DNA of 64,000 nt from Acidobacteriota bacterium (GTDB lineage Bacteria; Acidobacteriota; Vicinamibacteria; Vicinamibacterales; CAVVIG01), in the NCBI GenBank assembly GCA_039931615.1, contig JBDTRR010000001.1:214210-278209 (forward strand). The letters are read 5' to 3'. Numbering within the stretch: the first letter of the stretch is position 1; each line of letters starts with the position of its first letter. The notes under the pieces are model-generated. The model was not told where the DNA came from and made no database searches. It was given only the letters and a program-made list of their open reading frames with translations. The position numbers and the translations under genes are program-made. Below are positions 1 to 64,000 of the stretch, piece after piece.

Positions 1-348
1 CAGGGCCGCCTGCTGGGCGCTGAGCACTTGTCGCAGGGCCTCGCCGATTTGCCGCAGGTTCTCGGCGACGAAGTGCGGCGCGATGTTACGGGCGCGCAGC
101 ATCCCCGTCGTCCAGTGGGCGTACGCCTTCAATGGCTCCACCGACCCGCTCTCGATGGCGCTGGCCAGATAGCTCTGGTGATAGACGGCATCTTCGATGC
201 CCAGCCGGCGCCCGCGATCGCCATAGCGGGTCACCCAATCGGGATGACGGACGAAGAACGCGTCGGTCACCTGCTCGGCGACCGATTGCCGCGCCGCGTT
301 GATCGCTGCCGACAGGGCGATGCGCTCACCGAGCGAGAGTTCTGTCAT
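1..348 (-). CDS. Globin-like sensor domain protein (partial; 3' end beyond window start)
   Basis: ATG at 348..346 on minus strand overlaps TGA of upstream kinase (ATGA). Translation [109 protein letters not shown] has a globin-like pattern (AxH..G...I.P.HF..V.E.L). Runs off the window edge. Confidence 0.45.
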
Positions 349-1607
349 CGTGCACTCCTGGTCTCCGCTGCCGCCGCCGGGGGCTGCGGCAGGGTGAAAG
401 CGAAGCGGCTGCCCTTGCCGAATTCGCTATCGACGGTGATTCGGCCGCCATGGGCCTCGACGAGGTGCTTGCAGATGGAGAGCCCGAGGCCCGAGCTCTG
501 CTCGTCGCCGGTCGGCCTGGTGCTGGTGCGCTGAAACGCGCCGAACAGCAACGGCAGTTCCTCGCGGCGGATGCCCTGTCCCTGATCGCTGACCGCCACT
601 GCCAGACCCGCATCGGTGGATCGGACGTCCAAGGTCACCGTCGTGCCGGGCCGCGAGAACTTGAAGGCGTTCCCAAGCAGGTTGTTGATCACCTGCCGGA
701 TGCGTTGAGGATCGAATGACACGACCGGTGATATCGGCCCGCACGTGACGGCCAGCCCGATGCCCTTGCGCCTGGCAAACAGCTCGTTGTACTTCGTGAT
801 GTCGCTCACGTAAGGGCCGATTTCGACCGGCCCGACCTGCAGATCGATCCGACCCGACTCGATCAGCGAGACGTCGAGGAGGTCGTTCAGCAGGGTCTGC
901 ATCTGCTGGGAGGTGTCGTAAATCAGGCCGACGAACTCCTTGGCCTCTTCGGCAGACACATCGTCGCCGCGGAGCAATTCGGCAAGGCTGTGAATGCCGC
1001 CAAGCGGCGTGCGCAGATCGTGCGCGGCGACGCCGAGCACCTGGTTCTTGATCCGGTTGGACTCTTCGAGCGCGATGTTCTTGTCGCTCAGCTCGCGCGT
1101 GCGCTGGCGGACCTTCTCCTCCAGCGTGGCGTTGGCCTGCTGCAGCTCGTCGATGAGACGGCGTCGTTCGCGCAAGAGGTGATGGTGTTCGAAGGCCTTC
1201 TCGACGACCGCTTCCAGCTCGGCGCCGGTCCAGGGCTTCGTCATGTAGAAGTAGATCTTCCCTTCGTTGACCCCCTCCACCACCGCCGGCAGGTCGGCGT
1301 AGCCCGTGAGCATGATCCGCGTCGCGTCCGGATTGCTGGCAGCAGCCGCGGCCAGAAACGCCGATCCGGTCATCCCGGGCATGCGCTGGTCGGAGATGAT
1401 CACGGCCACATTGCTGTTGGCAAGCTGGGCAAGCCCGTCGGCCGCGCTGGTGGTCGTGACCACCTCGCAACGATTCCTGAACAGGTCCGCGATGGACGAG
1501 CCGATCGCCGGCTCGTCGTCGACGACCAGCAGCCTCTCCTGCCGGCCCGCCGGATCGGCCGGCGCCGTCCGTGTGGGGCGGCCGAAACCCGGGCTCAGTG
1601 TGCTCAT
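345..1607 (-). CDS. Hybrid response regulator/histidine kinase (REC-HisKA-HATPase_c)
   Basis: N-terminal receiver ([11 protein letters not shown]...[12 protein letters not shown]...KPW), HisKA H-box (AAHDLRTPL), HATPase G-boxes ([22 protein letters not shown]). 15 bp downstream of the preceding kinase gene on the same strand. Confidence 0.85.
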
Positions 1608-1621
1608 GCCGCTTCTTTCTA

Positions 1622-3241
1622 TCAGGCCTCGGACCTGGAATCCGGGGCGCGCGCCGCCTGGAACGGGATGCTGATCGTCACCGTCGTCCCGTCGCCGAGC
1701 CGGCTGTCGATCGTGATGTCGCCGTGGTGCGCCGTGACGACCTGGTGGGCGATGTGCAGCCCGAGCCCGGTGCCCGAGCCGACCGGCTTGGTCGTGAAGA
1801 ACGGCTCGAAGACTTTCGCCAGATGCTCCGGCGCGATGCCGGTGCCGTGATCGGCCACCGTGATCACGTATCGATCGCCGTGCCGGGCAGACGAGACGAC
1901 CACCTCGCCCTGCGGCGGGCTCGCCTGCACGGCATTGGCAATGACGTTGCCGAGCGCCTGATTCAGCATGGACGGCGAACAGTAGAGCGGCGGCAGGTCG
2001 GCCAGTTCGGTCCGCACCGTCACCCGGGCCTCTTCCAGCAGCGGCGAGAGGAACCGCAGGGTCGCCGCGATGCCGTCGCTGAGTCCGGCCAGCTTGAATT
2101 GGCTCTCATCGAGGCGCGAGAACCCTCGGAGGTCGAGCACAATCTGCTTGATCCGCTCGAGCCCCTCGAGGGTGTGGGCGATCTTCTGCGGGATGGCCTC
2201 GGCCAGATACGCCAGATCGATCTCTCCCGCCTTGAGCAACAGGCGCTCCTGGACGTCGGCGCACGCCGCGCCCAACACGTCCATCGAATCGCCGACAACA
2301 TTGATGAACGCCAGCAGGCTCTGGAAGTCCCGCAGGAGGGTCGTCTGGCTGCTCAGCACGAAGGCGAGCGGATTGTTGATCTCGTGCGCGACGCCGGCGG
2401 TCATCTGGCCAAGCGAGGCCATCTTCTCCTGATGCACGAGCATCGCCTGCGCTTCCTTGAGCTTGACCAGCGCCTTCTCGAGCTCGCGCTTCCTGCGAAC
2501 GTTCTCCCGGGACAGGGTGGCCAGGTCGTTATTGAGCTGCAGTAACTCGTCCTGCAGCTTCTCGGCTTTCCTCGTCGGTGGTTCGCCGACGATGACGATG
2601 CCGTCTGGTTGCACGTCGATGCGGCAGAGCATCGAATAGGGAGCGTTGGGACCGACGAAGTTGAGCACCGTCGTTGCGGCGACGGCGCCTTCGTCGCCCG
2701 CGATCGCCCGGCGGAGCGTATCGGCGTCGGCCACGACGAGGTAATCCCACAGGAGGCTGCCGGTAACCTCGTCGGTGGTACGGCCCACGCCGGTGGCGAA
2801 CGCGGCGTTGCTCGTGAGGATCGTGCCATCGGGCGCGGCGGCGATCAGGTGAACGGTCCCGCTGTCGCGGAGGAACTTGGCCAGCAGCGGCGCCGAGTCT
2901 GCGGTCAGGCACTCCATCCCTTTTGGGGCGGCCGGCGCGTCGATGCGATCGAGTTCGAGCAGTTGCGTGTACGCGGGATCGAGCTTCAGCCCCTTCGGCA
3001 TGAAGCGATGAGACTGATGGTGCGCCGGGCTGTGGTGCCATCGCTGAAACGAGGACGAATCGCTCCAGCGGGTCACCAGGTAGAAGACCGTGGGGTCCTC
3101 GCGGCCGGTAAACGTCTCCATCCCGAGAAAGCCGGGCACGCCGTCGACGATGTGCGGGCGATGGACGAACGCGTCCCTCACCTCGGCTTCCATGCCGTTG
3201 GCGACTCTGAAGCGCGAGAGGGCTAGAATCATGCGCTTCAC
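1622..3241 (-). CDS. Sensor histidine kinase with N-terminal ABM (antibiotic-biosynthesis-monooxygenase/heme-oxygenase-like) domain, PAS, HisKA, HATPase_c
   Basis: N-terminus [41 protein letters not shown]...[20 protein letters not shown] is ABM-like. A PAS-like region and coiled coil follow, then H-box [10 protein letters not shown] and ATPase motifs [19 protein letters not shown]. Confidence 0.85.
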
Positions 3242-3649
3242 CTATCGTGGAGACGGCTCGGACGACCATCACAACCGGCGCGCCGATACACGGAGCGGCC
3301 AGGCAACCGCAGCAGTTGCCATTATTGCCCGTCAGAACATCCAGGACTGTGCTAAACGACACAGCCAGTCGGGTCGGAGAGATGCGCTCGGCCACTGCCC
3401 CAACGGAAATTGTCATCAATTGTCACCGGGCCAAGACGCCGACCAGGGGGCCGAAGAACGGATATGATCCGCCGCAAGTCGGGGATCTGAGAGCATGCTC
3501 ACGATCCGCAATTCCCTTCGGCTACCCACCCGACATTCCGCTGGCAAAGCTAGGCAAGCGCATGGAAGGGTTCGTCGGCGGCCGTGTCATTGGGCGCCTG
3601 GTCGATTCATAGTTCTGATACCGTTCTCTGGTCCCACGGAGGGGCCGCC

Positions 3650-4669
3650 ATGCGCCAGTGCTACGTCGCGGTGTGTGCCGCGTTCGCGATCGTCAGCCTC
3701 GTCCTCGTCGCTCACGCGCAGGGACCAGCCGTCTCATCAGCGGGACGTGCCGGCCGCCGGACCTACCAGGTGCCGCGCACGCCGTGGGGTGATCCCGACC
3801 TCGAAGGTAAGTGGCCCGGCAGCCTTGCCTCCGGCATTCCGCTGCAGCGTGCCGAGTCACTCGGCACGCGCGACACGCTCAACGATGCGGAATTCGCCGA
3901 CCGCGTGGCGCAGGCCGAACGCCAGAAGGATCAAGACGTCGCCGGCTTCGACTTCGATCACCCGAGCGTTCCCTTCGGAGTGGTCGGTGGGGGGCAGTCG
4001 CCGCCGCAGCACTGGTTCGAACGGTCCGCGCCGCAACGCCAGGCGTCGTTGATCGTCGATCCGCCGAACGGCCGCCTGCCGGCCATGACGCCGGCCGCAC
4101 AGCAGCGCATCGCCCAGCGGCGCGCGCGCGAGAACGGCGACTCCGCCTCGTACACGGACTTCACCCTGACCGAGCGCTGCATCACGCGCGGCCTCACCGG
4201 CTCGGTCCTGCCCGGCGGCTACAACAACGGGAACCAGATCGTGCAGTCGCCCGGGTTCGTGACCTTCGTCAACGAGATGATCCACGAATCGCGCATCGTG
4301 CCGCTCGACGGGCGGCCCCATCCGGGTCCGGCCATTCGCACCTACCTGGGCGACTCGCGCGGCCAGTGGGACGGCGATACACTGGTGATCGAGACGACGA
4401 ACTTCCTCGACCGGGCGGGTGTGGGCATGAGCGGCGCCGGCGCCAGCGACGCGCTGCAGATCACGGAACGCTTGACGCGCACCAGTGCCACGACCCTCGA
4501 TTACTCGCTGACCGTCAGCGACCCGGTGACGTGGACCGCGCCCTTCACGATCCGCTTCGACCTCGGCCGTGACGACCGCTATGGCATGTTCGAGTACGCG
4601 TGCCACGAGGGAAACTACGCGCTGCAGAACATCATGAGTGGCCAGCGCTTCGAGGAACGCAGTCGCTGA
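3650..4669 (+). CDS. Exported hypothetical protein (paralogue of 18095..18988)
   Basis: ATG at 3650 preceded by GGAGGGG. Signal peptide MRQCYVAVCAAFAIVSLVLVAHAQG. Shares blocks with the 18095 gene (DGRPHPGPAIRTYLGDSRGQWDGDTLVIETTNFLD, ITERLTR..TLDYSLTVSDPVTWTAPFTIRFDL, EYACHEGNYAL). No family recognised. Confidence 0.6.
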   Translation: MRQCYVAVCAAFAIVSLVLVAHAQGPAVSSAGRAGRRTYQVPRTPWGDPDLEGKWPGSLASGIPLQRAESLGTRDTLNDAEFADRVAQAERQKDQDVAGFDFDHPSVPFGVVGGGQSPPQHWFERSAPQRQASLIVDPPNGRLPAMTPAAQQRIAQRRARENGDSASYTDFTLTERCITRGLTGSVLPGGYNNGNQIVQSPGFVTFVNEMIHESRIVPLDGRPHPGPAIRTYLGDSRGQWDGDTLVIETTNFLDRAGVGMSGAGASDALQITERLTRTSATTLDYSLTVSDPVTWTAPFTIRFDLGRDDRYGMFEYACHEGNYALQNIMSGQRFEERSR

Positions 4670-4702
4670 CCTGGTCGGCTTCACTCTGAGGGCAATCACC
4701 GC

Positions 4703-6229
4703 ATGAAGTTGACGTCGATGGCGTGCGTAGTGGCCGTCGTGGCCTGCCTCCCCGCGAGCAGCGCGTTTGCCGCCACCTGCGAGAACCTCGCGAAGCTCGC
4801 GCTCAAGGACACGGCCGTCACCAAGGTGGAGGTGGTCGCGCCTGGCACGTTCCAGCCGCCCGACGGCCAACCGCGTGGCCGGAACCCGTATCAGGCGCTG
4901 GGTCAGTTCTGCCGCGTCGCGGCGACGCTGACGCCGACGAGCGACTCCGACATCAAGATCGAGATCTGGCTCCCGGCCAGCGGATGGAACGGGAAGTTCC
5001 AGGCGGTCGGCAACGGAGGCTGGGCAGGCATCATCAGCTACGCGGAGATGGCCGAGGCGCTGCAGAGCGGCTATGCCACGGCGTCGACCGACACCGGGCA
5101 CGCCGGAGGCCGCGGCACGTTCGCGCTCGGGCATCCTGAAAAGCTCGTCGACTTCGCGTGGCGTTCCGAGCACGAGATGACCGCCAAGGCCAAGGAGGTG
5201 GTCAACGCCTTCTACGGCTCGGCGCCGAAGCTGTCCTATTGGAACGGCTGTTCGACGGGCGGACGGCAGGGGCTCAAGCTCGCTCAGATGTTTCCCGATG
5301 ACTACGACGGGATCATCGCCGGTGCGCCGGCCAATCGCACCGCCATCTCGCTCTGGATCGCGGACGCGGTACTGAGAGATCCTGCCAGGTACATTCCGCC
5401 GGCCAGGTATGCCGTCATCCACCAGGCGGTGCTCGCCGCGTGCGACGCGGGCGACGGGGTGAAGGACGGCCTGATCGACGATCCGCGGCGATGCCGGTTC
5501 GACCCGGCGGTGCTGCTCTGCAAGGAAGGGGACGGCCCGGCGTGCCTCACGGCGCCACAGGTCGCGGCGGCCAAGCAGATCTACGCGAATGCCGTGAACC
5601 CGCGGACCAAGAAGGAGCTCTTCTCGTCGTTCGTGCCGGGCAGCGAACTCGGGTGGGGTGCGCAGGCGGCCGGCCCCGACGTGCAGGCCATGACCTACGA
5701 CCAGTATCGCTACGTCGTGTTCAAGGATCCGAACTGGGATTGGAAGACGTTCGACTTCGACCAGGACGTCGTGACCGGCGATCAGCCGGAGAACCTGATC
5801 ATGAACGCCACGAACCCGGACATGCAGGCGTTCTTCTCACACGGCGGCAAGTTGATCATGTACCACGGCTGGAGCGACCCGCTCGTGCCGCCGGTGAACA
5901 CCATCAAGTACTACGACCAGGTCGTGGCACAGATGGGCGGCGCGGCCAAGGCGGCGGGGCACGTGCGGCTCTTCATGGCGCCCGGCATGGGTCACTGCGG
6001 CGGCGGAGAAGGCCCCGACACGTTCAACAAGGTCAAGGCGATCGAGGACTGGGTGGAGCGCGGCAAGGCGCCCGCGCGCTTCGAGGCGTCACACAGCACC
6101 AACGGGCGCGTCGACCGCACGCGTCCACTTTGTCCATATCCGCAGGTGGCCCGGTACTCAGGGACGGGCAGCATCGACGACGCCACCAACTTCAGGTGCG
6201 TGTCGCCGCAAACGGCTGGCACCCAGTGA
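4703..6229 (+). CDS. Tannase/feruloyl esterase family alpha/beta hydrolase (secreted)
   Basis: Signal peptide [23 protein letters not shown]. Nucleophile elbow GCSTGGRQG and overall similarity to the tannase/feruloyl esterase family. 508 aa. Confidence 0.85.
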
Positions 6230-6330
6230 GCATCTCGAAGAGCACGCATCCAAACGCCCAGATATCGGTTCGGCGATCCGCCTTCTGGCCGCGCGCCTGC
6301 TCCGGACTCATGTATAGAGAACCAGGACTT
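6193..6330 (-). pseudogene. Remnant of a Hanks-type Ser/Thr kinase (C-lobe subdomains VIII-X only)
   Basis: Minus-strand frame gives (stop)[45 protein letters not shown](stop). This has the canonical G(T/S)xxYMSPE and DIWAxGCVLxEMLTG motifs. No N-lobe is upstream. It overlaps the 3' end of the tannase gene on the opposite strand. Confidence 0.4.
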
Positions 6331-6946
6331 CAAGACGACTGGCCGCAATAAGAAGAAAATATCTCGATCATCCGAGACTGGCGGCTCCGGAACGCCTCTC
6401 GTGGCCGCTCGTCTCGGGAGCCTTCCTTTGCACGGACTGGGTACGCGTCCGTTGAAGCGGCAGGAACGGTAACGTAACCCGCTGCCATCGCGGGTATCGG
6501 GCTGATCGCGGTTCTGGCGCTTCAGGCCGTCCTGGTCACGGCGACGGTTCTGCCACGCAGCCTTGCCGCTCTGATACGCCCGCCGGGTTGGTATCGCCCA
6601 GACTGTGGTTCGTCGCGGCGCTGCCTCGCCCTGGCCACGGACGTATCGATGGTGCGGATGTCGATAACGACCTCGAGGGTTGACCTGCTAGAAGTTCGCC
6701 GGTTCGATCGCCCCGAGCCGCCGCAACTGCAAACCGCTGATTCCACATTGCGATTTGATGTCACCGAATCGAGGCCGCTCCATGGAATGACGTCAGTCCG
6801 ACAGCGAGGACCGCGAGTTCTGCGGTTCTCGGGTACGCTGTTGGCATCAACGGAGCACTGTGCGACGAGTCTTTGAGAGCTCCGCCGCCGGGGTGTGAAC
6901 GATCCAGCCCTCCGGCACTCCCAAAAGGGCAAGCCCCCGGCCATTT

Positions 6947-7837
6947 ATGCCGCGAATCGACCCCACGATTGATTTTGATCCCAATTCGCCGCCCTTCGAT
7001 CAATTCAAGGGCATTCAACTGCTGGCCCACGACCGCCGCGGTCACGTCTCGTTTGAAACCGCCCGCCACCACCTCTACGTCGGGCGCCATAAACAGACCC
7101 AGGAGGACGTGCTCATCAAGATCACCTCCAGGCCCGGGCTCACCTACCAGGACAATCTGAAGAATGAGATCGCGACCCTGCTGACCATCAATGGCTCGAT
7201 GCCCGACTCGCCCTATTTTCCGCTCATCCGGGAACACGGCAAGGTGCGCGACGGCAGGATCTATATCATCTCGTCTTTCTTCGCTGAATTTCCGCTGGCG
7301 ACAGCGATCGGTCCGGAACGGATCCCCGGCCGCACCGTCGCCTACCTGCGCACGGCGTTGGAAATCGCGCACGCGCTGGAAGAATTGCACGGCCTGCAGA
7401 TCTACCATGTCGACTTGAATCCGATGAATGTCCTGCTCCGGCTGGCACGGGACCGGCCGATCATCCGGATTATCGATTTCGAATCTTCCTATGAGTCGGC
7501 CCGGCATTCAGCCGACGTCTTTTACAACCCGCCCAACACCCCCGGCTACTCCGCGCCGGAGATATTCCATCAGGCCCCCGATGCCCGTTCGGATGTGTTT
7601 TCACTGGGCGCGGTGCTGTATACGATGCTGGCCGGCTACAAATGGACCTGGGGCGCCGACGTGGCCGGGCGCGTCACGGACGATGCCGAGATTGATTCGG
7701 ACCTCAAGGACATCCTGCTCAAAGCGACCGATTCGAATCCCGACCATCGCTACCGGTCGATGGCCGGGTTCCACGGTGATCTCGCGGATCATCTGGAACG
7801 CATTTGGCCGGGAAGAAGCGTCGGCGGGTCCTGGTAA
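6947..7837 (+). CDS. Divergent stand-alone protein-kinase-like protein (ePK fold, atypical motifs) on a low-GC island
   Basis: VLIKIT (beta3 Lys), LKNEIATL (alphaC Glu), YHVDLNPMNVLL in place of HRDLKPxN, IIDFES in place of DFG, GYSAPE (APE), SDVFSLGAVLY. No glycine-rich loop. GC ~57% with many A/T-ending codons versus ~70% in flanks. Confidence 0.7.
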   Translation: MPRIDPTIDFDPNSPPFDQFKGIQLLAHDRRGHVSFETARHHLYVGRHKQTQEDVLIKITSRPGLTYQDNLKNEIATLLTINGSMPDSPYFPLIREHGKVRDGRIYIISSFFAEFPLATAIGPERIPGRTVAYLRTALEIAHALEELHGLQIYHVDLNPMNVLLRLARDRPIIRIIDFESSYESARHSADVFYNPPNTPGYSAPEIFHQAPDARSDVFSLGAVLYTMLAGYKWTWGADVAGRVTDDAEIDSDLKDILLKATDSNPDHRYRSMAGFHGDLADHLERIWPGRSVGGSW

Positions 7838-8081
7838 CGCGACCGATCCCTTCAGCCAGAAACTGCTCGCGCAGTATGACTCGCTCTACCCGGGGCACGC
7901 GAAGTTCACGGGCGGCAGCGCGTGTTCCGGACTTTCCGGCACTCTTGCCGGAAGATCGTCACTGCTGCGCCCCCGCTGCGGGCTGACCGGCGCGTCGCTG
8001 TAACGCGGCGGCGGTTGAGAAGCGGTATTCTTTCCCGGTAATCTTGCCAACCGACATTGATTATCGCGGGGTCAGCCACTC

Positions 8082-10049
8082 ATGCAATCTTTCGGAACCG
8101 CATTGTTCTGTCTTCTCACGGCGTCCGTTGCGAATGTGCTGTTCGCGCAGTCTCAGGGCTCAGTGGCGCAGCCGGGCGCCGTCGATCTCGAGCTGCCGAC
8201 GACGCAAGCGATCGGCGTCGAGTGGCGCATTCAGGGCGACGACAACCGCAATGCGTCCGTCGCTGTGGCGTGGCGCCGGACCGGCGACACGGCGTGGCGT
8301 GACGGTCTGCCGCTGCTTCGGTTGCAGGCCGAAGCAGTGCAGCAGGGCGCATCCTTTCATTACGTGGCGCCGAACATGTTCGCGGGCAGCGTGTTCGACC
8401 TCGAACCCAACACGTCGTATGACGTTCGGCTGCGGCTGACGGACCCGGACGCGCCGGCGGGCACTTCGCCCGTCGAGCGAACGGTCGCGGCCCGCACGAG
8501 ACCGGTCCCGAAACCCGCGACGGGCGGTGCGGTTTATCACGTGTATCCGCGCGATTACACCGGCCCGAAGCTGGAGCCGAGCTTCAACTCCCTGATGGCG
8601 GCGTACAACACCGGCGCGAACGGCGCCGATTTCGTCAATTCGTTTCAGCCGCGTGTGAAGCCGGGCGATGTCATCCTGGTTCACGCCGGGACGTATCGAG
8701 AGGATCGGCGGCGCTACGCGGGGCCGAACTCGACTCTGTTCGACGGCACGTTTTATCTCACCGCCGACGGCGCGGCGGACAAACCCATCGTCATCAAGAG
8801 CGCGGGGGACGGCGACGTCATCTTCGATGGCGGCGGCAACGCAGTGTTGTTCGATCTGACCGCGGCCGACTACCACTACGTCGAAGGGATTACGGTCCGC
8901 AACACGGATGTCGCCTTTCTACTCGGGCACAAACGCATCCTCGGCGCCGTTGGATTCACACTGAAGAATTCCCGGATCGAGAACGTCGGACGCGGCGTCT
9001 TCACCGATTGGGGCGGAGCGCGTGACTTCTACATCGCCGATAACGTTTTCATCGGCCGCAACGATCCGACGCGGCTGATGGGATGGATCGGACGCACCTG
9101 GCAAGACCTGCCGGGTTTTCCTCAACCGCTGCTCTCCGAGTACGGCGTGAAGGTTTACGGCTCGGGCCACGTGATCGCCCACAACCGCGTCGAGAACTTT
9201 CACGATGGAATCGACCACGCGACGTACGGCGATCCCGACGGCTGGCCGGAGAACCCGATCATGCCGGTTTCGACGGACATCATCGGAAACGATATCCGCA
9301 ACGTCGATGACAACTGCATCGAAGCCGACGGGAGCGCGCAGAATTTCCGCATCATCGAGAATCGATGCTTCAATATGGCGCATCGCGCGCTCTCCACGCA
9401 GCCCGCGCTGGGCGGGCCGATCTACTTCATCCGAAACATCGTCTACAACGCTCCCGAAGGCGGCGCCCTCAAAATCACGGCAAATTCGGCCGGCGTACTC
9501 GTCTATAACAACACGTTCCTTTCGGAAGTTCATCAGATGGGACCGGCGTCGAATCTCCACTTCCGGAACAATCTTGTTCTGGCGCAAGGCGCGTGGCCCG
9601 AGGTCTTCTCGATCGAGACGTTCACGCCGTGGTCGACTTCTGATTACAACGGATTTAGTTTGTCCGCTGCCGCCGGTTCTTCGCTGTTCGCCTGGGCGGC
9701 GCCGGCTGACGCTGCGGTCACGTACGAGGCCCGGGCAGCGCGTCCGGTTCAGTCGTTCGCCGACTTGAAGATCTACTCGGATCGCACTGGCCAGGATCGG
9801 CAGAGCCGAATGATCGACTGGTCGATATTCCGCAAAGCCAGTCCGCCGGCGAAGGGCGATCCCACGCGGCTGTATCGACCGGAAGACCAGGACTTCACGC
9901 TGGCTGCCGGATCCGGGGCAATCGATGCGGGTACGGTTCTGCCCGGCGTCACAGATGGCTTTACGGGCACGGCGCCGGACCTGGGCGCGCTGGAATCGGG
10001 GCGGGTCGTTCCGGCTTATGGCCCGCGGCCGCTTTCGGATCAACCGTAA
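8082..10049 (+). CDS. Secreted right-handed parallel beta-helix protein with N-terminal FN3/PAP-like domain (putative polysaccharide-active)
   Basis: Signal peptide MQSFGTALFCLLTASVANVLFAQS. N-terminal beta-sandwich region (NTSYDVRLRLTDPDAP). Repeated beta-helix turns (NNTFL, FRNNLV, IIGNDIRN). Confidence 0.7.
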   Translation: MQSFGTALFCLLTASVANVLFAQSQGSVAQPGAVDLELPTTQAIGVEWRIQGDDNRNASVAVAWRRTGDTAWRDGLPLLRLQAEAVQQGASFHYVAPNMFAGSVFDLEPNTSYDVRLRLTDPDAPAGTSPVERTVAARTRPVPKPATGGAVYHVYPRDYTGPKLEPSFNSLMAAYNTGANGADFVNSFQPRVKPGDVILVHAGTYREDRRRYAGPNSTLFDGTFYLTADGAADKPIVIKSAGDGDVIFDGGGNAVLFDLTAADYHYVEGITVRNTDVAFLLGHKRILGAVGFTLKNSRIENVGRGVFTDWGGARDFYIADNVFIGRNDPTRLMGWIGRTWQDLPGFPQPLLSEYGVKVYGSGHVIAHNRVENFHDGIDHATYGDPDGWPENPIMPVSTDIIGNDIRNVDDNCIEADGSAQNFRIIENRCFNMAHRALSTQPALGGPIYFIRNIVYNAPEGGALKITANSAGVLVYNNTFLSEVHQMGPASNLHFRNNLVLAQGAWPEVFSIETFTPWSTSDYNGFSLSAAAGSSLFAWAAPADAAVTYEARAARPVQSFADLKIYSDRTGQDRQSRMIDWSIFRKASPPAKGDPTRLYRPEDQDFTLAAGSGAIDAGTVLPGVTDGFTGTAPDLGALESGRVVPAYGPRPLSDQP

Positions 10050-10299
10050 CGTCCTGTCACTTCCGGCCGATGAACGACCGGAGCATCGGGACCATATGAA
10101 ATGGTTGCTGGGCATCGCGCGGCAGTTGATCCCTGGCGTGAATCGATGGAGGGACCGCTTCGGCATCGGCGATTTCCGAGACGTGCCCCAGGCCAGCGGA
10201 CCCCAGGTGCGCAAGCAGGGGATCGACGAACCGCAGACGCGCATCGCGCCGCGCCGCGGTCGTATTCCCTCGAACACGTACCGAGGCGTCGACAAACGA

Positions 10300-10620
10300 G
10301 ATGGCTGACGAGCGCTCCGGCCATGACGCCGATCGCGACCAGGGCGCCCATTGACGCGGTCGCGGACACCATCAAGAAACGGACGCGATCAGCTCGACCA
10401 CGCCCGAGCCGATCCGTCCCCAGTGCTCGACTCCGGCAACGCCCAGAAGCTGACCCAGTGTGCCGAAGATGTGGACCGATTCTTCGGCGCCCGTAAACTT
10501 GAAGAACAGGGTTGCAGCAGGATCGCGGCCACCAGAAACCGCACGATCCAGCTGACGACGGCTTCGGCCTTCGAGAGCTTGTTCAGGCCGGTTGGATGAC
10601 GCTGGCGGCGGCGTTACACC
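10300..10620 (-). pseudogene. DoxX-family membrane protein gene disrupted by two frameshifts (tentative)
   Basis: Three consecutive minus-strand frames each give DoxX-like hydrophobic segments: AVVSWIVRFLVAAILLQ, then LFFKFTGAEESVHIFGTLGQLLGVAGVEHWGRIGSGVVELIASVS(stop), then MVSATASMGALVAIGVMAGALVSHLV. Read by eye only. Confidence 0.3.
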
Positions 10621-10733
10621 GCGCGACGACTGTAACGCGCAGTCCGTTCAGGCATCCAAAGGGGGGGCCGACCTGGGGGGCCGATGGACCCACCTCGACG
10701 ATTTGGGCCGAAGATCAGATTGGCCGGGGCCGT

Positions 10734-12980
10734 TCAGCTCTCACCTACGCTCACGGGCCAGGGCTGCTGTGTGTTGGATCCCTGCGGCAGCACAGCGTAC
10801 GCCGCCGTCGTCTCTCCTGCCGCCTCCGAATCCCAGATTAGCGTCGAGGAGGAGAAGCGGATGAATCCATCCTCCTTCAACTGCATCAGCCCGAACAGAC
10901 AGACCTTCTCAGGCGGAATGCCGTCCACGTCCATTCCGAGCGCCGCGCACTCGCGGACGACTTCGCCGACGGTCCGGTGGCCATCGCACAAGCGCAGCAA
11001 TGCCGCCGACAGCGCCGGCAGCTGCCACACGTTGAGCGTCGCCTCGTTGCGGCTGAACACGATCGTCGTGTTTCGCGAGCCGATGGCGTCGAGGTCGGTC
11101 CTGTTTCGCAGGCACTCTATGAGTTCCTTGTAGTCCACTTCGACGTCGACGACACAGAGCCCGTCGGCGCAGTAGGCAACGGTGGAATCCGTCAGGCGAT
11201 CCGTTGCTTCGGCGGAGGCCGGCTGGGGCTGATGAATCGTGGCCTGCTCGGCCCGCGCCACTGCGCGTACCGCCGCGTTCGCCCTGGCCATTTCCGGCAG
11301 GTAGCAGGCGTGCACGAATTCGAGAAGGTCGGTGTGGAACCTTCGGTGCGAATGGTAGGGAGTCCAACCGATCTGCTCGTCTGTGTCGACAGGAGATCGT
11401 TCCGCCCGCCAGCGGCGCCACCGTTCGAAGACCAGCAGCAGATCGCCGCTGTCCTGCAGGAGCACCACCGGGAGCCAGCGGAACCAGGTCGCCAGGTAGG
11501 TGACGAAGTCGACCACGTCCTTCACCTCGCGCCGATCGAGGTGGGCCATCGGAATCGCGTAGAAGTTGGGGAACACGGCAGGATGCGCCTTGATCAGGGC
11601 GGCCTCAACCGGATCCTGCTGCCAGCTCTGATGCGACATGTCCGAGAAGAGATCGTCAAAAATCAAGTGATCCCGGTGCTGCTCGTAGATCGGTGTCGCG
11701 GCCAGCGGAGCCAGCAGCGAACACTGCGGCTCGACGTGGTCGTAGCGCAGCGAATCGACGAAGAAATGAATCGTGTCCCGAAGGTCGTCGCGCGTTTCTT
11801 CAGGGAAGCCGACGATCAATGCGACCGTGGTGTTGATGCCGTGGCGATCGGCGCAGGCAATCCGCTCCTTGGCCTCTGCCAGATCGAGCTGCTTGTTGAT
11901 GACCTGCTGCAACCGCTGCGATCCGGTCTCGATCCCGAAGAAAATGCCGGTACACCCAGCCCTGGCCATGAGCGCCAGCAGTTCGTCGTCGATGCAGTCG
12001 GTCCGGGCACTGCAGCCCCAGGTCAGGCCTTCCCCACTGGCCAGCATTGCCTCGCAAAAGGCCATCACTTCCTTGCGATCGATGGTGTACATGTCGTGGA
12101 CGAGGCTGAAGTAACGAAGGCCGTACTCCTTGTGGATGGCACTCATATCGGCAACCATCCTGGCCGGCGACTTGAGACGGAAGTTCCTCCGGAAGAAATC
12201 GTTGGTCGAACAGAACGTGCAGGCGAACGGGCAGCCTCTGCCAATCTCGAGGTGGACGCCGCCGCGCTGTCGCAGCCGCGAATCGAGATCGAACGCCGGC
12301 AGCGGCAGCCGATCCAGGTTTTCAACAACCGGGGCGTTCGGGTTGCGAACGATCTCGTCGCCGCGCCTGAACGTAATGCCGCCGAGCCGCTGCCATGCCG
12401 CGTCGGGATGGGCCAGGTGATGCAGGAGTGTGGGGAACGTGTCGTCGGCTTCGCCCCGGACGATGATGTCCACGGACGGGAAGGCGCGCAGCGTCGCCAC
12501 GTCCGCCACGGAGGCCTGCGGCCCACCGCCGACGATCGTGCACAGTGGGTTCGATCGCTTGATCGCATTGGCGAGGCGGAGCGTGAGCGGGTAGGAGCTG
12601 CAAATCGAGCTCAAGCCGAACACGTCGAAATCTCCGGGCCGGAGCTGCGCCGCCACGAACGCAAAGAAGGATTTCGACCGGGTCGTTTTCTCGCCGAGAT
12701 GCTGTGGACCGCCATCGGCCGGCGTGGCGCGCCGACGATCGCTCCGTCCGATGAATTCGAAGAACAGGTCGTCCAGGTTGACGACGACGGGAGCATGGCC
12801 ACGATCGCGCAGCAGGGCCGCGAGTGTCAGGACGCCCAGTTGTGCACCGGTGTTCACGTGCGCGTCGACGATCAGATCCGGATCGATGAAGTCGGCGACG
12901 GTCAGCGCGGTGACGAGGCACACGGAGGGCAGGGGGCCGGGGCCGCACGGCGGGACAGCGTGCGCGTCGTGAAGACGCAA
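10734..12980 (-). CDS. B12-binding radical SAM enzyme with C-terminal PqqD/RRE-like peptide-recognition domain
   Basis: B12-binding N-domain (VCLVTALTVADF...GLSSICSSYPL). rSAM cluster GCPFACTFCS (CxxxCxxC). C-terminal ATLNVWQLPALSAALLRLCDGHRTVGEVVRECAALGMDVDGIPPEKVCLFGLMQLKEDGFIRF matches the PqqD/RRE pattern. The ORF-track N-terminal 90 aa are an over-extension. The real start is probably a TTG/GTG near 12921-12990, just after the stop of the small upstream ORF. Confidence 0.8.
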   Translation of the reverse strand: MRLHDAHAVPPCGPGPLPSVCLVTALTVADFIDPDLIVDAHVNTGAQLGVLTLAALLRDRGHAPVVVNLDDLFFEFIGRSDRRRATPADGGPQHLGEKTTRSKSFFAFVAAQLRPGDFDVFGLSSICSSYPLTLRLANAIKRSNPLCTIVGGGPQASVADVATLRAFPSVDIIVRGEADDTFPTLLHHLAHPDAAWQRLGGITFRRGDEIVRNPNAPVVENLDRLPLPAFDLDSRLRQRGGVHLEIGRGCPFACTFCSTNDFFRRNFRLKSPARMVADMSAIHKEYGLRYFSLVHDMYTIDRKEVMAFCEAMLASGEGLTWGCSARTDCIDDELLALMARAGCTGIFFGIETGSQRLQQVINKQLDLAEAKERIACADRHGINTTVALIVGFPEETRDDLRDTIHFFVDSLRYDHVEPQCSLLAPLAATPIYEQHRDHLIFDDLFSDMSHQSWQQDPVEAALIKAHPAVFPNFYAIPMAHLDRREVKDVVDFVTYLATWFRWLPVVLLQDSGDLLLVFERWRRWRAERSPVDTDEQIGWTPYHSHRRFHTDLLEFVHACYLPEMARANAAVRAVARAEQATIHQPQPASAEATDRLTDSTVAYCADGLCVVDVEVDYKELIECLRNRTDLDAIGSRNTTIVFSRNEATLNVWQLPALSAALLRLCDGHRTVGEVVRECAALGMDVDGIPPEKVCLFGLMQLKEDGFIRFSSSTLIWDSEAAGETTAAYAVLPQGSNTQQPWPVSVGES

Positions 12981-12984
12981 TCGA

Positions 12985-13167
12985 TCAGACAACTTCGTTT
13001 TTGGACTTGGCCCGGACGTCGACGACCATGAGCTTCGACTTGGCGATCGCCGCGCTGTTCGCACCGAGGGTCTCGACGAGCTGCTTCTGAAAGGCCTTCT
13101 GAAGAGCGTCCTTCTGCTTCTTGGTGAGACTGAGTTCCGTCGGAATCTGAATCTCGATGTTCGCCAC
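12985..13167 (-). CDS. Small lysine-rich ORF (60 aa), candidate RiPP precursor / leader-like peptide
   Basis: GTG at 13167 preceded by GGAGG (13172-13176), 4 nt spacer. Encodes (M)ANIEIQIPTELSLTKKQKDALQKAFQKQLVETLGANSAAIAKSKLMVVDVRAKSKNEVV. Stop is 5 bp upstream of the rSAM coding start region. Amphipathic helix segment loosely resembles NHLP/Nif11-type leaders. Confidence 0.4.
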   Translation of the reverse strand: MANIEIQIPTELSLTKKQKDALQKAFQKQLVETLGANSAAIAKSKLMVVDVRAKSKNEVV

Positions 13168-13262
13168 GATGCCTCCAGGAATTGAGCCGCACCCTGACGC
13201 CGGAGACCGGCGCATGAATTCCGGGCGCACGCTAACACGCCTGATCCCAGGCCCGCAAGCAC

Positions 13263-14141
13263 CTATTTCTTCTGTTGCGCCTCCGCTTGGCGGACGCTCT
13301 CTGCGAATGACTTTTCCGCGTTCGCCACCATCGCCTTGAACGCCTCGGCGTCCAGGCATGTGACGCAGAGCGGATTGACGGGGAGCGCGGGGTTCAACGG
13401 ACGGCCGAGGTTCTGCCGGTGATTGTGAAGGAAGAGGTCCGGAGGCTGGAGCGCCTTCATCCTTTGCAAGGTCATCCTGGTATCCTCGATCACCTTGGGG
13501 TGCCTGGGATTGCCGATGAGTTGAAGTCCCGCGTTGGGAGTTTCACCGCCGCGGAATGCGACCGAATAGTTCTTGCCGCCTTCCGAGACGGTGGTCATCC
13601 ACACGGTGGCCCCCTGCGTATGCCCCGGCACCCAGAGGGCGCGCAAGGTCACGCCGCCCAGAGAAATCGTCTCTCCGTCCTTGATGACGCGATCGACGTG
13701 GACCGCCACCATGCCGCGGAAGCCCCCAGCGGAGTTGTCCTGACCGGCTTCAAGCGCTGCCGCATCGCCGCCGAGGGCGATGACCTGCGCTCCGGTCAAT
13801 TTCTTCATCGCCGCGTGTCCCTGGACGTGATCAAAATGCGCATGGCTCGAGATGATCATTTTGATGTCCTTGACGTCGAACCCCAGCTTCTTGACGTTCG
13901 ACACGATCACGTCGTGCATCTCGCTGGTGCCCGTGTCGTGGAGGATGTGGCCCTGCGGAGTCGTGATCAGATAAGAGCCATACTCGCCGCCGACCCAATA
14001 GATGTTGCCGATGATGCGGAAGCCTTCGGGCGGGCGCGCCTGATTCTGCGCCTGAATGGGTTCGACGCGTCCCGCGGCGCCGAGCGGTGCGATAATCCCG
14101 ATTGCCGCACCGAGCAGCATCAACGTACTAATCTGACGCAT
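13263..14141 (-). CDS. Subclass B3-like metallo-beta-lactamase fold hydrolase (periplasmic)
   Basis: Signal peptide MRQISTLMLLGAAIGIIAPLGAAG. Zinc motif SSHAHFDHVQG (HxHxDH), later His (WVPGHTQG). Length 292 aa. Confidence 0.85.
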   Translation of the reverse strand: MRQISTLMLLGAAIGIIAPLGAAGRVEPIQAQNQARPPEGFRIIGNIYWVGGEYGSYLITTPQGHILHDTGTSEMHDVIVSNVKKLGFDVKDIKMIISSHAHFDHVQGHAAMKKLTGAQVIALGGDAAALEAGQDNSAGGFRGMVAVHVDRVIKDGETISLGGVTLRALWVPGHTQGATVWMTTVSEGGKNYSVAFRGGETPNAGLQLIGNPRHPKVIEDTRMTLQRMKALQPPDLFLHNHRQNLGRPLNPALPVNPLCVTCLDAEAFKAMVANAEKSFAESVRQAEAQQKK

Positions 14142-14229
14142 AAGACCTCCGTCAACCTGTCATGGCCGGGCTCTGAAGCTCTGCCATCTTCCGGGAACTG
14201 AACCGGCCGAGTAAAGATGACCCTCGCCG

Positions 14230-15054
14230 CTACCGCGCGCCGACGCCCCTGCTCTCCGCACGTACGGTGACGACCACGCGGCGCGTGAGGTAGTCGTCGA
14301 TCCCGGTGGCTGTCGCGGGCTCGTCGTGCCAGGTCACCTTGTACGACGGCGCGTTCAGCTTCGCTCCCTGCAGCAGCACGGCAACCTGTTCCGCGCGCCG
14401 TTTCCCGATCGTGGGATCCTCGGCCATCGTCTGTCCGTTCGAGAGACGCACGGCGCCCCGGTGGCCGACGATCTCGATCTCCCGGGCGTTCGCCGCGCGC
14501 GCGAAATCAAGGATGTCGGACAGCAGGCGCGCATGGCTGAAGCCCACCGTGCCGTCGAAGTCGTAGGGCACGGTGAACTCTCTGCTCGAGGCGGCCGCGG
14601 ACGGCGGCGGCGGGACCGGCCGGGCGTTGTCGAAGGCCAGGCGTCCCTTGCTCGGCCCGGGGGGCCGCGGTGGTTCGAACGTCAGGTTGTAGCGCTCTTC
14701 AGCAGGCAGCATGGTGTTGCACGACGCGTCGCGCTCGGGGAGCACCGAGAGATGCACCGGCTTGAGCACGATGCCGCCGCAGATGCGGGGCTCAGCCGAG
14801 ACGGTCCCTTCCACCAGCACGCGGTGACCGAGCCACGGCGGGGTGACCGGTGCGCTCACGTCGGTCTGCAGCGTGAGGAAATACAGCTCGCCCTCGTACT
14901 CGGCGAGCCAGCAGGGCACCGAGGCCGTATCCCGAACAATCGGGCAGCTCACGAAGTTCCGGCGGGGCTCCTCGGCGCGGATGCCGACCGCGCCGGCGAC
15001 GAGCCCACCAGCCAGCAGCCAGGCGCCGCCTCGACTCATCCGGTGCGCGTGCAT
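14230..15054 (-). CDS. OmpA-family C-terminal domain protein (exported)
   Basis: ATG at 15054 overlaps the TGA of the upstream cytochrome gene (TGATG). Signal-like MHAHRMSRGGAWLLAGGLVAGAVG. C-terminal OmpA-like region (FDGTVGFSHARLLS...IEIVGHRG...DDYLTRRVVVTV). The ORF-track 5' extension overlaps the upstream gene and is rejected. Confidence 0.7.
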   Translation of the reverse strand: MHAHRMSRGGAWLLAGGLVAGAVGIRAEEPRRNFVSCPIVRDTASVPCWLAEYEGELYFLTLQTDVSAPVTPPWLGHRVLVEGTVSAEPRICGGIVLKPVHLSVLPERDASCNTMLPAEERYNLTFEPPRPPGPSKGRLAFDNARPVPPPPSAAASSREFTVPYDFDGTVGFSHARLLSDILDFARAANAREIEIVGHRGAVRLSNGQTMAEDPTIGKRRAEQVAVLLQGAKLNAPSYKVTWHDEPATATGIDDYLTRRVVVTVRAESRGVGAR

Positions 15055-16613
15055 CAGAGTGCTCCCAGAAAGTTGACGAGATCCTGCTTTTCCAGTTCCG
15101 AGTAGCCGATGTTGTAGCGGCGGTCGTAGAAGGCCACCAGTTCGCGCAGGGTCGTGGCCGAGCCGTTCGAGAAATAGGGCGCCCGCGCCGCCAGCCCGCG
15201 GAACTGCTGCATGACGATCGTGCCGACGTCGTTGCACTGACCCGAAATGAGCGCCCGCCCGGGGTCCTGCGTGTAGATCACCCGGCCCAGGAAGGGATGC
15301 TCCTTCACCGTCGGCTTGCAGGTGATCCGGAACAGCGGCATCTGCGGTCTCGCGTCGGTCCAGGGATTCAGCGGCACTTCCGACGCCCACGGCAGGTTCG
15401 TGGTGCCGATGTCCATCCAGCCGTTGGCCGTGTCCATGCCGGTCATGTGCATGCCGTGGCAGGTGGCGCAGGTCCGCTTGGCCGGATTGCCGAGGCCGAC
15501 CGAGTTCAGGTGCATCGAGTCCCTGATCCAGAACGTGCGGAACATGAACACGTCGTGTCCGCGCGCGATCGACTCGCGCGCCGCGTGGCGCGCATTCTCG
15601 GCCTCATCGCCGGCGCGGGGCAGCTGGACCCACTTGCCGCCCATCGGAAAGACGTAGCGCGTGGTGTTGTTGCCGAGCACGCCGGCGTCAGCGGCGGCGA
15701 GATTGCGCGGCCCGAACGCCGGGGGGCCGTCGGGCTCGACGAGGCTGCCGGCCCCGGGGCTCGCGACTTGGGCGACGTAGACCTGGGCTTCGAACCCGGT
15801 GATGCGCGCGATCTGTGCGGCGCTGAGTGTTCCGGTGATCTGCAGATGCTTCTCTGCCGCGTCTTCCGCCTGCACGGCCAGCGTCGCCGCGCGCGCGTCA
15901 GACATCAGGTTCATGCTGGTCGGCTTGCCCGTCAGCGGATCCGTGGCCGTCGGCATCCCGTTCTTGCCGATGAAGGGGCCGATGCCAAAGTTCTGGTGCG
16001 TCGTGTATTTCGTGTTCGCCACGGCGCGGGGGCGGCGGAAGACCGAAATCGACGGGCTCGCGCTCTGCAGCCCGTAGCGGGGGTCGGTGTTGCAGCCGCT
16101 CGGATCCCGCACGACTTCGATCGTGAACTCCGGATCGATGCGCGTTCCATCCGGACGCTGGGGCGGCCAGGGCAGCGCAATCCTGAACAGGCCGCGCTCG
16201 ATCAGGAGCGAGTGGGAGCGCGGATCGTCCGGCGGCAGATTGGGGCAATTCATGCCGTCCACAGCGGCAAACAGGGCATCCTTGCCGGCGGTGGCCGCCC
16301 ACCGCTCGCGAATGCTGCGCACCGAAAGCGACATCCCGTCCGCCGGCTGGTGGCAGGTAACGCAGGCGCGGCCGTTCGTGCCGATCGCCTCGAAGAACGG
16401 GTGCCCCTTGGTGTCCAGCTGACCGGACGCGTTCAGCACGCCAAGCTGGCCGCGGTCGCTGTCGTAGGTCGAGAAGTCCGCCAGCGGCGTCCCTTGCCCT
16501 GGCGCCCACCACGCCGTCGATGAGTCGGCGGCCGCCGCCCCGAGGGCGGCGGAAATCCCAAGAGCGAGAAGCAGGCTGGCGGTCGCGACCGGATGCGTGT
16601 GCCGATTCTTCAT
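15054..16613 (-). CDS. Di-heme c-type cytochrome, peroxidase/MauG-related oxidoreductase (exported)
   Basis: ATG at 16613 and signal peptide MKNRHTHPVATASLLLALGISAALGAAAA. Two CxxCH motifs (CVTCHQP and CATCHGMH) separated by ~300 aa, which is unusually long for classical CCP. 519 aa. Confidence 0.8.
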   Translation of the reverse strand: MKNRHTHPVATASLLLALGISAALGAAAADSSTAWWAPGQGTPLADFSTYDSDRGQLGVLNASGQLDTKGHPFFEAIGTNGRACVTCHQPADGMSLSVRSIRERWAATAGKDALFAAVDGMNCPNLPPDDPRSHSLLIERGLFRIALPWPPQRPDGTRIDPEFTIEVVRDPSGCNTDPRYGLQSASPSISVFRRPRAVANTKYTTHQNFGIGPFIGKNGMPTATDPLTGKPTSMNLMSDARAATLAVQAEDAAEKHLQITGTLSAAQIARITGFEAQVYVAQVASPGAGSLVEPDGPPAFGPRNLAAADAGVLGNNTTRYVFPMGGKWVQLPRAGDEAENARHAARESIARGHDVFMFRTFWIRDSMHLNSVGLGNPAKRTCATCHGMHMTGMDTANGWMDIGTTNLPWASEVPLNPWTDARPQMPLFRITCKPTVKEHPFLGRVIYTQDPGRALISGQCNDVGTIVMQQFRGLAARAPYFSNGSATTLRELVAFYDRRYNIGYSELEKQDLVNFLGAL

Positions 16614-16748
16614 ATTGGGCTCGGGGCCACCTGGCCGGTCGGGCAGTGTCGATTGCCACCTCGCCAACGGGATTATATTGTTGTCCGCTCGACCGGCAAG
16701 GCTCGGTCAAAAAATCAGCAAATCACGGTCATGAATGCAAAGTGAGCC

Positions 16749-17165
16749 ATGCCTGAACCCAAGACGAAGCTGACGACGGCGTCGGTCGACGACTTTCTGG
16801 ACGCGATCGCGAACGACCAGGTCCGCGACGACTGCCGGACCATCGCCGGCATCATGGAGAAGGCGACAAAGGCACCAGCCCGCCTGTGGGGTGCGAGCAT
16901 CGTCGGATTCGGCAACCGCCGCTATCAGTATGCGAACGGCAAAGAGGCGGAGTTCATGCTGACGGCGTTCTCGCCGCGCAAGCAGAACATCACGCTCTAT
17001 CTCGGGCACCTCGAGCAGCAACGCGAACTGCTCGACAAGCTCGGGACGCACTCGTGCGGAAAGGGATGCCTCTACATCAAGCGCCTGTCGGACGTGCACA
17101 TGCCGACGTTGACGGCGCTCGTGAAATCGTCCGTCGCTCTCATGCGCAAGTCGCCGCCCTCATGA
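16749..17165 (+). CDS. DUF1801 (YdhG-like) domain protein
   Basis: 138 aa. Pattern SVDDFLDAIANDQVRDDCRTIAGIMEKAT...LYLGHL is typical of DUF1801. Confidence 0.7.
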   Translation: MPEPKTKLTTASVDDFLDAIANDQVRDDCRTIAGIMEKATKAPARLWGASIVGFGNRRYQYANGKEAEFMLTAFSPRKQNITLYLGHLEQQRELLDKLGTHSCGKGCLYIKRLSDVHMPTLTALVKSSVALMRKSPPS

Positions 17166-17600
17166 GCCGGCATCGAGTCGTCCAGGGTGGGAACATTCGC
17201 GGCCCGCGGGCCCTTGCTACCAGGCCGCGGTACTGTTCGCCTTGACGGAGCGCGCCTGGGCGTCTCGTTTACGCCGAAATCGTCGGCGTCTAGGCCGCCC
17301 TGGTCAGTGCTGGCGCGACAGGCCTTCGCGGGGACGGTCCCGAGCAGGTCGGCCGTCAGCATGTCCTCGCCGACGATCCCGGAAACGAAGTTGACGTCGG
17401 GACATCTTGACGCCGCCACAGCGGTCGCATACCGTTACCGATACGATCTGAGTAGCGGACGAGGGCGCGCCAGACGAGGGCGCGCCGGGCCGCAATGAAG
17501 CGTGGCCATCCCACACGGTTGTGCGTGTCGCTCGCCGGCGGCCCGAGCTGCGCATGCCTCGCTGTAACCCGTCGACACTTCTTCCATGGAGGTTGGTCAG

Positions 17601-18005
17601 ATGAGAACCAGGTTGACTGTGGCCGTTATCGGTATCGCTGGTCTGCTTGCTGCCGTGCCGGTGGTGGCCCATCACTCGTTCGCGGCCGAGTACGACGCGG
17701 ACAAGCCGATCAAGCTCACTGGAACCGTTACGAAGATCGAGTGGACGAATCCCCACTGTTACTTCTACATCGACGCGAAGAACGAGGCGTCGGGCAAGAC
17801 CGAGAACTGGGGCTTCGAGATGGGCAACCCCAACGCGCTCCTGCGTTTGGGCTGGACGCGCAACTCGCTGAAGCTCGGTGACGCGATCACCGTCGAGGGA
17901 AGCCGCGCCAGGGACGGCAGCTTGCACGCCAACGCCCGGTCAATGGTCTTGACGAGCACCGGGCAGAAACTGTTCGCGGGCTCGAGCCAGGGGACGAATC
18001 CATAG
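17601..18005 (+). CDS. Small exported protein, family uncertain
   Basis: ATG 17601 with GGAGG 9 nt upstream. Signal peptide MRTRLTVAVIGIAGLLAAVPVVA then HHSFAAEYDADKPIKLTGTVTKIEWTNPHCYFYIDAK. Confidence 0.6.
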   Translation: MRTRLTVAVIGIAGLLAAVPVVAHHSFAAEYDADKPIKLTGTVTKIEWTNPHCYFYIDAKNEASGKTENWGFEMGNPNALLRLGWTRNSLKLGDAITVEGSRARDGSLHANARSMVLTSTGQKLFAGSSQGTNP

Positions 18006-18094
18006 GCGGATCTCTCCGCTTGCACAAAACCGTGCCGAGGCGCGGCCGCTCGTGGCGACGGTCAGTGGAGCACATCTTTGGAGGGCAGGTTGGC

Positions 18095-18988
18095 ATGGTG
18101 GCGAACAGTGTTGAACGGTTTCGCATCGGTCGATGGGCGAGGGGCGTTGTCCTATTCACCGTGTTCGTACTGACGTCTTCAGCGCGCGTCACGTTGGCCC
18201 AGTGGGTGACCTACCCGACCCAGAACGTGCCCCGGCTTGCCGACGGCAAGCCGGAGCTGAACGCACCGGCGCCGCGGCAGCCAGACGGCAAGCCCGACTT
18301 TATTGGCTTCTGGCAGCCTGACCGCGCGCGGGATTGCACGCCGGATCTGGCCTCACGGGTGCGGTTGACTCAACCGTGCAAGCCCGGCGAGAAGGCAATG
18401 GTGCCGATCGGTCCCGCGTCAGTGCCCGGCGGCATGCCGCTGCAGCCGTGGGCGGCGGAGCTGGTCAAGCAACGAACGGCCGATCTTGCCAAAGACGATC
18501 CGCACGCCCGCTGCCAGCCGGATAACTATCCGCGGACCTATTGGCTCCCGCACTACACCAAGATGTTTCATGTCCCGGGCCTACTGTTGATGCTGAACGA
18601 ATGGAACGCCCAGTTCCGGCAGATCTACACGGACGGTCGGCCATTCCCTGAGGATATGCACCCCATTTATAGCGGGTATTCGATCGGGAAGTGGGAGGGA
18701 GACACGTTCGTGATCACCACGAAGGGCTTTCGCGAGAGCGAGTGGCTGGATACCCCCGGCCATCCGATCACCAGTGCGGCAACAATGACCGAACGGATCA
18801 CCCGGCCGAACTTCGGGACGCTCAACCTGGCGATCACGATCGACGATCCCAAGGCGTATACGAAGCCGTTCACGATCGACCTGAACATGAAGATCATGAT
18901 CGATACCCAGATGATCGAAGAGTTCTGTCTCGAGAACGAGAAGGATTCCGTTCGTCTGTTGGGACCCGGCGGAGGAAGTCAGCGCTGA
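18095..18988 (+). CDS. Exported hypothetical protein (paralogue of 3650..4669)
   Basis: ATG 18095 after GGAGGGCAGG. Signal-like MVANSVERFRIGRWARGVVLFTVFVLTSSARVTLAQ. Shares conserved blocks with the 3650 gene (DGRPFPEDMHPIYSGYSIGKWEGDTFVITTKGF, MTERITRPNFGTLNLAITIDDPKAYTKPFTIDLN, EEFCLENEKD). Confidence 0.6.
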   Translation: MVANSVERFRIGRWARGVVLFTVFVLTSSARVTLAQWVTYPTQNVPRLADGKPELNAPAPRQPDGKPDFIGFWQPDRARDCTPDLASRVRLTQPCKPGEKAMVPIGPASVPGGMPLQPWAAELVKQRTADLAKDDPHARCQPDNYPRTYWLPHYTKMFHVPGLLLMLNEWNAQFRQIYTDGRPFPEDMHPIYSGYSIGKWEGDTFVITTKGFRESEWLDTPGHPITSAATMTERITRPNFGTLNLAITIDDPKAYTKPFTIDLNMKIMIDTQMIEEFCLENEKDSVRLLGPGGGSQR

Positions 18989-18996
18989 CCGCGCGT

Positions 18997-19959
18997 TCAC
19001 TGTCGAGGCGGCAGCGATCCGAGATATGCGGCGAGCGCGATGACATCGTCCTCTGACAGCTTCGCGACCACCTTCTTCATCAGCGCCGCGTTGATCCCCG
19101 CGCTGGTGCCGTTCTGCATCTGAAGGAGCTGCCGCGCAATGTAGACCGGCTGCAGGCCGGCGATTCGCGGCACCTCGCCGAGCCCTGTCAACGCCTCGCC
19201 GTGACAGATCGCGCACTGGATCGTCTTTCCCGAATCGCCCGACCGCGCCAGCGCCTTGCCGCGCGCAATGCTCCCAGGCGGCACGTAGGCGGCGAAGCCG
19301 GAATGCGGGTTCCGAATCGTCGTCTGCATGGGATCGTCCGGGATCTGGATGATGCGACGGCCGATCGGCTCCGTGGCGCCGTCCGGCACGATCCGGCGAT
19401 GCCGCGCGTCGGCGCTGACGTAGGTCTTCGGCGGCGTCGCGGTCTCGATCACCTTCACGAACACATTCGGTTTGATCGCGGCGAAGTACTCCGCCGCCTG
19501 CCGAACGTCCTCGTCTGACACCGTGCGAGCAATCGGCCCCATGCGCGCCTCTTCCTGGCGCGCGCCGCTCTTGAAGTAATTCATCTGCCGAAGGATGTAT
19601 TCGACCGGCATCCCCGCGATGTCGGCTGATTCCGGATGCCCCTGTCCCGACATCAGGTGGCACGAGCCGCAGGCGTTCGGCATCGGACCCTTCACGCTCT
19701 TGGGCGGTTCAGGATGTTCGTCGGGGAACCAGTCGGGGGGATTCGCGTTGCCGGCAATCGCCGACGCCTCGTACTCCTTCGCACTGCCCGGGACACGAAC
19801 CAGCGCTGGAACCTTCGGCTCGGGCGGCTGCACCTTGTCGGGGATGTTGTAGGCCCATTCGGGCAGCCCGTTCGGGATCGTCGTCGGGGTGGGATTCTGG
19901 GCGGCAGCTGCAGCCACGACCAGCGAGACGAACAGCGGGACGCAGATCGAGTTGCGCAT
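18997..19959 (-). CDS. Di-heme cytochrome c (c4-like), exported
   Basis: Signal peptide MRNSICVPLFVSLVVAAAAAQ. Two CxxCH motifs (CGSCH, CAICH). 320 aa. Confidence 0.8.
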   Translation of the reverse strand: MRNSICVPLFVSLVVAAAAAQNPTPTTIPNGLPEWAYNIPDKVQPPEPKVPALVRVPGSAKEYEASAIAGNANPPDWFPDEHPEPPKSVKGPMPNACGSCHLMSGQGHPESADIAGMPVEYILRQMNYFKSGARQEEARMGPIARTVSDEDVRQAAEYFAAIKPNVFVKVIETATPPKTYVSADARHRRIVPDGATEPIGRRIIQIPDDPMQTTIRNPHSGFAAYVPPGSIARGKALARSGDSGKTIQCAICHGEALTGLGEVPRIAGLQPVYIARQLLQMQNGTSAGINAALMKKVVAKLSEDDVIALAAYLGSLPPRQ

Positions 19960-20234
19960 CGGTCCTCCGCAGCCGGAGCTTAGGAGGTCCGGCGACGCCC
20001 GTCAAAGGAATAATCTCGCTCGCCGTCTTGCCGGAATCCCCCGTTCCGGCGACGAAAGTCTCCGAATCGAGGACCAATCGCCATCGACTTGACGCCGCGG
20101 CCCGGTCCAACGTCATTCCCTTGCGGCACCACTGTTGCTCGGCTCACGGTTGTTCCCCGCGCGGGACCATACCTGTGCCTCGTCCAATCGCTACCGGCGC
20201 CGCGTTCCTCATTCAGAAGTCGATCGACGCTGTC

Positions 20235-21605
20235 GTGGGACCGCGGCGATGGGCTGTCGCCGTGCTCGCCGGCCTGATCGCCGGTTGCGGTGGCGACGCC
20301 ACGACCAGCGTCGTCGCCATCGTGCCGCCGTCGTCAGTGTGTGGCGTGACGCTTCCGACGCGATCGGTGAGCATCGATGCCGATGCGGCCGACGGGCAGC
20401 TGACCCTGGGCATGAATCGGGAATGTCAGTGGACGGCCACGTCCGACGCGGACTGGATGGGTGTGAGTCCGCCGAGTGGCCAGGGCGATTCCTCACTTTC
20501 CTACTCGGTGACCGCCAACGCTGCCATCACCGCGCGCCGTGCTGTCATCGCCATCAACGATCAGCGCGTCGAGCTGACGCAAGCCGGGGCGCCGTGCAGA
20601 TTTTCCTTGAGCACGACGACCGCGTCCGTCGATCCACGCGGGGGACGGCTCACGGTATCGGTGACGGCGCAGGCCGGGTGTGCCTGGACGGCCGCCAGCC
20701 AGGTGAGCTGGATCACCATTCTGGAGGGCGCGTCGGCTCAGAGCGGAAACGGTACGCGGACACTGAGCGTCGACGCAAACGGAACGACGTCGAGAAGCGG
20801 CACCGTGACGATCGCCAATCAGGTGGTCACCATCTCGCAGGACGCCCTCCCGGCCCCGGTTCCCACCTGCGTGCTGACACTGTCGGCGTCCAGCCGGGGA
20901 GTGGGATCGGCAGGCGGGGACGGAACCGTCGCCGTGAGCGGTGCGGCGGGTTGCCAGTGGAGCGCCGTCAGCAACACGTCTTGGATCGCGATCACCGCAG
21001 GTTCGCCTGGCATCGGGGCCGGAGCCGTGCAATACAGGGTCGCCGCCAACCCCGACGCTCTACCGCGTTCGGGCACGATCGTCGTGGCAGGCCAGGGACT
21101 CACCGTCAGTCAAGACGCGGCGACACCGTCGCCGGGTCCGTGCGCGTTCTCTGTGTCGCCGACGAGTGCGACGATTCCGGCGGCCGGTATGTCGGGCACG
21201 ATCACCGTCACGGCGTCGGCCCCCACCTGCACATGGACGGGGTCAAGTGCCGCCGGGTGGCTGATCATCAGCGCGGGCGCGAGCGGAACGGGCAGCGGGA
21301 CGACCACTTACGTCGTCGCCGCGAACACCACGACCTCGCCCCGCACCGGAACGCTGACCATCGCCGCACGCACCGTCAGCGTCACACAACCGGGACAACC
21401 CCTGTCACTGACCGGAAAGGTATCCGGTAAGACCGGTCAGTGCCCAACTCTCACTTTCACGGTCGATGACCGCACCATCAGGACCAATGGACAGACCTCC
21501 TTCCTGCTCCCGTGCGGGGCGCTGTCAAACAAGGACAAGGTCGCCATCACCGGCCTGCGGCAGCCGGACGGCTCGGTCCTCGCATTGACCGTGCGGGCGG
21601 ACTGA
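20235..21605 (+). CDS. Lipoprotein with tandem BACON-like repeats
   Basis: Likely GTG start. Lipobox LAGLIAGCGG. Around five repeats of CxWTA.S...W..I......G.G....Y.V.AN (BACON-like). Confidence 0.65.
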   Translation: MGPRRWAVAVLAGLIAGCGGDATTSVVAIVPPSSVCGVTLPTRSVSIDADAADGQLTLGMNRECQWTATSDADWMGVSPPSGQGDSSLSYSVTANAAITARRAVIAINDQRVELTQAGAPCRFSLSTTTASVDPRGGRLTVSVTAQAGCAWTAASQVSWITILEGASAQSGNGTRTLSVDANGTTSRSGTVTIANQVVTISQDALPAPVPTCVLTLSASSRGVGSAGGDGTVAVSGAAGCQWSAVSNTSWIAITAGSPGIGAGAVQYRVAANPDALPRSGTIVVAGQGLTVSQDAATPSPGPCAFSVSPTSATIPAAGMSGTITVTASAPTCTWTGSSAAGWLIISAGASGTGSGTTTYVVAANTTTSPRTGTLTIAARTVSVTQPGQPLSLTGKVSGKTGQCPTLTFTVDDRTIRTNGQTSFLLPCGALSNKDKVAITGLRQPDGSVLALTVRAD

Positions 21606-22568
21606 GGACGCCCGCTCGCAGGCGATGTCCTTGCCATAGAGCCCGGCCCGCGCCGTCTGGATGGCCGCGGCGTTCAGATCGCTGGCGAACACCTGCGCGG
21701 GCACAGGCACATCGAGCGTGTCCAGGTGCTCTCTCAGGGCGATGGCGAGGGAGTACGCTTCCTGTCCGGTTGAACACCCGAGCACCCAGATGCGGATCGG
21801 GTCGCGGCTGCTCCGGTCCCGCGGTACGAGGGCGGGAATAATCTTGCTCTTGAGGTGGTCGAAGGCCTCGGGATTGCGGAAGAAGGTCGTCACCCCAATC
21901 AGCAGGTCCTGATGGAGCGCGGTCACCTCTCCTGGTGCCTTGAGCAGCAGGTCCGCGTATTCCGTCAGGCTTGGCGTCTTCCGCACCATCATGCGCCGCG
22001 TAATGCGCCGCTGCAGCGTGTTCGCCTTGTACTGGGTGAAATCGACGCCGGTGGCGTCCCGGACGACGTGCAGCACGTGCCGGATGTCATCCGTCATGTC
22101 CGTACCCCCCGGGTTCAAGGCCGGGAGGCGGACGTGTCGAGCAATCCGGACGAGCTCCTGGGCGATCTCGTGTGGGGGGAGCACGAAATCGACCGCGCCC
22201 TCGGCGATCGCGCTGTGCGGCATGCCCGTCTGCTGGGCCGTGTCGTCCTGGGCGAACGTGATGCCGCCTTCGGCCTTGATGGCGCGCAATCCCAACGTGC
22301 CATCGCTCGCCGTGCCGGACAGAATCACGCCGATCGCGCGGTGTGTCTGATCTTCGGCCAGCGACCGAAGAAACCGGTCGACCGACCGATGCAGGGATTG
22401 AGGGTCCCGTGGTCGGAGATGCAAGGTGCCGAGCTTTCGACACGGCCTTCGCCCGTGAGCACTTTGCGCTCGAAGGCGCGCGGCGCCATTCGCTCGGAGG
22501 TTGAACGCGCGTCCTCGTTGATCGCGCTGCAACCTCACATCGAGAAACCGTCGCCACCGGCTGACCAC
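21525..22568 (-). pseudogene. Fragment of a CheB-methylesterase/CheR-methyltransferase fusion gene (both domains incomplete)
   Basis: The C-terminal half of the CheB catalytic domain is present (RSVDRFLRSLAE...AIGVILSGTASDG...GITFAQDDTAQQTGMPHSAI), followed by CheR_N and the start of the CheR SAM-binding domain (IRIWVLGCSTGQEAYSLAIAL...VFASDLNAAAIQTARAGLYG). Homology then stops. The 3' end overlaps the BACON lipoprotein gene by ~80 bp on the opposite strand. Confidence 0.45.
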
Positions 22569-22576
22569 CGCTCACG

Positions 22577-24205
22577 CTATTTCGATAACCGGTGTGCTCC
22601 ATCGACCGCGATGGTCCTCGCTTCGCCGGTGTAGTCCACCGCGCTCCTATCGAGATGCGGTTGGTACTCGGACCACCATTCCCGCGCGCTGGCGCCGTCC
22701 CAGGGCTCCACCGGACACGCTTCGACCCGGCGCCGGAGTTCCGCGGCACTCTGGGGCCGGCGGTTCGGATCCTTGCTGAGACACGCGAGCACGATCGCTT
22801 CGAGCTCTGCCGGAACGGCGATCCCACGCGCCGACAGCGGCGCCGGCTCCTGGTGGAGATGCTGGCCGCACACCTCGACCGTCGACTTCCCGTCGAAGAC
22901 ATCCTGCCCGGCGAGCAGGTGGTAGGCAACCGCCCCCAGGGCGTAAATGTCAGTCCGGACATCGACCGCGTCCGGCTGCAGGATGGACTCTGGCGCCATA
23001 TACATGGGTGTGCCAACGACCGTACTCGCACCGGTCAAGTTGATCTTTCGATCGACCTCAAATTCCTTGACCAGGCCGAAGTCGAGCAGCTTGACGACGT
23101 CGCGCTCCCCGCCTTGCGTGCACAGCATGATGTTGGCCGGCTTGATGTCGCGATGGATCAAGCCGATGGCATGGGCTTCCGTCAGTGCGCCGCAGACCAT
23201 CGACAAGACCCGCACCACCCTGCCTGCCGGCTGCGCGCCAGCGACCGCGACGATCCGCTGCAGGGTGGCGCCGTCGAGGAGCTCCATCGCGTAGTAAAAG
23301 ACGCCGTCGTCGGTTCGCCCGTAGTCGAAGATCGTGATGGTGTTGGGGTGGGTGAGACGCGCGGTCAGCTGGACTTCGCGCTCGAAGCGCTGGAGGTTGA
23401 CCTCGCCGGCCCGATCCGCCCGCAGCAGTTTGATCGCCGAGGGGCGCCGCATCATGCCGTGGCGGGCCCGGTAGACCTCCCCCATGCCCCCTTCGCCGAG
23501 CTTGGCTTCGAGCACGTACTGGCCGAATCGGCGCGCCGCACGAATTTCGGCCCGGAGGCCGTAGATGACCCACGAGATGACGGCACACGCGATGACGGCG
23601 AACCCCCACAGCATGGCGGCGTTGGCAGCCAGCCAGGAATAGGCGCCCCAGTCGAGCGCGCGCCACGCGAGCCGACCAGCGGGGGAGCGGACCATGAGGG
23701 TCGACACCAGAATCAGCGGGGCGCCGACCATGGCCGTGACGACGGTGGTGCGGCGAGGAGAAGACGGGATCAGGGCGGCGCGAATCGCGACGATCATCGC
23801 GGTTCCCCCCAGTTCCATCATCGCCACGTAACCGTCGGCCATGATGGCGCCTTCTGCGCTGACGACCGAATAGTCGCGGATGAACGCGGCCACGAGGTAG
23901 CGCCCAAGGAAGGCGCCCATGATCGCACTGGCCACCATCCCGCCCCCGTCCACGAGACGAGAGAACCGGATCGACCGCTCCGGCCCGCGGCACAGCCACC
24001 AGAAAATGCCGGCCAGGGCGGCCTCACCCAGACTGAAGAACAGGTCTGCGCCGGGGTCAACCATCGCCCCGAGGGCGCCGAGGCCACTGCCCAACAGAAG
24101 AATGAAGAACTTCACCTTCCAGAAGAGCGCCAGCCGGCTCTGAAGAAAGGCGCGGCCCTCCTCGCTGTTGTCGCTGAGCGACGATGGCCTCTGACTCGCC
24201 ATCAT
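22577..24205 (-). CDS. Membrane-anchored Hanks-type Ser/Thr protein kinase
   Basis: Multi-TM N-terminus, then the kinase domain: LGEGGMGEVYRA, AIKLL, HRDIKPANIML, DFGLVK, GTPMYMAPE. Confidence 0.8.
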   Translation of the reverse strand: MMASQRPSSLSDNSEEGRAFLQSRLALFWKVKFFILLLGSGLGALGAMVDPGADLFFSLGEAALAGIFWWLCRGPERSIRFSRLVDGGGMVASAIMGAFLGRYLVAAFIRDYSVVSAEGAIMADGYVAMMELGGTAMIVAIRAALIPSSPRRTTVVTAMVGAPLILVSTLMVRSPAGRLAWRALDWGAYSWLAANAAMLWGFAVIACAVISWVIYGLRAEIRAARRFGQYVLEAKLGEGGMGEVYRARHGMMRRPSAIKLLRADRAGEVNLQRFEREVQLTARLTHPNTITIFDYGRTDDGVFYYAMELLDGATLQRIVAVAGAQPAGRVVRVLSMVCGALTEAHAIGLIHRDIKPANIMLCTQGGERDVVKLLDFGLVKEFEVDRKINLTGASTVVGTPMYMAPESILQPDAVDVRTDIYALGAVAYHLLAGQDVFDGKSTVEVCGQHLHQEPAPLSARGIAVPAELEAIVLACLSKDPNRRPQSAAELRRRVEACPVEPWDGASAREWWSEYQPHLDRSAVDYTGEARTIAVDGAHRLSK

Positions 24206-24396
24206 TCGCGAGTGATAGCGAGCCTGATTTCCGCCCGGGTGACTCGCCGCGGGTGCGTCATCTCCGGTCGGCCATGGCCATCGGAACTGCAAGCCGCGCG
24301 ACACGGGCAAGCCACGAGCGGCACAGCACGGAGCGTATCATCCCTCGTTGCCGCGACGCGTCTCCGGACCGCCTCTTCAGACAGCTCGACGTCAGC

Positions 24397-25959
24397 TCAA
24401 GCGTGCGATGTGCGAGAGGTGCGGTCTCGATGGACGGGCCGCGAAATCGCCAGGCTGCCAAATGCGACGGCCAGCGCGACACCAACCAGCGCCGCCGCGA
24501 CGGCGAACGTGACCCGCATGCCGATGGCGACGGCCTCAGGGCGTGCCGTCGTGACGTCGGCGGCGCGCGAGGCGAGTGCGAAGACGGCGCCCATCAGCGA
24601 GGCGCCGGTGATGAGGCCGAGATTCCTCGACAGGGTGAGCAGTCCGGAGATGACGCCACGCTGGTCCGGGGAGACATCCGCCATGACGGCGGTGTTGTTG
24701 GCCGCCTGGAACAGCGCATAGCCGGCGGTGGTGATGACGGCGGGGAGCACATAGCCGGTGATGCCAGGCGTCGCCGGCGCCATGCTGAGAGCCGAGCACC
24801 CGACCACCATCCCGACGAGGCCGCTGATGGTCACGCGTGGCGCACCGACGCGGTCCACGATGCGGCCGCCGGGGACACCCGTGAGCGCCGCCGTCACCGG
24901 CCCGACGGACATGACGATGCCAACCAGAACCGTGTCGAGGCCCATGGCACGGGCGAGATAGAACGGCCCGACCACCAGCGTCGCCATCATCACCGTCGAG
25001 ACGAGCGCACTCATGGCGAGACTCGCGCTCAGCGCCGGATCGCGAAACCTCGTCAATCGGATCACCGGTGACGCGGCTCTCGCTTCAGCCCAGACGAAGA
25101 GTCCGGCACCGAGTGCCGCCGCCGCGAGCAGGGCCAGGTTGACGACGCCGAACCTGCCGCGCCCGATCGTCATGGCGAGCGCATACGCCGCCAGCGTCAG
25201 CGCCAGCAGCAGCGTTCCCACGTGGTCAAAGCCGGCCTGGTCCGCCTTCGCCGGTCGCCGCTCAGCGGGCAGCGAGCGTTGCGCGAGTACAAGGGCCAGG
25301 ACGCCCAGCGGCACGTTGACGAAGAAGATCGCCGGCCAGCCGACGCTGGCGATCAGCATGCCGCCGAGCGAGGGACCGAGCGCGGTGCCGACCGCGGACA
25401 TGGTGCCGAGCAGCCCCATGGCGCTCCCGGTCTGCTGCTTCGGCACGGCCTCGCCCGCCAACGCCATGGCGAGCGCCATCATGATGGCCGCTCCGAGGCC
25501 CTGCACGGCCCGCGCCGCGATCAACAGCCACAGCCTTGACGCGACGCCACACAGGCCGGAGGCCGCCGTGAACAGAACGATACCCGCCAGCAACAAGCGC
25601 CGACGGCCCGCGATGTCGCCGAGCCGTCCGACGGTGACGATCACCGTCGTGGTCGCCAGCAGGTATCCGAGCACGACCCACTGGACCTGCTGAAACGAGG
25701 CGTTCAACGCGTGCGCCAATGTCGGCAAGGCGACATTGGCGACGCTGGTCCCCAGAGAGGGCAGCAACATGCACAGCGACAGGCTGGCCAGGACCCACCC
25801 GACCGACGGCCCCCGTTCCACAGGTCCAGCCACCGCCGCATCGTGTCTCGAAACCCTCACAGCCACCTCCTGGTCTGCACTCCAGAAATCGAACTGTGAC
25901 GACGATAGGGTGTGGCGTGACGGAGCGGAAGGCGCCTCATCTGCACTGAATTCGTGCAC
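24397..25959 (-). CDS. MFS transporter, DHA2-like (14 TMS) efflux pump
   Basis: Hydrophobicity pattern and motifs (GRLGDIAGRRRLLLAGIVLF; LGPSLGGMLI). The start may be internal to the called ORF. Confidence 0.8.
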   Translation of the reverse strand: MHEFSADEAPSAPSRHTLSSSQFDFWSADQEVAVRVSRHDAAVAGPVERGPSVGWVLASLSLCMLLPSLGTSVANVALPTLAHALNASFQQVQWVVLGYLLATTTVIVTVGRLGDIAGRRRLLLAGIVLFTAASGLCGVASRLWLLIAARAVQGLGAAIMMALAMALAGEAVPKQQTGSAMGLLGTMSAVGTALGPSLGGMLIASVGWPAIFFVNVPLGVLALVLAQRSLPAERRPAKADQAGFDHVGTLLLALTLAAYALAMTIGRGRFGVVNLALLAAAALGAGLFVWAEARAASPVIRLTRFRDPALSASLAMSALVSTVMMATLVVGPFYLARAMGLDTVLVGIVMSVGPVTAALTGVPGGRIVDRVGAPRVTISGLVGMVVGCSALSMAPATPGITGYVLPAVITTAGYALFQAANNTAVMADVSPDQRGVISGLLTLSRNLGLITGASLMGAVFALASRAADVTTARPEAVAIGMRVTFAVAAALVGVALAVAFGSLAISRPVHRDRTSRTSHA

Positions 25960-25996
25960 GCGACGCCCGATCAGGAATTACGCTTGGAACGAGGCC

Positions 25997-26923
25997 ATGG
26001 CCAGACCCGATCTCAATCTGCTGTTCACGCTTGACGTGTTGCTTGCGGAAGGCAGCGTGGCCCGCGCCGCCCGCCGCCTGCGGCTCAGTCCGTCGGCCAT
26101 GAGCCGGGCGCTGGGGCGACTGCGTGAGGCCACCGGCGATCCTTTGCTGGTGAGGGCCGGGCGCGGTCTGGTTCCCTCACCGCGAGCGCTCGAACTGCGT
26201 GGGCGCATCAGTCAGCTCGTGCATGACGCCGAAGCCGCGTTGCGCCCCGCCGACACGATCAACCTCAAGCGGCTCGATCGCATGTTCACCGTGCGGGCCA
26301 GCGAGGGCTTCGTGGAGAACTTCGGAGCCGCGCTCCTGGCTCGGGTTCGTGGGGAGGGCCCCGGCGTTCGACTGCGCTTCCTGCACAAGCTTGACAAGGA
26401 CAGCGGCCCGCTCCGCGACGGATCCGTCGATCTGGAAACGGGCGTGGTGGAGAGGACCACCGGCCCGGAAGTGCGCGCGCAGGCGTTGTTTCGAGATCGC
26501 TACGTCGGCGTCGTGCGAATGGGCCACCCACTGAGCGAAGGCGACATCACCCCCTTCCGCTATGCCGCGGCAGGGCACATCCATATCTCGCGCCGCGACA
26601 ACGACCACGGGCCCATCGACGGCGCCCTGGCAGGGTTCGGACTGAAACGTGAGATCGTCACCATCGTCGGCGGTTTCTCGGCGGCGCTGGCTTTGGCTCG
26701 GGCCTCCGACCTTGTCGCCAGCGTGCCCGAACGGCACACCGGCAATCTGTGTGCCGGGATGTTCAGCTTCGCGCTTCCCCTGCCCATTCCGCAGTTCATG
26801 GTGTCATTGTTGTGGCATCCGCGGCTGGATGGGGATCCCGCGCATCGGTGGCTTCGTGGATGTGTTCGAGATGCCTGCGCCGAGCAACTCCGCGATCAGC
26901 CCATACACGGCGGATCATCGTGA
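25997..26923 (+). CDS. LysR-family transcriptional regulator
   Basis: ATG 25997. HTH LNLLFTLDVLLAEGSVARAARRLRLSPSAMSRALGRLRE plus a LysR substrate-binding domain. Divergent from the MFS gene. Confidence 0.85.
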   Translation: MARPDLNLLFTLDVLLAEGSVARAARRLRLSPSAMSRALGRLREATGDPLLVRAGRGLVPSPRALELRGRISQLVHDAEAALRPADTINLKRLDRMFTVRASEGFVENFGAALLARVRGEGPGVRLRFLHKLDKDSGPLRDGSVDLETGVVERTTGPEVRAQALFRDRYVGVVRMGHPLSEGDITPFRYAAAGHIHISRRDNDHGPIDGALAGFGLKREIVTIVGGFSAALALARASDLVASVPERHTGNLCAGMFSFALPLPIPQFMVSLLWHPRLDGDPAHRWLRGCVRDACAEQLRDQPIHGGSS

Positions 26924-27221
26924 CCGTTGGTGGAGACGGCGAGCCGTCAACCGGCCCATCAAGGTGTCAGGCGCAGCCAGTCCCGCACACGGCGAGGTAC
27001 TCGCCCCGAGTCGCCCCGCAGGGTGGCAGTCGATGTGCTAGCCATCCACCGCTTGTGGATATTGGGCAGTCATCAACCCGTGGTGTGCCGATCGTGTGTG
27101 CCCTGAGTGCTGGCGGGCCGCCTGCGTCGCCGGATATGGTAAGCGTCGCCACACCACGTCACCTTCAGGCGTCTTCGTGAACGGTACACCGTCGAGCGAT
27201 CTGTTTTCGGTCGAGGGGGAG

Positions 27222-30200
27222 ATGGCCGCCTTGATGGCGGCCACGGACTGGGCGAACACCCCGCTGGGCGCCGTCGACAAATGGCCACAGAGCCTTCGGA
27301 CGATGGTGGGGGTCCTCCTGACATCCCGATTCGCGATGTGGATGGGCTGGGGAGCTGACCTGACGTTCTTTTACAACGATGCCTACCGGGCGCAGACGCT
27401 GGGCGCCAAGCACCCCTGGGCGCTCGGCCGCCCCTCACGCGAGGTGTGGGCGGAGATTTGGCCGGACATCGGGCCGCGCATCGATCGGGTGCTGACGACG
27501 GGCCACGCGACCTGGGATGACAGGCTGCTGCTCTTTCTGGAGCGAAGCGGCTACCGGGAAGAAACCTACCACACCTTTTCCTACAGCCCGGCAACCGACG
27601 ACCACGGCAGGATTTGCGGCAACTTGTGTGTGGTGACCGAGGAGACGGCGCGTGTGCTCGGCGAGCGCCGCATGGCCTTGCTGCGCGACACGGCCCTCGC
27701 GGTCGCGACCACGATGACCGAACACGAACTGTTTGCGGCCATCGAAGGGACGTTGACCGATGCGAAAGATCTCCCGTTTACGCTGACCTATCTGTTCGAT
27801 GCGGCCGACGCGCACGCGCACCTGACCTGCCGCACCGGCCTCGCCGCCGATCATCCGGCCGCGATCGCGACGGTCGACATGCGGTCGGCCGATGCCCTCT
27901 GGCGCCTCGGCGACGCCGACGGGATGATCGTGGAGCTGGCCGAGCGGTTCCCGGATCTCCCGACCGGACCGTGGCCGCACCCCCCCACGCAGGCGTTCGT
28001 CCTCGCCATCCCGCAGCAAGGCCAGAAGCGCGCGGCTGGTCTGTTCGTGGCGGCCCTGAACCCGTTTCGACCGCTCGACGACGCCTACCGCAGCTTCGTG
28101 AATTTATTCGTCGGTCAGATTGCCGCCGGGTTGGCCAACGTGCATGCCTATGAGGCCGAACGCCGGCGTGCCGAAGCGCTGGCGGAAATCGATCGCGTGA
28201 AGACGACCTTCTTCAGCAATGTCAGCCACGAGTTCCGCACCCCGTTGACGCTAATCCTCGGCCTCCTGGACGAGCTCAGGCGGGCGGGCGATGCCATCCC
28301 GGGTGAGATGCACGACCAGCTGGATATCGCGCACCGCAACGGCCAGCGTCTCCTGAAACTGGTCAACACCCTGCTCGACTTCTCGCGGATCGAGGCGGGC
28401 CGCGTGCGCGCGCGGTTCGAGGCGCTCGACCTGTGTGCCCTGACCGCCGATCTGGCGAGTACGTTCCGCTCCGCCATGGACCAGGCGGGACTGACGTTCA
28501 CGATCGACTGTTCACCAATCGCTGAACCGGTCTACGTCGATCGGGAGATGTGGGAAAAGATTGTCCTCAATCTCCTGTCCAACGCCTTCAAGTTCACGCT
28601 GGCCGGCGACGTCGCCGTCACCCTGGTCCAGGAGGATCAGCAGGTGCGGCTGTCCATCCGCGACACGGGCGTCGGCATCCCGGCACACGAAGTGCCGCGT
28701 GTGTTCGAACGGTTTCATCAGGTCGACGGGGCCCGCGGCCGCAGCCATGAAGGTTCCGGGATCGGCCTCGCCCTCGTGCAGGAGCTGGTGAAGCTGCACG
28801 GCGGCGCGCTGACCGTCGACAGTGCGCTGGGACGAGGCAGTGAGTTCACCGTGTCGATTCCCCTCGGCACGACCCACCTGCCGGCCGACCATCTGGCGCT
28901 CGCCACGCCAGAACGCCGGCCACACGTGACGGCCACCTATGTCGAGGAGGCCTTGCGCTGGCTTCCCGGCGAGGCCGCGCGCACGCGCGACGTCGCGGGC
29001 TCACAAGAGCTCACCGACCGGGTCGCTGGCGGCGCCCCGGCGAACGGCCCCCGGATCCTGCTGGCCGATGACAATGCCGACATGCGGGAGTACGCCCGGC
29101 GGCTGCTCGGGGAGCGGTGGCAGGTGGAAGTGGTCGCCGACGGCCGTCAGGCGCTCGCGGCCGCCCGGGCGCGGCGGCCGGACGTGATTGTGACGGACGT
29201 GATGATGCCCGACCTGGACGGATTCGGGGTGTTGCGGGAGCTCCGGGCGGATGCGGCCCTGCGCACGGTGCCGGTCATTCTGCTCTCCGCGCGAGCTGGC
29301 GAAGACGCCCGCATCGAAGCGCTGGCGGCGTCGGCTGACGACTATCTGGTCAAGCCGTTCTCGGCCCGCGACCTCCTCGCCCGCGTCGACGCGCAGATCG
29401 TCAAGGGGCGGGTTCGCGCCATCGAACAGCGCCACGTGCAGCGCATGGCGCGGCTCTTCGCGCATGCGCCGGTGGCCATCGCCGTCGTATCCGGTCCGAG
29501 ACATGTTTACGAGTTGACCAATCCGCCTTATCGGGAACTGGTCGGCGGGCGCCACGTGGTGGGACACGCGATTGGCGACGCGCGTCCGGCGTTCGCCGAT
29601 CAGGACGTCGCGGCGACGCTGGACCGCGTCCGCGCCTCCGGCGAACCGTTTGTCGGCCAATCGCGGTGCCTGGTGCGTCGCGGCCACGACCGTTGGGACG
29701 AGGAATGTTATTTCGACTACGTCTATCAACCGGTGTTCGCAGACGAGGGCCACGTCGAGACCATCGTGATCATGGCGCACGACGTGACGTCGCTCGCGGC
29801 GGCCAAGCTCGAAGCGGAGACGGCCAACCGGCTCAAGGATGAATTCCTGGCCACCCTGTCCCACGAGTTGCGGACGCCCCTGAACGCCGTCCTGGGCTAT
29901 GCGCAGATGGTACGCGCCGGCGTCATCGCGCCGGAGCGTCTGCCGGCGGTGTTGGCCACCATCGAACGGAACGCCCGCGTGCAGGAGCAGTTGATCAGCG
30001 ACCTGCTCGATGTCTCACACATCATCACGGGTAAATTCCGCGTCGAGCTCCGACCCATGGACGTGACGGAGGCGATTCAGGACGCCCTCGACACCGTCGC
30101 GCCGACGGCCCTGGCCAAGGGTGTCACATTGGACTCGGCCCTCGACCAGACGGCGATGCCGATCGCCGGCGATGCCCGGCGTCTGCAGCAGGTGGTCTGG

Positions 30201-30986
30201 AACCTGCTTTCGAATGCCATCAAGTTCACACCGCGGGACGGCCTGGTGCAGATACGGGTCGTCCACCACCGCTCACACGTCGAGCTCACGGTGACCGATA
30301 CCGGCGAGGGGATCGCGCCGGAGTTCGTGCCTCAGCTGTTCCAACGCTTCCGGCAGGGCGACGGCACCGTCCGGCGCCGCCACGGCGGTCTGGGTCTGGG
30401 TCTCGCGATTTGTCGGTACCTGGTGGAGGCCCACGGCGGGCGGATCGATGCCATGAGTCCAGGCCCGGGACAGGGCACCACGGTCCGCGTCGAGCTGCCG
30501 CTGCTCATCACCGACGACCACCAAGTCGAGGCGCGGGACGCGGTGCTGCCGATCCGGACGCGAGCCACGTCTGAAGTGCCCACGTTCGCCGACCTCAATG
30601 GCCGTCGGGTCCTGCTGGTCGATGACGAGGTCGATGCGCTCAACATGGCAAGAGACGCCCTGTCGATCGCGGGGGCGATGGTGGTGACCGCAGCGAACGG
30701 CGAGGAGGCGCTGAGCGCGCTGGATCGTGAATCGTTCGACGTGGTGGTCCTGGATATCGGGTTGCCGGAGATGGACGGCTACGAGCTGCTCAAGGCGATC
30801 CGGGCGAGACCATCCGACCAGCAGGGTCGCATTCCCGCCGCCGCACTGTCGGCCTACGCCAGGACCACCGATCGGACGCGATCACTCCAGGCCGGCTTCC
30901 AGATGCACCTGGCCAAGCCGGTGCAACCGGCCGAATTGACCGCGGCGATTCTGGCGCTCGCCGGCTCGGGCCCGTCCATCGACTGA
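27222..30986 (+). CDS. Tandem double hybrid sensor kinase (PAS/GAF-HisKA-HATPase-REC-PAS-HisKA-HATPase-REC), 1254 aa
   Basis: ATG 27222 after GAGGGGGA. H-box 1 HEFRTPL with GSGIGLALVQELVKLHGG. REC1 ILLADDNADMREY...DVMMPDLDG. H-box 2 SHELRTPLNAV with [21 protein letters not shown]2 VLLVDDEVDALN...DIGLPEMDG. Confidence 0.85.
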   Translation: MAALMAATDWANTPLGAVDKWPQSLRTMVGVLLTSRFAMWMGWGADLTFFYNDAYRAQTLGAKHPWALGRPSREVWAEIWPDIGPRIDRVLTTGHATWDDRLLLFLERSGYREETYHTFSYSPATDDHGRICGNLCVVTEETARVLGERRMALLRDTALAVATTMTEHELFAAIEGTLTDAKDLPFTLTYLFDAADAHAHLTCRTGLAADHPAAIATVDMRSADALWRLGDADGMIVELAERFPDLPTGPWPHPPTQAFVLAIPQQGQKRAAGLFVAALNPFRPLDDAYRSFVNLFVGQIAAGLANVHAYEAERRRAEALAEIDRVKTTFFSNVSHEFRTPLTLILGLLDELRRAGDAIPGEMHDQLDIAHRNGQRLLKLVNTLLDFSRIEAGRVRARFEALDLCALTADLASTFRSAMDQAGLTFTIDCSPIAEPVYVDREMWEKIVLNLLSNAFKFTLAGDVAVTLVQEDQQVRLSIRDTGVGIPAHEVPRVFERFHQVDGARGRSHEGSGIGLALVQELVKLHGGALTVDSALGRGSEFTVSIPLGTTHLPADHLALATPERRPHVTATYVEEALRWLPGEAARTRDVAGSQELTDRVAGGAPANGPRILLADDNADMREYARRLLGERWQVEVVADGRQALAAARARRPDVIVTDVMMPDLDGFGVLRELRADAALRTVPVILLSARAGEDARIEALAASADDYLVKPFSARDLLARVDAQIVKGRVRAIEQRHVQRMARLFAHAPVAIAVVSGPRHVYELTNPPYRELVGGRHVVGHAIGDARPAFADQDVAATLDRVRASGEPFVGQSRCLVRRGHDRWDEECYFDYVYQPVFADEGHVETIVIMAHDVTSLAAAKLEAETANRLKDEFLATLSHELRTPLNAVLGYAQMVRAGVIAPERLPAVLATIERNARVQEQLISDLLDVSHIITGKFRVELRPMDVTEAIQDALDTVAPTALAKGVTLDSALDQTAMPIAGDARRLQQVVWNLLSNAIKFTPRDGLVQIRVVHHRSHVELTVTDTGEGIAPEFVPQLFQRFRQGDGTVRRRHGGLGLGLAICRYLVEAHGGRIDAMSPGPGQGTTVRVELPLLITDDHQVEARDAVLPIRTRATSEVPTFADLNGRRVLLVDDEVDALNMARDALSIAGAMVVTAANGEEALSALDRESFDVVVLDIGLPEMDGYELLKAIRARPSDQQGRIPAAALSAYARTTDRTRSLQAGFQMHLAKPVQPAELTAAILALAGSGPSID

Positions 30987-31013
30987 TGGACGGGCCACGC
31001 CCGTGACTGCAGG

Positions 31014-32999
31014 TTACTGCGGCGCGGTACTTCCCGGATGTGCCCTCGCCGACCCCTGGCGCTGGAACTCGCGCAGGAAGCCCATGATCCCCGCCGAGGT
31101 CGCATCGCCGCCGCTCCCGGTCACCAGGATGTCTGGCACGAAGCGGTGCTGGCTCTTCACCAGCTCCGACACGACGTTGACGGTCGCGGTCGCCTCGGCC
31201 CCGAGCGCCTGCGCCTGGGCCTCGAAGCCTTTCGCGCGCGCCAGGCCAACGGCTTCGATTTCCGCGCCTCTCGCCCGGCCGGTCTGTTCGATGTAGGCCG
31301 CTTCCCCCTCGGCTTCCGCCTGGCGCGCGCGCGCCCGGTTCTCCTTGATGATGATGTCCACCTCGGAGCCAGCCAGGTCCCGCTGCCGATCCGCCAGACC
31401 TCCTTGCTTCTCCATATCGATGCGCGTCAGCTGCGCCTCCCGCTGGGCCAGGAACGTGGCCCTTTCCTGATTCGCGATCTCCCGCTGCGTCAGAACCCGG
31501 ACGATCTCCTCGGGCAGCACCACGTCCTGGATGTAGACCCCGCGCGTCTCGACGTTGTATCGCCGGATCTGGTCGGCGATGTAGTTCTGCGCCTGGGCCT
31601 GGACCGCGGCGCGATTCTCGATGAACTGCACTGCCGCCATGCCCTGTAGCGTGTCTCGAAAGTAGTTCCCCACCACCGCCTGCAGCACCTCGTTGACGAG
31701 ATTCTGCATCGTTCCCACCATCGAGATCACCTTGGGCGCCAGCTTGTCGGAGACGTGGATCTGCACCTGGAGATCGATGTTGAAGATGAAGCCCTCCTTC
31801 GACTTTGCCACGATCTGTTTCAGCTGCTTGTCGAGATTGTGCGCCTGCGACGCGGCTTCAGCCCAATTGAGCGTGAGAATCGCCGTCGGCACCATCTCGG
31901 CCTGGTAGATCCTCGGGTTGATGGCGTATTTGCCGGTGCGCAGCGGTTCTTCCCAGATCCCGCGGTGTCCAGGACGCACGATCGACCCGAACTTGAACTC
32001 ATCCCCCGAGGTGTCCTCCGTCGGCTGACCGACCGCCGCCTTGATGACCGCGACTTCCCCCTGACGGACCACCAGCATCGGCACGGTCTGGACGTGGACG
32101 AGATACGGATTGAGCGCGTAGGATCCGTTGAGCACCGGGTCGTGCTGCAGGCCGATCCGCCCGCCGCTGTCGAGGAACTTCTGGTAGTCCTGATAGTTAT
32201 TGTGGCGCTCGTTCTGATTACCGATCAGCACATCGGCGATCTCGGCGTCACTGCGCCCTGCGGCTTCCATCTGGCGCACATCGTCGAAGCGGCCCATCCG
32301 GCACGCGATGTCCCCTGACGGCAACGGCGCGCCCTCGAGCGTCTCGACGATGCCGACGATGTCGATCAGTTTGTCGACGCCGCTCTCGTGGATCCTGAGC
32401 GGTTCGATCACGCGAAGCGTCAACTCCGATGGCTCGAGGCCAAAGAGCGCGGGCCCGAAGCGGGCCCGGTACTCTTCGTTGACCGGCAGCCCGAAGCTGC
32501 GGCTCTGCGAGAGCACCAGAAACGCGACCGGATGCAGCGGCAGGATGGCTCCCGGCGGCAGCACCGGCCGTTGCACGCCCTGCTGTCCGCCCTCGGCGAC
32601 GAAAGTACGGACGTCGGTGAACTGGCCAAAGGCGGGCTTGTAGACGCCGGATTTCCATCCCGTTGGTAACGGCGCCCCGGCTTGTGCGATGACGAGGCCG
32701 ACCTCGCCGGTCGGGATCTGTACCCAGGGATGCTTCTCGACGCGGCTCATCGGCCACACGCGAACGGCCACTCCCGGCATCAACAATTCGGCTTGATACC
32801 CGGCTTCGCCATGGAAGGCAATGGGACCGCCGTCGGCGCGCCCGGGCCCCCAACGGCGGATCACCAGCCCGACCTGGTTGGGTCCGATCCGATGAATCGA
32901 AAGTACCGCGACGGTGAGTGCGAGTAGAACGAGCGGCAGGACGATCGCGATGGCGATCAACGCCTGAACTGGCGAGTCAGCTAACACGGCGGGCTCCAA
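31014..32999 (-). CDS. Flotillin-like SPFH/band-7 domain protein
   Basis: N-terminal TM (ALIAIAIVLPLVLLALTVAVL), SPFH domain, long Ala/Glu/Gln-rich coiled-coil C-terminus (REAQLTRIDMEKQGGLADRQRDLAGSEVDIIIKENRARARQAEAEGEAAY). Confidence 0.8.
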   Translation of the reverse strand: MEPAVLADSPVQALIAIAIVLPLVLLALTVAVLSIHRIGPNQVGLVIRRWGPGRADGGPIAFHGEAGYQAELLMPGVAVRVWPMSRVEKHPWVQIPTGEVGLVIAQAGAPLPTGWKSGVYKPAFGQFTDVRTFVAEGGQQGVQRPVLPPGAILPLHPVAFLVLSQSRSFGLPVNEEYRARFGPALFGLEPSELTLRVIEPLRIHESGVDKLIDIVGIVETLEGAPLPSGDIACRMGRFDDVRQMEAAGRSDAEIADVLIGNQNERHNNYQDYQKFLDSGGRIGLQHDPVLNGSYALNPYLVHVQTVPMLVVRQGEVAVIKAAVGQPTEDTSGDEFKFGSIVRPGHRGIWEEPLRTGKYAINPRIYQAEMVPTAILTLNWAEAASQAHNLDKQLKQIVAKSKEGFIFNIDLQVQIHVSDKLAPKVISMVGTMQNLVNEVLQAVVGNYFRDTLQGMAAVQFIENRAAVQAQAQNYIADQIRRYNVETRGVYIQDVVLPEEIVRVLTQREIANQERATFLAQREAQLTRIDMEKQGGLADRQRDLAGSEVDIIIKENRARARQAEAEGEAAYIEQTGRARGAEIEAVGLARAKGFEAQAQALGAEATATVNVVSELVKSQHRFVPDILVTGSGGDATSAGIMGFLREFQRQGSARAHPGSTAPQ

Positions 33000-33188
33000 G
33001 TGCCGACGGGGTTAGCTGACGGGCTCGAGGTTGGAAGTCCTCTATTCCGCGTTCGCGGAAATACGCCCCGTGGCGCGGGTATCGCGCCGGTGGTTCCCCC
33101 GTGACGCCGATCGTGAACGGCGTCTTAGGCTGATTCCACTATACGCCCGGCCGTCGAAGAGTCAAATCGTTCGGCTAAGCTTGGAGGA

Positions 33189-34646
33189 GTGTCTCCAAAC
33201 GACAGGCTCACCGCCGCCGGCGCCGCGATCGATTGGCTGGAACGAATGGCCGCCGACTGGCGCCGCCTCGAGGCGGTCCCCATTCACGAGCGGCAGCGCC
33301 TGCATCGGGTGATTGCCGCGCTGTCGACCGCGGATCCAGCCGCCAGCCGAAAACGCCGGCAGGCCGCGAGAGCGGATCGCGTGCGGCAGGAGGAAGCGGT
33401 TCTGAACGAGACCGGCATTCGCGCGCGGCGGCGCCGGTCCGTGGTCACCACGCCGAACATGTTTCCGCCGCCGGTCGAGCACGCTCGTGCGGCCGACGCC
33501 GCGGCGACCTGTGTCGATCGGGTGTGCTACGTCTGCAAGGAGCCGTACTCGCAGGTCCACGCCTTCTACGACCAACTCTGCCGCGATTGCGCCGCGGTGA
33601 ACTTTGCGGCGCGAACCGAGCTGGCTGATTTGCGTGGGCGGGTCGCGCTGCTGACCGGCGGGCGCGTGAAGATCGGGTATCAAGCCGGCTTGAAGCTGCT
33701 GCGCTCGGGCGCGCGCCTGATTGTGACGACCAGGTTTCCGCACAATGCCGCCGCGCGGTACGCACAGGAACCCGACTTCGGCGACTGGGGCGGGCGGCTC
33801 GAAATCTTCGGGCTCGATCTGCGACACGTGCCCAGCGTGGAGGCGTTCTGCCGCGATCTGGTCGCCAGCCGTGAGCGGCTCGACTTCATCATCAACAATG
33901 CCTGCCAGACGGTTCGCCGGCCGCCCGGGTTCTATGCACACCTGCTGGCCGGCGAACTGACCGCGGCGACTGACTTGCCTGAGCATGTCCGCCGCCTGCT
34001 CGGCGAGCCGCCGCCCGGACCGCCCGCGCTGGCGACGAACGGATCGATCGCCGCACCGTTGTCGGCAGTGCGAACGCTCGATGAGGAGTTCGCCGTCCGA
34101 ACCAGCATCTTCCCCGTCGGTCAACTGGACGAGGATCTGCAGCAGGTCGATCGCCGCGACAGGAATTCATGGCGCCTGCTGCTCGCCGATGTGCCGACGG
34201 TAGAAATGCTCGAAGTGCAGCTGGTGAACGCGATCGCCCCGTTCCTCTTCAACGCCCGCCTGAAACCGCTGCTGCTCCGGACGCCCGAGCGCGACAAACA
34301 CGTCGTCAACGTCTCGGCGGTCGAAGGACAGTTCTACCGCATCGCCAAGACGACGCGCCATCCGCATACCAACATGGCGAAGGCGGCGCTGAACATGATG
34401 ACGCGCACGGCCGCCACGGACTACTTCAACGACGGCATTCACATGAACAGCGTCGACACCGGGTGGGTGACCGACGAGGACCCGATCGAGATGGCGCGGC
34501 GCAAGACGGCTGAACAGCGCTTTCATCCGCCGCTCGATGCCGTCGATGGCGGCGCCCGCATCGTCGCGCCAATCGTCACGGGTTTCAACACCGGCACCCA
34601 CGTGTGGGGGCAGTTCCTGAAGGACTACAAGCCGACGGCGTGGTAG
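33189..34646 (+). CDS. SDR-family oxidoreductase with N-terminal Cys-rich extension
   Basis: Rossmann motif ALLTGGRVKIGYQAGLKLLRSGARLIVTTR, NNAC (NNAG-like), catalytic region. N-terminal CVDRVCYVCKE...CRDCA. Confidence 0.7.
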   Translation: MSPNDRLTAAGAAIDWLERMAADWRRLEAVPIHERQRLHRVIAALSTADPAASRKRRQAARADRVRQEEAVLNETGIRARRRRSVVTTPNMFPPPVEHARAADAAATCVDRVCYVCKEPYSQVHAFYDQLCRDCAAVNFAARTELADLRGRVALLTGGRVKIGYQAGLKLLRSGARLIVTTRFPHNAAARYAQEPDFGDWGGRLEIFGLDLRHVPSVEAFCRDLVASRERLDFIINNACQTVRRPPGFYAHLLAGELTAATDLPEHVRRLLGEPPPGPPALATNGSIAAPLSAVRTLDEEFAVRTSIFPVGQLDEDLQQVDRRDRNSWRLLLADVPTVEMLEVQLVNAIAPFLFNARLKPLLLRTPERDKHVVNVSAVEGQFYRIAKTTRHPHTNMAKAALNMMTRTAATDYFNDGIHMNSVDTGWVTDEDPIEMARRKTAEQRFHPPLDAVDGGARIVAPIVTGFNTGTHVWGQFLKDYKPTAW

Positions 34647-34776
34647 GCCGCCCGGACGGCCGCGCCGATTGATTCGACGTGCGGGCGTCCGCACTGCGAC
34701 CGGGACCTGCCGGCCGCGCGTCGACCCGGTCGGCCGTGGTCTCAGCCGATGCGACCCCATCGATATTCCATCGACG

Positions 34777-35937
34777 TCACGTTGGACTGGTGCTGTGGAG
34801 AAAGTTCGCGAAATGAGCCCTGCTGACCTGCGCGGCGGCCGCCGCCCCGACTCGTCTCAGCGCCTCGATGTGGTCGACTGAATCCATCTGCTGCACGTCA
34901 TCGGGACGGATGTCGTCGAGCCCCAGGGCGGTGAGACCGGCCCTGGAGAGATCGACGTTGTATCGCATGTACGTGAACAGTTTCGGCTCGACCGGCCCGG
35001 GCACGCGGCCTTCGGGCAGTGGATCGATGACGCCGATCAGATCCCCGACCTCGCGATCGAGCGTCGCGCCGCAGCGCGTCCGGCCGAACGCGCGGCAGAG
35101 GAAGTCCTGCTCGTTCGAGGCCGCAAACATCAAAGCGGACGGAATAGAGGTGGCGTTGTAGACGAGATTCATCTGCCCGGGCATGAGGTTCGCGTTGGCG
35201 TCCGCCGCCGCGCCCGTGCCCACCGAGACGAGCAGCATCGTCTGCTCGCCAACGGGCCAGCACAGCTGGTAGGGCGCCATCGTCGCCATGAGGAATAGCT
35301 GAAACGCCGGGTTGTTGTACATCGTGACGCCACCGTCGACGAAGATGAAGCGGTCCTTCCCGACCTGAACCGTCTCTGGGGGGAAGTAGGTGGGAGCGGC
35401 CGTGCTCGCCCGTACCAGCTGCCAGAGTGGCAGATCGAGATTGCAGTTCGAGCGCGAGCGGGCGTTGTACTTCGCCCTCGGATTGTTGGAAATCGGCCAC
35501 GGCGAGTCGGTCGTGGCGTTCCGCATGACGAGGAGCAGCAGCGTCTTCAACTGCGCGTCTCCGAGCGTCGAATGGCGGCCGAGTTCAGCCTGAAGCAGCG
35601 CCGCCAGATTCGCATCGCCGAACTTGTAGCGAAAACGCTCGAGGAGGCTGGCGCGATCGAACATTTCCCGGCCGCTCTTCAGGTAAAAGTCGCGGATCTG
35701 CCGGATCGGCCAGCCGAGCGCCAGGCACGTGGCGATGATCGCGCCCGTGCTGGTGCCCGCGACGTAATCGAAATAGTCGGCCAGCACGAAATCATCGTCG
35801 CGTTCGAGCTCACGGCGGAGCGTGTCTTCCATCCTGGCCAGGATTTCGAGGGTAATCAGCCCGCGAATTCCGCCGCCGTCGAGGGCGAGCAGTTTGTACG
35901 GTGGTGCTTTGGTCAGCTTGTCGAGTACGGTCGTCAT
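34777..35937 (-). CDS. Patatin-like phospholipase
   Basis: Oxyanion hole LALDGGGIRGL, nucleophile GTSTGA, catalytic Asp FVDGGVTMYNNP. 386 aa, no signal peptide. Confidence 0.85.
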   Translation of the reverse strand: MTTVLDKLTKAPPYKLLALDGGGIRGLITLEILARMEDTLRRELERDDDFVLADYFDYVAGTSTGAIIATCLALGWPIRQIRDFYLKSGREMFDRASLLERFRYKFGDANLAALLQAELGRHSTLGDAQLKTLLLLVMRNATTDSPWPISNNPRAKYNARSRSNCNLDLPLWQLVRASTAAPTYFPPETVQVGKDRFIFVDGGVTMYNNPAFQLFLMATMAPYQLCWPVGEQTMLLVSVGTGAAADANANLMPGQMNLVYNATSIPSALMFAASNEQDFLCRAFGRTRCGATLDREVGDLIGVIDPLPEGRVPGPVEPKLFTYMRYNVDLSRAGLTALGLDDIRPDDVQQMDSVDHIEALRRVGAAAAAQVSRAHFANFLHSTSPT

Positions 35938-35954
35938 CCCAGCACCGAGAGCAT

Positions 35955-36620
35955 CTACTGATGATCTGACGGACTGGCGGTGTCGATTTCACGAACCGGC
36001 CAGCCGCGCGCGCGCGCGTCACTGAGGAACGCCCCGGTCACGTCGCCCGTGCCGCGCGTGGCTCCATTCCAGAGGACCAATGCCGCATACCTCGCCGCCG
36101 ATCCCTGGGACACAGCTTCGGCCTCGTCAAAAATCTTGCCGTTTGTCGTCAAGTACGTCTCGGCATCGTCGGCATCCAGACTCAGTTCCACGAGGTCGCC
36201 GGCAGCCGCGACGGTCTTCACGATGGCATCGAAGGCCGATCCCCAGTCGCCGGGGCGGTCGGTCACCGACGTGGCGCGAAACCGGGCGCGCTCGAAGGGG
36301 AGAATGATCCGCCGTCTGATGCGCAGCGCTGCGGCGGCTTCGAGCACGAGGAGGTCCGATCCGCAGGCGGCGGATCCGACGACGGCAGTCGGACCGAGCT
36401 CGCGCAGAATTCGTTCGATTTCGTGACGCACGCGCGGAACGGCGGCGGGAGGGAACCTCGTCGATTTAGCGTCAGCGGCGTCGACTCGCCGCCCTGCATA
36501 CACCACAATCATGAGCGGCCTCGTGTGCCGAACGGTGTGAAGCCGCAGATGGTAGCAGAAGAGAGCACTGAGAACTTCCCGGCTGAAGTTGGACACGAAA
36601 TGTCGATCGCTCCTAGACAC
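35955..36620 (-). CDS. SLOG-superfamily (LOG/DprA/YpsA-like Rossmann) protein; start possibly internal (M37 at 36512)
   Basis: MIVVYAGRR...TAVVGSAACGSDLLVLEAAAAL...ILPF and ALVLWNGATRGTGDVTGAFLSDARARGWPV resemble the DprA/LOG pattern (SGxAxGxD...; PGGxGT-like). 18 bp upstream of the patatin gene on the same strand. Confidence 0.5.
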   Translation of the reverse strand: MSRSDRHFVSNFSREVLSALFCYHLRLHTVRHTRPLMIVVYAGRRVDAADAKSTRFPPAAVPRVRHEIERILRELGPTAVVGSAACGSDLLVLEAAAALRIRRRIILPFERARFRATSVTDRPGDWGSAFDAIVKTVAAAGDLVELSLDADDAETYLTTNGKIFDEAEAVSQGSAARYAALVLWNGATRGTGDVTGAFLSDARARGWPVREIDTASPSDHQ

Positions 36621-36704
36621 AGAGAACTTCTTGATGTAAAGTAGGCGCCTCGATCGCAGGCAGCGGCGGCCGCGTTTTCACGCCGGTTTGGGGAGTGGCA
36701 GCAC

Positions 36705-37736
36705 ATGACATCATCTGTGACGAACCCCGGGAAGGTATTCGCCCGCGTCGCGCTGGCCCTGGCCGTGGCGGCGACGGGCATTTACGTCGCGAGCTCAGAC
36801 CCGCCGGGCGGGGCCGTCGTCGGATTCCTGCTCATGCTTGCCGTGGTCCTCTTCGGCGTGAGGACCGCGCGACGCCGGCTGCCGACCTGGGCCGGGCGCG
36901 CCGCGGTCGCGGTCGGCGCTCTCATTGCCGCGGTGGCGGCATTTCTCATTCATTCGATCAAGATCGAGGCGCCTCTCTTCGCGCAGGCGCCGGGCGTGCC
37001 GTCGGTCAGCGCGTCGCCACCCTCGCCACAACTGGCGGCAGCCGTCGATCGCGCGCGGCCGATGGTGCGCGCGGCCATCGTGGAGCAGAACCTGCCGGGA
37101 GTCTCGATCGCAGTCGGCATCGGCGTCAGCCCCGGGAATATACTCTGGGCCGAAGGGTTCGGATGGAGGGACGTCGTCACGCAGACGCCCGTCACACCCG
37201 AGACTCGATTCAACATCGGGACGGCGGCACAGGTGGTCCCCCCCGCCGCGGTCGTGTCCCTCGGCCTGACCCATACCGGTACGGATTCGGCGGCCGAGTG
37301 GAGCCCGGATCATGTCGGGGAGCCGGAAGAGGACTTCCCAGGCTTCACGGCCGTCCACGACCTCATCCTCAGGCCGATTGGGCTCAGCGCCCCCCGACAG
37401 CCGTTGCCGGGCGATCGCGCGACGTTCTACGTGCCGGCCACATTCTGGCGGGGCTTCACCACAGATCCCCGCCGCGGACGACGACTGATGTATATGCGCG
37501 ACCTGGCGTGCTGTGCGGGGAGAATGGCGTTCTATTCAACGCCGTCCGATCTCGTCCGCTTTGCCCTGGCGACAAATGCGGACAGCGCCAACGGCGAGCT
37601 CGCAGGCGGAAGCGTGCTGTCGCTGATGAGGCGCCGCGACAACGGGATCGTCGTTGCCGTGGCGTCGAACATCGCGCACGCCAACACGGCCGCTCTCGCG
37701 CAACAAGTGGCTGGCACCTTCGCCGCACAGAAATAG
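36705..37736 (+). CDS. Membrane-anchored serine-beta-lactamase/PBP-fold protein lacking the canonical SxxK motif
   Basis: Two N-terminal TM helices. Fold-level similarity (PGVSIAVGIGVSPGNILWAEGFGWRD...TPETRFNIGTAAQVV). At the SxxK position the sequence is TAAQ. Confidence 0.55.
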   Translation: MTSSVTNPGKVFARVALALAVAATGIYVASSDPPGGAVVGFLLMLAVVLFGVRTARRRLPTWAGRAAVAVGALIAAVAAFLIHSIKIEAPLFAQAPGVPSVSASPPSPQLAAAVDRARPMVRAAIVEQNLPGVSIAVGIGVSPGNILWAEGFGWRDVVTQTPVTPETRFNIGTAAQVVPPAAVVSLGLTHTGTDSAAEWSPDHVGEPEEDFPGFTAVHDLILRPIGLSAPRQPLPGDRATFYVPATFWRGFTTDPRRGRRLMYMRDLACCAGRMAFYSTPSDLVRFALATNADSANGELAGGSVLSLMRRRDNGIVVAVASNIAHANTAALAQQVAGTFAAQK

Positions 37737-37759
37737 ACCGCCGCGCCAAAGTGGCCACT

Positions 37760-37889
37760 CTGGCCCGCGCGGCTGCGGAGAAGTCCCGGCTTCTCGATCG
37801 CCGCGATTCTCACCCTGGCGATGGGGATTGGTGCCAACACCGCGATTTTCAGCGTCATCAGCGGCGTCCTGTTCATTGCCCGCTGAGAA
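37760..37889 (+). pseudogene. Remnant of N-terminus of an FtsX/MacB-type ABC permease
   Basis: The frame gives [46 protein letters not shown](stop). It matches the conserved N-terminal TM1 of MacB/ADOP permeases ([24 protein letters not shown]) but has no start codon and stops after ~45 aa. Confidence 0.3.
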
Positions 37890-37902
37890 CTGCGGCATGC
37901 GC

Positions 37903-38370
37903 TCACGGCAGTCGTCCGGCGGGCCAGGGCTTGACGTAGTCGAACGGTAAAAAGCGACGGATGCGCTGAAAGTTCCGATCGTTCTCGGTGACGAGCACGC
38001 AACCGGCCTCACGACACGACAGCGCCAACAGGACATCGTTTGCGAATGACTTCGACACGCGGCCGACCTCGAGCCCGTCCCTTCGTGCCATGTCCGAAAG
38101 CAGATCGCCAGACTGGTGCCAGGCAGCGGCGGAGGGCGCAAGAGTGCGCCCGGATCGCTCGAACACACTCAGGACGTGGCGTTCGAGCGCCTTCCGGTCC
38201 CGTTCCCGCGTCACACCGGCTCGCAACTCCTGGGCGACGACGGCACTGAGGTATTCGAACGGTGCCAACGCCTGGTGAAATCTCTGCAGGGCCTGGTTGG
38301 CCGTCGGGTGGCGAAACGCGTCGATGAAGAGCTGCGTGTCCAGGACGTACTTGGGCGTCGTCCGGGTCAC
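37903..38370 (-). CDS. vapC: PIN-domain toxin VapC
   Basis: GTG 38370 overlaps the antitoxin stop (GTGA). PIN motifs YVLDTQLFIDAF and VLVTENDRNF. Confidence 0.75.
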   Translation of the reverse strand: MTRTTPKYVLDTQLFIDAFRHPTANQALQRFHQALAPFEYLSAVVAQELRAGVTRERDRKALERHVLSVFERSGRTLAPSAAAWHQSGDLLSDMARRDGLEVGRVSKSFANDVLLALSCREAGCVLVTENDRNFQRIRRFLPFDYVKPWPAGRLP

Positions 38371-38597
38371 GGCTCGAGGTCTGGAGACGCGATCTCGACA
38401 TCGAGCATGGACCGTGTACCGTCGACGAGCTGGCGCTGAAACACGGCGAGGTCGAGCGCTCGCTCGATGGCCTCGGTTGCCGTCGCCGCGCCAAGCGCCC
38501 GCTGGGCCGCCTTCAACTTCGACAACGGCAGCCGGTAGGTGCGGGACACCCGCTCCTCGCGGCGCACTGCCCGCTTCCGCCCGGTCGGGTTCGGCAT
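38367..38597 (-). CDS. vapB: Ribbon-helix-helix antitoxin VapB-like
   Basis: 76 aa. TYRLPLSKLKAAQRALGAATATEAIERALDLAV (RHH). 4-nt overlap with the PIN gene. Confidence 0.65.
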   Translation of the reverse strand: MPNPTGRKRAVRREERVSRTYRLPLSKLKAAQRALGAATATEAIERALDLAVFQRQLVDGTRSMLDVEIASPDLEP

Positions 38598-38977
38598 CAG
38601 GGGCAGTGTATTGACATCTTTGTTCGTGTGTCAATACGCCAATGACGAGGAGGGATCGACGATCCGCACACTCTCGCCGGCCTTCGCGTTCTTGATCGGT
38701 CCGACAGTTGGATTGGCGCTCGCCGCGCTGCAATGGTCACGTCGACTGGGTGCCGCTTTCCTGCGCTGGCCGCCGCACCGAAGTGCGTTGGCAACGTAGC
38801 GACGTTCGCCTCATCGATCGCGGGCGCACCATAGAACGGCTCCCTCGAGATGCACGGTTTGCCCGCTGCTCGTCTTCCAGCCCGGCTCGAAAATCCGCCG
38901 TTCCTCGTTGAACTTCCACATGTGTTGTCTTCCTGCGCTATATTTCATGCCATACATCGTCAGGATGCACAGATTAC

Positions 38978-39850
38978 ATGACCGTATTTTGTCGGCGAGC
39001 GTGGAACGGCCCGCGCCGGCTCGCGCTCCTGCTCGCGTTCTCGCTTTCAGCCGCCGCGTGTGCGGACCAGTCAGCCGTCGCGACACTGCGCATCGCCACC
39101 ACGACGAGCGTCGACAACTCCGGGCTGTTGGCGGCGATTCTGCCGGCGTTCGAGCGCCGGGCTCATCTCAAGGTCGAGGTCCTGGCGGTGGGCAGCGGAC
39201 AGGCGTTCGGCCTGCTCGAACGCGGCGATGTCGTGGCCGGCCTGACGCATGATCCGCAGGCGGAAGCGGCGGCGCTCGCGGCCGGACTCATCACGGGCTA
39301 TCGCAAGATCATGTTCAACGACTTCATCATCGTCGGGCCACCCGAAGACGTGGCCGGCGTCGCCGCTGCGGCCAACGCCGTGGACGCGATGCAGCGCATC
39401 GCATCGGCCGGGGCGGCGTTCGCCTCACGCGGCGATCGGTCCGGCACGCACTCGAGGGAGCAGGAACTGTGGGCGCTCGCGAGGCAACGGCCCGTCCGCG
39501 AGTTGTTGATTGAGACGGGCCAGGGCATGTCGGCAACTCTACGGGTGGCCAGCGAAAAGCGCGCCTACACGTTGACCGATCGGGCCACCTTCGAGCAGAT
39601 CCGGTCCGGCCTGCGGTTGGCCGCCTTGTGCGAAGATGGATCCGCCCTGCTGAATTCCTATGCCGTCTTCCTGCGGGCCCGCTTGACCGCGACCGAGCGC
39701 GCCGCGGCGACGACGCTCGCAGACTGGTTGGCGGACGGCGAGGGCCGTCAGCTCGTGGCCGGCTTTCTGACCAACGGGCAAACGATGTTCACGGTCTGGC
39801 CCGCCGGGATGGCGCGCACCCGACCAACCGATCGGCCGGATGCTCGCTGA
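38978..39850 (+). CDS. ABC transporter periplasmic substrate-binding protein, tungstate/molybdate-type (TupA-like)
   Basis: Signal/lipoprotein-like N-terminus (LALLLAFSLSAAACADQ). PBP fold (TLRIATTTSVDNSGLL...YRKIMFNDFIIVGP...GDRSGTHSRE). Confidence 0.7.
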   Translation: MTVFCRRAWNGPRRLALLLAFSLSAAACADQSAVATLRIATTTSVDNSGLLAAILPAFERRAHLKVEVLAVGSGQAFGLLERGDVVAGLTHDPQAEAAALAAGLITGYRKIMFNDFIIVGPPEDVAGVAAAANAVDAMQRIASAGAAFASRGDRSGTHSREQELWALARQRPVRELLIETGQGMSATLRVASEKRAYTLTDRATFEQIRSGLRLAALCEDGSALLNSYAVFLRARLTATERAAATTLADWLADGEGRQLVAGFLTNGQTMFTVWPAGMARTRPTDRPDAR

Positions 39851-40520
39851 GGTCGGACGGGCGCTGGCGCTGATCCTCGGCGGCGATGTCGAGGTCTGGC
39901 AGATTGCCGGGGTCTCGCTCACCGTCTCCCTCACCGCCGTGTTCGGAGCGGTCGCAGCCGGTTTGCCGATGGCCTACCTCCTGGCGTCGTCCGGCGCGCG
40001 TCGTGCGAGAGTGGGCCTGTGGATCGCGCATGGCCTGGCGGCGCTGCCGACCGTCGTCATCGGGCTCACGCTCTACCTGCTGCTGTCGGCGACCGGTCCG
40101 CTCGGCTGGGCCCGGCTCCTCTACACGCGCACGGCGATGGCGGCCGCTCAGTTCGTGCTCGCGCTCCCACTGGTGGTCGCGGTGGTGCTCGGCGCGCTCC
40201 GCCGGCTGCCTCCGTCGGCGCACGAAGTGCTGGTGACTCACGGCGTCACACGGGCGCGACAAATGGGTTGGCTGCTGTGGGAGGTCAAGTCCGCCGTGGT
40301 ATCAGGCACGTTCCTGGCCTTTTCCCGCGCCTTCACGGAACTCGGCGCGGCCTTGATTGTCGGCGGCAACATTCGGGGCGCCACCAGGACACTGACGACC
40401 TATATCGCCCTCGAGTACGACCGCGGCGATGATGCACGCGCGATTGCGCTGGGACTGATCCTGCTGGCAGTCGCCCTGCTGACGAACTCCGTCATGCATG
40501 TCATTGTCGGCGAGCGATGA
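39840..40520 (+). CDS. ABC transporter permease (TupB-like)
   Basis: Six hydrophobic segments. Overlaps the upstream SBP gene by 11 bp. EAA-like loop (FSRAFTELGAALIVGGN). Confidence 0.8.
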   Translation: MLAEVGRALALILGGDVEVWQIAGVSLTVSLTAVFGAVAAGLPMAYLLASSGARRARVGLWIAHGLAALPTVVIGLTLYLLLSATGPLGWARLLYTRTAMAAAQFVLALPLVVAVVLGALRRLPPSAHEVLVTHGVTRARQMGWLLWEVKSAVVSGTFLAFSRAFTELGAALIVGGNIRGATRTLTTYIALEYDRGDDARAIALGLILLAVALLTNSVMHVIVGER

Positions 40521-41194
40521 CCAACCAGCTGGGTCCGATCGTGCGCACGCGGCACCTGAAGGTCGGGTACGCGGGAAAAGCCGTCGCCACGATCGCCGAT
40601 CTCGATCTGGTCGGCGGTGTGGTCTGGCACGTGACCGGGCCCAACGGCTCGGGAAAGACCGCGCTCCTGAAGACCCTCGCCGGTTTGCTGCGCCCCGTTG
40701 CCGGCACGGTCGATCGGCGATGTGGAATCGGGACCGGGGAAGCAATTTACGTCCATTCCGTCCCGTATGTCTTTGCGGGCAGCGTCAGGCGCAATCTGAC
40801 GCTCACTCATCCCAGCGCTGACGAGGTGCTGGCCGTCGCCGCAGCGTTCGGGCTGTCTACGCTCCTCGGGCGCGAGGCCACGACGCTCTCGTACGGTGAG
40901 CAGAGGCGGCTGGCGCTCGCGCGCGCGGTCGTGCGACACCCGGCTCTGCTTCTGGTCGACGAACCCGAGGGCGGCCTCGACGATGAGGCGATGTCAGCCT
41001 GGCGAGCCTGCGCGGTTCGCGCCGTCGACGCGCGCCAACCCGTGCTGGTGGTAGCGGCTCATCGTCCGCTGGCCTTCGCGGCGGTCCTCGTGAGGCCGAT
41101 CGACTTGTCGCAACCAGCACGAGACTCGACGGCCAAGTCCACGACAGACGCCGATCGCACTTCACGCCCGCCGCGAGCTGTGCTCCGCCACTGA
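40517..41194 (+). CDS. ABC transporter ATP-binding protein (TupC-like)
   Basis: Walker A GPNGSGKT, signature LSYGEQRR, Walker B LLLVDEPEGGLD. 4-nt overlap with the permease gene. Confidence 0.8.
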   Translation: MTNQLGPIVRTRHLKVGYAGKAVATIADLDLVGGVVWHVTGPNGSGKTALLKTLAGLLRPVAGTVDRRCGIGTGEAIYVHSVPYVFAGSVRRNLTLTHPSADEVLAVAAAFGLSTLLGREATTLSYGEQRRLALARAVVRHPALLLVDEPEGGLDDEAMSAWRACAVRAVDARQPVLVVAAHRPLAFAAVLVRPIDLSQPARDSTAKSTTDADRTSRPPRAVLRH

Positions 41195-41213
41195 TCGCGA
41201 ACGCTCGACAGCT

Positions 41214-42662
41214 TCAGCCGTGGGCGTGCCCGCTCACCTCGGCGCCCGCCTTCTGATCCAGGCTGAGGCAGTCGGCGACAGCAAGCACGGCGATGATCGA
41301 CACCACGCCGAAAGCCAGGTGAAAGTCGGCGATCGTCGGCGCTGACGATTGCCCTCCGTGCAGCCACGCGGCGAGCCGCAGGGCCACTGCTCCGACCGCG
41401 ACGCCCATGCCCATGCTCATCTGGGTCATGACCGTGAAGAAGCTGTTCGCGGAGCTCATCTGCGACTGGGGAATGTCGACGAACGCCAGGGTGCTGATAC
41501 TCGTGAACTGCATCGACCGGGACAAGCCGTGGGCGAAGAGAAGGACGATCATGAGCGCCTTCGGCGTGTTCGAGGTCAGCAAGCCGAAGGACCCGATGAG
41601 CGCCGCGGTGATCAGCCCGTTGACGATCAACACGCGCCGGAAGCCAAAGCCTCGCAGAATGGGTGTGGTCGCCGGCTTCATGAACAGGTTGCCGGCAAAC
41701 ATTGCCAGCACCAGCAGCCCTGAGTGAAAGGCGCTCAGGCCGAACGCGATCTGAAACATGAGCGGGAGGAGAAACGGCGACACGCTGATCGCCAGCCGGA
41801 ACAGCGAGCCGCCCCAGATGACGATGGCGAACGTTCGCTGTTTGAGCACGTCGAACTGGATCAGCGGATGAGTCGTGCGGCGCATGTGCCACACGCCGGC
41901 CCACCCGGCGACAACCCCGTATCCGAAGAACATTCCGGCCGTCACCCAGCGGACGTTCTGCTGCCCGAGCAGCTCCAGCGAGTACATGATCGACGTACAC
42001 GCCGATCCGGCCAGCGCAAATCCCAACCAATCGAACCGCCGCGGGTGCCCGGGCGCATTCCTGATCCAGAGCATTGCCAGGGCGATGCCGATGATGCCGA
42101 GCGGCACGTTCAAATAGAAAATCCAGCGCCACGAGGAATAGGTGGTGATGAAGCCCCCGACCGGCGGACCGATGACCGGCGCGGCGAGTCCGGGCCACGT
42201 GATGTAGGCGATCGAGCGCACCAGGTCCTTCTTCTCAGTAGTACGCAGCACGACCAGCCGGCCGACCGGCACCATCAGCGCACCGCCCATGCCTTGCAGG
42301 ATTCTGGCCGCGGTGAACTCCCAGAGACCATTGGCCATGCCGCAGAGAATCGAGGCCAGCGTGAACAGGCCAATCGCCGACGCAAAGACCGTTCTGGCGC
42401 CCAGTCGATCTGCGATCCAGCCGCTCACCGGGATGAACACGGCCAGCGTCAGCATGTACGCGGTCATCCCCATGTTCAGATCGACAGGGCTGGCGCCAAA
42501 TGACTGGGCCATCTGAGGCAGGGCGGTGGCAATCACCGTCCCGTCCAGGTTCTCCATGAAGAAGGCGCCGGCAACGAGCAGTGCCACGAGCGTGGCTTGC
42601 TGAAACCGTCGCGGAGTGCCCGGGCCCGCCTCAATCGACATCGCCATGCTTGAAGCGGCCAT
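41214..42662 (-). CDS. MFS transporter (DHA2-like, 14 TMS)
   Basis: MENLDGTVIATALPQ...GRLVVLRTTEKKDLV. Hydrophobic profile. Confidence 0.8.
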   Translation of the reverse strand: MAASSMAMSIEAGPGTPRRFQQATLVALLVAGAFFMENLDGTVIATALPQMAQSFGASPVDLNMGMTAYMLTLAVFIPVSGWIADRLGARTVFASAIGLFTLASILCGMANGLWEFTAARILQGMGGALMVPVGRLVVLRTTEKKDLVRSIAYITWPGLAAPVIGPPVGGFITTYSSWRWIFYLNVPLGIIGIALAMLWIRNAPGHPRRFDWLGFALAGSACTSIMYSLELLGQQNVRWVTAGMFFGYGVVAGWAGVWHMRRTTHPLIQFDVLKQRTFAIVIWGGSLFRLAISVSPFLLPLMFQIAFGLSAFHSGLLVLAMFAGNLFMKPATTPILRGFGFRRVLIVNGLITAALIGSFGLLTSNTPKALMIVLLFAHGLSRSMQFTSISTLAFVDIPQSQMSSANSFFTVMTQMSMGMGVAVGAVALRLAAWLHGGQSSAPTIADFHLAFGVVSIIAVLAVADCLSLDQKAGAEVSGHAHG

Positions 42663-42756
42663 TGTAACAAGCGCGTGATTTCCGTCCCGGCGGCACGGTC
42701 ACTCGCAGCGGTCGACTGGCGGTCGGTCAACCCATATTCCTCCAGGCGGCGTCGGA

Positions 42757-42972
42757 TCACCGCTTCCCGTACTCCGTGAACACGTCATCCCTGGTCTTTG
42801 CAGCCGTGTGGCACGCGAACCCGCATTTGGCGTCGTTCCGTTGCGGCGGTGTGCCCGCCGCCGTGCCGGGCGTGAAGGTATCGGACGCGGGGTTGTAGTC
42901 GAAGACCGCATATCCCCACCCGCCGCTGTCGGCGAAGCGCCGGCTGTCCTTCACCATGAAGTCCAGGTTCAC
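42757..42972 (-). pseudogene. C-terminal fragment of a cytochrome P460-family protein
   Basis: ...SGGWGYAVFDYNPASDTFTP...KCGFACHTAAKTRDDVFTEY has the CxxCH near the C-terminus, as in P460. The N-terminal ~100 aa are missing. The 5' end collides with the response-regulator fragment on the other strand. Confidence 0.5.
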
Positions 42973-42979
42973 GAGCTCA

Positions 42980-43444
42980 CCCGGGACTGTCGCCGTCGGG
43001 AAGAACTGGTTCGAGCTGGGCGCTGACGACTATCTCACCGAACCCTTCTCGCCGCGTGAGCTCATGGCGCGGATTCGCGCCCTGCTGCGCCGCAGCCGCG
43101 CGCAGCAGACGGTGGCCGACGGCCTGCAGGCGATGCGCGCGTACCGCTTCGCCGGTTGGGAGCTCAACGTGCGGCTCCGCCGCCTCACCTCGATCGACGG
43201 GAGCCGGGTGCCGCTCACCAACACCGAATTCAGCCTGCTCGCCGCCTTTCTCGCCGCACCGCAGCGCGGGCTCTCGCGCGACCAGCTCCTCGGCATGTCG
43301 CGGCTGCACAACGACGAGGTCTACGACCGCTCCATCGACACCCAGGTCGGCCGGCTCCGGAAGAAGTTCGAAGCGCGCGGCACCGGGTCAGAGATCATCC
43401 GGACGGAGCGAGGGGCGGGGTATGTCTTCTGCGCTGACGTTTGA
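42980..43444 (+). pseudogene. 5'-truncated OmpR-family response regulator (end of REC + winged-helix output domain only)
   Basis: Begins within the REC C-terminus (WFELGADDYLTEPFSPRELMARIRALLRR). Then trans_reg_C (ELNVRLRRLTSIDGSRVPLTNTEFSLLAAFL...GAGYVF). No N-terminal receiver domain is possible because of the P460 fragment/MFS gene. Confidence 0.5.
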
Positions 43445-43528
43445 AGTCGTCCGCTAGCCGCGCCAGCGCCGCGATTGGGCAAGCCACGAGTTCCGTGTCC
43501 CGCCGTCACGCCGTGGCTGGCCAGCCCC

Positions 43529-44488
43529 TCACACCGCGCCGACTGGATCGAGCAGTGTCTCGAGCGCGTCGAACGAGCCCGTCCAGCCGATCGTCATCCC
43601 AGAGCGCTCGCCCACGAACGCCTCGACCTCGTGGGGGGTCGTCTCGCCCTGCGGCTCGGTCGTCACCGTCACGCGCGTCCGGTCGGGCGCTTCCGCCGCG
43701 AACAGCACCGTGGTTCGCAGCGTCCCCGGCCACACCGCGGCGCCGGGTGCCGGCGCTAGGTGCTCTCGCTCGTCGACAAACTGCTGCGTGTAGACGATGC
43801 GTCGTGGCGGCTCGATCGCGAAATACTCGGCGCGCACGTGCATGGTGCCATGCGCACCGGCGATGACGAAGAGTGTGCTCTTGCCGGGCGCCATCTCCGA
43901 GCGGAGGAAGCGCATCTCCGTGCCCGCAGGCGGGAGCCACCTCGCGAGGTGCTCCGGGCGCGCCCACATCTCGAACACGCGTTCGATCGGCGCGTCGAAC
44001 GTGCGGTTGACGACGAACTGCTGCTTGCCGGCCCGGGTCTGTTCGAGGTGTTCCGCGAGTCGATCCCAGGTCGCGTTACCGCCCACCCGCTTGATGAACT
44101 TCGCCGTCTCCGCAGCGGCTTCTGGTGACGGCAGGGCGAAGATCATCTCCATCGTCGTCCTGCCGTCCGCCTCACTGAAGGTGACCGTCACCCGGAAGAG
44201 CGCTGGCCGCTCATCGCTGCCGCCGTGGTCGTAGACGAGCTTCCGGTCCGGCTCGACGACGAGGTAATTGGTGACGTTCGGGTAATCGACCCCGTCTGGG
44301 CCGTGCATCGTGTAGCGCCAGCTACCGCCCGGGCGCAGATCCTTGCTGTGGGTGGTCAGGGTAAAGCCGCGCGGGCCCCACCACTTCTCGACCTGCTCGG
44401 GGATCGTCCAGGCGTCCCACACGGCGCGCACCGGCGCGTCGTAGACACGCGTGAGCACAATCTCGTTCGAGCTACTTCTGGTGGCCAT
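43529..44488 (-). CDS. Tandem SRPBCC/AHSA1 (Activator of Hsp90 ATPase-like) domain protein
   Basis: Two repeats of the pattern ...R.F.AP...VW.AWT.PE....W..P (VYDAPVRAVWDAWTIPEQVEKWWGP; TFDAPIERVFEMWARPEHLARWLPP). Confidence 0.8.
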   Translation of the reverse strand: MATRSSSNEIVLTRVYDAPVRAVWDAWTIPEQVEKWWGPRGFTLTTHSKDLRPGGSWRYTMHGPDGVDYPNVTNYLVVEPDRKLVYDHGGSDERPALFRVTVTFSEADGRTTMEMIFALPSPEAAAETAKFIKRVGGNATWDRLAEHLEQTRAGKQQFVVNRTFDAPIERVFEMWARPEHLARWLPPAGTEMRFLRSEMAPGKSTLFVIAGAHGTMHVRAEYFAIEPPRRIVYTQQFVDEREHLAPAPGAAVWPGTLRTTVLFAAEAPDRTRVTVTTEPQGETTPHEVEAFVGERSGMTIGWTGSFDALETLLDPVGAV

Positions 44489-44891
44489 GTCGATTTCCTC
44501 GCCGCGTCCTGGTCCGCTTCGGGCGGGCCGTCCTGTTGTTTTTCGTCTCTGGAACTCGCCGGGTGGGTTGCGGCGCGATGCTCTTCAGGTAGGCATCGAG
44601 GCGAGCGAGCCGCTCCTCCCACATCTCGCGATACTGTTCGATCCAGTCAGCAGCGGGCGCGAGGGCCCGCGGTTCGAGCCGGCACGGGCGCTGCTGGCCT
44701 TGACGGCTGCGCGAGATGAGCCCGGCGCGCTCGAGCACCTTCAAGTGCTTGGTGATGGCCGGGCCGGACAGCTCGAACGGCTCCGCCAGGTCCTTCACCG
44801 GCGCGTCGCCCGCCACCAGACGCGCCATGATCGCCCGCCGTGTCGGGTCGGCCAGCGCCGCGAAGATCGTCGACAGGTCGGCCGGCTGCAC
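44472..44891 (-). CDS. ArsR/SmtB-family transcriptional regulator
   Basis: HTH FAALADPTRRAIMARLVAGDAPVKDLAEPFELSGPAITKHLKVLERAGLI. GTG start. Overlaps the downstream AHSA1 gene, a classic pairing. Confidence 0.85.
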   Translation of the reverse strand: MQPADLSTIFAALADPTRRAIMARLVAGDAPVKDLAEPFELSGPAITKHLKVLERAGLISRSRQGQQRPCRLEPRALAPAADWIEQYREMWEERLARLDAYLKSIAPQPTRRVPETKNNRTARPKRTRTRRGNRHGHQK

Positions 44892-44902
44892 CGTTTATAT
44901 TT

Positions 44903-44912
44903 ACCGTACGGT
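44903..44912. promoter_or_regulatory. Perfect 10-bp palindrome ACCGTACGGT in AT-richer context 12 bp upstream of the ArsR-family gene start (candidate operator)
   Basis: TTTATATTTACCGTACGGTTAGATAACC. It is the only AT-rich stretch in this intergenic region, lying between the AraC and ArsR genes. Confidence 0.35.
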
Positions 44913-45099
44913 TAGATAACCATCAAGTAAAATGTTCGTCAGGCGCAGCCCCGAGCGCGGCCGGTGTCGCGGCCAGCCAAAGACCGCACCGCATGCCTGA
45001 CGCGGACCGGGCATCAGGGAAGGGCTCGGTCTGGGTCAAGCGCTGGCACGCCGACGCCGCGCCGACAATGATGATCGAACGGTCTGGAGCGCGCAGCGG

Positions 45100-45951
45100 C
45101 TATCGCCGCTCGAGCGCCGCCGCCTCGGCGCGTGGGCCCGCGCCGCCGATTTCAATCGCCGTGAACAGTTCGACGCGAGGCGCCACGTCCGTCGGAGCCG
45201 AGCCGGACAGCTCCTGGAAGTCGTGCACCATGTGCATCTGATCGTGATAGCCCAGGTCATGGGCGATATCGACCCATCGCACACCGGGCGAACGCAGCTT
45301 GCTTTCGAGGGCCATCTCGAACCGCGCCACCCGCGCGTACAGTCGTGGCGAGACGCCGATTTCCGAGACGAACCTCCGCTCGAACTGGCGCACGCTCAGT
45401 CCGGCGCTGTCCGCCATGCTGGAAATGCGGAGGGTGCCACGGCTGCGGAGCAGCAAACCGGCAGCGGCGGTGACGCCGCGATGCCACGTCCGGACAACGG
45501 GCCGCCGCAGCAGGTAACGATCCGCGGCGCGGATGCGTTCGGCGAACGACGACGATTCGCCGAGCCGGGATCTCAGCCGCTCCACCGACCGGCCGAGGAC
45601 GGCGCCGGCCTCGAAGTGCTGATTCGTCAGTGCGTCAGCCGGGACCGAAAAGAGGCGAGACAAGCCGCCCGGCTGAAACATGATGAGGAAGTTCTCGACG
45701 TGACCTTGCAGCGCGAGCTGGACGCGCCGATAGGTCTGCGCGCCGATCACCGTCATGGCATGCACCGTTTCGTGGCTCGCCAGATCGCCCGACCACGCCT
45801 CGAATGGATCGCCGAACACAAACTCCAGCCCGGCGGCCGTCCGCGCTGGAACGGGGAGCATGACGACCGGCGTCGACAACCGACCCTCGAGGTGGACGTA
45901 GTAGCGAACGAACGACCGAAGGGCCAGCGCCGGTTTCGCCACACGAACCAT
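45100..45951 (-). CDS. AraC-family transcriptional regulator
   Basis: C-terminal HTH_AraC (ISSMADSAGLSVRQFERRFVSEIGVSPRLYARVARFEMAL...DIAHDLGYHDQMHMVHDFQ). Confidence 0.8.
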   Translation of the reverse strand: MVRVAKPALALRSFVRYYVHLEGRLSTPVVMLPVPARTAAGLEFVFGDPFEAWSGDLASHETVHAMTVIGAQTYRRVQLALQGHVENFLIMFQPGGLSRLFSVPADALTNQHFEAGAVLGRSVERLRSRLGESSSFAERIRAADRYLLRRPVVRTWHRGVTAAAGLLLRSRGTLRISSMADSAGLSVRQFERRFVSEIGVSPRLYARVARFEMALESKLRSPGVRWVDIAHDLGYHDQMHMVHDFQELSGSAPTDVAPRVELFTAIEIGGAGPRAEAAALERR

Positions 45952-46093
45952 GGTGGACAGAGTGTAGCCGACGCCTCAGGGACCAGGCGCGAAAGTGTCG
46001 GCCGGCACATGTCGGATTTCTACTATCGAAGTGCAACCGCGCCCTGAAATACTTGTCCATCGCGCCGAACAGCAGATTGCCCGACGGAATCCC

Positions 46094-46810
46094 ATGGATA
46101 CTCGACCAGCGACGCACCCTTCCCGTGACCATGTCTTCTACCTGGCGCTATCAGTCGCATTTGCCGGCGTGGTCGTCATCGGGTTCTCCCGGACGTATTT
46201 TCTGAAGGGACTATTTGGGACGCCGCAGCTATCGCCGCTGTTCCACGTGCATGGGACGGCGTTCGCGGCGTGGACCCTGTTCTACGTTGTCCAGAATGCG
46301 CTGGTATTCGTCGGCCGGACGGACCTGCACAGGCGAACCGGAACGATCGGGGCCGCGCTGGCCTGTCCCCTGATTCTCCTTGGCCTCCTGGTCGCGATCA
46401 CCGCGGCAAGGAACGGCTATCGCGCCAGCAGGCCCGAGATGGCCATCGAGCTATCCAATGCATTGATGACACTCATGCTGTTCGGCATCTTCTTCGGAAC
46501 CGCGGTCTATTGGCGACGAAGGAAGGAAGTTCACAAGCGCCTGATGGTGCTCAGCATGGTGATGGTCGTGTTCCCCGCGTTCGCGCGTTTTCCACCGAGT
46601 TTCCCCGGCCTGAACTGGACGCTCCCAGGGCTCACCATGGTGATACTGCCGTTCATTTTCGCTGGGATGATTTTCGACGGAATCGCCCTGAGACGCGTGT
46701 CCCTCACCTACGTCTGGGGGGTATTGTTGATCCTGATCACCCTGCCGATGCGCTTTGCGATCGGGAGCACGGCATGGTGGGAGCGCTTCTTCCTGTGGGT
46801 TGTCGCTTGA
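46094..46810 (+). CDS. Integral membrane protein (6-7 TMS), unknown function
   Basis: ATG 46094. Hydrophobic segments FYLALSVAFAGVVVIGF, GTAFAAWTLFYVV, ALACPLILLGLLVAI, LMTLMLFGIFFGTAVYW, LMVLSMVMVVFPAF, LTMVILPFIFAGMIF. Confidence 0.55.
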   Translation: MDTRPATHPSRDHVFYLALSVAFAGVVVIGFSRTYFLKGLFGTPQLSPLFHVHGTAFAAWTLFYVVQNALVFVGRTDLHRRTGTIGAALACPLILLGLLVAITAARNGYRASRPEMAIELSNALMTLMLFGIFFGTAVYWRRRKEVHKRLMVLSMVMVVFPAFARFPPSFPGLNWTLPGLTMVILPFIFAGMIFDGIALRRVSLTYVWGVLLILITLPMRFAIGSTAWWERFFLWVVA

Positions 46811-46851
46811 GGGCGACGCTCCAATTCAACGCAAGGAGGCCGGGCGCACCC

Positions 46852-47376
46852 TCACCGTTTGCCGACATCGAAGGAGATACCTTGAGCGACACGGAACTGC
46901 TCCGATCCCTGGGGGCCGACCGACTTGAACCACCGGGCATCAGTCCGCAAATCCAGCTTTTCATTCATCGGCATCTTCAGGCCGCCGCCAGCGTTCACGG
47001 TCATCGCCACGCCCGGCTGGGTGCCGATCGGACGGCCGCCGTTGGCGGAGACCACCGGCGCCCCGTATTGCGAGAGCCCGACACCCGCGGTGACATACGG
47101 CGTCGACAGGCCGACGCGCGGCAGGAACCACAAGAGACTCGCGCTTGAACTCAGCGCGTGGAAGCCGCCCTCGCCACGACGATAGGCGACATCTGTCTCG
47201 ACACTGAGCGCCGACGTGATCGGGAACGTGACGGCCGCGCCGACGGGGGATGCGGCGGCCGAACCGACCGCCACATACGGCGTGACTTCGACGGTTCTCG
47301 CGTCCTGCGCCCCCACTGGCAGTGCTTCAAGAGCGACCACGACCAGTGCGAAGACAGCTGATTTGTAAGCCTGCAT
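46852..47376 (-). CDS. Outer-membrane beta-barrel protein (OmpA-TM/OmpW-like)
   Basis: Signal peptide MQAYKSAVFALVVVALEALPVGAQ. Alternating amphipathic beta-strands. C-terminal GISFDVGKR with aromatic near the end. Confidence 0.65.
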   Translation of the reverse strand: MQAYKSAVFALVVVALEALPVGAQDARTVEVTPYVAVGSAAASPVGAAVTFPITSALSVETDVAYRRGEGGFHALSSSASLLWFLPRVGLSTPYVTAGVGLSQYGAPVVSANGGRPIGTQPGVAMTVNAGGGLKMPMNEKLDLRTDARWFKSVGPQGSEQFRVAQGISFDVGKR

Positions 47377-47532
47377 GACGCCTCCTTCAGCCGCTTGACT
47401 GCGGCCGATGGACCGTTAGACGGCCGACACCCGATAATAGCCTTGCGGCGGCACTGGCCTCGTCGATGTCGACAGGCACCGGATGACACTGCAGCGTCGG
47501 TCTGAGCCACGGCCGCGCTGGATCATCAGAAC

Positions 47533-48237
47533 TCAGCGAACTTCGATCTCGACAAGGCGCGCATCGGCAGTCCCGAGGCGGACCACGTAGTGCGTGTCAC
47601 CAGAGGGAACGAGGAGCCACTGCCCCGGTTGATCGAGCTGTTTGAGCCCGACGGGAGCGGGCGCATTGGCTTTCGCTTGCGTATTCGGTCCCTCGGACAT
47701 GGCGTTCCCGCTGATGAGGACGACGATCGTCGGCACCGCGTGCGTGTGCATGACCTGAGAGCGCTCACCCTCGAGCCGCACGTCGTAAATCCGGAAGGCG
47801 CGTGACTCGGTGGCCAGCTTCGTGGCCCTCCCGGAGGCTGCCGGCGTCGTCGACCACCCGCTCGTCCGCAGATTCTCTACGGCGAAGAGTCGATAGGCGC
47901 TCCCCCCGAGGGTCTCGAGGCGATGGCTGCCCGGCTTGCCGGTGTACTCGGTGACGGTCGCATCGCCCAGCGGGCGCGGCGGCCGCGCCGGGCTCCACGG
48001 CTGCCCCGGAGACTGGAGCCGCGTGTCCGTGCCACTGGTCATCGACACCGTCGCGATGTCGAACTCGTGCAGGTGCTCGAGCGTGGTATCGCCGGGTGGC
48101 ACGTTGACGTCCAGGATGCGAAATTGGACGTTCTCGAACGTCACGCGATGCCGAGGTTCCTGGCTCAGCGGGACTTGTGCGGCGATGACGGCGGTTGTGG
48201 CGGCGAGGACGATCCCGACCAGGGGCATGGCGTTCAT
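47533..48237 (-). CDS. Exported hypothetical protein (cupin-like?)
   Basis: Signal peptide MNAMPLVGIVLAATTAVIAAQ. No recognisable motifs. Codon usage is host-like. Confidence 0.45.
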   Translation of the reverse strand: MNAMPLVGIVLAATTAVIAAQVPLSQEPRHRVTFENVQFRILDVNVPPGDTTLEHLHEFDIATVSMTSGTDTRLQSPGQPWSPARPPRPLGDATVTEYTGKPGSHRLETLGGSAYRLFAVENLRTSGWSTTPAASGRATKLATESRAFRIYDVRLEGERSQVMHTHAVPTIVVLISGNAMSEGPNTQAKANAPAPVGLKQLDQPGQWLLVPSGDTHYVVRLGTADARLVEIEVR

Positions 48238-48833
48238 GGCGTTGCATGATCCGTCATCAGGGCCCTCGTGCGCCAGTCCCGTTCCCCGCGCGGGATCATG
48301 CGCCTGTCGCAAACGTCAATCCGAGGTGAACAGCGTTCTATCCCTGACGCCATCGGCTGCACGTTGTGCCTCGATGGATCTCCACAAAGCCGGGCCTCGG
48401 GAGCGCGCGCCGTCGGGCATGGATGGCGCCTGCGGCAGCGCGACCACGCCGGCGTATCAGTCACTTGCCGGACGGCTTCGGCTCAGCCGCTCGAGCGCCG
48501 AGCCGTCCACATGCATCCGGTAGACATCAGCGGAGCCCCTGGCGCTCCGACGTGAAGACAATCCATTCGCCATCACGCGAAAACGACGGCGCGCAGCCAT
48601 TTCGACGGTCGGCAACAGTTTCCCCTCACCCGTGCCATCGGCGTTGGGGGCGGATGACACATGAGCAGCTCGCGCTGGCAGCACCCACCGGGACCCAGGA
48701 GGTGCGCTCGCTTCCCGGCGGCCGGGAGTCGCGCCGATACGGTGTCCGTTCCGACGGTTAACATAGGGGACCATTAGCAGCGCGTCGGCTGCCGGTCTTC
48801 CAGACACCGTGGGCGCCGCGACGCTCCGGGGAG

Positions 48834-50969
48834 GTGGGTGTGTTTCTGCTGGCAGTGCTGTTGTCGTCGTCTCTCCAAGCCGGTCAATCCGTCATCATTT
48901 GCTCGGTCACGGCTGATGGCGCGCCCGTCGCGGGTGCGGAGATTGTCGTCGCCGGGATGACCTACGCGACCGACGCCGGCGGTGCGGTTCAGATCGTCGT
49001 CAGTCCCGGGCCGGTGCAAATCACGGTGGCCAAACCGGGGTTTGCGCCGGTGACGACGACGGTTACCGTCGCCACTGGTCAACGGCAAGCGGTGTCGATC
49101 GAGCTGGAACAGCCGCCGAGAATCGAAGAGACCGTCACCGTTTCCGCGACGCGATCGACGACCCGGCTTCAGGATCAGCCGCTGCGCGTCGAGGTCGTCG
49201 ACCAGGAAGAAATCGACGAGAAGGCGATGATGACGCCGGGCAGCGTGGCGATGCTGCTCAACGAGACGACCGGTCTGCGCGTGCAGACGACGGCGCCATC
49301 GCTCGGCGCCGCGAACGTGCGAATCCAGGGACTACGGGGACACTACTCACAGCTGCTGGCGGACGGCTTGCCGCTGTACGGCGCACAGGGCGATTCGCTC
49401 AGTCTCCTGCAGGTGCCGCCGCTGGATCTGGGCCAGGTGGAAATCATCAAGGGCGTGGCGTCGGCGCTCTACGGCGCCGCCGCGCTTGGTGGCGTCGTGA
49501 ACCTGGTGTCGCGCCGGCCGCGCGAGACCGAATCGCGGCTCCTGGCCAACGCCACGTCACAGAGCGGCCGCGATGTGGCGGCCTACCACGCGCAGGCGCC
49601 TGCCGGCGCGTGGGCGTGGACGCTGCTCGGCAGCTACAACGGTCAAACCGGACGCGATCTCGATGGCGACGGGTGGTCTGATCTGCCAACCTTCAATCGC
49701 GGTGTGATCCGGCCGCGTGTGTTCTTCGACAACCGGCAAGGCGATACCGTGTTGGCGACGCTCGGCGTCATCACGGAAAATCGCGAAGGTGGAACGCTTC
49801 CGCTGCGCACCGCGCCGGACGGCCGGCCGTTCCGAGAGGCGCTGGACACGCGCCACGTCGACGGCGGATTCGTCGGCCGTTGGGTCATCGCCGGCAGCCG
49901 CGTGCTGTCCGTGCGCGCGTCGGCGCTCCGCCAGGCGCAACAGCGGCAGATGGGAGAGGTGAGCGAGCGCGGCACGAGGGCGGTGCGGTTCGCGGAAGGG
50001 TCCCTGCAAGGAATTGCCGGCCGCCAGACATGGGTGATTGGCACCGCGTTCCAACAGGATCGATTCACGCTCGATCAACTGCCGCAGTTCGACTACCGGT
50101 TTTCGGCGCCGGCCGTGTTTGCGCAGAACGAAGCGTCGTTCGGCCCGAAATTCACACTCGGTGTGAGCGCGCGGGCCGACCTGCACTCGGAGTACGGCAC
50201 GCTGCTCTCGCCCAGGCTGTCCGTGCTCGTCAGGCCGTGGTCCGGTTGGACCGTTCGGGTCGCCGCGGGAACTGGCGCGTTCGCGCCGACGCCCTTCCTC
50301 GAGGAAACCGAGGAAGCCGGCCTGTCGCGTCTGCTCCCGCTGCGCGGACTACGGGCCGAGCGGGCGCGCGGAACGTCGGTGGACGTGACCCGCGTGCTGG
50401 GCCCGCTCGAGGTCACCGGCACGGTGTTCGGGTCGCTCGTCAACGATCCGGTGCAGCAGCAGGTCGCCGACGCCGCCCACGTCAGGCTGATCAACGCCGA
50501 CGGTCCGACGCGGACGACGGGGACCGAGCTGTTGCTGCGTTACCGGGCGGGAGAATTCAGCGCCTGGGTCACGCATGGCTGGACGCGCTCGACGGAGATC
50601 GACCCGGACCGGGGCGGTCGCCGTGAGGTCCCGCTGACCCCGGGACAAACGGCATCGTTCACGGTGATGTGGGAACTCGAAAGCCGGGGCCGGCTGGGTA
50701 TCGAAGGGTACTACACGGGTCGCCAGACGCTGGACGAGAACCCGTACCGGTCCGCGGGGCATCCCTATGTGCTGCTCGGCGCGCTTGCGGAGCGCACGTT
50801 CAGAGGCATCGGTCTCTTTCTCAACAGCGAAAACCTGCTCGACGTCCGACAGACCCGGGACGATCCAGCGGTGCTGCCGTCGCGGCGCGCCGACGGTCGA
50901 TGGACGGTCGATGCGTGGGCGCCGCTCGATGGACGGGTCATCAACGGCGGCATCCGGGTGACCTTCTAG
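48834..50969 (+). CDS. TonB-dependent receptor with N-terminal carboxypeptidase-regulatory-like domain
   Basis: Signal peptide. CarbopepD_reg-like (SVIICSVTADGAPVAGAEIVVAG). Plug (TVTVSATRSTTRLQDQPLRVEVV...NVRIQGLRG...LADGLPL). Barrel with terminal ...GIRVTF. Confidence 0.85.
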   Translation: MGVFLLAVLLSSSLQAGQSVIICSVTADGAPVAGAEIVVAGMTYATDAGGAVQIVVSPGPVQITVAKPGFAPVTTTVTVATGQRQAVSIELEQPPRIEETVTVSATRSTTRLQDQPLRVEVVDQEEIDEKAMMTPGSVAMLLNETTGLRVQTTAPSLGAANVRIQGLRGHYSQLLADGLPLYGAQGDSLSLLQVPPLDLGQVEIIKGVASALYGAAALGGVVNLVSRRPRETESRLLANATSQSGRDVAAYHAQAPAGAWAWTLLGSYNGQTGRDLDGDGWSDLPTFNRGVIRPRVFFDNRQGDTVLATLGVITENREGGTLPLRTAPDGRPFREALDTRHVDGGFVGRWVIAGSRVLSVRASALRQAQQRQMGEVSERGTRAVRFAEGSLQGIAGRQTWVIGTAFQQDRFTLDQLPQFDYRFSAPAVFAQNEASFGPKFTLGVSARADLHSEYGTLLSPRLSVLVRPWSGWTVRVAAGTGAFAPTPFLEETEEAGLSRLLPLRGLRAERARGTSVDVTRVLGPLEVTGTVFGSLVNDPVQQQVADAAHVRLINADGPTRTTGTELLLRYRAGEFSAWVTHGWTRSTEIDPDRGGRREVPLTPGQTASFTVMWELESRGRLGIEGYYTGRQTLDENPYRSAGHPYVLLGALAERTFRGIGLFLNSENLLDVRQTRDDPAVLPSRRADGRWTVDAWAPLDGRVINGGIRVTF

Positions 50970-52807
50970 CCGGTGATCGTCCGGATCTGTTCCGCGACGT
51001 TCCCGGCCAGCACATCGAGCGGCACGTTCCCGCCGAGGACGACGGTATCGTTGAACGCCTTGAGGTCGAACCTCGCGCCGAGCGTGGTCTTCGCCTTCTC
51101 GCGCTGCCGGATGATCTCGCTGTGTCCCACTTTGTAGCCGCACGCCTGCCCCGGCCATGAGCAATAGCGGTCGACCTCGCTCTCGACTTCTTCAGGATTC
51201 GATCCGTTGACGTCGACGAAATACTGTACGCCCTGTTCGCGCGTCCAGCGCTTGGCGTGGATGCCGGTGTCGACCACCAGGCGGCACGCCCGAAACGCCA
51301 GCGACTGCAGATAGCCAAGCCGGCCAACGGGGTCGGTGGCGTAGGCGCCCAGTTCGTCGGCGAGCTGCTCGGCGTAGAGTCCCCAGCCTTCCGAGTAGGC
51401 GTTGAAGGCGAGCAGCTGCCGGACCAGCGGCATGTTGTGCGTGTACTCGCCCTGCCAGATGTGGCCGGGAATGGCTTCATGGAACGCCAGGTCGGCCAGG
51501 CTGTACTTGCTGTGGAGGCCGGTGGTCCTGAGGTTGATCCAGAACCTGCCAGGGATCGTGCCGTCGATCGAACCGGCGCCGCCGTATGCGCCTGGGGCCC
51601 CGGGCTCTTCTTCGGGCGGCAGCCGTTTGACCTCCAGGTTCGGGTTGACGACGCGGTTGAACGCGCGCGGCATCTGCGCCCGGATCCAATCGAGCCGGTT
51701 CTGGATGAACGCCATGATCTCGGCGCGGCCGGCGTCCCCGTCTGGAAATGCATATTTGGGATCCTGCGCCAGCGCCTTCATCCGCTCGCCCACGGTACCC
51801 TGCGAATATCCGGCCCCTTGCAGAATCGGGTCCATCTGCCCATGCAGACGCTCCAGCTCGCTCCGGCCCATCTCGTGAACCTGGTCGGGCGTCATGGCGG
51901 TGGTCGTCGACGCCTTGAGCGCCCAGCGGTAATATTCCTCACCGTGCGGCCGTGACCAGATGCCGGCGTCGTTGGTGGCCTCGGGGCGACGTGCCTGCAG
52001 CTCGCGCAGCTGGCGGTCGAGCGCCGGCGCGATTTCCTGCGCCGCGATCGCCCGGGCGCGCCCGGCCCAATTCCCGGCGATGCCTTTCGTGCGCCGCGCG
52101 ATCGACTCGACGAGCGTCCCACCTTCGCGCGCGCCCTTGATCGAGAGACGCATCTGCTGCAGCGCCTTGTCGATCAGGAAGGCCGGCGGGACGAGCCCGG
52201 CCGCACCGGCCGCCTGCATGCGGCCAAGCTCTCCATCGAGCTGCTTCGCATATGACTGCAGTCGAGCCAGATAGGCATCGGCGTCAGCGGCGTTCTCGAT
52301 GCGATGGTCGCTGTCGAGGAAGCGAGGGATATCGAGATAGGCGCCGACGTTCTGAATCACGACATACGGGGTGTTGCGCCAGCCGCCCACCGGAACGTCG
52401 CCGTACGGCAGCGCGAAACCCTCCAGCGCCGTCGCATACGCGCTTCGCACCACCTCGAAACTGGTGCGGGTGGCATGGGCAAGCCCGGACGCGTTGAAGG
52501 CGCTCGCCCGTGCCAAGCCGGCGCGAAGCTGCTGCGCGATCCGCTGCTGCCCTTCGGTCGAGCGGTCGGCGAGCTGTGATCGAAGCGGTGATCTCGCGCC
52601 GGTATCGATGCCTAACGAGGTCGCACTCTCCGGAGAAAGACGGAGAAGACCCTCAGCCAGGTCGTCGAGCAGCGCCAGCGCCTCCGCCTCGGTCGTTGTG
52701 GAGGGGGTGGGAGTGTCCTCGCGCGAGCACCCGGCCACCAGCGGCAGGGCGGCGGCCGAGGCGAGAGAAGTGATGGCGTCGCGGCGACTGAACAATGGTT
52801 TGGACAA
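50966..52807 (-). CDS. DUF885-family exported protein (Tat signal)
   Basis: Tat motif SRRDAITSLASAAALPLVAGCS. Family-typical HEAIPGHIWQGEY. Confidence 0.75.
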   Translation of the reverse strand: MSKPLFSRRDAITSLASAAALPLVAGCSREDTPTPSTTTEAEALALLDDLAEGLLRLSPESATSLGIDTGARSPLRSQLADRSTEGQQRIAQQLRAGLARASAFNASGLAHATRTSFEVVRSAYATALEGFALPYGDVPVGGWRNTPYVVIQNVGAYLDIPRFLDSDHRIENAADADAYLARLQSYAKQLDGELGRMQAAGAAGLVPPAFLIDKALQQMRLSIKGAREGGTLVESIARRTKGIAGNWAGRARAIAAQEIAPALDRQLRELQARRPEATNDAGIWSRPHGEEYYRWALKASTTTAMTPDQVHEMGRSELERLHGQMDPILQGAGYSQGTVGERMKALAQDPKYAFPDGDAGRAEIMAFIQNRLDWIRAQMPRAFNRVVNPNLEVKRLPPEEEPGAPGAYGGAGSIDGTIPGRFWINLRTTGLHSKYSLADLAFHEAIPGHIWQGEYTHNMPLVRQLLAFNAYSEGWGLYAEQLADELGAYATDPVGRLGYLQSLAFRACRLVVDTGIHAKRWTREQGVQYFVDVNGSNPEEVESEVDRYCSWPGQACGYKVGHSEIIRQREKAKTTLGARFDLKAFNDTVVLGGNVPLDVLAGNVAEQIRTITG

Positions 52808-53110
52808 CGGCGTGACTCTCCGTCCGCCGCGACGCGAACGATGACCAGGCAGCAGCCGCGCGATCCCGCTCCGACGCTGCCCGGCCGACGCGCCTGTCCG
52901 CCCGCGGCCGCCCTATTGTACTAGCGAGGCTCCGCCTCAGACCGCCGAGCACCGCCAGGCGGGTGTTGGCTCCGCCTCGCTAGAGCAGTGTTGTTTGCCC
53001 CGCCCCCGGCGGGGCGAGACGTCTCGAAGGCCGGTTGATAAAACTTGACTCGTTCGCACGGATTTCCGGCCTTCAAGCCGTCTAGTCCTGAGAGTCGACT
53101 ACCATGGGGC

Positions 53111-54370
53111 ATGAACGGTTCGGCTCCCAGGCGGCTGCCCCTGTTCGATCCCGACCCGCCACGCCTGGCATCAACAGACTCCGGCGCGGTACGGCCATTC
53201 GTCGATCTGGTCAGGGACTTCAGCGAATTCGGACAGCCGTCGACCGCGGTGCGCGAAGGCCAGATCCTCTACTTGATCAATGAATTCTGGACCGCTGGCC
53301 AGCGTCAGGCGCACTCGATCCATGAGGTGAGCTACCGGGCGTGCTTCAAGCCGCAGCTCCCGGAGTTCTTCATCAGTCGTCTCACCCAGCCCGGCGACGC
53401 CGTCTACGATCCGTTCATGGGGCGCGGAACGACTCCCGTTCAAGCCGCTCTGCTGGGGCGCCGCCCGATCGGCAACGACGTCAATCCGTTGAGTGTCCTG
53501 TTCACCCGGCCCCGGCTGGCGCCGCCACCTCTCAGCGCGGTGGCGAGCCGCCTCGACGACATCAAGTGGGACGAGGGCGAGATCGTGGAGCCGGATCTCC
53601 TGGCCTTCTACAGCCCGCGAACCCTTCGTCACGTCTGCGCGCTTCGCAGCTGGCTGATTGAACGCACGCCATCGGACCATGCCCCTGACCCGGTTGACGA
53701 CTGGATTCGGATGGTCGCCATCAACCGTCTCTCCGGCCACTCCCCGGGCTTCTTCTCGGTCTATACCCTGCCGCCGAATCAGGCGGTCTCGGCGGCCTCC
53801 CAGCGGATCATCAACGAACGACGAGGACAGACACCTCCCGACCGCGACGTGAAGAAGCTGATTCTGAAGAAGACGGCCGCACTGCTTCGCGACGGCACGA
53901 TGCCGTCTCACCCACCATCGTTGCTGACCACTGGCGCCGCCCAGTCGACGCCGGCGATCGCTGACGGTGCCGTTCAGTTGGTGGTGACCTCACCACCGTT
54001 CCTGAACATCGTGCAGTACGCCGCGGACAACTGGCTCAGAAGCTGGTTCGCGGGGATCGACGTCGCCAGCGTGGCGATCGCGCAGCACCGCACCGAAGCC
54101 GGATGGCAGACCATGGTTCATGACACGCTGATCGAGCTGGCGCGGGTGGTCCATCCAGGCGGCCACGTGGCGTTCGAGGTCGGCGAAGTTCGCCAGGGCA
54201 AGGTCCTGCTCGAACGTCTCGTCTGGGAAGCGGCGGACGGTCTGCCGTTCGACCGGCTGTTCGTGATGGTCAACCAGCAGGAATTCACCAAGACCGCGAA
54301 CTGCTGGGGAGTCAAGAACAACACCAGCGGCACGAATACCAACCGGATCGTCGTTCTGCAGAGACACTAG
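53111..54370 (+). CDS. N6-adenine/N4-cytosine DNA methyltransferase (orphan)
   Basis: Motif I VYDPFMGRGTT (FxGxG) followed ~200 aa later by motif IV VVTSPPF (D/S-PPF/Y). No adjacent restriction endonuclease. Confidence 0.8.
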   Translation: MNGSAPRRLPLFDPDPPRLASTDSGAVRPFVDLVRDFSEFGQPSTAVREGQILYLINEFWTAGQRQAHSIHEVSYRACFKPQLPEFFISRLTQPGDAVYDPFMGRGTTPVQAALLGRRPIGNDVNPLSVLFTRPRLAPPPLSAVASRLDDIKWDEGEIVEPDLLAFYSPRTLRHVCALRSWLIERTPSDHAPDPVDDWIRMVAINRLSGHSPGFFSVYTLPPNQAVSAASQRIINERRGQTPPDRDVKKLILKKTAALLRDGTMPSHPPSLLTTGAAQSTPAIADGAVQLVVTSPPFLNIVQYAADNWLRSWFAGIDVASVAIAQHRTEAGWQTMVHDTLIELARVVHPGGHVAFEVGEVRQGKVLLERLVWEAADGLPFDRLFVMVNQQEFTKTANCWGVKNNTSGTNTNRIVVLQRH

Positions 54371-54591
54371 CGGGATGCAGAACGAACAGATGATTTCCGG
54401 GACCTTGCCGCCCGTCGGGCGCGCTGGCCGGCGGTCATCGTGTTGCGGTCGTCGCGTTCGCCTGCCGGCGAGCGGGATCGACCAGAACATACCACGACCT
54501 TCCAACCCACCTGTGACAGCACGACGAGCGGGGCCCCGGTCTACAATGAGGGCGTCGTCAGCGTGTCCTCGCGAGACGGCGTGGAGTTGCG

Positions 54592-55779
54592 ATGTCGGAA
54601 CTAGGTGACGCGGGACGCATGCTCGAACTGGCGGAGCAGGCCGCCCTCAAGAACGATCTGGCGTTTGCCGATGAACTGCTGAGGGGAGCGGCGCGAATCC
54701 AGGAGATCGAGCTGGGTCCGCTGCATCCGGATCTGGCCAACACGGTCAACAACCTCGCCGTCGTCGCGGAAAAGACCGGCCGGTTGGACGATGCGGAGAA
54801 GTTGTACCGACGCGCCGTCGCGATTGCGTCCGCATCGCTGCCGATGGACGATCCGATGATCGCCGCCAGCCGGCAGAATCTGGAAGACTTCTGCCGCGCT
54901 CATGGGTTTCCACGCGAGACCCGTCCGATGATTGCACCGTTGGTCTCGGACGGGGCCGCGGGGCTGGACGCGTTCCATCGCGAGCCTGCGACACTTCCGG
55001 CTGAGACACCGGCGTTCGTCGCCGCGGCGGCCGACGCCAGTTTTCCGCTGGAGGCGGCGCTGCCGCCGTCCGGCTCGCCGGTGTCGCGCCCCCGACCGCC
55101 GCTGGCGTCCGTGCCGCTGCCGCCCGCGCCGCGCCCGGCATCGCGCCCGCTCGCGTGGACGGCCGCCGGTGCGGTCATCGTGGTCCTGCTGATTGCCGCG
55201 TTCCTCATGAGGCGACCGTCGACGCCGGAACCATCGACCGCTGAACCGACGATGGCGCCGCCGGCGGTAGCCACAACGCCGCCGCAGACCGCCGAGCCGC
55301 AGAGCGCCGTACCGCCGCCCCCCCAGGCCCGGGTGGAGCCGCCGGCCAGGCCGGCTCCGGTTGAAGCGCCGAAACCACCGGCGGTCGTACCGCAAAGTAC
55401 CAGGTCAGGCGCCGCTGCCGCCAGGCCACCCGTTTCGTCGGCGGCCGCGGGCTCTGTCTCGCTGGCTGCCGCTCAGCTCTGCCGCACCCTGTCGACCAGT
55501 GGCGCGAACTGGCGCTGCGATCCCCCGGCCGACCCGGTGCCGCGCGGCAGACTCATCCTCTATTCACGGGTCCGATCGCCCCGGAATGGGGCGGTCGTAC
55601 ATCGCTGGTTTCGCGGCGCCACGCTGCGACAGTCTGTGAAGCTGCCGATCCGGGCCAGCGCGACCGAGGGTTATCGCACCTATAGCCGCCAGACCGTCGA
55701 CGCCGGAGCGGACTGGCGCGTCGAAGTGACCAGCGCGCAAGGCGACGTGCTGTTCGAGCGGCGGTTCACCGTGCGATGA
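54592..55779 (+). CDS. TPR-like N-domain / proline-rich linker / single TM / C-terminal domain protein
   Basis: N-terminal helical repeats (ANTVNNLAVVAEKTGRLDDAEKLYRRAVAIA). PA-rich low-complexity region. TM (AAGAVIVVLLIAAFLM). C-terminal RLILYSRV...WRVEVTSAQGDVLFERRFTV. Confidence 0.6.
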   Translation: MSELGDAGRMLELAEQAALKNDLAFADELLRGAARIQEIELGPLHPDLANTVNNLAVVAEKTGRLDDAEKLYRRAVAIASASLPMDDPMIAASRQNLEDFCRAHGFPRETRPMIAPLVSDGAAGLDAFHREPATLPAETPAFVAAAADASFPLEAALPPSGSPVSRPRPPLASVPLPPAPRPASRPLAWTAAGAVIVVLLIAAFLMRRPSTPEPSTAEPTMAPPAVATTPPQTAEPQSAVPPPPQARVEPPARPAPVEAPKPPAVVPQSTRSGAAAARPPVSSAAAGSVSLAAAQLCRTLSTSGANWRCDPPADPVPRGRLILYSRVRSPRNGAVVHRWFRGATLRQSVKLPIRASATEGYRTYSRQTVDAGADWRVEVTSAQGDVLFERRFTVR

Positions 55780-55856
55780 GGGACCCGGCGCGACTGCATC
55801 GCGCGGAGCGTCGCGACGGTTGGCGACCTTGCTCGACTCCGCCTTCCTGAAGTAGG

Positions 55857-57047
55857 GTGTCACCGGAGATCACGACGATCGCACATCACCGGCGCGGCGG
55901 GGGCCGCGCCTGGCTTGGCGCCGTTCCACGGCTGTCGCAATTTGCCGTCGAGCACCTGCTCCTGCTGCCGCTTGGCGCCGTCATCGCCATGGTGTGGGTG
56001 AACGTCCAACCGGAGAGCTACTACCAGTTCACCTACGGCATCGCGTTCGCGGTGAACGACGTCGGCATGGCGCTGTTCTTCGCGTTGATGACCAAGGAGG
56101 TGGTCGAAGCCACGGTCCCTGGCGGAGTCCTCCATCCGTGGCGCCGCGCGCTGATGCCGGTGATGGCCGCGATCGGTGCCACCATCCTGCCGGCGCTGAT
56201 TCTGGGCCCGATCGTCGGCCTGCTCGACGAGCCCGTGCTCGTCATCGGCTGGCCGGTCGTGCTCGCGACGGATCTTGCGGTCAGCTATTTCGCGGCCCGG
56301 CTGATCTTCCGCCAGCATGCCGGCGTGCCGTTTCTGCTCCTGCTGGCGATCGCCTCCGACGGGTTCGGGTTCGTCGCGCTGGCGGTGCTGAACGCCACTC
56401 GCGACCTTCATCTCGGCCTGGGCGCCGTCATCTTGATCGCCGCCATCGGCGTCGCCGCCGGGTTGCGGCGCGCCCGCGTGACGAGCTTCTGGCCCTACCT
56501 TCTTGGTGCGGGGGGCCTTTCGTGGTACGCGCTGTTCTGGAGCGGGCTCCATCCGGCACTGGCGCTGGTGCCGGTCATGCCGTTCCTTCCGCACGCCGGG
56601 CGCGATCCGGGATTCTTCGTCGACGCACCGGCCGACGCCCGGGACACGCTCAGCCGGTTCGAGATCTGGTGGAGGTATCCCGCCCAGGTTGCCTTGTTCT
56701 TTTTCGGACTGGTCAATGCCGGAGTACCGCTCGGCGCGCTGGAACCGGGCACGCTGGGCGTGCCAATCGCGGTCATCGTCGGCAAGCCGATCGGCATCCT
56801 GATCGGCGCCGGCATCGCCGTCGGCGCCGGCCTTCACCTGCCGCAGCGTGTTGGCTGGCGGGAACTGGTCGTGATCGGTCTTCTCGCCGCGGTTGGTTTC
56901 AGCGTCGGTCTGTTTTTTTCCGCCGCGCTCCTGCCCCCGGGACAGCTGCGATCCGAAACCAGCATGGGCGTCCTGCTCACTCTCGCCGCCGCGCCACTCG
57001 CCCTCCTGCTCGCCAGACTGCTCGGCGTCGGCCGGTTCGGACGATAG
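55857..57047 (+). CDS. nhaA: Na+/H+ antiporter NhaA
   Basis: NhaA hallmarks VVLATDLAVSYF (ATDIAF-like), GILIGAGIAV and 11-12 TMS. Confidence 0.85.
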   Translation: MSPEITTIAHHRRGGGRAWLGAVPRLSQFAVEHLLLLPLGAVIAMVWVNVQPESYYQFTYGIAFAVNDVGMALFFALMTKEVVEATVPGGVLHPWRRALMPVMAAIGATILPALILGPIVGLLDEPVLVIGWPVVLATDLAVSYFAARLIFRQHAGVPFLLLLAIASDGFGFVALAVLNATRDLHLGLGAVILIAAIGVAAGLRRARVTSFWPYLLGAGGLSWYALFWSGLHPALALVPVMPFLPHAGRDPGFFVDAPADARDTLSRFEIWWRYPAQVALFFFGLVNAGVPLGALEPGTLGVPIAVIVGKPIGILIGAGIAVGAGLHLPQRVGWRELVVIGLLAAVGFSVGLFFSAALLPPGQLRSETSMGVLLTLAAAPLALLLARLLGVGRFGR

Positions 57048-57051
57048 ACGA

Positions 57052-57140
57052 GAAAAAATCGATTCTGACGTAGTGCAGACCTTCAGGTTCTGCCAGACAC
57101 AGCAGGCCTAACTAAAGGCCTGCACTACATCGATTTTTTC
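57052..57140. repeat. Large imperfect palindrome 5 nt after nhaA stop (possible terminator/REP-type element)
   Basis: Arm GAAAAAATCGATTCTGACGTAGTGCAG (57052-57078) pairs with CTGCACTACATCGATTTTTTC (57120-57140). Loop of ~40 nt. Confidence 0.5.
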
Positions 57141-57168
57141 ATCCGGCTAAAGCCGGATGCCACGTACA
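57140..57168. repeat. REP-like hairpin CATCCGGCTAAAGCCGGATGCCACGTACA (family member; see 62420-62560)
   Basis: Perfect 8-bp stem ATCCGGCT/AGCCGGAT followed by CCACGTAC. A near-identical unit is at 62455-62480. Confidence 0.5.
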
Positions 57169-57181
57169 GAATGATGCCAAC

Positions 57182-57670
57182 TCAGGGACGGAACGTGAAG
57201 CCGACGGCGAATTTGAAATTCGGGCTCTTGAGCGCGCCGATCTTCGCCTCAGCAAACAGACCCTTGGTATGGACCAGGCCGATCAACCCGTTGAATCCGC
57301 CTTCCGACCGCGTCTCGGTCGAAAATCGGTAGACGTTGAGGGCCGGTCCGCCACCCACGTAGAGGTCCCACATCGCCAGCGCACGCGGCAGGCGGGGGGC
57401 ATTGGGCGGCAAGCGATAGATGAACTCGAAGTTGACCGCGACCAGCGTCAGATCGTTGCCGACGCCAATCTCCACATTCGGCCGAAAGCGCAGTGAATCG
57501 GCCAGATCAGGGGTTTCGACATGGGCGCCGAAATAGAACTGATCCGGGTCGACGCTGGCGCCAACCCGACCTCCGACCCGTTGTGCCCGCGCCGGCGCCG
57601 CGACAGCCAACAGCACCAGTGCCGCAGCCACCGGCCAGAGACCTCTCATTCGACGACTCTCTCGCATCAA
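57182..57670 (-). CDS. Small outer-membrane beta-barrel protein
   Basis: Signal peptide MRGLWPVAAALVLLAVAAPARAQ. Beta-strand periodicity. C-terminal ...FAVGFTFRP. Confidence 0.6.
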   Translation of the reverse strand: MMRESRRMRGLWPVAAALVLLAVAAPARAQRVGGRVGASVDPDQFYFGAHVETPDLADSLRFRPNVEIGVGNDLTLVAVNFEFIYRLPPNAPRLPRALAMWDLYVGGGPALNVYRFSTETRSEGGFNGLIGLVHTKGLFAEAKIGALKSPNFKFAVGFTFRP

Positions 57671-57743
57671 TACAACAACCTCCGGATTCGATGATATGAG
57701 CGGACCGGGAAATTCGCCAGCGCTCCGAGGTCGATCCCCTCGC

Positions 57744-58997
57744 TCAGGCCAGCATCGCCTCGATCGCGTCGGCCGCGGCCTCGGCGCCGCGCTCCCGATT
57801 CACGACTGCCGCCACGTCCGCCGCACGCGTCCGGTATCCCTCGGGTTGGCGGAGCCGCTTCAATTCGCCGGCGACGCGATCCGCCGTGTATCGGCTGGGA
57901 GACAGCGTGCGTGCGACGCCGAGCCTGGTCACCCGAAACGCGTTGTCGGGCTGATCATGCCCATGTGGGACGACCAGCATCGGACGCCCGCTGCGCAGCC
58001 CCTGCGCCGTCGTGCCGATGCCGCCCTGGTGGACGACGACGCTGGCGCGCGGAAACAGCAACTGGTGCGGCGCCCGATCGATCAGGAGCACGTCCGGCGA
58101 CCGCGATCCGGTCGGCTGATTCTCGACGAATCCTCCGGTCAGCAGGACGGCCCGCACGCCGAGTCGTGACACCGCCTCCACGCTCTCCTGATAGAAGCGG
58201 CCGGCGGCGCCGACCGCCGATGTACCGAGCGTGAACACCACCGGCGGCGGGCCGGCGGCGAGGAACGACTCCAGCGCCGGGTCCAGGAGGTCCGGTCCGT
58301 TGTAGAACACGAACCCGGTCATCCGGACGTGCGGCGGCCAATCGGCCTGCGGCTCGGCCAGCACCGGCGAGAACAGCGCCAAGGTCGCCGCCGGCGAAAA
58401 CTGTCCTTCGAACAGCGGGTGTCCGCCAGGCGGCAGCCCCAACCGGGCGCGAAGCCGATCGACCGGCTCGGTCCACGCGCGGGTCGCACGGCGCGCCAGG
58501 CCGACGACAATCCGGCCGAACCACGGCCCGAGCCGCCGCAGATGGACCAGACGGGGCATCGGCGGCAGCACCGGCAGGTCGGTCACCGAGAAGAACCCCA
58601 AGGGCGCGAGTATCGTCGACACCCACGGGAGCCGCAGCGTCTCCGAAACCAGCGGCGCGGCCAGCGTCAGCGGATGGCTGACCAGTAGATCGGCGCCGGC
58701 CGCAACCTGGCGCAGCTCATCGAAGGTTCGAGGCAGGGCCGGCACCACCAGGTCGCGGACCACCGCTTCGGTTCCCTTGACCGGGTGCATCACCCGCTTC
58801 ATCACCTCGCGATCAGTCGGATCGATATCGAGGCCGACCGCGGCGAACCCGATCTGCTCCCGCTCGATGGTCCGCCGGTAGTACTCGGGCGCCGCGATCA
58901 GCGCCTGATGACCCCGCGCGTTCAGCGCCTTGGCGAGACCAACATACGGGTAGACGTCGCCGTACGATCCCCAGCAGGTGATGACGATGCGTGACAT
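57744..58997 (-). CDS. GT1-family UDP-glycosyltransferase (MGT/UGT-like)
   Basis: N-terminus MSRIVITCWGSYGDVYPYVGLAKAL. C-terminal sugar-donor region (VVHQGGIGTTAQGLRSGRPMLVVPHGHDQPDNAFRV). Confidence 0.8.
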   Translation of the reverse strand: MSRIVITCWGSYGDVYPYVGLAKALNARGHQALIAAPEYYRRTIEREQIGFAAVGLDIDPTDREVMKRVMHPVKGTEAVVRDLVVPALPRTFDELRQVAAGADLLVSHPLTLAAPLVSETLRLPWVSTILAPLGFFSVTDLPVLPPMPRLVHLRRLGPWFGRIVVGLARRATRAWTEPVDRLRARLGLPPGGHPLFEGQFSPAATLALFSPVLAEPQADWPPHVRMTGFVFYNGPDLLDPALESFLAAGPPPVVFTLGTSAVGAAGRFYQESVEAVSRLGVRAVLLTGGFVENQPTGSRSPDVLLIDRAPHQLLFPRASVVVHQGGIGTTAQGLRSGRPMLVVPHGHDQPDNAFRVTRLGVARTLSPSRYTADRVAGELKRLRQPEGYRTRAADVAAVVNRERGAEAAADAIEAMLA

Positions 58998-59127
58998 GGT
59001 TCGTGAAGGCGCGGTTCGCTGCGCTCGGCAAACTAGCACAAATATCGGGCCGGTGATGGCCACCGCGGCGGCCGCTCCCGATGACGTCAGACCGTTCCCT
59101 CACGGGATCCGATATATTGAGTCTCGA

Positions 59128-59718
59128 ATGGCGTGGCGATCGAAGCTGGTGTTTTCAGCGGCGGGTCTGCTGTTGACCGTCTCGGTGCCGGCCGGCCAGA
59201 GAGCTCCAACCAGCTGGCTGGATCGACCGCTGACCAACTGGAACCGGGGCGGCGCCGCCGTGCCTCGCGCTCCAGAGGCCGGCGAAGCCGTCGCCTCCGT
59301 CATCCGGCGCTGCCAGCTGACGCCGCCGCGATCGACGACGGCGGAACGGGCGATCGATGCCGCCGGCTGGATTCCCTTCTGGAACGTCGATCAACAGCTG
59401 GTGCGAGAGGACATCGAGATCATCGCCGGCATGCGCGGGGCCGACGGCATGTGCCGGCCGGTGGACTACAACCTCTTCGTGTTTGTCGGCGGACGCTTCG
59501 CCGGTGTCCTCTCTCCCAGGCCGATGACGTCACGGCTCGACAGTTCGTCCGGCGTCGTGCGGCTGCCGCTACCGGCGATCACCGCGGAGTTCGCGCGCTT
59601 TGCCAGCACCGATCCCCTCTGCTGCCCGTCTTCGCGCGTGACCGTCCGCTATCGCATCGACCGCACGGCCGCCGGGCCGGTCGTCGCGCCGGTGGAGATC
59701 AGGAACACCCGCCCGTAA
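59128..59718 (+). CDS. Exported hypothetical protein
   Basis: ATG 59128. Signal peptide MAWRSKLVFSAAGLLLTVSVPAG. Cys-containing (CQL..CRP..CCPSS). No family recognised. Confidence 0.5.
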   Translation: MAWRSKLVFSAAGLLLTVSVPAGQRAPTSWLDRPLTNWNRGGAAVPRAPEAGEAVASVIRRCQLTPPRSTTAERAIDAAGWIPFWNVDQQLVREDIEIIAGMRGADGMCRPVDYNLFVFVGGRFAGVLSPRPMTSRLDSSSGVVRLPLPAITAEFARFASTDPLCCPSSRVTVRYRIDRTAAGPVVAPVEIRNTRP

Positions 59719-59810
59719 CGTCGGTCGACGACTCCAGCGGCTCGCGGCGTCACCGCCGCGGTTTGGAGAGGGCGTCGGCGGGCTGGACGCGAGGGAGACG
59801 GAGGAAATCG

Positions 59811-61676
59811 ATGAACGCCGCGCAAGCCTATTTCGAACAGCTGAACCGCGCCTACAACGACGTCCACAAGGTCAAGGAGGACCTGTTCTGGGCCACCTAC
59901 ATGGCGATCAGCGACGACCATGCCGGCTTTGCCCGCGCGGAGAATGCCTATAAGGCGTTCATCTCCGATCCGGCCCAACTCCAGGCGACCCGCGCCCATC
60001 TGGCGGACGTCCGCGGCCTGCCTGCCGGCGCGGCGCGCGATGCCCTGCTGCACGGCCTGAGCGGCTGGCTGGCGCTGTTCGAAGCTCACACCATCGACAG
60101 CGACGAGGGCCGCGCGCTGATGCGCGCGATCATCGACGGCGAGTCGGCGCTGTTCGCCAGGAAGCGGGACCTGCAGCTCCGGCACCTCAACGACCGGGGC
60201 GAAAGCGAGGTCGCGACCCTCAGCACGCTCGCCATCAATCAGTCGACAAACCCGGTGGAGGATCGCCGGCACAGCTCGTTCGAGGCCTTCCGCGCGATCG
60301 AGCGGTGGGTCCTCGACAACGGCTTCCTGGAACTGGTGCAGCTCCGCAATCGCTTCGCCCGGTCGCTCGGCTTCTCCACCTACTTCGAGCTCAAGGCGCT
60401 GAAGAACGAGCGGATGGCGCCCGCCCATCTCAAACAGATCCTGGACGACTTCGTCGCACGCACCGACGTGGCCAATGCGCGCACCCTGGCCGAGCTGCAG
60501 GCCGCGCATGGCGAGCAGGCGCTCAGGCCCTGGAACCTGCGCTTTTTCGCCGCCGGTGAAGTGGTGCGCCGGATGGACGAGTACATGCCGTTCGGACTGG
60601 CGCTGCGCCGCTGGGTCGAGAGCTTCCGCCGTCTTGGCATCCGCCACCGCGGCGCCACGCTGCAGCTGGATCTGATAGAGCGTCCGGGCAAGCATCAAAA
60701 CGGCTTCTGCCACAGTCCCGTCCCGGCCTGGATCGATGAAACGGGCCGATGGCACCCCAGCCAGATCAACTTCACCGCCGAGGCCAGGCCCGACCAGGTC
60801 GGCAGCGGTCTGCGTGCCATCAACACCTTGTTCCACGAGGGCGGCCACGCCGCCCACTTCGCCAACGTGGCGCAGAACGCGCCGTGCTTCTCACAGGAGT
60901 ATGCGCCGACGTCGATGGCCTATGCCGAGACGCAGTCGATGTTCTGCGACAGCCTGCTCGGCGACGCCGACTGGCTCAAGCGCTATGCCCGCAATGCGCA
61001 GGGCCAGGCGATCCCGGATGCGCTGATCCGCGATCGCGTCGCCAGCAGCCAGCCGATGCGGGCGTTCGACGAGCGCTCGATCGCGGTCGTGCCCTACTTC
61101 GAGTCGAGGCTCTATCAACTGGACGAAGCGGCGCTCACACCCGAGACGGTGCTGGCCCTGGCGCGGGAGACGGAAGTGCGGCTGCTCGGCATCGAGAGCC
61201 CCCGGCCGATGCTGGCGATCCCGCACCTGCTCAACCAGGAATCGGCCGCCTCCTATCAAGGCTACCTGCTGGCCCACATGGCGGTGTATCAGACACGGGC
61301 CTTCTTTCTGGGCCGCGATGGTTACCTGACCGACAACGGCGCGATCGGGCCGGCACTGGCCAAGCACTACTGGGCGCCGGGGAACAGCGTCGACCACGCC
61401 GCCACCCTGCGCAGCCTCACGGGCGAAGGTTTTTCGCCGCGCTACCTGGCGGAGGAGTGCAACATGTCGACGGAGGCAGCCTGGGTCCGCGCTCAGGCGA
61501 CCATGGCGGCGGCAGCCGCACGTCCGTACGCCCGCGACGAAACGGCGTCACTCGACGCGGACATCCGCGTCGTCCATGGCGCCGAGGTGCTGGCCGACTC
61601 CAGCGCCGGTGAAGACGCGATGTGTGCGCGCTTCGAAGGATGGGTGCGCGACCACTACCCGACGGCGGCGCGCTGA
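59811..61676 (+). CDS. M3-family-like zinc metallopeptidase (oligoendopeptidase-type)
   Basis: ATG 59811 after GGAGG. Zinc motif LFHEGGHAAHF (HExxH). Downstream Glu ligand context AYAETQSMF (compare the E.PSQ motif of M3). ~620 aa. The 226-aa N-terminal extension in the ORF track is rejected. Confidence 0.65.
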   Translation: MNAAQAYFEQLNRAYNDVHKVKEDLFWATYMAISDDHAGFARAENAYKAFISDPAQLQATRAHLADVRGLPAGAARDALLHGLSGWLALFEAHTIDSDEGRALMRAIIDGESALFARKRDLQLRHLNDRGESEVATLSTLAINQSTNPVEDRRHSSFEAFRAIERWVLDNGFLELVQLRNRFARSLGFSTYFELKALKNERMAPAHLKQILDDFVARTDVANARTLAELQAAHGEQALRPWNLRFFAAGEVVRRMDEYMPFGLALRRWVESFRRLGIRHRGATLQLDLIERPGKHQNGFCHSPVPAWIDETGRWHPSQINFTAEARPDQVGSGLRAINTLFHEGGHAAHFANVAQNAPCFSQEYAPTSMAYAETQSMFCDSLLGDADWLKRYARNAQGQAIPDALIRDRVASSQPMRAFDERSIAVVPYFESRLYQLDEAALTPETVLALARETEVRLLGIESPRPMLAIPHLLNQESAASYQGYLLAHMAVYQTRAFFLGRDGYLTDNGAIGPALAKHYWAPGNSVDHAATLRSLTGEGFSPRYLAEECNMSTEAAWVRAQATMAAAAARPYARDETASLDADIRVVHGAEVLADSSAGEDAMCARFEGWVRDHYPTAAR

Positions 61677-61736
61677 AGACCGCCGTCTTTTCCGGCTCAT
61701 CTGCACGAAGCATCCCGGCGGTATGATCAATCTGCC

Positions 61737-62330
61737 GTGGACAACTCGTCCGAAAGCGCGCCCCGTGGACGGCTGCGCGCCCTTTACGACTGGCTGACCG
61801 GAACGCCGGCGCCGCTGCCACCGGGCGACCCGGCGATCGCCCGGATGCGGACGGGCGCGCCCACCCGCATCGCCCACTACGTGATCGCCCGCAAGCTGGG
61901 CGAAGGGGGAATGGGTGTCGTCTATGCGGCGCGCGACGAGCGGCTGGAGCGGATCGTCGCCGTGAAGACGATGTCGGCGTTATCGACGCTCGCCAGCGAC
62001 GACACCGCCCGGAAGCGTTTCTGGCGTGAGGCCCGAGCCGCCGCCAGTGTCAATCACCCGAACATCTGTCAGATCTACGAGATCGGCGAGGACGACGGGC
62101 AGCTGTTCATCGCGATGGAACTGCTCGAGGGTGAGGCGCGGTCGGAACGGCTGCGGCGCGGGCCGTTGAGCGTTTCGCATGCGGTGCCGATCGGGCTCGG
62201 CATCCTGGCCGCGCTGTCGGCGCTGCACGGGCGCGGCATTGTCCACCGGGATCTCAAGCCGTCCAACGTGTTCCTGACGCCGCATGGCGTGAAACTGCTC
62301 GACTTCGGCCTGGCCCGCCCTCAGCCGGAG
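61737..62330 (+). pseudogene. Hanks-type Ser/Thr kinase truncated after the DFG motif (N-lobe plus catalytic loop only)
   Basis: LGEGGMGVVYAA, AVKTM, HRDLKPSNVFL, LLDFGLAR. Homology then ends. The downstream reading frame runs into REP-like repeats with no activation loop or APE. Confidence 0.55.
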
Positions 62331-62419
62331 CCGGCGATCAGCTGGTGGCATTCCGCGAAGCCGGCGGCGAACGGCTTCTCGGCTGGGAGCCACCGAAGCC
62401 TCTGTAAAGACGCCTCATC

Positions 62420-62560
62420 GCACGTGGCGTCCGACCTGGTCGGACTACGGAACAATCCGGCTGAAGCCGGATCCCACGTACTTCGTCGTACGTGGCGTCC
62501 GACTTCAGTCCGACCACGGTCGGATCAATCCGGCCGAAGCCGGACCTCGCGTACGGCGGG
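62420..62560. repeat. Cluster of REP-like hairpin repeats (two ~70-bp units)
   Basis: ACGTGGCGTCCGAC direct repeat (62421 and 62489). Hairpins GTCCGACCTGGTCGGAC, ATCCGGCTGAAGCCGGAT(CCCACGTAC), TCCGGCCGAAGCCGGA. Related to 57140-57168. Confidence 0.5.
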
Positions 62561-62569
62561 AACCATCAG

Positions 62570-64000
62570 CTACGGACGAGGCGTCACCGACACGTTGGTG
62601 AGCGTGACGGTGGTTGCGGCCGAGGCGTTATGGCTGGTCGCCGCCAGCCCGACATAGACAGTCGCCTTCATGGCAATCGTCGCGGTACCCATCACCGTCC
62701 AGGTCGATCCGTTCGTCGATCGATAGGCGGTGAACGTCGAGCCCGCGCGAACCAGCCGGACCCACTGCGGCGCGGCACCGGAGATTCCCCAATTGCTGAC
62801 GTTCGAGCCGCCGGCGGTGACGCGGCGCTGGAAGCTCAACCCGCTCCCCGGCGTTACCAGGGCCATCGCGTTGCGCGCCCCGGCGGTCAGGTCTTCGCGG
62901 ACCATCACGCCAGCCTTGGCCCACGCATCGGTGTTGGTCAGCCCCGTGACGCGGGCGGTGATCTCGCCGTTCCCGTTCAGCGGCTGATAGACGAACCGGA
63001 ACTGGTCCGACGCGTCCCAGATGTCGACGCCGCCTGCCTTCACCGTGAAGGTTCCATTGCTGTGGCTGGCGCTGCCCGCGACTGCCGGTGCGCCGATGTC
63101 GCTGGTGCTCCAGGGTGCGGGGAGCGCGGGGGGCGTCGACGAGCCAGACACGGTGACGGTGGCGGTCGCCGACTTCGCTGTGGCGCCAAGGTTGTCGTAG
63201 GCGACGGCAGTGAGGACGTAGGTGCCGGCGGGGACACCGGTCCAGGTAGCGCTGTACGTGCTGGTGTTGTCGGTCCCGACCAGCGTCGTCCCGTTGTAGA
63301 ACTCAACCTTGGCGACGCTGCCATCCGGGTCACTCGCCGTCGCGGTGAAGGCGATCGAGGCCGGAGCGGTGTAGGTCGTGCCGTTGGCCGGCGCGGTCAG
63401 CGACACGGACGGCAACTGGTTCGACGGCGGCGGCGGGGGCGGAGTGGACCCTCCGCCGTACTCGTCCGCGCCATAGTCTGCCGCGGCGCCCTGCGGGCGG
63501 CTGTTGCCGTCCCAGTCCGTCGTCGCGTTCGCACGCACCGCGACCTTGTCGATGGCCGCGGTGGCGCTGGCGAGGAGATGAAGGTCGCCCGCTGCGGGGC
63601 CGACGAACATCGCCGCGGTGGCGCTGGTGTAGTTGGAGCTGGCGGTGCCGGTGGCGCCGTCGCGCGCCTGAATCTGGCCGCTCGCCAGGTTGCTGGCGAC
63701 GACGACGTTCCTGCTTTCGGCGAAGCGATACTCGACGGCGTTCGGGTAGGTGCCGTTCAGCACGATGGTGTTATGCACGACCTGGGTATTCGGCGAGGAC
63801 GCGACGAGAATCGCGGCGTCGCCGGCAATTCCCGATCGCCGGTAGATGAAATTATTGCGCACCACCCCGCCGGAGTGATCGTTCGGGCTGCGTTGAATCA
63901 GGCCCATCGAGATCTCGCGCTGGCAGTTGATGAAGGTGTTGCCCTCGACCGTCGCGTTGCTGCTGCCGTTCCACATCAGCACGGCCGGCCCGGCCAGCAT
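62570..64000 (-). CDS. Secreted right-handed beta-helix protein with Ig-like domain and C-terminal beta-sandwich (partial; 5' end beyond window)
   Basis: Beta-helix repeats (NNFIY, HNTIVLNG, VVASNLASG). Pro/Gly linker GGGSTPPPPPPSN. Ig-like (VSLTAPANGTTYTAPASIAFTATASDPDGSVAKVEFYNGTTLVGTD). C-terminal domain. Confidence 0.7.
   Translation of the reverse strand: MLAGPAVLMWNGSSNATVEGNTFINCQREISMGLIQRSPNDHSGGVVRNNFIYRRSGIAGDAAILVASSPNTQVVHNTIVLNGTYPNAVEYRFAESRNVVVASNLASGQIQARDGATGTASSNYTSATAAMFVGPAAGDLHLLASATAAIDKVAVRANATTDWDGNSRPQGAAADYGADEYGGGSTPPPPPPSNQLPSVSLTAPANGTTYTAPASIAFTATASDPDGSVAKVEFYNGTTLVGTDNTSTYSATWTGVPAGTYVLTAVAYDNLGATAKSATATVTVSGSSTPPALPAPWSTSDIGAPAVAGSASHSNGTFTVKAGGVDIWDASDQFRFVYQPLNGNGEITARVTGLTNTDAWAKAGVMVREDLTAGARNAMALVTPGSGLSFQRRVTAGGSNVSNWGISGAAPQWVRLVRAGSTFTAYRSTNGSTWTVMGTATIAMKATVYVGLAATSHNASAATTVTLTNVSVTPRP

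Follow-up and report, generated by a model that had tools for sequence, protein, structure and literature searches.

A predicted soluble, non-RD protein kinase of a Vicinamibacteria family, encoded in an apparently mosaic stretch of an acidobacterial genome

Features of the locus

We analyzed a 64-kb stretch of DNA, called the window below, and describe here an open reading frame at 6947-7837 on the plus strand and the DNA on either side of it. The reading frame is intact and encodes a protein of 296 amino acids (33 kDa, pI 5.9), predicted to be a soluble, stand-alone Hanks-type kinase. It is the sole intact gene between ~6230 and 8081, in agreement with a preliminary description that recognized it as the only gene of the interval 6350-8050 and as a divergent, stand-alone protein with a eukaryotic protein kinase (ePK) fold. 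The product matched the Pfam Pkinase profile (PF00069) with a score of 66.9 bits (cutoff 31.7), with residues 44-245 aligned to positions 16-208 of the 263 in the profile. In the AF2 model (pLDDT 78.8, pTM 0.82), the predicted fold is that of a bilobal kinase. The top Foldseek matches to this model were PknS (9eed) and PknB (1mru), with a probability of 1.00, an E value of 1e-13 and TM scores of 0.58-0.69. PknS is a generic relative of the kinase.

As noted previously, the protein has no sensor or transmembrane domain. Pfam and hydropathy analyses found no additional domain and a maximum KD19 value of 1.31. There was also no signal peptide or secretion signal in the 296 residues. Judged by its sequence, the product is probably a protein kinase of the Hanks (eukaryote-like) type that consists of a single domain and is located in the cytoplasm.

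The kinase gene lies between two groups of genes that have relatives of their own. To the left, from 3676 to 6193 on the plus strand, is a two-gene module encoding a secreted protein of no assigned family and a tannase/feruloyl esterase (Pfam Tannase, 401 bits). This module is shared with another locus, L165 (83% nucleotide identity by blastn), and the gene map of L165 has no kinase after it. To the right, from 7989 to 10053 on the plus strand, is a single-gene module for a secreted right-handed beta-helix protein (Pfam Beta_helix). Its relatives are 84-93% identical in nucleotide sequence over the full gene, the homology begins at 7989-7991, and none of these relatives has the kinase upstream. 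The 3' spacer, from the stop codon of the kinase gene to the left junction of the beta-helix module (7838-7988), is bounded on both sides by the end of homology. The interval 6194-7988 is a discrete segment of 1.8 kb between two modules with independent relatives.

The DNA upstream of the kinase gene had been described as ~600 bp of apparently non-coding sequence. This holds for the spacer at 6330-6946, in which we detected no gene, no RNA family, no promoter consensus and no repeat, and which has an AT-rich patch at ~6340-6380. It does not hold for 6195-6329. On the minus strand there, 45 codons between stops (YMSPEQARG..., subdomains VIII-IX) are what is left of another Ser/Thr kinase gene, one of the canonical type. 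This relic matched Pfam Pkinase at 39 bits (profile positions 162-199) and is 73-84% identical in nucleotide sequence to Ser/Thr kinase (STK) genes in other loci. It is ~130 bp long and lies at a rearrangement junction on the right-hand side of the tannase module, where homology with L165 stops at 6193. Pfam searches of the three minus-strand frames found no longer kinase pseudogene, and the same searches, together with the single plus-strand ORF at 6649-6876, found the relic only.

Other searches of the upstream DNA were also negative. Rfam had no match in 5500-8600 at E <= 1, and blastn and tblastx with the spacer (6330-6946) found nothing beyond the identical contig, L001. We found no sigma-70-like site ahead of the kinase gene. 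The minus strand has a single terminator-like hairpin, at 6378-6361, which is within chance expectation. The only conserved element before the ATG was a short CCGGCCACC motif, found in the closest clade; nothing longer was conserved.

Motifs and catalytic residues

The motifs named in the preliminary description (beta3 Lys, alphaC Glu, HxD, DFE and SAPE) are all present. We assigned positions through HMMER alignments to PknS and ULK3, which placed K58, E74, D156, N161, D177 and the APE motif on their canonical positions. Conservation was scored in an alignment of 18 members with sequences at 62-80% identity. The beta3 lysine, K58 (VLIKI; 7118-7120, plus strand, as for all the motifs given here), pairs with the VAIK motif of ULK3, and the alphaC glutamate, E74 (NEIATL; 7166-7168), pairs with the alphaC Glu of ULK3. 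Both are invariant. The catalytic loop, YHVDLNPMN (residues 153-161; 7403-7429), aligned to HRDLKPSN of PknS, and H154, D156, L157, N158, P159, M160 and N161 are all invariant. DFE (residues 177-179; 7475-7483) takes the place of DFG and aligned to IDFG of PknS. It is part of an invariant run of D177, F178, E179, S180, S181 and Y182, in which the Mg-binding Asp (D177) and the Phe are canonical, with Glu in place of the Gly. SAPE (residues 202-205; 7550-7561) ends the activation segment and aligned to MSPE of PknS; A203, P204 and E205 are invariant. The alphaF Asp motif, DVFSLG (residues 216-221), is also present, and the subdomain XI Arg, R268, is conserved in at least 90% of the sequences.

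The glycine-rich loop is missing, as had been reported. Its site reads LAHDRRGHVS, with a single glycine (G32), and lies outside the Pfam alignment, which begins after it at residue 44. Within this site, RRGHVS (residues 30-35; 7034-7051) stands in the place of the loop; G32 and S35 are invariant, and R30 and H33 are conserved in at least 90% of members. There are two more departures from the canonical kinase in the catalytic loop. Val stands in place of the Arg of HRD, making this a non-RD kinase, and Asn in place of the catalytic-loop Lys; both substitutions are invariant in the 18 sequences. The missing glycine loop, the change of Lys to Asn and the DFE motif could lower or alter the activity of the enzyme.

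These deviations raise the possibility that the protein is a pseudokinase or scaffold, with the fold kept and catalysis lost or vestigial, whose action is to bind a partner or a nucleotide. Four motifs depart from the consensus (RRGH for GxGxxG, HVD, DLNPMN and DFE), and the AF2 model has low confidence (pLDDT <50) at the nucleotide-binding loop, residues 28-37, as it does midway along the activation segment, at residues 194-199. In contrast, the five residues of phosphotransfer that pseudokinases typically lose (K58, E74, D156, N161 and D177) are all invariant in the 18-member alignment. Non-RD kinases are active, and so are kinases that lack the catalytic-loop Lys, such as the Tyr kinases, RIO and Bud32. 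We consider a loss of catalysis unlikely, although it is the best placed of the alternatives to an active enzyme.

Family, base composition and origin of the gene

The kinase belongs to a tight and isolated family. There are more than 1400 homologues of ~291 amino acids at 50-80% identity. After clustering at 50% identity, there was one full-length representative, at 500 bits, followed by matches of at most 160 bits to unrelated multidomain kinases. A genome scan found 76 loci, with one or two copies per genome, nearly all in metagenome-assembled genomes (MAGs) of Vicinamibacteria/Acidobacteriota. The taxonomy is that of the MAG labels, of which a few were discordant (Chloroflexi, 'Bifidobacterium', Gemmatimonadaceae). 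Nearly all members of this compact, soluble kinase family are confined to the acidobacterial class Vicinamibacteria, which lives in soil. Our literature searches found no description of the family. The nearest homologue is 80% identical in amino acid sequence and ~79% in nucleotide sequence, with a dS of ~0.85, and nucleotide homology to the nearest relatives extends from 6947 (6967 for one of them, L161) to 7836-7844. The dN/dS of the kinase gene was 0.18-0.25. By these sequence comparisons, the gene is real, intact and under purifying selection.

The preliminary description placed the gene in a low-GC island, with GC dropping from ~70% to ~57%, and took this as a sign of recent horizontal acquisition. 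GC is indeed not uniform, and the region 6350-8050 is within the lowest 0.6% of 1.7-kb windows. The size of the dip was overstated. Mean GC is 66.3% in the window, 61.7% in the region (a deficit of 4.6 points) and 60.2% in the kinase gene; values of 53-56% were reached only by sub-windows of 100-200 bp. The low-GC stretch is also wider than was described, as the lowest-GC block of 8 kb in the window is 6201-14200, at 62.9%. Among the 36 ORFs that have 200 or more codons and a GC3 pattern like that of coding DNA, the kinase gene has the second lowest GC (z = -2.3). The abundance of A/T-ending codons that had been reported is a weak effect. GC3 is slightly low (0.766, compared to 0.81 +/- 0.037; z = -1.2; rank 5 of 36), yet within the range of the host, and the codon adaptation index is 0.653, compared to 0.678 +/- 0.047 (z = -0.5).

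Most of the deficit in the kinase gene is at codon positions 1 and 2. GC2 was 5-7 points under that of the flanks in all 67 of the homologous loci examined. In the closest clade, every genome had a GC deficit of 3-6.5 points, including a locus that lies among gmk, rpoZ, coaBC, priA, HU and a GTPase gene. GC3 in this clade was consistently ~3.6 points under that of the hosts, a gap that amino acid composition alone does not account for. Based on these comparisons, we attribute the low GC mostly to the amino acid composition of the family, plus AT-richer intergenic debris that includes the kinase sliver. The case is a caution: in a genome of 66% GC, a mild dip can stem from amino acid composition and intergenic debris.

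The kinase has no fixed place in these genomes. Its homologues were not syntenic with the window in 10 gene maps, and each of the three blocks of homology (3676-6193, 6947-7840 and 7989-10053) has other neighbors elsewhere. Neither the left-flank relative (L165) nor the right-flank relatives (L083, L105 and others) have the kinase, and none has both flanks together, so these relatives offer no empty site for comparison. The kinase may have inserted at this site in the lineage of the window, because the relatives of the flanking genes do not have it there. There is no tRNA gene in the 64 kb, there are no flanking repeats, and no recognized integrase or transposase was among the flanking genes scanned. 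The neighbors that could be assigned to a family encode the tannase, the beta-helix protein, a radical SAM enzyme and an MBL-fold protein.

ORF clustering of ~80 loci identified no conserved neighbor. ADOP permeases, PQQ proteins and a secreted family of unknown function recurred in the clustering. The latter two were dismissed as chance, since control loci had the same density of them. ADOP permeases were near the kinase in 17 loci, compared to one control locus, in a few related arrangements. Linkage of the kinase to glnA was limited to a sister clade. The best reading of the sequence is that the locus lies in a rearrangement-prone accessory stretch and is a mosaic, its modules comprising one or two genes each. 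The lack of synteny here would then reflect a generally scrambled region and not a specific insertion.

One elaboration of an active kinase would include relocation of the gene. The family might be a mechanistically distinct Hanks branch, in which RRGH serves as a phosphate clamp in place of the glycine loop, the changes of Lys to Asn and Gly to Glu adapt the active site to an unusual nucleotide or phosphoacceptor, and the gene relocates among Vicinamibacteria as a single-gene cassette extending from start to stop codon. Relocation of such a cassette would explain both the absent synteny and the persistent GC deficit of 3-6 points in the closest clade. We regard this combination as speculative and also unlikely.

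A second possibility, somewhat less probable again, is that the segment is a recently acquired islet carrying a kinase of the defense or effector type. Such a kinase would be a single-gene cassette that is anti-phage, like PD-T4-6 or Stk2, or that acts on another organism. The GC rank of the gene, the discrete 1.8-kb segment between modules with independent relatives, the different neighbors in every genome, and the gene-sized block of homology, whose ends coincide exactly with the start and stop codons, are all consistent with a cassette. The single-gene architecture is that of PD-T4-6, and there were PADLOC matches to MkoA (89 bits) and PD-T4-6 (73 bits). However, these matches are generic. 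An ordinary STK of the window, used as a control, scored far higher, with 264 bits for PD-T4-6 and 106 bits for MkoA, and the defense reading was rejected on this control. A grouping with phage- or defense-associated kinases or with effectors, which the preliminary description proposed to check, found no support. No family member was found in collections of viruses, phages and plasmids, which gave only generic kinase matches of <31% identity. The neighbors are metabolic or housekeeping genes, with no defense gene among those annotated in the 10 gene maps. In addition, a family of one class with dN/dS of ~0.2 is unlike fast-evolving defense genes, and the lack of any signal peptide or secretion signal leaves an effector role unsupported.

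Recent horizontal acquisition was also not supported. Codon usage is like that of the host, although synteny with homologues is absent; the family is of the same lineage; there is no donor-like close copy, the best being 80% identical; and the hallmarks of mobility are missing. Two other genes of the window, encoding an M3 peptidase and the tannase, are each 86% identical to their own nearest relatives, and the kinase, at 80%, is no closer. The best reading of these sequence data is that the kinase gene is probably an old resident of the lineage and not a recent foreign import.

Interpretation and comparison with known kinases

We favor, with a probability of roughly 60%, an active, cytoplasmic, non-RD Ser/Thr kinase, predicted from sequence to have been inherited within the lineage and to lie in a rearrangement-prone accessory stretch. 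In the mechanism that we propose, Mg-ATP would be held by the K58-E74 pair together with D177 and N161, and the invariant Arg-Arg-Gly-His segment may do the phosphate clamping of the missing glycine loop. D156 would then pass the gamma-phosphate to a Ser or Thr (possibly a Tyr) of a protein that docks, as the substrate, on the activation segment, which is strongly conserved, and on the alphaG surface. Because HVD replaces HRD, phosphorylation of the activation loop is probably not needed, and the enzyme may be constitutively competent, with a partner or the level of its expression as the means of control. No conserved neighbor points to a substrate.

It is rather improbable that the substrate is a metabolite or a cell-envelope sugar, as it would be for a small-molecule (ELK-like) kinase. 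The HxDLNPxN motif, with Asn for the catalytic-loop Lys, is similar to HxDxxxxN, the motif of the aminoglycoside, choline, Kdo and fructosamine kinases, in which this Lys is missing. There was a weak Pfam match to Kdo/WaaP kinases (22.6 bits, cutoff 21.3; residues 139-183), and one homologue is annotated at NCBI as 'lipopolysaccharide kinase InaA family'. However, the match is confined to the catalytic loop (46 of 207 profile positions). The APE motif, which is specific to ePKs, is retained in the protein, as are the alphaF Asp (in DVFSLG) and the Arg of subdomain XI, three features that small-molecule kinases are not known to have. The best structural neighbors are protein kinases, and no partner from an LPS or metabolic operon is conserved.

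It is very improbable that the kinase tailors a RiPP together with the ApyD-like B12-radical SAM enzyme encoded 3 kb away (10734-13262, minus strand; 343 bits to ApyD, with an ApyI-like C-terminus), in the way that class III/IV lanthipeptide synthetases use their kinase domains to phosphorylate a precursor peptide. The NCBIfam matches to LanL (55.8 bits) and LanKC (38.1 bits) are generic kinase-domain matches far under the cutoffs of 650 and 575. The beta-helix gene intervenes, and the radical SAM gene is on the opposite strand, in a block with the MBL-fold gene that seems to have been inserted separately when compared to another locus, L101. The link was dismissed since the pair was not found together in other loci, with no radical SAM gene beside the kinase in ~80 of them. 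Membership in TCAD9 (PF19974), the kinase-like domain of ternary conflict systems, was also rejected (25 bits, cutoff 40; no conserved partner genes).

An active non-RD kinase of a lineage-bound family, with a low GC that is mostly due to amino acid composition, is a fairly ordinary finding. If active, the enzyme would be a minimal natural bacterial non-RD kinase, of ~290 amino acids and a catalytic domain only, that lacks the glycine loop, the catalytic-loop Lys and the Gly of DFG, and it would be of modest interest in kinase enzymology. Its activity would also bear on signaling in Vicinamibacteria, an abundant and almost uncultured group of soil bacteria.

The kinase can be compared to four groups of known proteins. 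The likeness to the Kdo/WaaP/InaA kinases (PF06293), under which name some homologues are annotated, extends over ~45 residues of the catalytic loop. It is not domain-wide, and the kinase described here differs in having ePK C-lobe motifs and no LPS gene context. PD-T4-6, Stk2 and MkoA (from PADLOC) have in common with it a single-gene or kinase-domain architecture, with HMM matches of 73-89 bits. These matches are weaker than those of an ordinary STK of the window, and the family differs in that it is absent from mobile elements in the collections searched and has no defense-island context. Non-RD kinases, such as EFR and FLS2 of plants, lack the Arg of the HRD motif (PMC8463890). EFR and FLS2 are receptor kinases, and their likeness to the kinase here is a mechanistic analogy only; apart from the kinase fold, the sequences are not related.

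The closest comparison is to PknB of Mycobacterium tuberculosis and PknS of Xanthomonas citri. In contrast to these proteins, to which it is only 19-23% identical, the kinase here consists of the catalytic domain only, with no transmembrane, PASTA or other sensor region. It lacks GxGxxG and has HVD for HRD, DLNPMN for DLKPxN and DFE for DFG, differences that are invariant in the aligned members. What it shares with PknB and PknS is the fold, the beta3 Lys, the alphaC Glu, the catalytic Asp and Asn, the Mg-binding Asp, the APE motif, the alphaF Asp and the Arg of subdomain XI.

Composition and structure of the kinase locus

We found that GC content dips around the gene for the stand-alone Hanks-type kinase (ORF 6947-7837, + strand, 296 aa), as the preliminary description had claimed, but by ~4.6 points and not from 70% to 57%. 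Region 6350-8050 has a GC content of 61.7% (60.2% in the ORF and 62.2% in the spacer at 6230-6946), compared to a window mean of 66.3%. The dip is real because this region falls in the lowest 0.6% of the window's 1.7-kb windows; values of 53-56% are reached only in sub-windows of 100-200 bp. Low GC also extends beyond the island at 6350-8050 that had been proposed: among 8-kb blocks of the window, 6201-14200 has the lowest value (62.9% vs 66.2 +/- 1.2%). The four genes in this block, for the kinase, the beta-helix protein, the radical SAM enzyme and the metallo-beta-lactamase-like protein, all have a GC3 of 0.77-0.79 and a CAI of ~0.65, and the genes flanking it have a GC3 of 0.85-0.88.

We compared base composition among 36 ORFs of at least 200 codons with a coding-like GC3 pattern. 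The kinase gene has the second-lowest total GC (z = -2.3). Its GC3 is 0.766, compared to 0.81 +/- 0.037 (rank 5/36), and its CAI, calculated with the window's other genes as reference, is 0.653, compared to 0.678 +/- 0.047. GC1 and GC2 are 0.615 and 0.426, compared to 0.652 and 0.492 in the flanks. Since GC3 and CAI are near the values of the gene set, codon choice is host-like, and codon positions 1 and 2 account for most of the GC deficit. The claim of "abundant A/T-ending codons" made earlier is weak.

The locus is a mosaic of one- and two-gene modules, as indicated by separate blocks of homology. Nucleotide homology of the kinase gene to its four nearest contigs runs from start to stop codon (6947-7840), and in the locus L161 it begins 20 nt further in. 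The upstream pair encoding a secreted protein and a tannase (3676-6193, +) is common to the window and L165 (83% nt), where a molybdopterin oxidoreductase gene follows. Downstream, a gene for a secreted right-handed beta-helix protein (7989-10053, +) forms a single-gene module; its relatives (L083-L160; 84-93% nt) share 7989-10053 only and never have the kinase upstream. Thus 6194-7988 is one mosaic segment, close to the boundaries first assigned to the islet.

The beta-helix relatives come from a large number of soil and rhizosphere metagenomes; all they have in common is the whole gene with about 90 bp of upstream sequence, and their neighbours differ. Close to the beta-helix gene there is also a second element, of about 500-600 bp (L105 16418-17020), whose position and orientation vary. 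Beyond this gene, 10734-14159 (-) encodes an ApyD-like B12-binding radical SAM enzyme and an adjoining subclass-B3 metallo-beta-lactamase-like protein. The match to ApyD scores 343 bits, under the cutoff of 750, and the C-terminal region is ApyI-like. The radical SAM ORF has a non-coding appearance over its first ~190 codons, which leaves room for a possible RiPP precursor gene at about 12.7-13.26 kb. What comes after the beta-helix gene in L101 and L090 is a homologue of window 15054-16706, an order which suggests that the 10734-14159 block is an insertion.

The DNA upstream of the kinase gene, described as ~600 bp of non-coding sequence, is not simply that, as it includes a sliver of another gene. 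A 45-codon relic of a canonical Ser/Thr kinase gene (6195-6329, -; subdomains VIII-IX; Pfam 39 bits, profile positions 162-199) is 73-84% identical in nucleotide sequence to Ser/Thr kinase genes in other loci. Its start coincides exactly with the point at which the tannase module ceases to match L165, and it contains the final codons of the tannase ORF along with the stop. On the contig whose tannase is closest (86%), a 724-aa Pkinase+TPR gene lies 2.5 kb downstream on the opposite strand; this gene could plausibly be the relic's ancestor. In the rest of the spacer (6330-6946), searches for Rfam families, Pfam domains, repeats and promoters gave no signal.

Recent acquisition or old residence

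We conclude that the kinase gene is an old resident of the lineage within a scrambled accessory stretch. The preliminary description proposed recent horizontal acquisition, and two observations favor this: homologues lack synteny, and in the clade closest to the window's kinase (at least 64% identity) the gene is 3-6.5 GC points under its flanks in every genome, with GC3 lower by about 3.6 points, a deficit not fully explained by composition alone. Nonetheless, recent acquisition from a foreign source is unlikely. Codon usage is host-like, and GC2 is 5-7 points under the flanks in 67 of 67 family loci examined, which is an effect of protein composition. The family is confined to the lineage that includes the host, and the locus has no mobility hallmarks (flanking repeats and tRNA genes were looked for). 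The nearest homologue of the kinase is 80% identical (aa), compared to 86% for both the M3 peptidase and the tannase; by this measure it is no closer than those of ordinary window genes, which counts against recent arrival. The beta-helix gene is the outlier (up to 96%). Relocation of the kinase gene within the lineage is possible.

The M3 metallopeptidase (59121-61676, +) is a candidate for cross-phylum transfer, since homologues of 72-75% identity in cultured Betaproteobacteria (Paucibacter and Roseateles) are interspersed with Acidobacteriota matches. Annotation gives a length of 621 aa, which means that the 851-aa ORF extends too far at its 5' end. Elsewhere in the window, ORF 53042-54370 (+) has an N6/N4 DNA methylase domain (57.5 bits).

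The kinase family and its neighborhoods

The kinase has >1400 homologues, the best 120 of which have lengths of 260-324 aa (about 290 in most cases) and identities of 61-81%. When 1.84 billion representatives clustered at 50% identity were searched with a profile, a single full-length cluster scored 500 bits, alongside fragments, followed by unrelated multidomain kinases at no more than 160 bits, a drop indicating that the family is tight and isolated. Taking one genome per GTDB species, we found 76 family loci, nearly all from MAGs of Vicinamibacteria/Acidobacteriota; the family is represented twice in several genomes. Against five relatives, dN/dS is 0.18-0.25 (dS about 0.85). IMG/VR contigs, GenBank phages and PLSDB plasmids contained no family member, only generic matches below 31% identity.

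Gene maps around ten homologues showed unrelated neighbors, one homologue being located among gmk, rpoZ, coaBC, priA, HU and a GTPase gene. ORF clustering of about 80 kinase loci revealed no general partner, and the ApyD-like radical SAM gene, 3 kb away in the window, never co-occurs with the kinase elsewhere among them. PQQ proteins and an unknown secreted family were equally dense in control loci and were taken as chance. ADOP permeases occurred near the kinase in 17 loci, compared to 1 control locus, grouped in a few related arrangements. The sole recurrent neighborhood seen in the family, possibly reflecting a functional link, is glnA directly upstream on the same strand, in one sister clade only (L017, L018, L025, L037, L047, L049, L067).

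Directly ahead of the ATG, kinase genes of the closest clade (L003-L012, L077) carry a short CCGGCCACC-like motif, and they have no Shine-Dalgarno sequence; in the window the motif reads CCGGCCATTT (6934-6946). In more distant members a TAnnnT-like hexamer is often located 10-25 nt upstream, suggesting very short leaders.

Predicted activity of the kinase

The kinase motifs had been read correctly. The ORF begins at the first start codon past an in-frame stop, and its N-terminus (MPRxD) is common to homologues. Pfam Pkinase matches at 66.9 bits (cutoff 31.7), and HMMER alignments to PknS (9eed) and ULK3 place K58, E74, H154-V-D156, N161, D177-F-E and SAPE at canonical positions. LAHDRRGHVS replaces the glycine loop, and the Pfam alignment starts only after it. 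The atypical motifs and five catalytic residues are invariant in an 18-member alignment, as are most of the activation segment, alphaG and a C-terminal LExIWPGR motif. A TM segment is absent from the protein (33 kDa, pI 5.9; maximum KD19 1.31), and the AF2 model is a bilobal kinase fold (pLDDT 78.8, pTM 0.82; confidence low at residues 28-37 and 194-199).

The best-supported prediction is an active, soluble, non-RD Ser/Thr kinase (for the non-RD concept, see PMC8463890). The K58-E74 pair, D156, N161 and D177 are intact, which weakens the view of the protein as a pseudokinase. The RRGH segment might substitute as a phosphate clamp. HVD suggests that activation-loop phosphorylation would not be needed, and the docking site for a protein substrate may be the surface formed by the conserved activation segment and alphaG. 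Small-molecule phosphorylation is weakened as an alternative, since the match to Kdo kinase is restricted to the catalytic loop. A role in a defence cassette, raised by PADLOC matches to MkoA (89 bits) and PD-T4-6 (73 bits), is weakened likewise: the conventional multidomain Ser/Thr kinase at 22577-24337 (-; Pkinase 154 bits, C-terminal half), used as control (22742-24337), reaches 106 and 264 bits with these models, so the matches are non-specific, and the family's absence from the phage and plasmid collections also argues against this role. NCBIfam matches to MAD6, LanL and PknB were far under cutoffs and that to TCAD9 was under cutoff.

The family is an uncharacterised new member of a well-known kind, the Hanks-type kinases; its set of motifs is unusual, though conserved. 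The PDB structures closest to the model, the bacterial Hanks kinases PknS and PknB, share its bilobal fold but only 19-23% identity.

Follow-up and report, generated by a model that had tools for sequence, protein, structure and literature searches.

Cobalamin-dependent (B12) radical SAM (rSAM) enzymes that act on ribosomal peptides have been described in several pathways. ApyD, from the aminopyruvatide pathway of Burkholderia thailandensis, is a B12-rSAM enzyme that itself contains a RiPP recognition element (RRE) and beta-methylates the penultimate Tyr of ApyA (PMC10635010). MpcB, from clavusporin biosynthesis, has the cluster motif CX7CX2C, requires a separate DUF5825 protein, MpcC, and hyper-beta-methylates Val, Ile, Thr and Pro in a short hydrophobic core located after a conserved Arg; the 'short' mpc precursors contain alternating or consecutive Val/Ile, and the mpc clusters, which include an S9 peptidase and an MFS exporter, are confined to Actinobacteria (PMC10849626). 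PoyC, also a CX7CX2C enzyme, is a class B rSAM C-methyltransferase acting on Val/Ile beta-carbons of a ribosomal peptide (PMC11285071), and the biphenomycin-type enzyme PbsB is a B12-rSAM that cross-links ortho-tyrosines (ortho-hydroxylated aromatics) after the action of an MNIO (PMC12257519).

The locus described here, a small peptide gene followed by a B12-rSAM gene, lies within a 64-kb stretch of an Acidobacteriota metagenome-assembled genome (GCA_039931615.1), the whole of which is referred to below as the window. Like ApyD, the window enzyme is predicted to be an RRE-containing cobalamin-dependent rSAM, and its best curated match is the ApyD model NF050148 (343.1 bits against a cut-off of 750), the alignment covering model positions 61-493 of 645 over the B12 and rSAM core; relatives from Streptomyces and Bradyrhizobium scored 366-370 bits. 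However, approximately 150 C-terminal model positions were left unaligned, the recognition module of the window enzyme instead resembling the separate partner ApyI/TglI and matching the model for ApyI, a protein of the same pathway as ApyD. Further, ApyA carries a C-terminal G-Y-L-Y-D, whereas the window precursor is unrelated and lacks both that motif and aromatic residues, and the window and related loci are without MNIO, P450 and methyltransferase genes.

The short Val/Ile precursors of the mpc clusters resemble some sister-clade cores of the present family (VKVSVTVSVGF and RRRIVVVVVVVIVF), but the window enzyme has a CX3CX2C motif and a fused RRE module, its peptide has a different leader, DUF5825, S9 peptidase and MFS exporter genes were not among the conserved neighbours, and the family is mainly acidobacterial, being common to numerous soil Acidobacteria with representatives in a few further phyla. 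PoyB and PoyC are likewise RiPP-acting class B rSAM C-methyltransferases with Val/Ile as substrate; the PoyB/C-type model TIGR03975 (rSAM_ocin_1) gave the window enzyme 114 bits against a cut-off of 281.85. PbsB shares with it the B12-rSAM type and a presumed RiPP precursor as substrate, but the window peptide is without aromatic residues and there is no MNIO. TglI, the partner of the MNIO TglH, and NGO1945-type proteins differ in being stand-alone proteins that serve iron-dependent oxidases rather than rSAMs, and their sequence identity to the window module is only 11-15%. By these profile scores, the enzyme does not have equivalog status for any characterised member.

Peptide gene and peptide family

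The peptide gene (12985..13167, (-) strand) encodes 60 aa plus a TGA stop (12985-12987). It starts with GTG (13167-13165, (-)), and a GGAGG Shine-Dalgarno sequence was read 4 nt upstream (13172..13176, (-)). The translation, MANIEIQIPTELSLTKKQKDALQKAFQKQLVETLGANSAAIAKSKLMVVDVRAKSKNEVV, begins with M-A-N, ends with K-N-E-V-V and contains nine Lys with no Cys, GG or aromatic residue. Database searches recovered 71 homologues of 59-99 aa with 56-100% identity, two of them weaker partial matches that are shorter or N-terminally divergent, and the homologous loci start with ATG at the equivalent codon, with GGAGG 4-10 nt ahead. The median dN/dS was 0.14 over 59 pairs, a value calculated with synonymous sites close to saturation. 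Judged from the homologues, this ratio and the shared start position with its GGAGG, the peptide ORF is a real gene under selection rather than a chance ORF. These results bear out a preliminary description of the small ORF, including its GTG start, its ribosome-binding site and the lack of Cys and of a GG site in its product, although the L-G-A of the window peptide aligns with L-G-G in its relatives.

Across the multi-clade alignments, the only part of the peptide conserved between clades and phyla is the leader, residues 1-35 (13063..13167, (-)), in which a strand I-E-I-Q-I-P is followed by L-S-L-T-x-x-Q...L...F...LVETLG. The consensus is (V/I)x(V/I)x(I/V)P-x-(L/M)-G-L-(T/S)-x-x-Q-x3-L-x3-F-x-N/Q-x-L-V-x2-L-G, and comparison of the clades shows a leader made up of a short beta-strand, I-x-I-x-I-P, and then an amphipathic helix, G/S-L-T-x-x-Q...L...F...LVExLG. 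An AlphaFold2 (AF2) model of the peptide alone gave, at low confidence (pLDDT 63.6), a single long helix beginning at residue 16, with pLDDT of approximately 80 over residues 11-30.

The remaining C-terminal ('core') region, residues 36-60 (12988..13062, (-); ANSAAIAKSKLMVVDVRAKSKNEVV), is hypervariable from clade to clade in the same alignments. Within the window's own clade it carries an invariant V-R-A-K junction motif and a terminal E-V-V, the invariant positions being V48, V51, R52, A53, K54, K56 and V60. The median Val/Ile fraction was 0.23 in the C-terminal part of the family members versus 0.14 in the leader, and in sister clades an Arg stands ahead of the Val/Ile core (LAAR-SVVIVVVV and ARRR-IVVVVV). 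In the window sequence V-R-A-K-S-K-N-E-V-V the Arg is present and the last two residues are Val-Val, but the C-terminal segment of the peptide is hydrophilic and cationic, unlike the hydrophobic poly-Val/Ile of other clades. One sister-clade core type, N-M-G-C-(E/D)-V-P, contains a Cys. With a profile built from the clade of the window peptide, 55 peptide clusters at 50% identity were recovered, and further peptide clades are found in Streptomyces, Bradyrhizobium and others. A conserved N-terminus joined to a hypervariable C-terminus is, at the level of sequence, the classic precursor-peptide pattern, and the comparison shows the 60-aa product as a predicted precursor peptide with its first ~35 residues as leader and its last ~25 as a clade-specific substrate segment.

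The leaders of proteusin precursors are of the NHLP or Nif11 type, and the preliminary description had drawn an analogy to these systems. That analogy failed at the sequence level: the window peptide had no match to NHLP (TIGR03793) or Nif11 (TIGR03798) at E <= 1, there were none in 61 relatives at E <= 0.1, and the enzyme falls below the TIGR03975 cut-off given above. More generally, no Pfam or NCBIfam family reached threshold on the peptide or the 61 relatives, NCBIfam gave no matches on six other core types, no curated model of either collection covers the peptides, and literature searches found no description of the family.

The cobalamin-binding radical SAM enzyme

Taken from a candidate GTG start at 12923, the enzyme gene occupies 10734..12923 on the (-) strand and encodes a B12-binding rSAM enzyme of 729 aa to which a peptide-recognition domain is fused. 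A second candidate start, TTG at 12980, 4 nt past the peptide stop, would give 748 aa. A database protein identical to the window enzyme (P0072) has 729 aa and covers 97% of the 748-aa query, and homologues have 0-30 residues ahead of a conserved SVCLVTAL. The interval 10734-13262 is a mechanical ORF that overlaps the peptide gene out of frame. The earlier description placed the peptide stop 5 bp before the start region of an enzyme of ~750 aa; for the 748-aa form the gap is 4 nt.

The cobalamin-binding domain (PF02310) spans residues 91-166 of the 729-aa form (12426..12653, (-)), scoring 39.7 bits against a cut-off of 32.1, and was matched in 23 of the 23 homologues tested. The rSAM core (PF04055, ~80 bits) spans residues 226-387 (11763..12248, (-)), and its cluster motif CPFACTFC (CX3CX2C) was read at 12210-12233 (-), as had been claimed; CP(F/Y)xCxFC is retained in every full-length locus. 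On this sequence evidence, the window enzyme has the domain features of class B (cobalamin-dependent) rSAM enzymes. Identity across the full length of the proteins was 55-100% among the homologues listed.

The C-terminal part comprises a helical bridging domain corresponding to the N-terminal half of a TglI/ApyI-like module (residues 470-607; 11103..11516, (-)), and then a PqqD-like winged helix-turn-helix (residues about 619-691; 10851..11069, (-)). The Pfam PqqD model matched the window enzyme at E 0.037, below the Pfam threshold, and reached E <= 0.01 in 6 of 23 homologues, while structure comparison of the predicted model gave this C-terminus a fold like that of TglI and of known RREs. In the model, the enzyme C-terminus is by fold a RiPP recognition element, weak by sequence and clear by structure, in agreement with the domain first proposed for it. 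Together with the lack of Cys and of a GG site in the peptide, this C-terminal fusion had been taken to point to an unusual chemistry and product, but an RRE in a B12-rSAM is not in itself unusual: ApyD is described as an RRE-containing B12-rSAM (PMC10635010). Beyond the module and a variable linker is a tail motif, L-P-Q-G-S-N-T-Q-Q-P-W-P (10755..10790, (-)), which is near-invariant in the window's clade, missing from other clades and disordered in the structure model (pLDDT < 50).

Distribution and neighbourhood of the pair

Of the 77 genome loci that could be evaluated, 47 have an HMM-detectable peptide gene immediately ahead of the enzyme gene and in the same orientation (at E <= 1e-3 in 27 of the 47), these being distributed over Acidobacteriota, Streptomyces, Kitasatospora, Bradyrhizobium and Natronohydrobacter. 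All of the closest loci, in which the rSAM is at least 54% identical, have an adjoining peptide except the frameshifted locus L016, where the peptide match sits farther upstream; the Hoeflea enzyme has a weaker upstream match (E 0.033). Several loci contain two or three tandem peptides and some genomes carry two cassettes, with no second cassette within the 64-kb window. In four metagenome contexts the pair was retained while the flanking genes differed. Peptide and enzyme co-occur while their flanks change, contrary to the lack of conservation or co-occurrence that the preliminary description had named as a refutation, and in these sequence comparisons the two genes look like a conserved, self-contained pair and a two-gene RiPP-type cassette.

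No leader peptidase, exporter or immunity gene is conserved beside the pair, either among the neighbours of 84 loci or in the metagenome contexts, nor was a conserved DUF5825 partner found near it in the loci examined. A cluster-encoded leader peptidase or exporter is common among RiPPs but not obligatory. In two clades the cassette follows signalling genes, namely a sigma-54 activator in one case and an ECF sigma factor with a Ser/Thr kinase in the other, while the pair in the window has genes for a beta-lactamase homologue and for a beta-helix protein next to it. Lasso-peptide genes beside the Streptomyces cassette L038 were treated as a chance adjacency because they do not recur in L023, L030 and L034. 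A sigma-70 promoter scan found no promoter-like sites, a terminator scan found three terminator-like sites with none between the genes, and Rfam returned only a sub-threshold IRES match over 9500-14500. RNA folding from the peptide stop to the enzyme start gave z -0.52, and so no sign of an attenuator between the two.

Candidate modification and alternative readings

Somewhat better supported than not is the reading of the locus as a two-gene RiPP-type cassette in which the peptide C-terminal segment undergoes leader-guided B12-dependent C-methylation. The peptide is probably the substrate of the enzyme. The fused TglI/ApyI-like module, ending in its PqqD-type winged helix, would bind the leader so that the C-terminal segment reaches the B12/[4Fe-4S] active site, where 5'-deoxyadenosyl radical chemistry and methylcobalamin would install one or more C-methyl groups. 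Methylation is suggested because the relatives methylate, though the enzyme is below their family cut-offs (ApyD, 343 versus 750 bits), and on this analogy the chances that the chemistry is C-methylation are about even. By analogy with ApyD, PoyC and MpcB, the likeliest targets would be Val beta-carbons (V47/V48/V50 and/or V59-V60), giving tert-leucine-like residues, and the assignment of Val as the modified residue is tentative, the invariant residues of the window core also including R, K, N and E as possible targets. Candidate processing sites are the conserved (A/V)-R-(A/P)-K directly ahead of the Val-rich end and L-G-(G/A) at the leader end, with processing proteases presumably encoded elsewhere.

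The cassette looks like an uncharacterised family of ribosomal peptide natural products, with one common leader and dozens of differing cores. It adds a variant of the familiar RiPP/B12-rSAM theme and is a good genome-mining lead rather than a new principle. Acidobacteriota count among the most abundant bacteria in soil, and to our knowledge very few of their natural products have been described. The small size of the cassette (two genes, ~2.4 kb) makes direct synthesis and testing feasible. Should the enzyme methylate unactivated carbons, the family would provide a single-enzyme, leader-guided means of placing tert-leucine-type residues in peptides, and a third, architecturally simpler route beside the polytheonamide and clavusporin systems.

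The alternative that survives best retains the leader-guided partnership but would have the enzyme carry out a different radical reaction in V-R-A-K-S-K-N-E-V-V, such as cross-linking (C-C or C-heteroatom) or rearrangement. The chemical diversity of B12-rSAMs, including cross-linking by PbsB (PMC12257519), would allow for this, as would the lack of equivalog status and the very different sister-clade cores such as the Cys-containing type. However, the window core has no aromatic or Cys for known cross-link types, the trait common to cores across clades is Val/Ile richness, which is the substrate profile of the beta-methylases PoyC and MpcB, and the closest relative of known function is a methylase; a different chemistry is considered unlikely.

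It is also conceivable, with a lower probability, that the pair is a free-standing system of two genes that moves between phyla and does not cleave and export its product. The RRE-fused B12-rSAM would in this case modify a small cationic peptide or protein, by C-methylation or another radical modification of the terminal residues to tert-leucines or of the invariant Arg, Lys, Asn or Glu, and the product would work in or on the producer under stress-signalling control (the sigma-54 activator, or the ECF sigma factor and Ser/Thr kinase), while the N-T-Q-Q-P-W-P tail could dock or bind a second substrate. Were this correct, it would constitute a new functional class of B12-rSAM peptide modification in Acidobacteria.

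More improbable still is that the 60-aa product is a small functional protein, either modified and used intact in the cell or else assisting or regulating an rSAM that has another substrate. All 60 residues are conserved inside the window's clade (56-100% identity), the neighbourhood has no protease or exporter, signalling genes precede the cassette in the two clades noted above, and the enzyme has a weak match to TIGR04014, whose name, methyl-coenzyme M reductase glutamine C-methyltransferase, refers to methylation of an intact protein. Between clades, however, conservation is confined to the N-terminal ~35 residues, with the C-terminus swapped wholesale, for example for runs such as VVIVVVVVVVYAA, a pattern typical of leader/core peptides and not of a folded protein. 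The existence of tandem peptide copies, the lack of a confident AF2 fold for the peptide alone and the presence in the enzyme of a domain known for binding leaders also argue against an intact functional protein and for a precursor peptide.

The B3 metallo-beta-lactamase homologue upstream (13263-14141) is on the same strand, with 95 nt and no terminator-like site between its stop and the peptide start, and could in principle belong to the module, for example as a peptide-processing hydrolase. It was rejected as a member and is very improbable in that role, since it is absent beside the pair in every related locus examined and from the conserved neighbours of the 84 loci; the earlier view that it is more likely independent is upheld. 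Its signal-peptide-like N-terminus and match to the subclass B3 model (227.8 bits against a cut-off of 240) are consistent with an ordinary periplasmic enzyme. Least probable of all, and rejected, is the 4-oxalocrotonate tautomerase (4-OT) superfamily fold (beta-alpha-beta) once offered for the small protein, with the rSAM adjacency incidental: PF01361 (E 0.11 on the window peptide; 3 of 61 relatives), TIGR00013 (8 of 61 relatives, best E 8e-5) and a short stretch, G-L-(S/T)-x-x-Q...L, resembling G-R-S-D-E-Q-K...L of the tautomerase point weakly towards it, but every match was under its curated cut-off (PF01361, 12.8 bits versus 22), a PDB-sequence search with the family profile found no tautomerase at E <= 10, hhalign gave probabilities of 0.4% against 4-OT (sequence checked against PDB 1bjp) and 1.7% against a 28-member 4-OT alignment over 22 columns only, the sequence begins M-A-N and so has no Pro after the initiator Met, AF2 gave no beta-alpha-beta fold, the C-terminal half is hypervariable between clades, and the rSAM adjacency is kept across phyla. 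In GenBank, the peptide is annotated as a hypothetical protein (ABI868_00920) of an Acidobacteriota MAG.

The peptide-enzyme gene pair and its distribution

The 60-codon ORF at 12985-13167 (-), with a GTG start at 13167 and a GGAGG at 13172-13176, as first read from the sequence, translates to MANIEIQIPTELSLTKKQKDALQKAFQKQLVETLGANSAAIAKSKLMVVDVRAKSKNEVV and is a real gene, identical in product to 'hypothetical protein ABI868_00920' of an Acidobacteriota MAG. Public protein data contain 71 homologues with 56-100% identity over the whole length (59-99 aa, save two weaker partial matches), whose start codon falls at the same position, is mostly ATG and is preceded by GGAGG. Median dN/dS, pairwise across 13 coding sequences with synonymous sites near saturation, was 0.14; the G+C content of the 64-kb window is 66%. 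The peptide gene is followed, in the same orientation, by the gene for a radical SAM (rSAM) enzyme identical to the 'radical SAM protein' of the same MAG. This second gene ends at 10734 (-), and its candidate starts are TTG 12980, 4 nt past the peptide stop, and GTG 12923, which gives the 729 aa of the identical database protein; homologues begin 0-30 residues ahead of a conserved SVCLVTAL. The preliminary description had given the range 10734-13262, of which the end at 10734 stands, while the right limit was that of a mechanical ORF running over the peptide gene in another frame.

In all metagenome contigs carrying close peptide homologues the rSAM gene lies directly downstream, amid unrelated flanking genes (subtilase and MgtE; ApbA, DUF411 and sulfatase; TPR and G8 proteins; one set per contig context). 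Scanning a single genome for each species yielded 80 loci, most of them in Acidobacteriota (Vicinamibacterales, Pyrinomonadaceae, Blastocatellia, Ca. Angelobacter, Terriglobia and Edaphobacter aggregans DSM 19364), the further carriers being three Streptomyces, one Kitasatospora, Bradyrhizobium guangdongense (strain SM32), Hoeflea, Natronohydrobacter and one Planctomycetota MAG. When a peptide HMM was run against six-frame ORFs of the scanned loci, a peptide ORF whose end immediately precedes the enzyme gene, in the same orientation, was detected at 47 of the 77 evaluable loci (E <= 1e-3 in 27), and the remainder, chiefly Acidobacteriaceae, had other small ORFs of similar general layout at that position. 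All-against-all ORF clustering across 84 loci found no further gene conserved family-wide, the partial exceptions being regulators only. As judged from these sequence comparisons, the conserved unit is the peptide-enzyme pair, whose conservation in related genomes had been named as a check in the preliminary description.

The kind of system, a precursor with a B12-rSAM enzyme bearing a RiPP recognition element (RRE), is known. What is new is the family of leaders, an enzyme subfamily that reaches none of the curated cut-offs, an architecture of strictly two genes, and a distribution that is mainly acidobacterial yet cross-phylum. Literature searches, whose coverage was incomplete such that a prior description elsewhere is possible, returned no description of this peptide-enzyme family. 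The cassette is a solid and directly testable genome-mining lead.

Leader, core and alternative assignments of the peptide

Cross-clade alignment revealed a common leader (residues 1-35 in the window), (V/I)x(V/I)x(I/V)P-x-(L/M)-G-L-(T/S)-x-x-Q-x3-L-x3-F-x-(N/Q)-x-L-V-x2-L-G, beyond which peptides of different clades diverge completely. The C-terminal part is KSKLMVVDVRAKSKNEVV in the window, RSVVIVVVVVVVYAA and ARIIIRIRIRIIVVLAEH in two other acidobacterial clades, RRRIVVVVVVVIVFSQAKV in Bradyrhizobium, NVKVSVTVSVGF in Kitasatospora, FIEVRISVSVGF in Streptomyces and NMGC(E/D)VP... in Ca. Angelobacter. Searching the full database with a profile of the window's clade gave 55 clusters at 50% identity (33-96 aa), many matching the leader only, in which a junction (A/V)(R/K)(A/P)K leads into tails rich in Val/Ile, e.g. 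PEVVHPEVVVIVD or AEVVHVEVIAL. Three tandem peptides occur on one contig of this set, and among contigs that were long enough, two had a gene downstream of the peptide, which in one carries the enzyme N-terminus (L087) and in the other is long and cut by the contig end. The Val+Ile content was 0.23 in the C-terminal part vs 0.14 in the leader, a comparison for which the p-value is only indicative because the sequences are related. Within the window's clade the most conserved stretch is the last 13 residues, VVDVRAKSKNEVV, and the C-terminal segment is unusually hydrophilic and cationic; its invariant residues include R, K, N and E in addition to Val, any of which may be the target of the enzyme. 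A conserved leader with a divergent core is, at the level of sequence, the hallmark of RiPP precursors as a family; none of the peptide subtypes is represented by a Pfam or NCBIfam model.

Membership of the 4-oxalocrotonate tautomerase (4-OT) superfamily, proposed earlier as an alternative fold for the small protein, was rejected. Weak, scattered matches do occur among relatives (3/61 to Pfam and 8/61 to TIGR00013, best E 8e-5), since the opening of the leader helix, G/S-L-S/T-x-x-Q-x-x-x-L... (residues 13-34; 13066-13131, -), resembles the 4-OT motif G-R-S-D-E-Q-K-x-x-L. However, the window's protein scores 12.8 bits vs the Pfam threshold of 22, Pro1 is absent, the AF2 prediction contains no beta-alpha-beta fold, and a PDB search with the profile of the peptide family retrieved no tautomerase. 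The hhalign probability was 0.4% against 4-OT and 1.7% against the 4-OT family alignment, the latter pairing only G-L-S-x-x-Q...L with G-R-S-D-E-Q-K...L, i.e. a local motif resemblance. The suggested analogy to NHLP/Nif11 leaders of proteusin type was likewise abandoned, as neither the peptide nor its relatives matched those leader models.

Enzyme domains and proposed chemistry

The enzyme contains B12-binding and Radical_SAM domains, both above the Pfam threshold, and the cluster motif CPFACTFC, a canonical CX3CX2C, at 12210-12233 (-), in agreement with its initial reading as a cobalamin-binding rSAM. Its best NCBIfam match is the RiPP enzyme ApyD (343 bits vs a 750 cut-off), spanning the B12 and rSAM part only, and residues 549-678 match ApyI, the recognition partner in the ApyD pathway, at E 1.6e-6, below the ApyI cut-off. 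Solved structures related by sequence are 9ccb, AprD4, CysS, TokK and OxsB. A model of residues 470-729 built from a 71-sequence alignment (pLDDT 86, pTM 0.80) matched TglI in Foldseek (E 3e-5, probability 1.00), and Pfam PqqD gave a sub-threshold match to the window's enzyme (E 0.037) that recurs in 6/23 homologues. On the basis of the model, the C-terminal module is a predicted TglI/ApyI-like helical domain plus winged helix; together with the Foldseek match and the recurrent PqqD matches, this bears out the C-terminal RRE of the preliminary description.

Given the established gene pair, leader/core architecture, enzyme class and recognition-element fold, the leader would bind the fused recognition module, and B12-dependent radical chemistry would then modify the C-terminal segment of the peptide. 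In this scheme the strand of the leader would be expected to pair with the third strand of the winged helix, and the peptide's C-terminus to extend into the cluster/cobalamin cleft. By analogy, methylation is the most likely modification, because ApyD, the closest relative to have been characterised, places a beta-methyl group on a residue at its precursor's C-terminal end (PMC10635010), because MpcB of the clavusporins (PMC10849626) and PoyC of the polytheonamides (PMC11285071, acting on Val/Ile) beta-methylate Val/Ile-rich cores of the same kind as those across this peptide family, and because the known B12-rSAM cross-link needs aromatic residues (PbsB, PMC12257519), which are absent from the window's core. 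Assignment to the clavusporin type itself was rejected, since those clusters have another Cys motif, DUF5825, an S9 peptidase and an MFS exporter, whereas the cassette here has CX3CX2C and none of those partners among its conserved neighbours.

Beyond a variable, disordered linker, the enzyme ends in a nearly invariant tail, (P)PQxSNTQQPWP (10755-10790, -), also seen in L001, L003, L005-L016 and L054. It is limited to the clade with peptides ending in the ...(R/V)AK.K.(E/Q)VV type, is absent from all other clades, and could be a docking motif or pseudo-substrate. Enzyme genes broken into pieces in different frames in ENA contigs ERZ250394xx and ERZ250395xx (L002-L004, L086) probably reflect frameshifts introduced in assembly, not pseudogenes.

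Regulators and other neighbouring genes

Eight loci of the window's clade, six of them from Pyrinomonadaceae, have a gene for a sigma-54 activator upstream of the cassette. In L007-L012 and L054, which have this gene and come from six Pyrinomonadaceae MAGs and an unclassified Acidobacteriota MAG, a conserved box ~40-55 nt ahead of the peptide start, TGGTACACTGCGCGC or TGGTATATTCCGCCG, is a possible sigma-54 promoter; no box of this type precedes the peptide gene in the window itself. In ~25 Acidobacteriaceae/Bryobacterales and related loci (positions ~2100-5700 in L031, L035, L041, L055-L058, L061, L062, L065-L070, L072, L074-L078, L080, L081, L084), a Ser/Thr kinase of ~960 aa, which carries PD40 beta-propeller repeats, is directly upstream on the same strand, and an ECF sigma factor also precedes the cassette in ~9 of these, e.g. 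L056, L058, L066, L067, L070 and L084. The kinase, with or without the sigma factor, suggests signal-controlled expression of the cassette.

A subclass B3 metallo-beta-lactamase homologue at 13263-14141 (-; 227.8 bits vs the NCBIfam 240-bit cut-off) has a signal-peptide-like N-terminus and an HAHFDH metal motif. It was rejected as a cassette partner, being absent beside the pair in every related locus examined, consistent with the earlier view that it is more likely independent. In Streptomyces sp. NPDC056061 (L038, 2199-5895, -), divergent genes of lasso-peptide type adjoin the cassette; they code for an asparagine-synthase-like cyclase and a transglutaminase-like protease and are not conserved in other Streptomyces or Kitasatospora loci. 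Just downstream of the window's enzyme, a DoxX/MauE-like membrane protein (~10290-10600, -) is spread over three frames (...VSWIVRFLVAAILLQ / TLFFKFTGAEESVHIFGTLGQLLGV... / LMVSATASMGALVAIGVMAGALVSHLV); the stitched sequence has a sub-threshold match to Pfam MauE (E 0.0044), and the broken gene is either a pseudogene or the product of assembly frameshifts. At L088, what follows a distant peptide homologue (719-931, +) is part of an IS110-type transposase and not the enzyme, which suggests insertion into a cassette.
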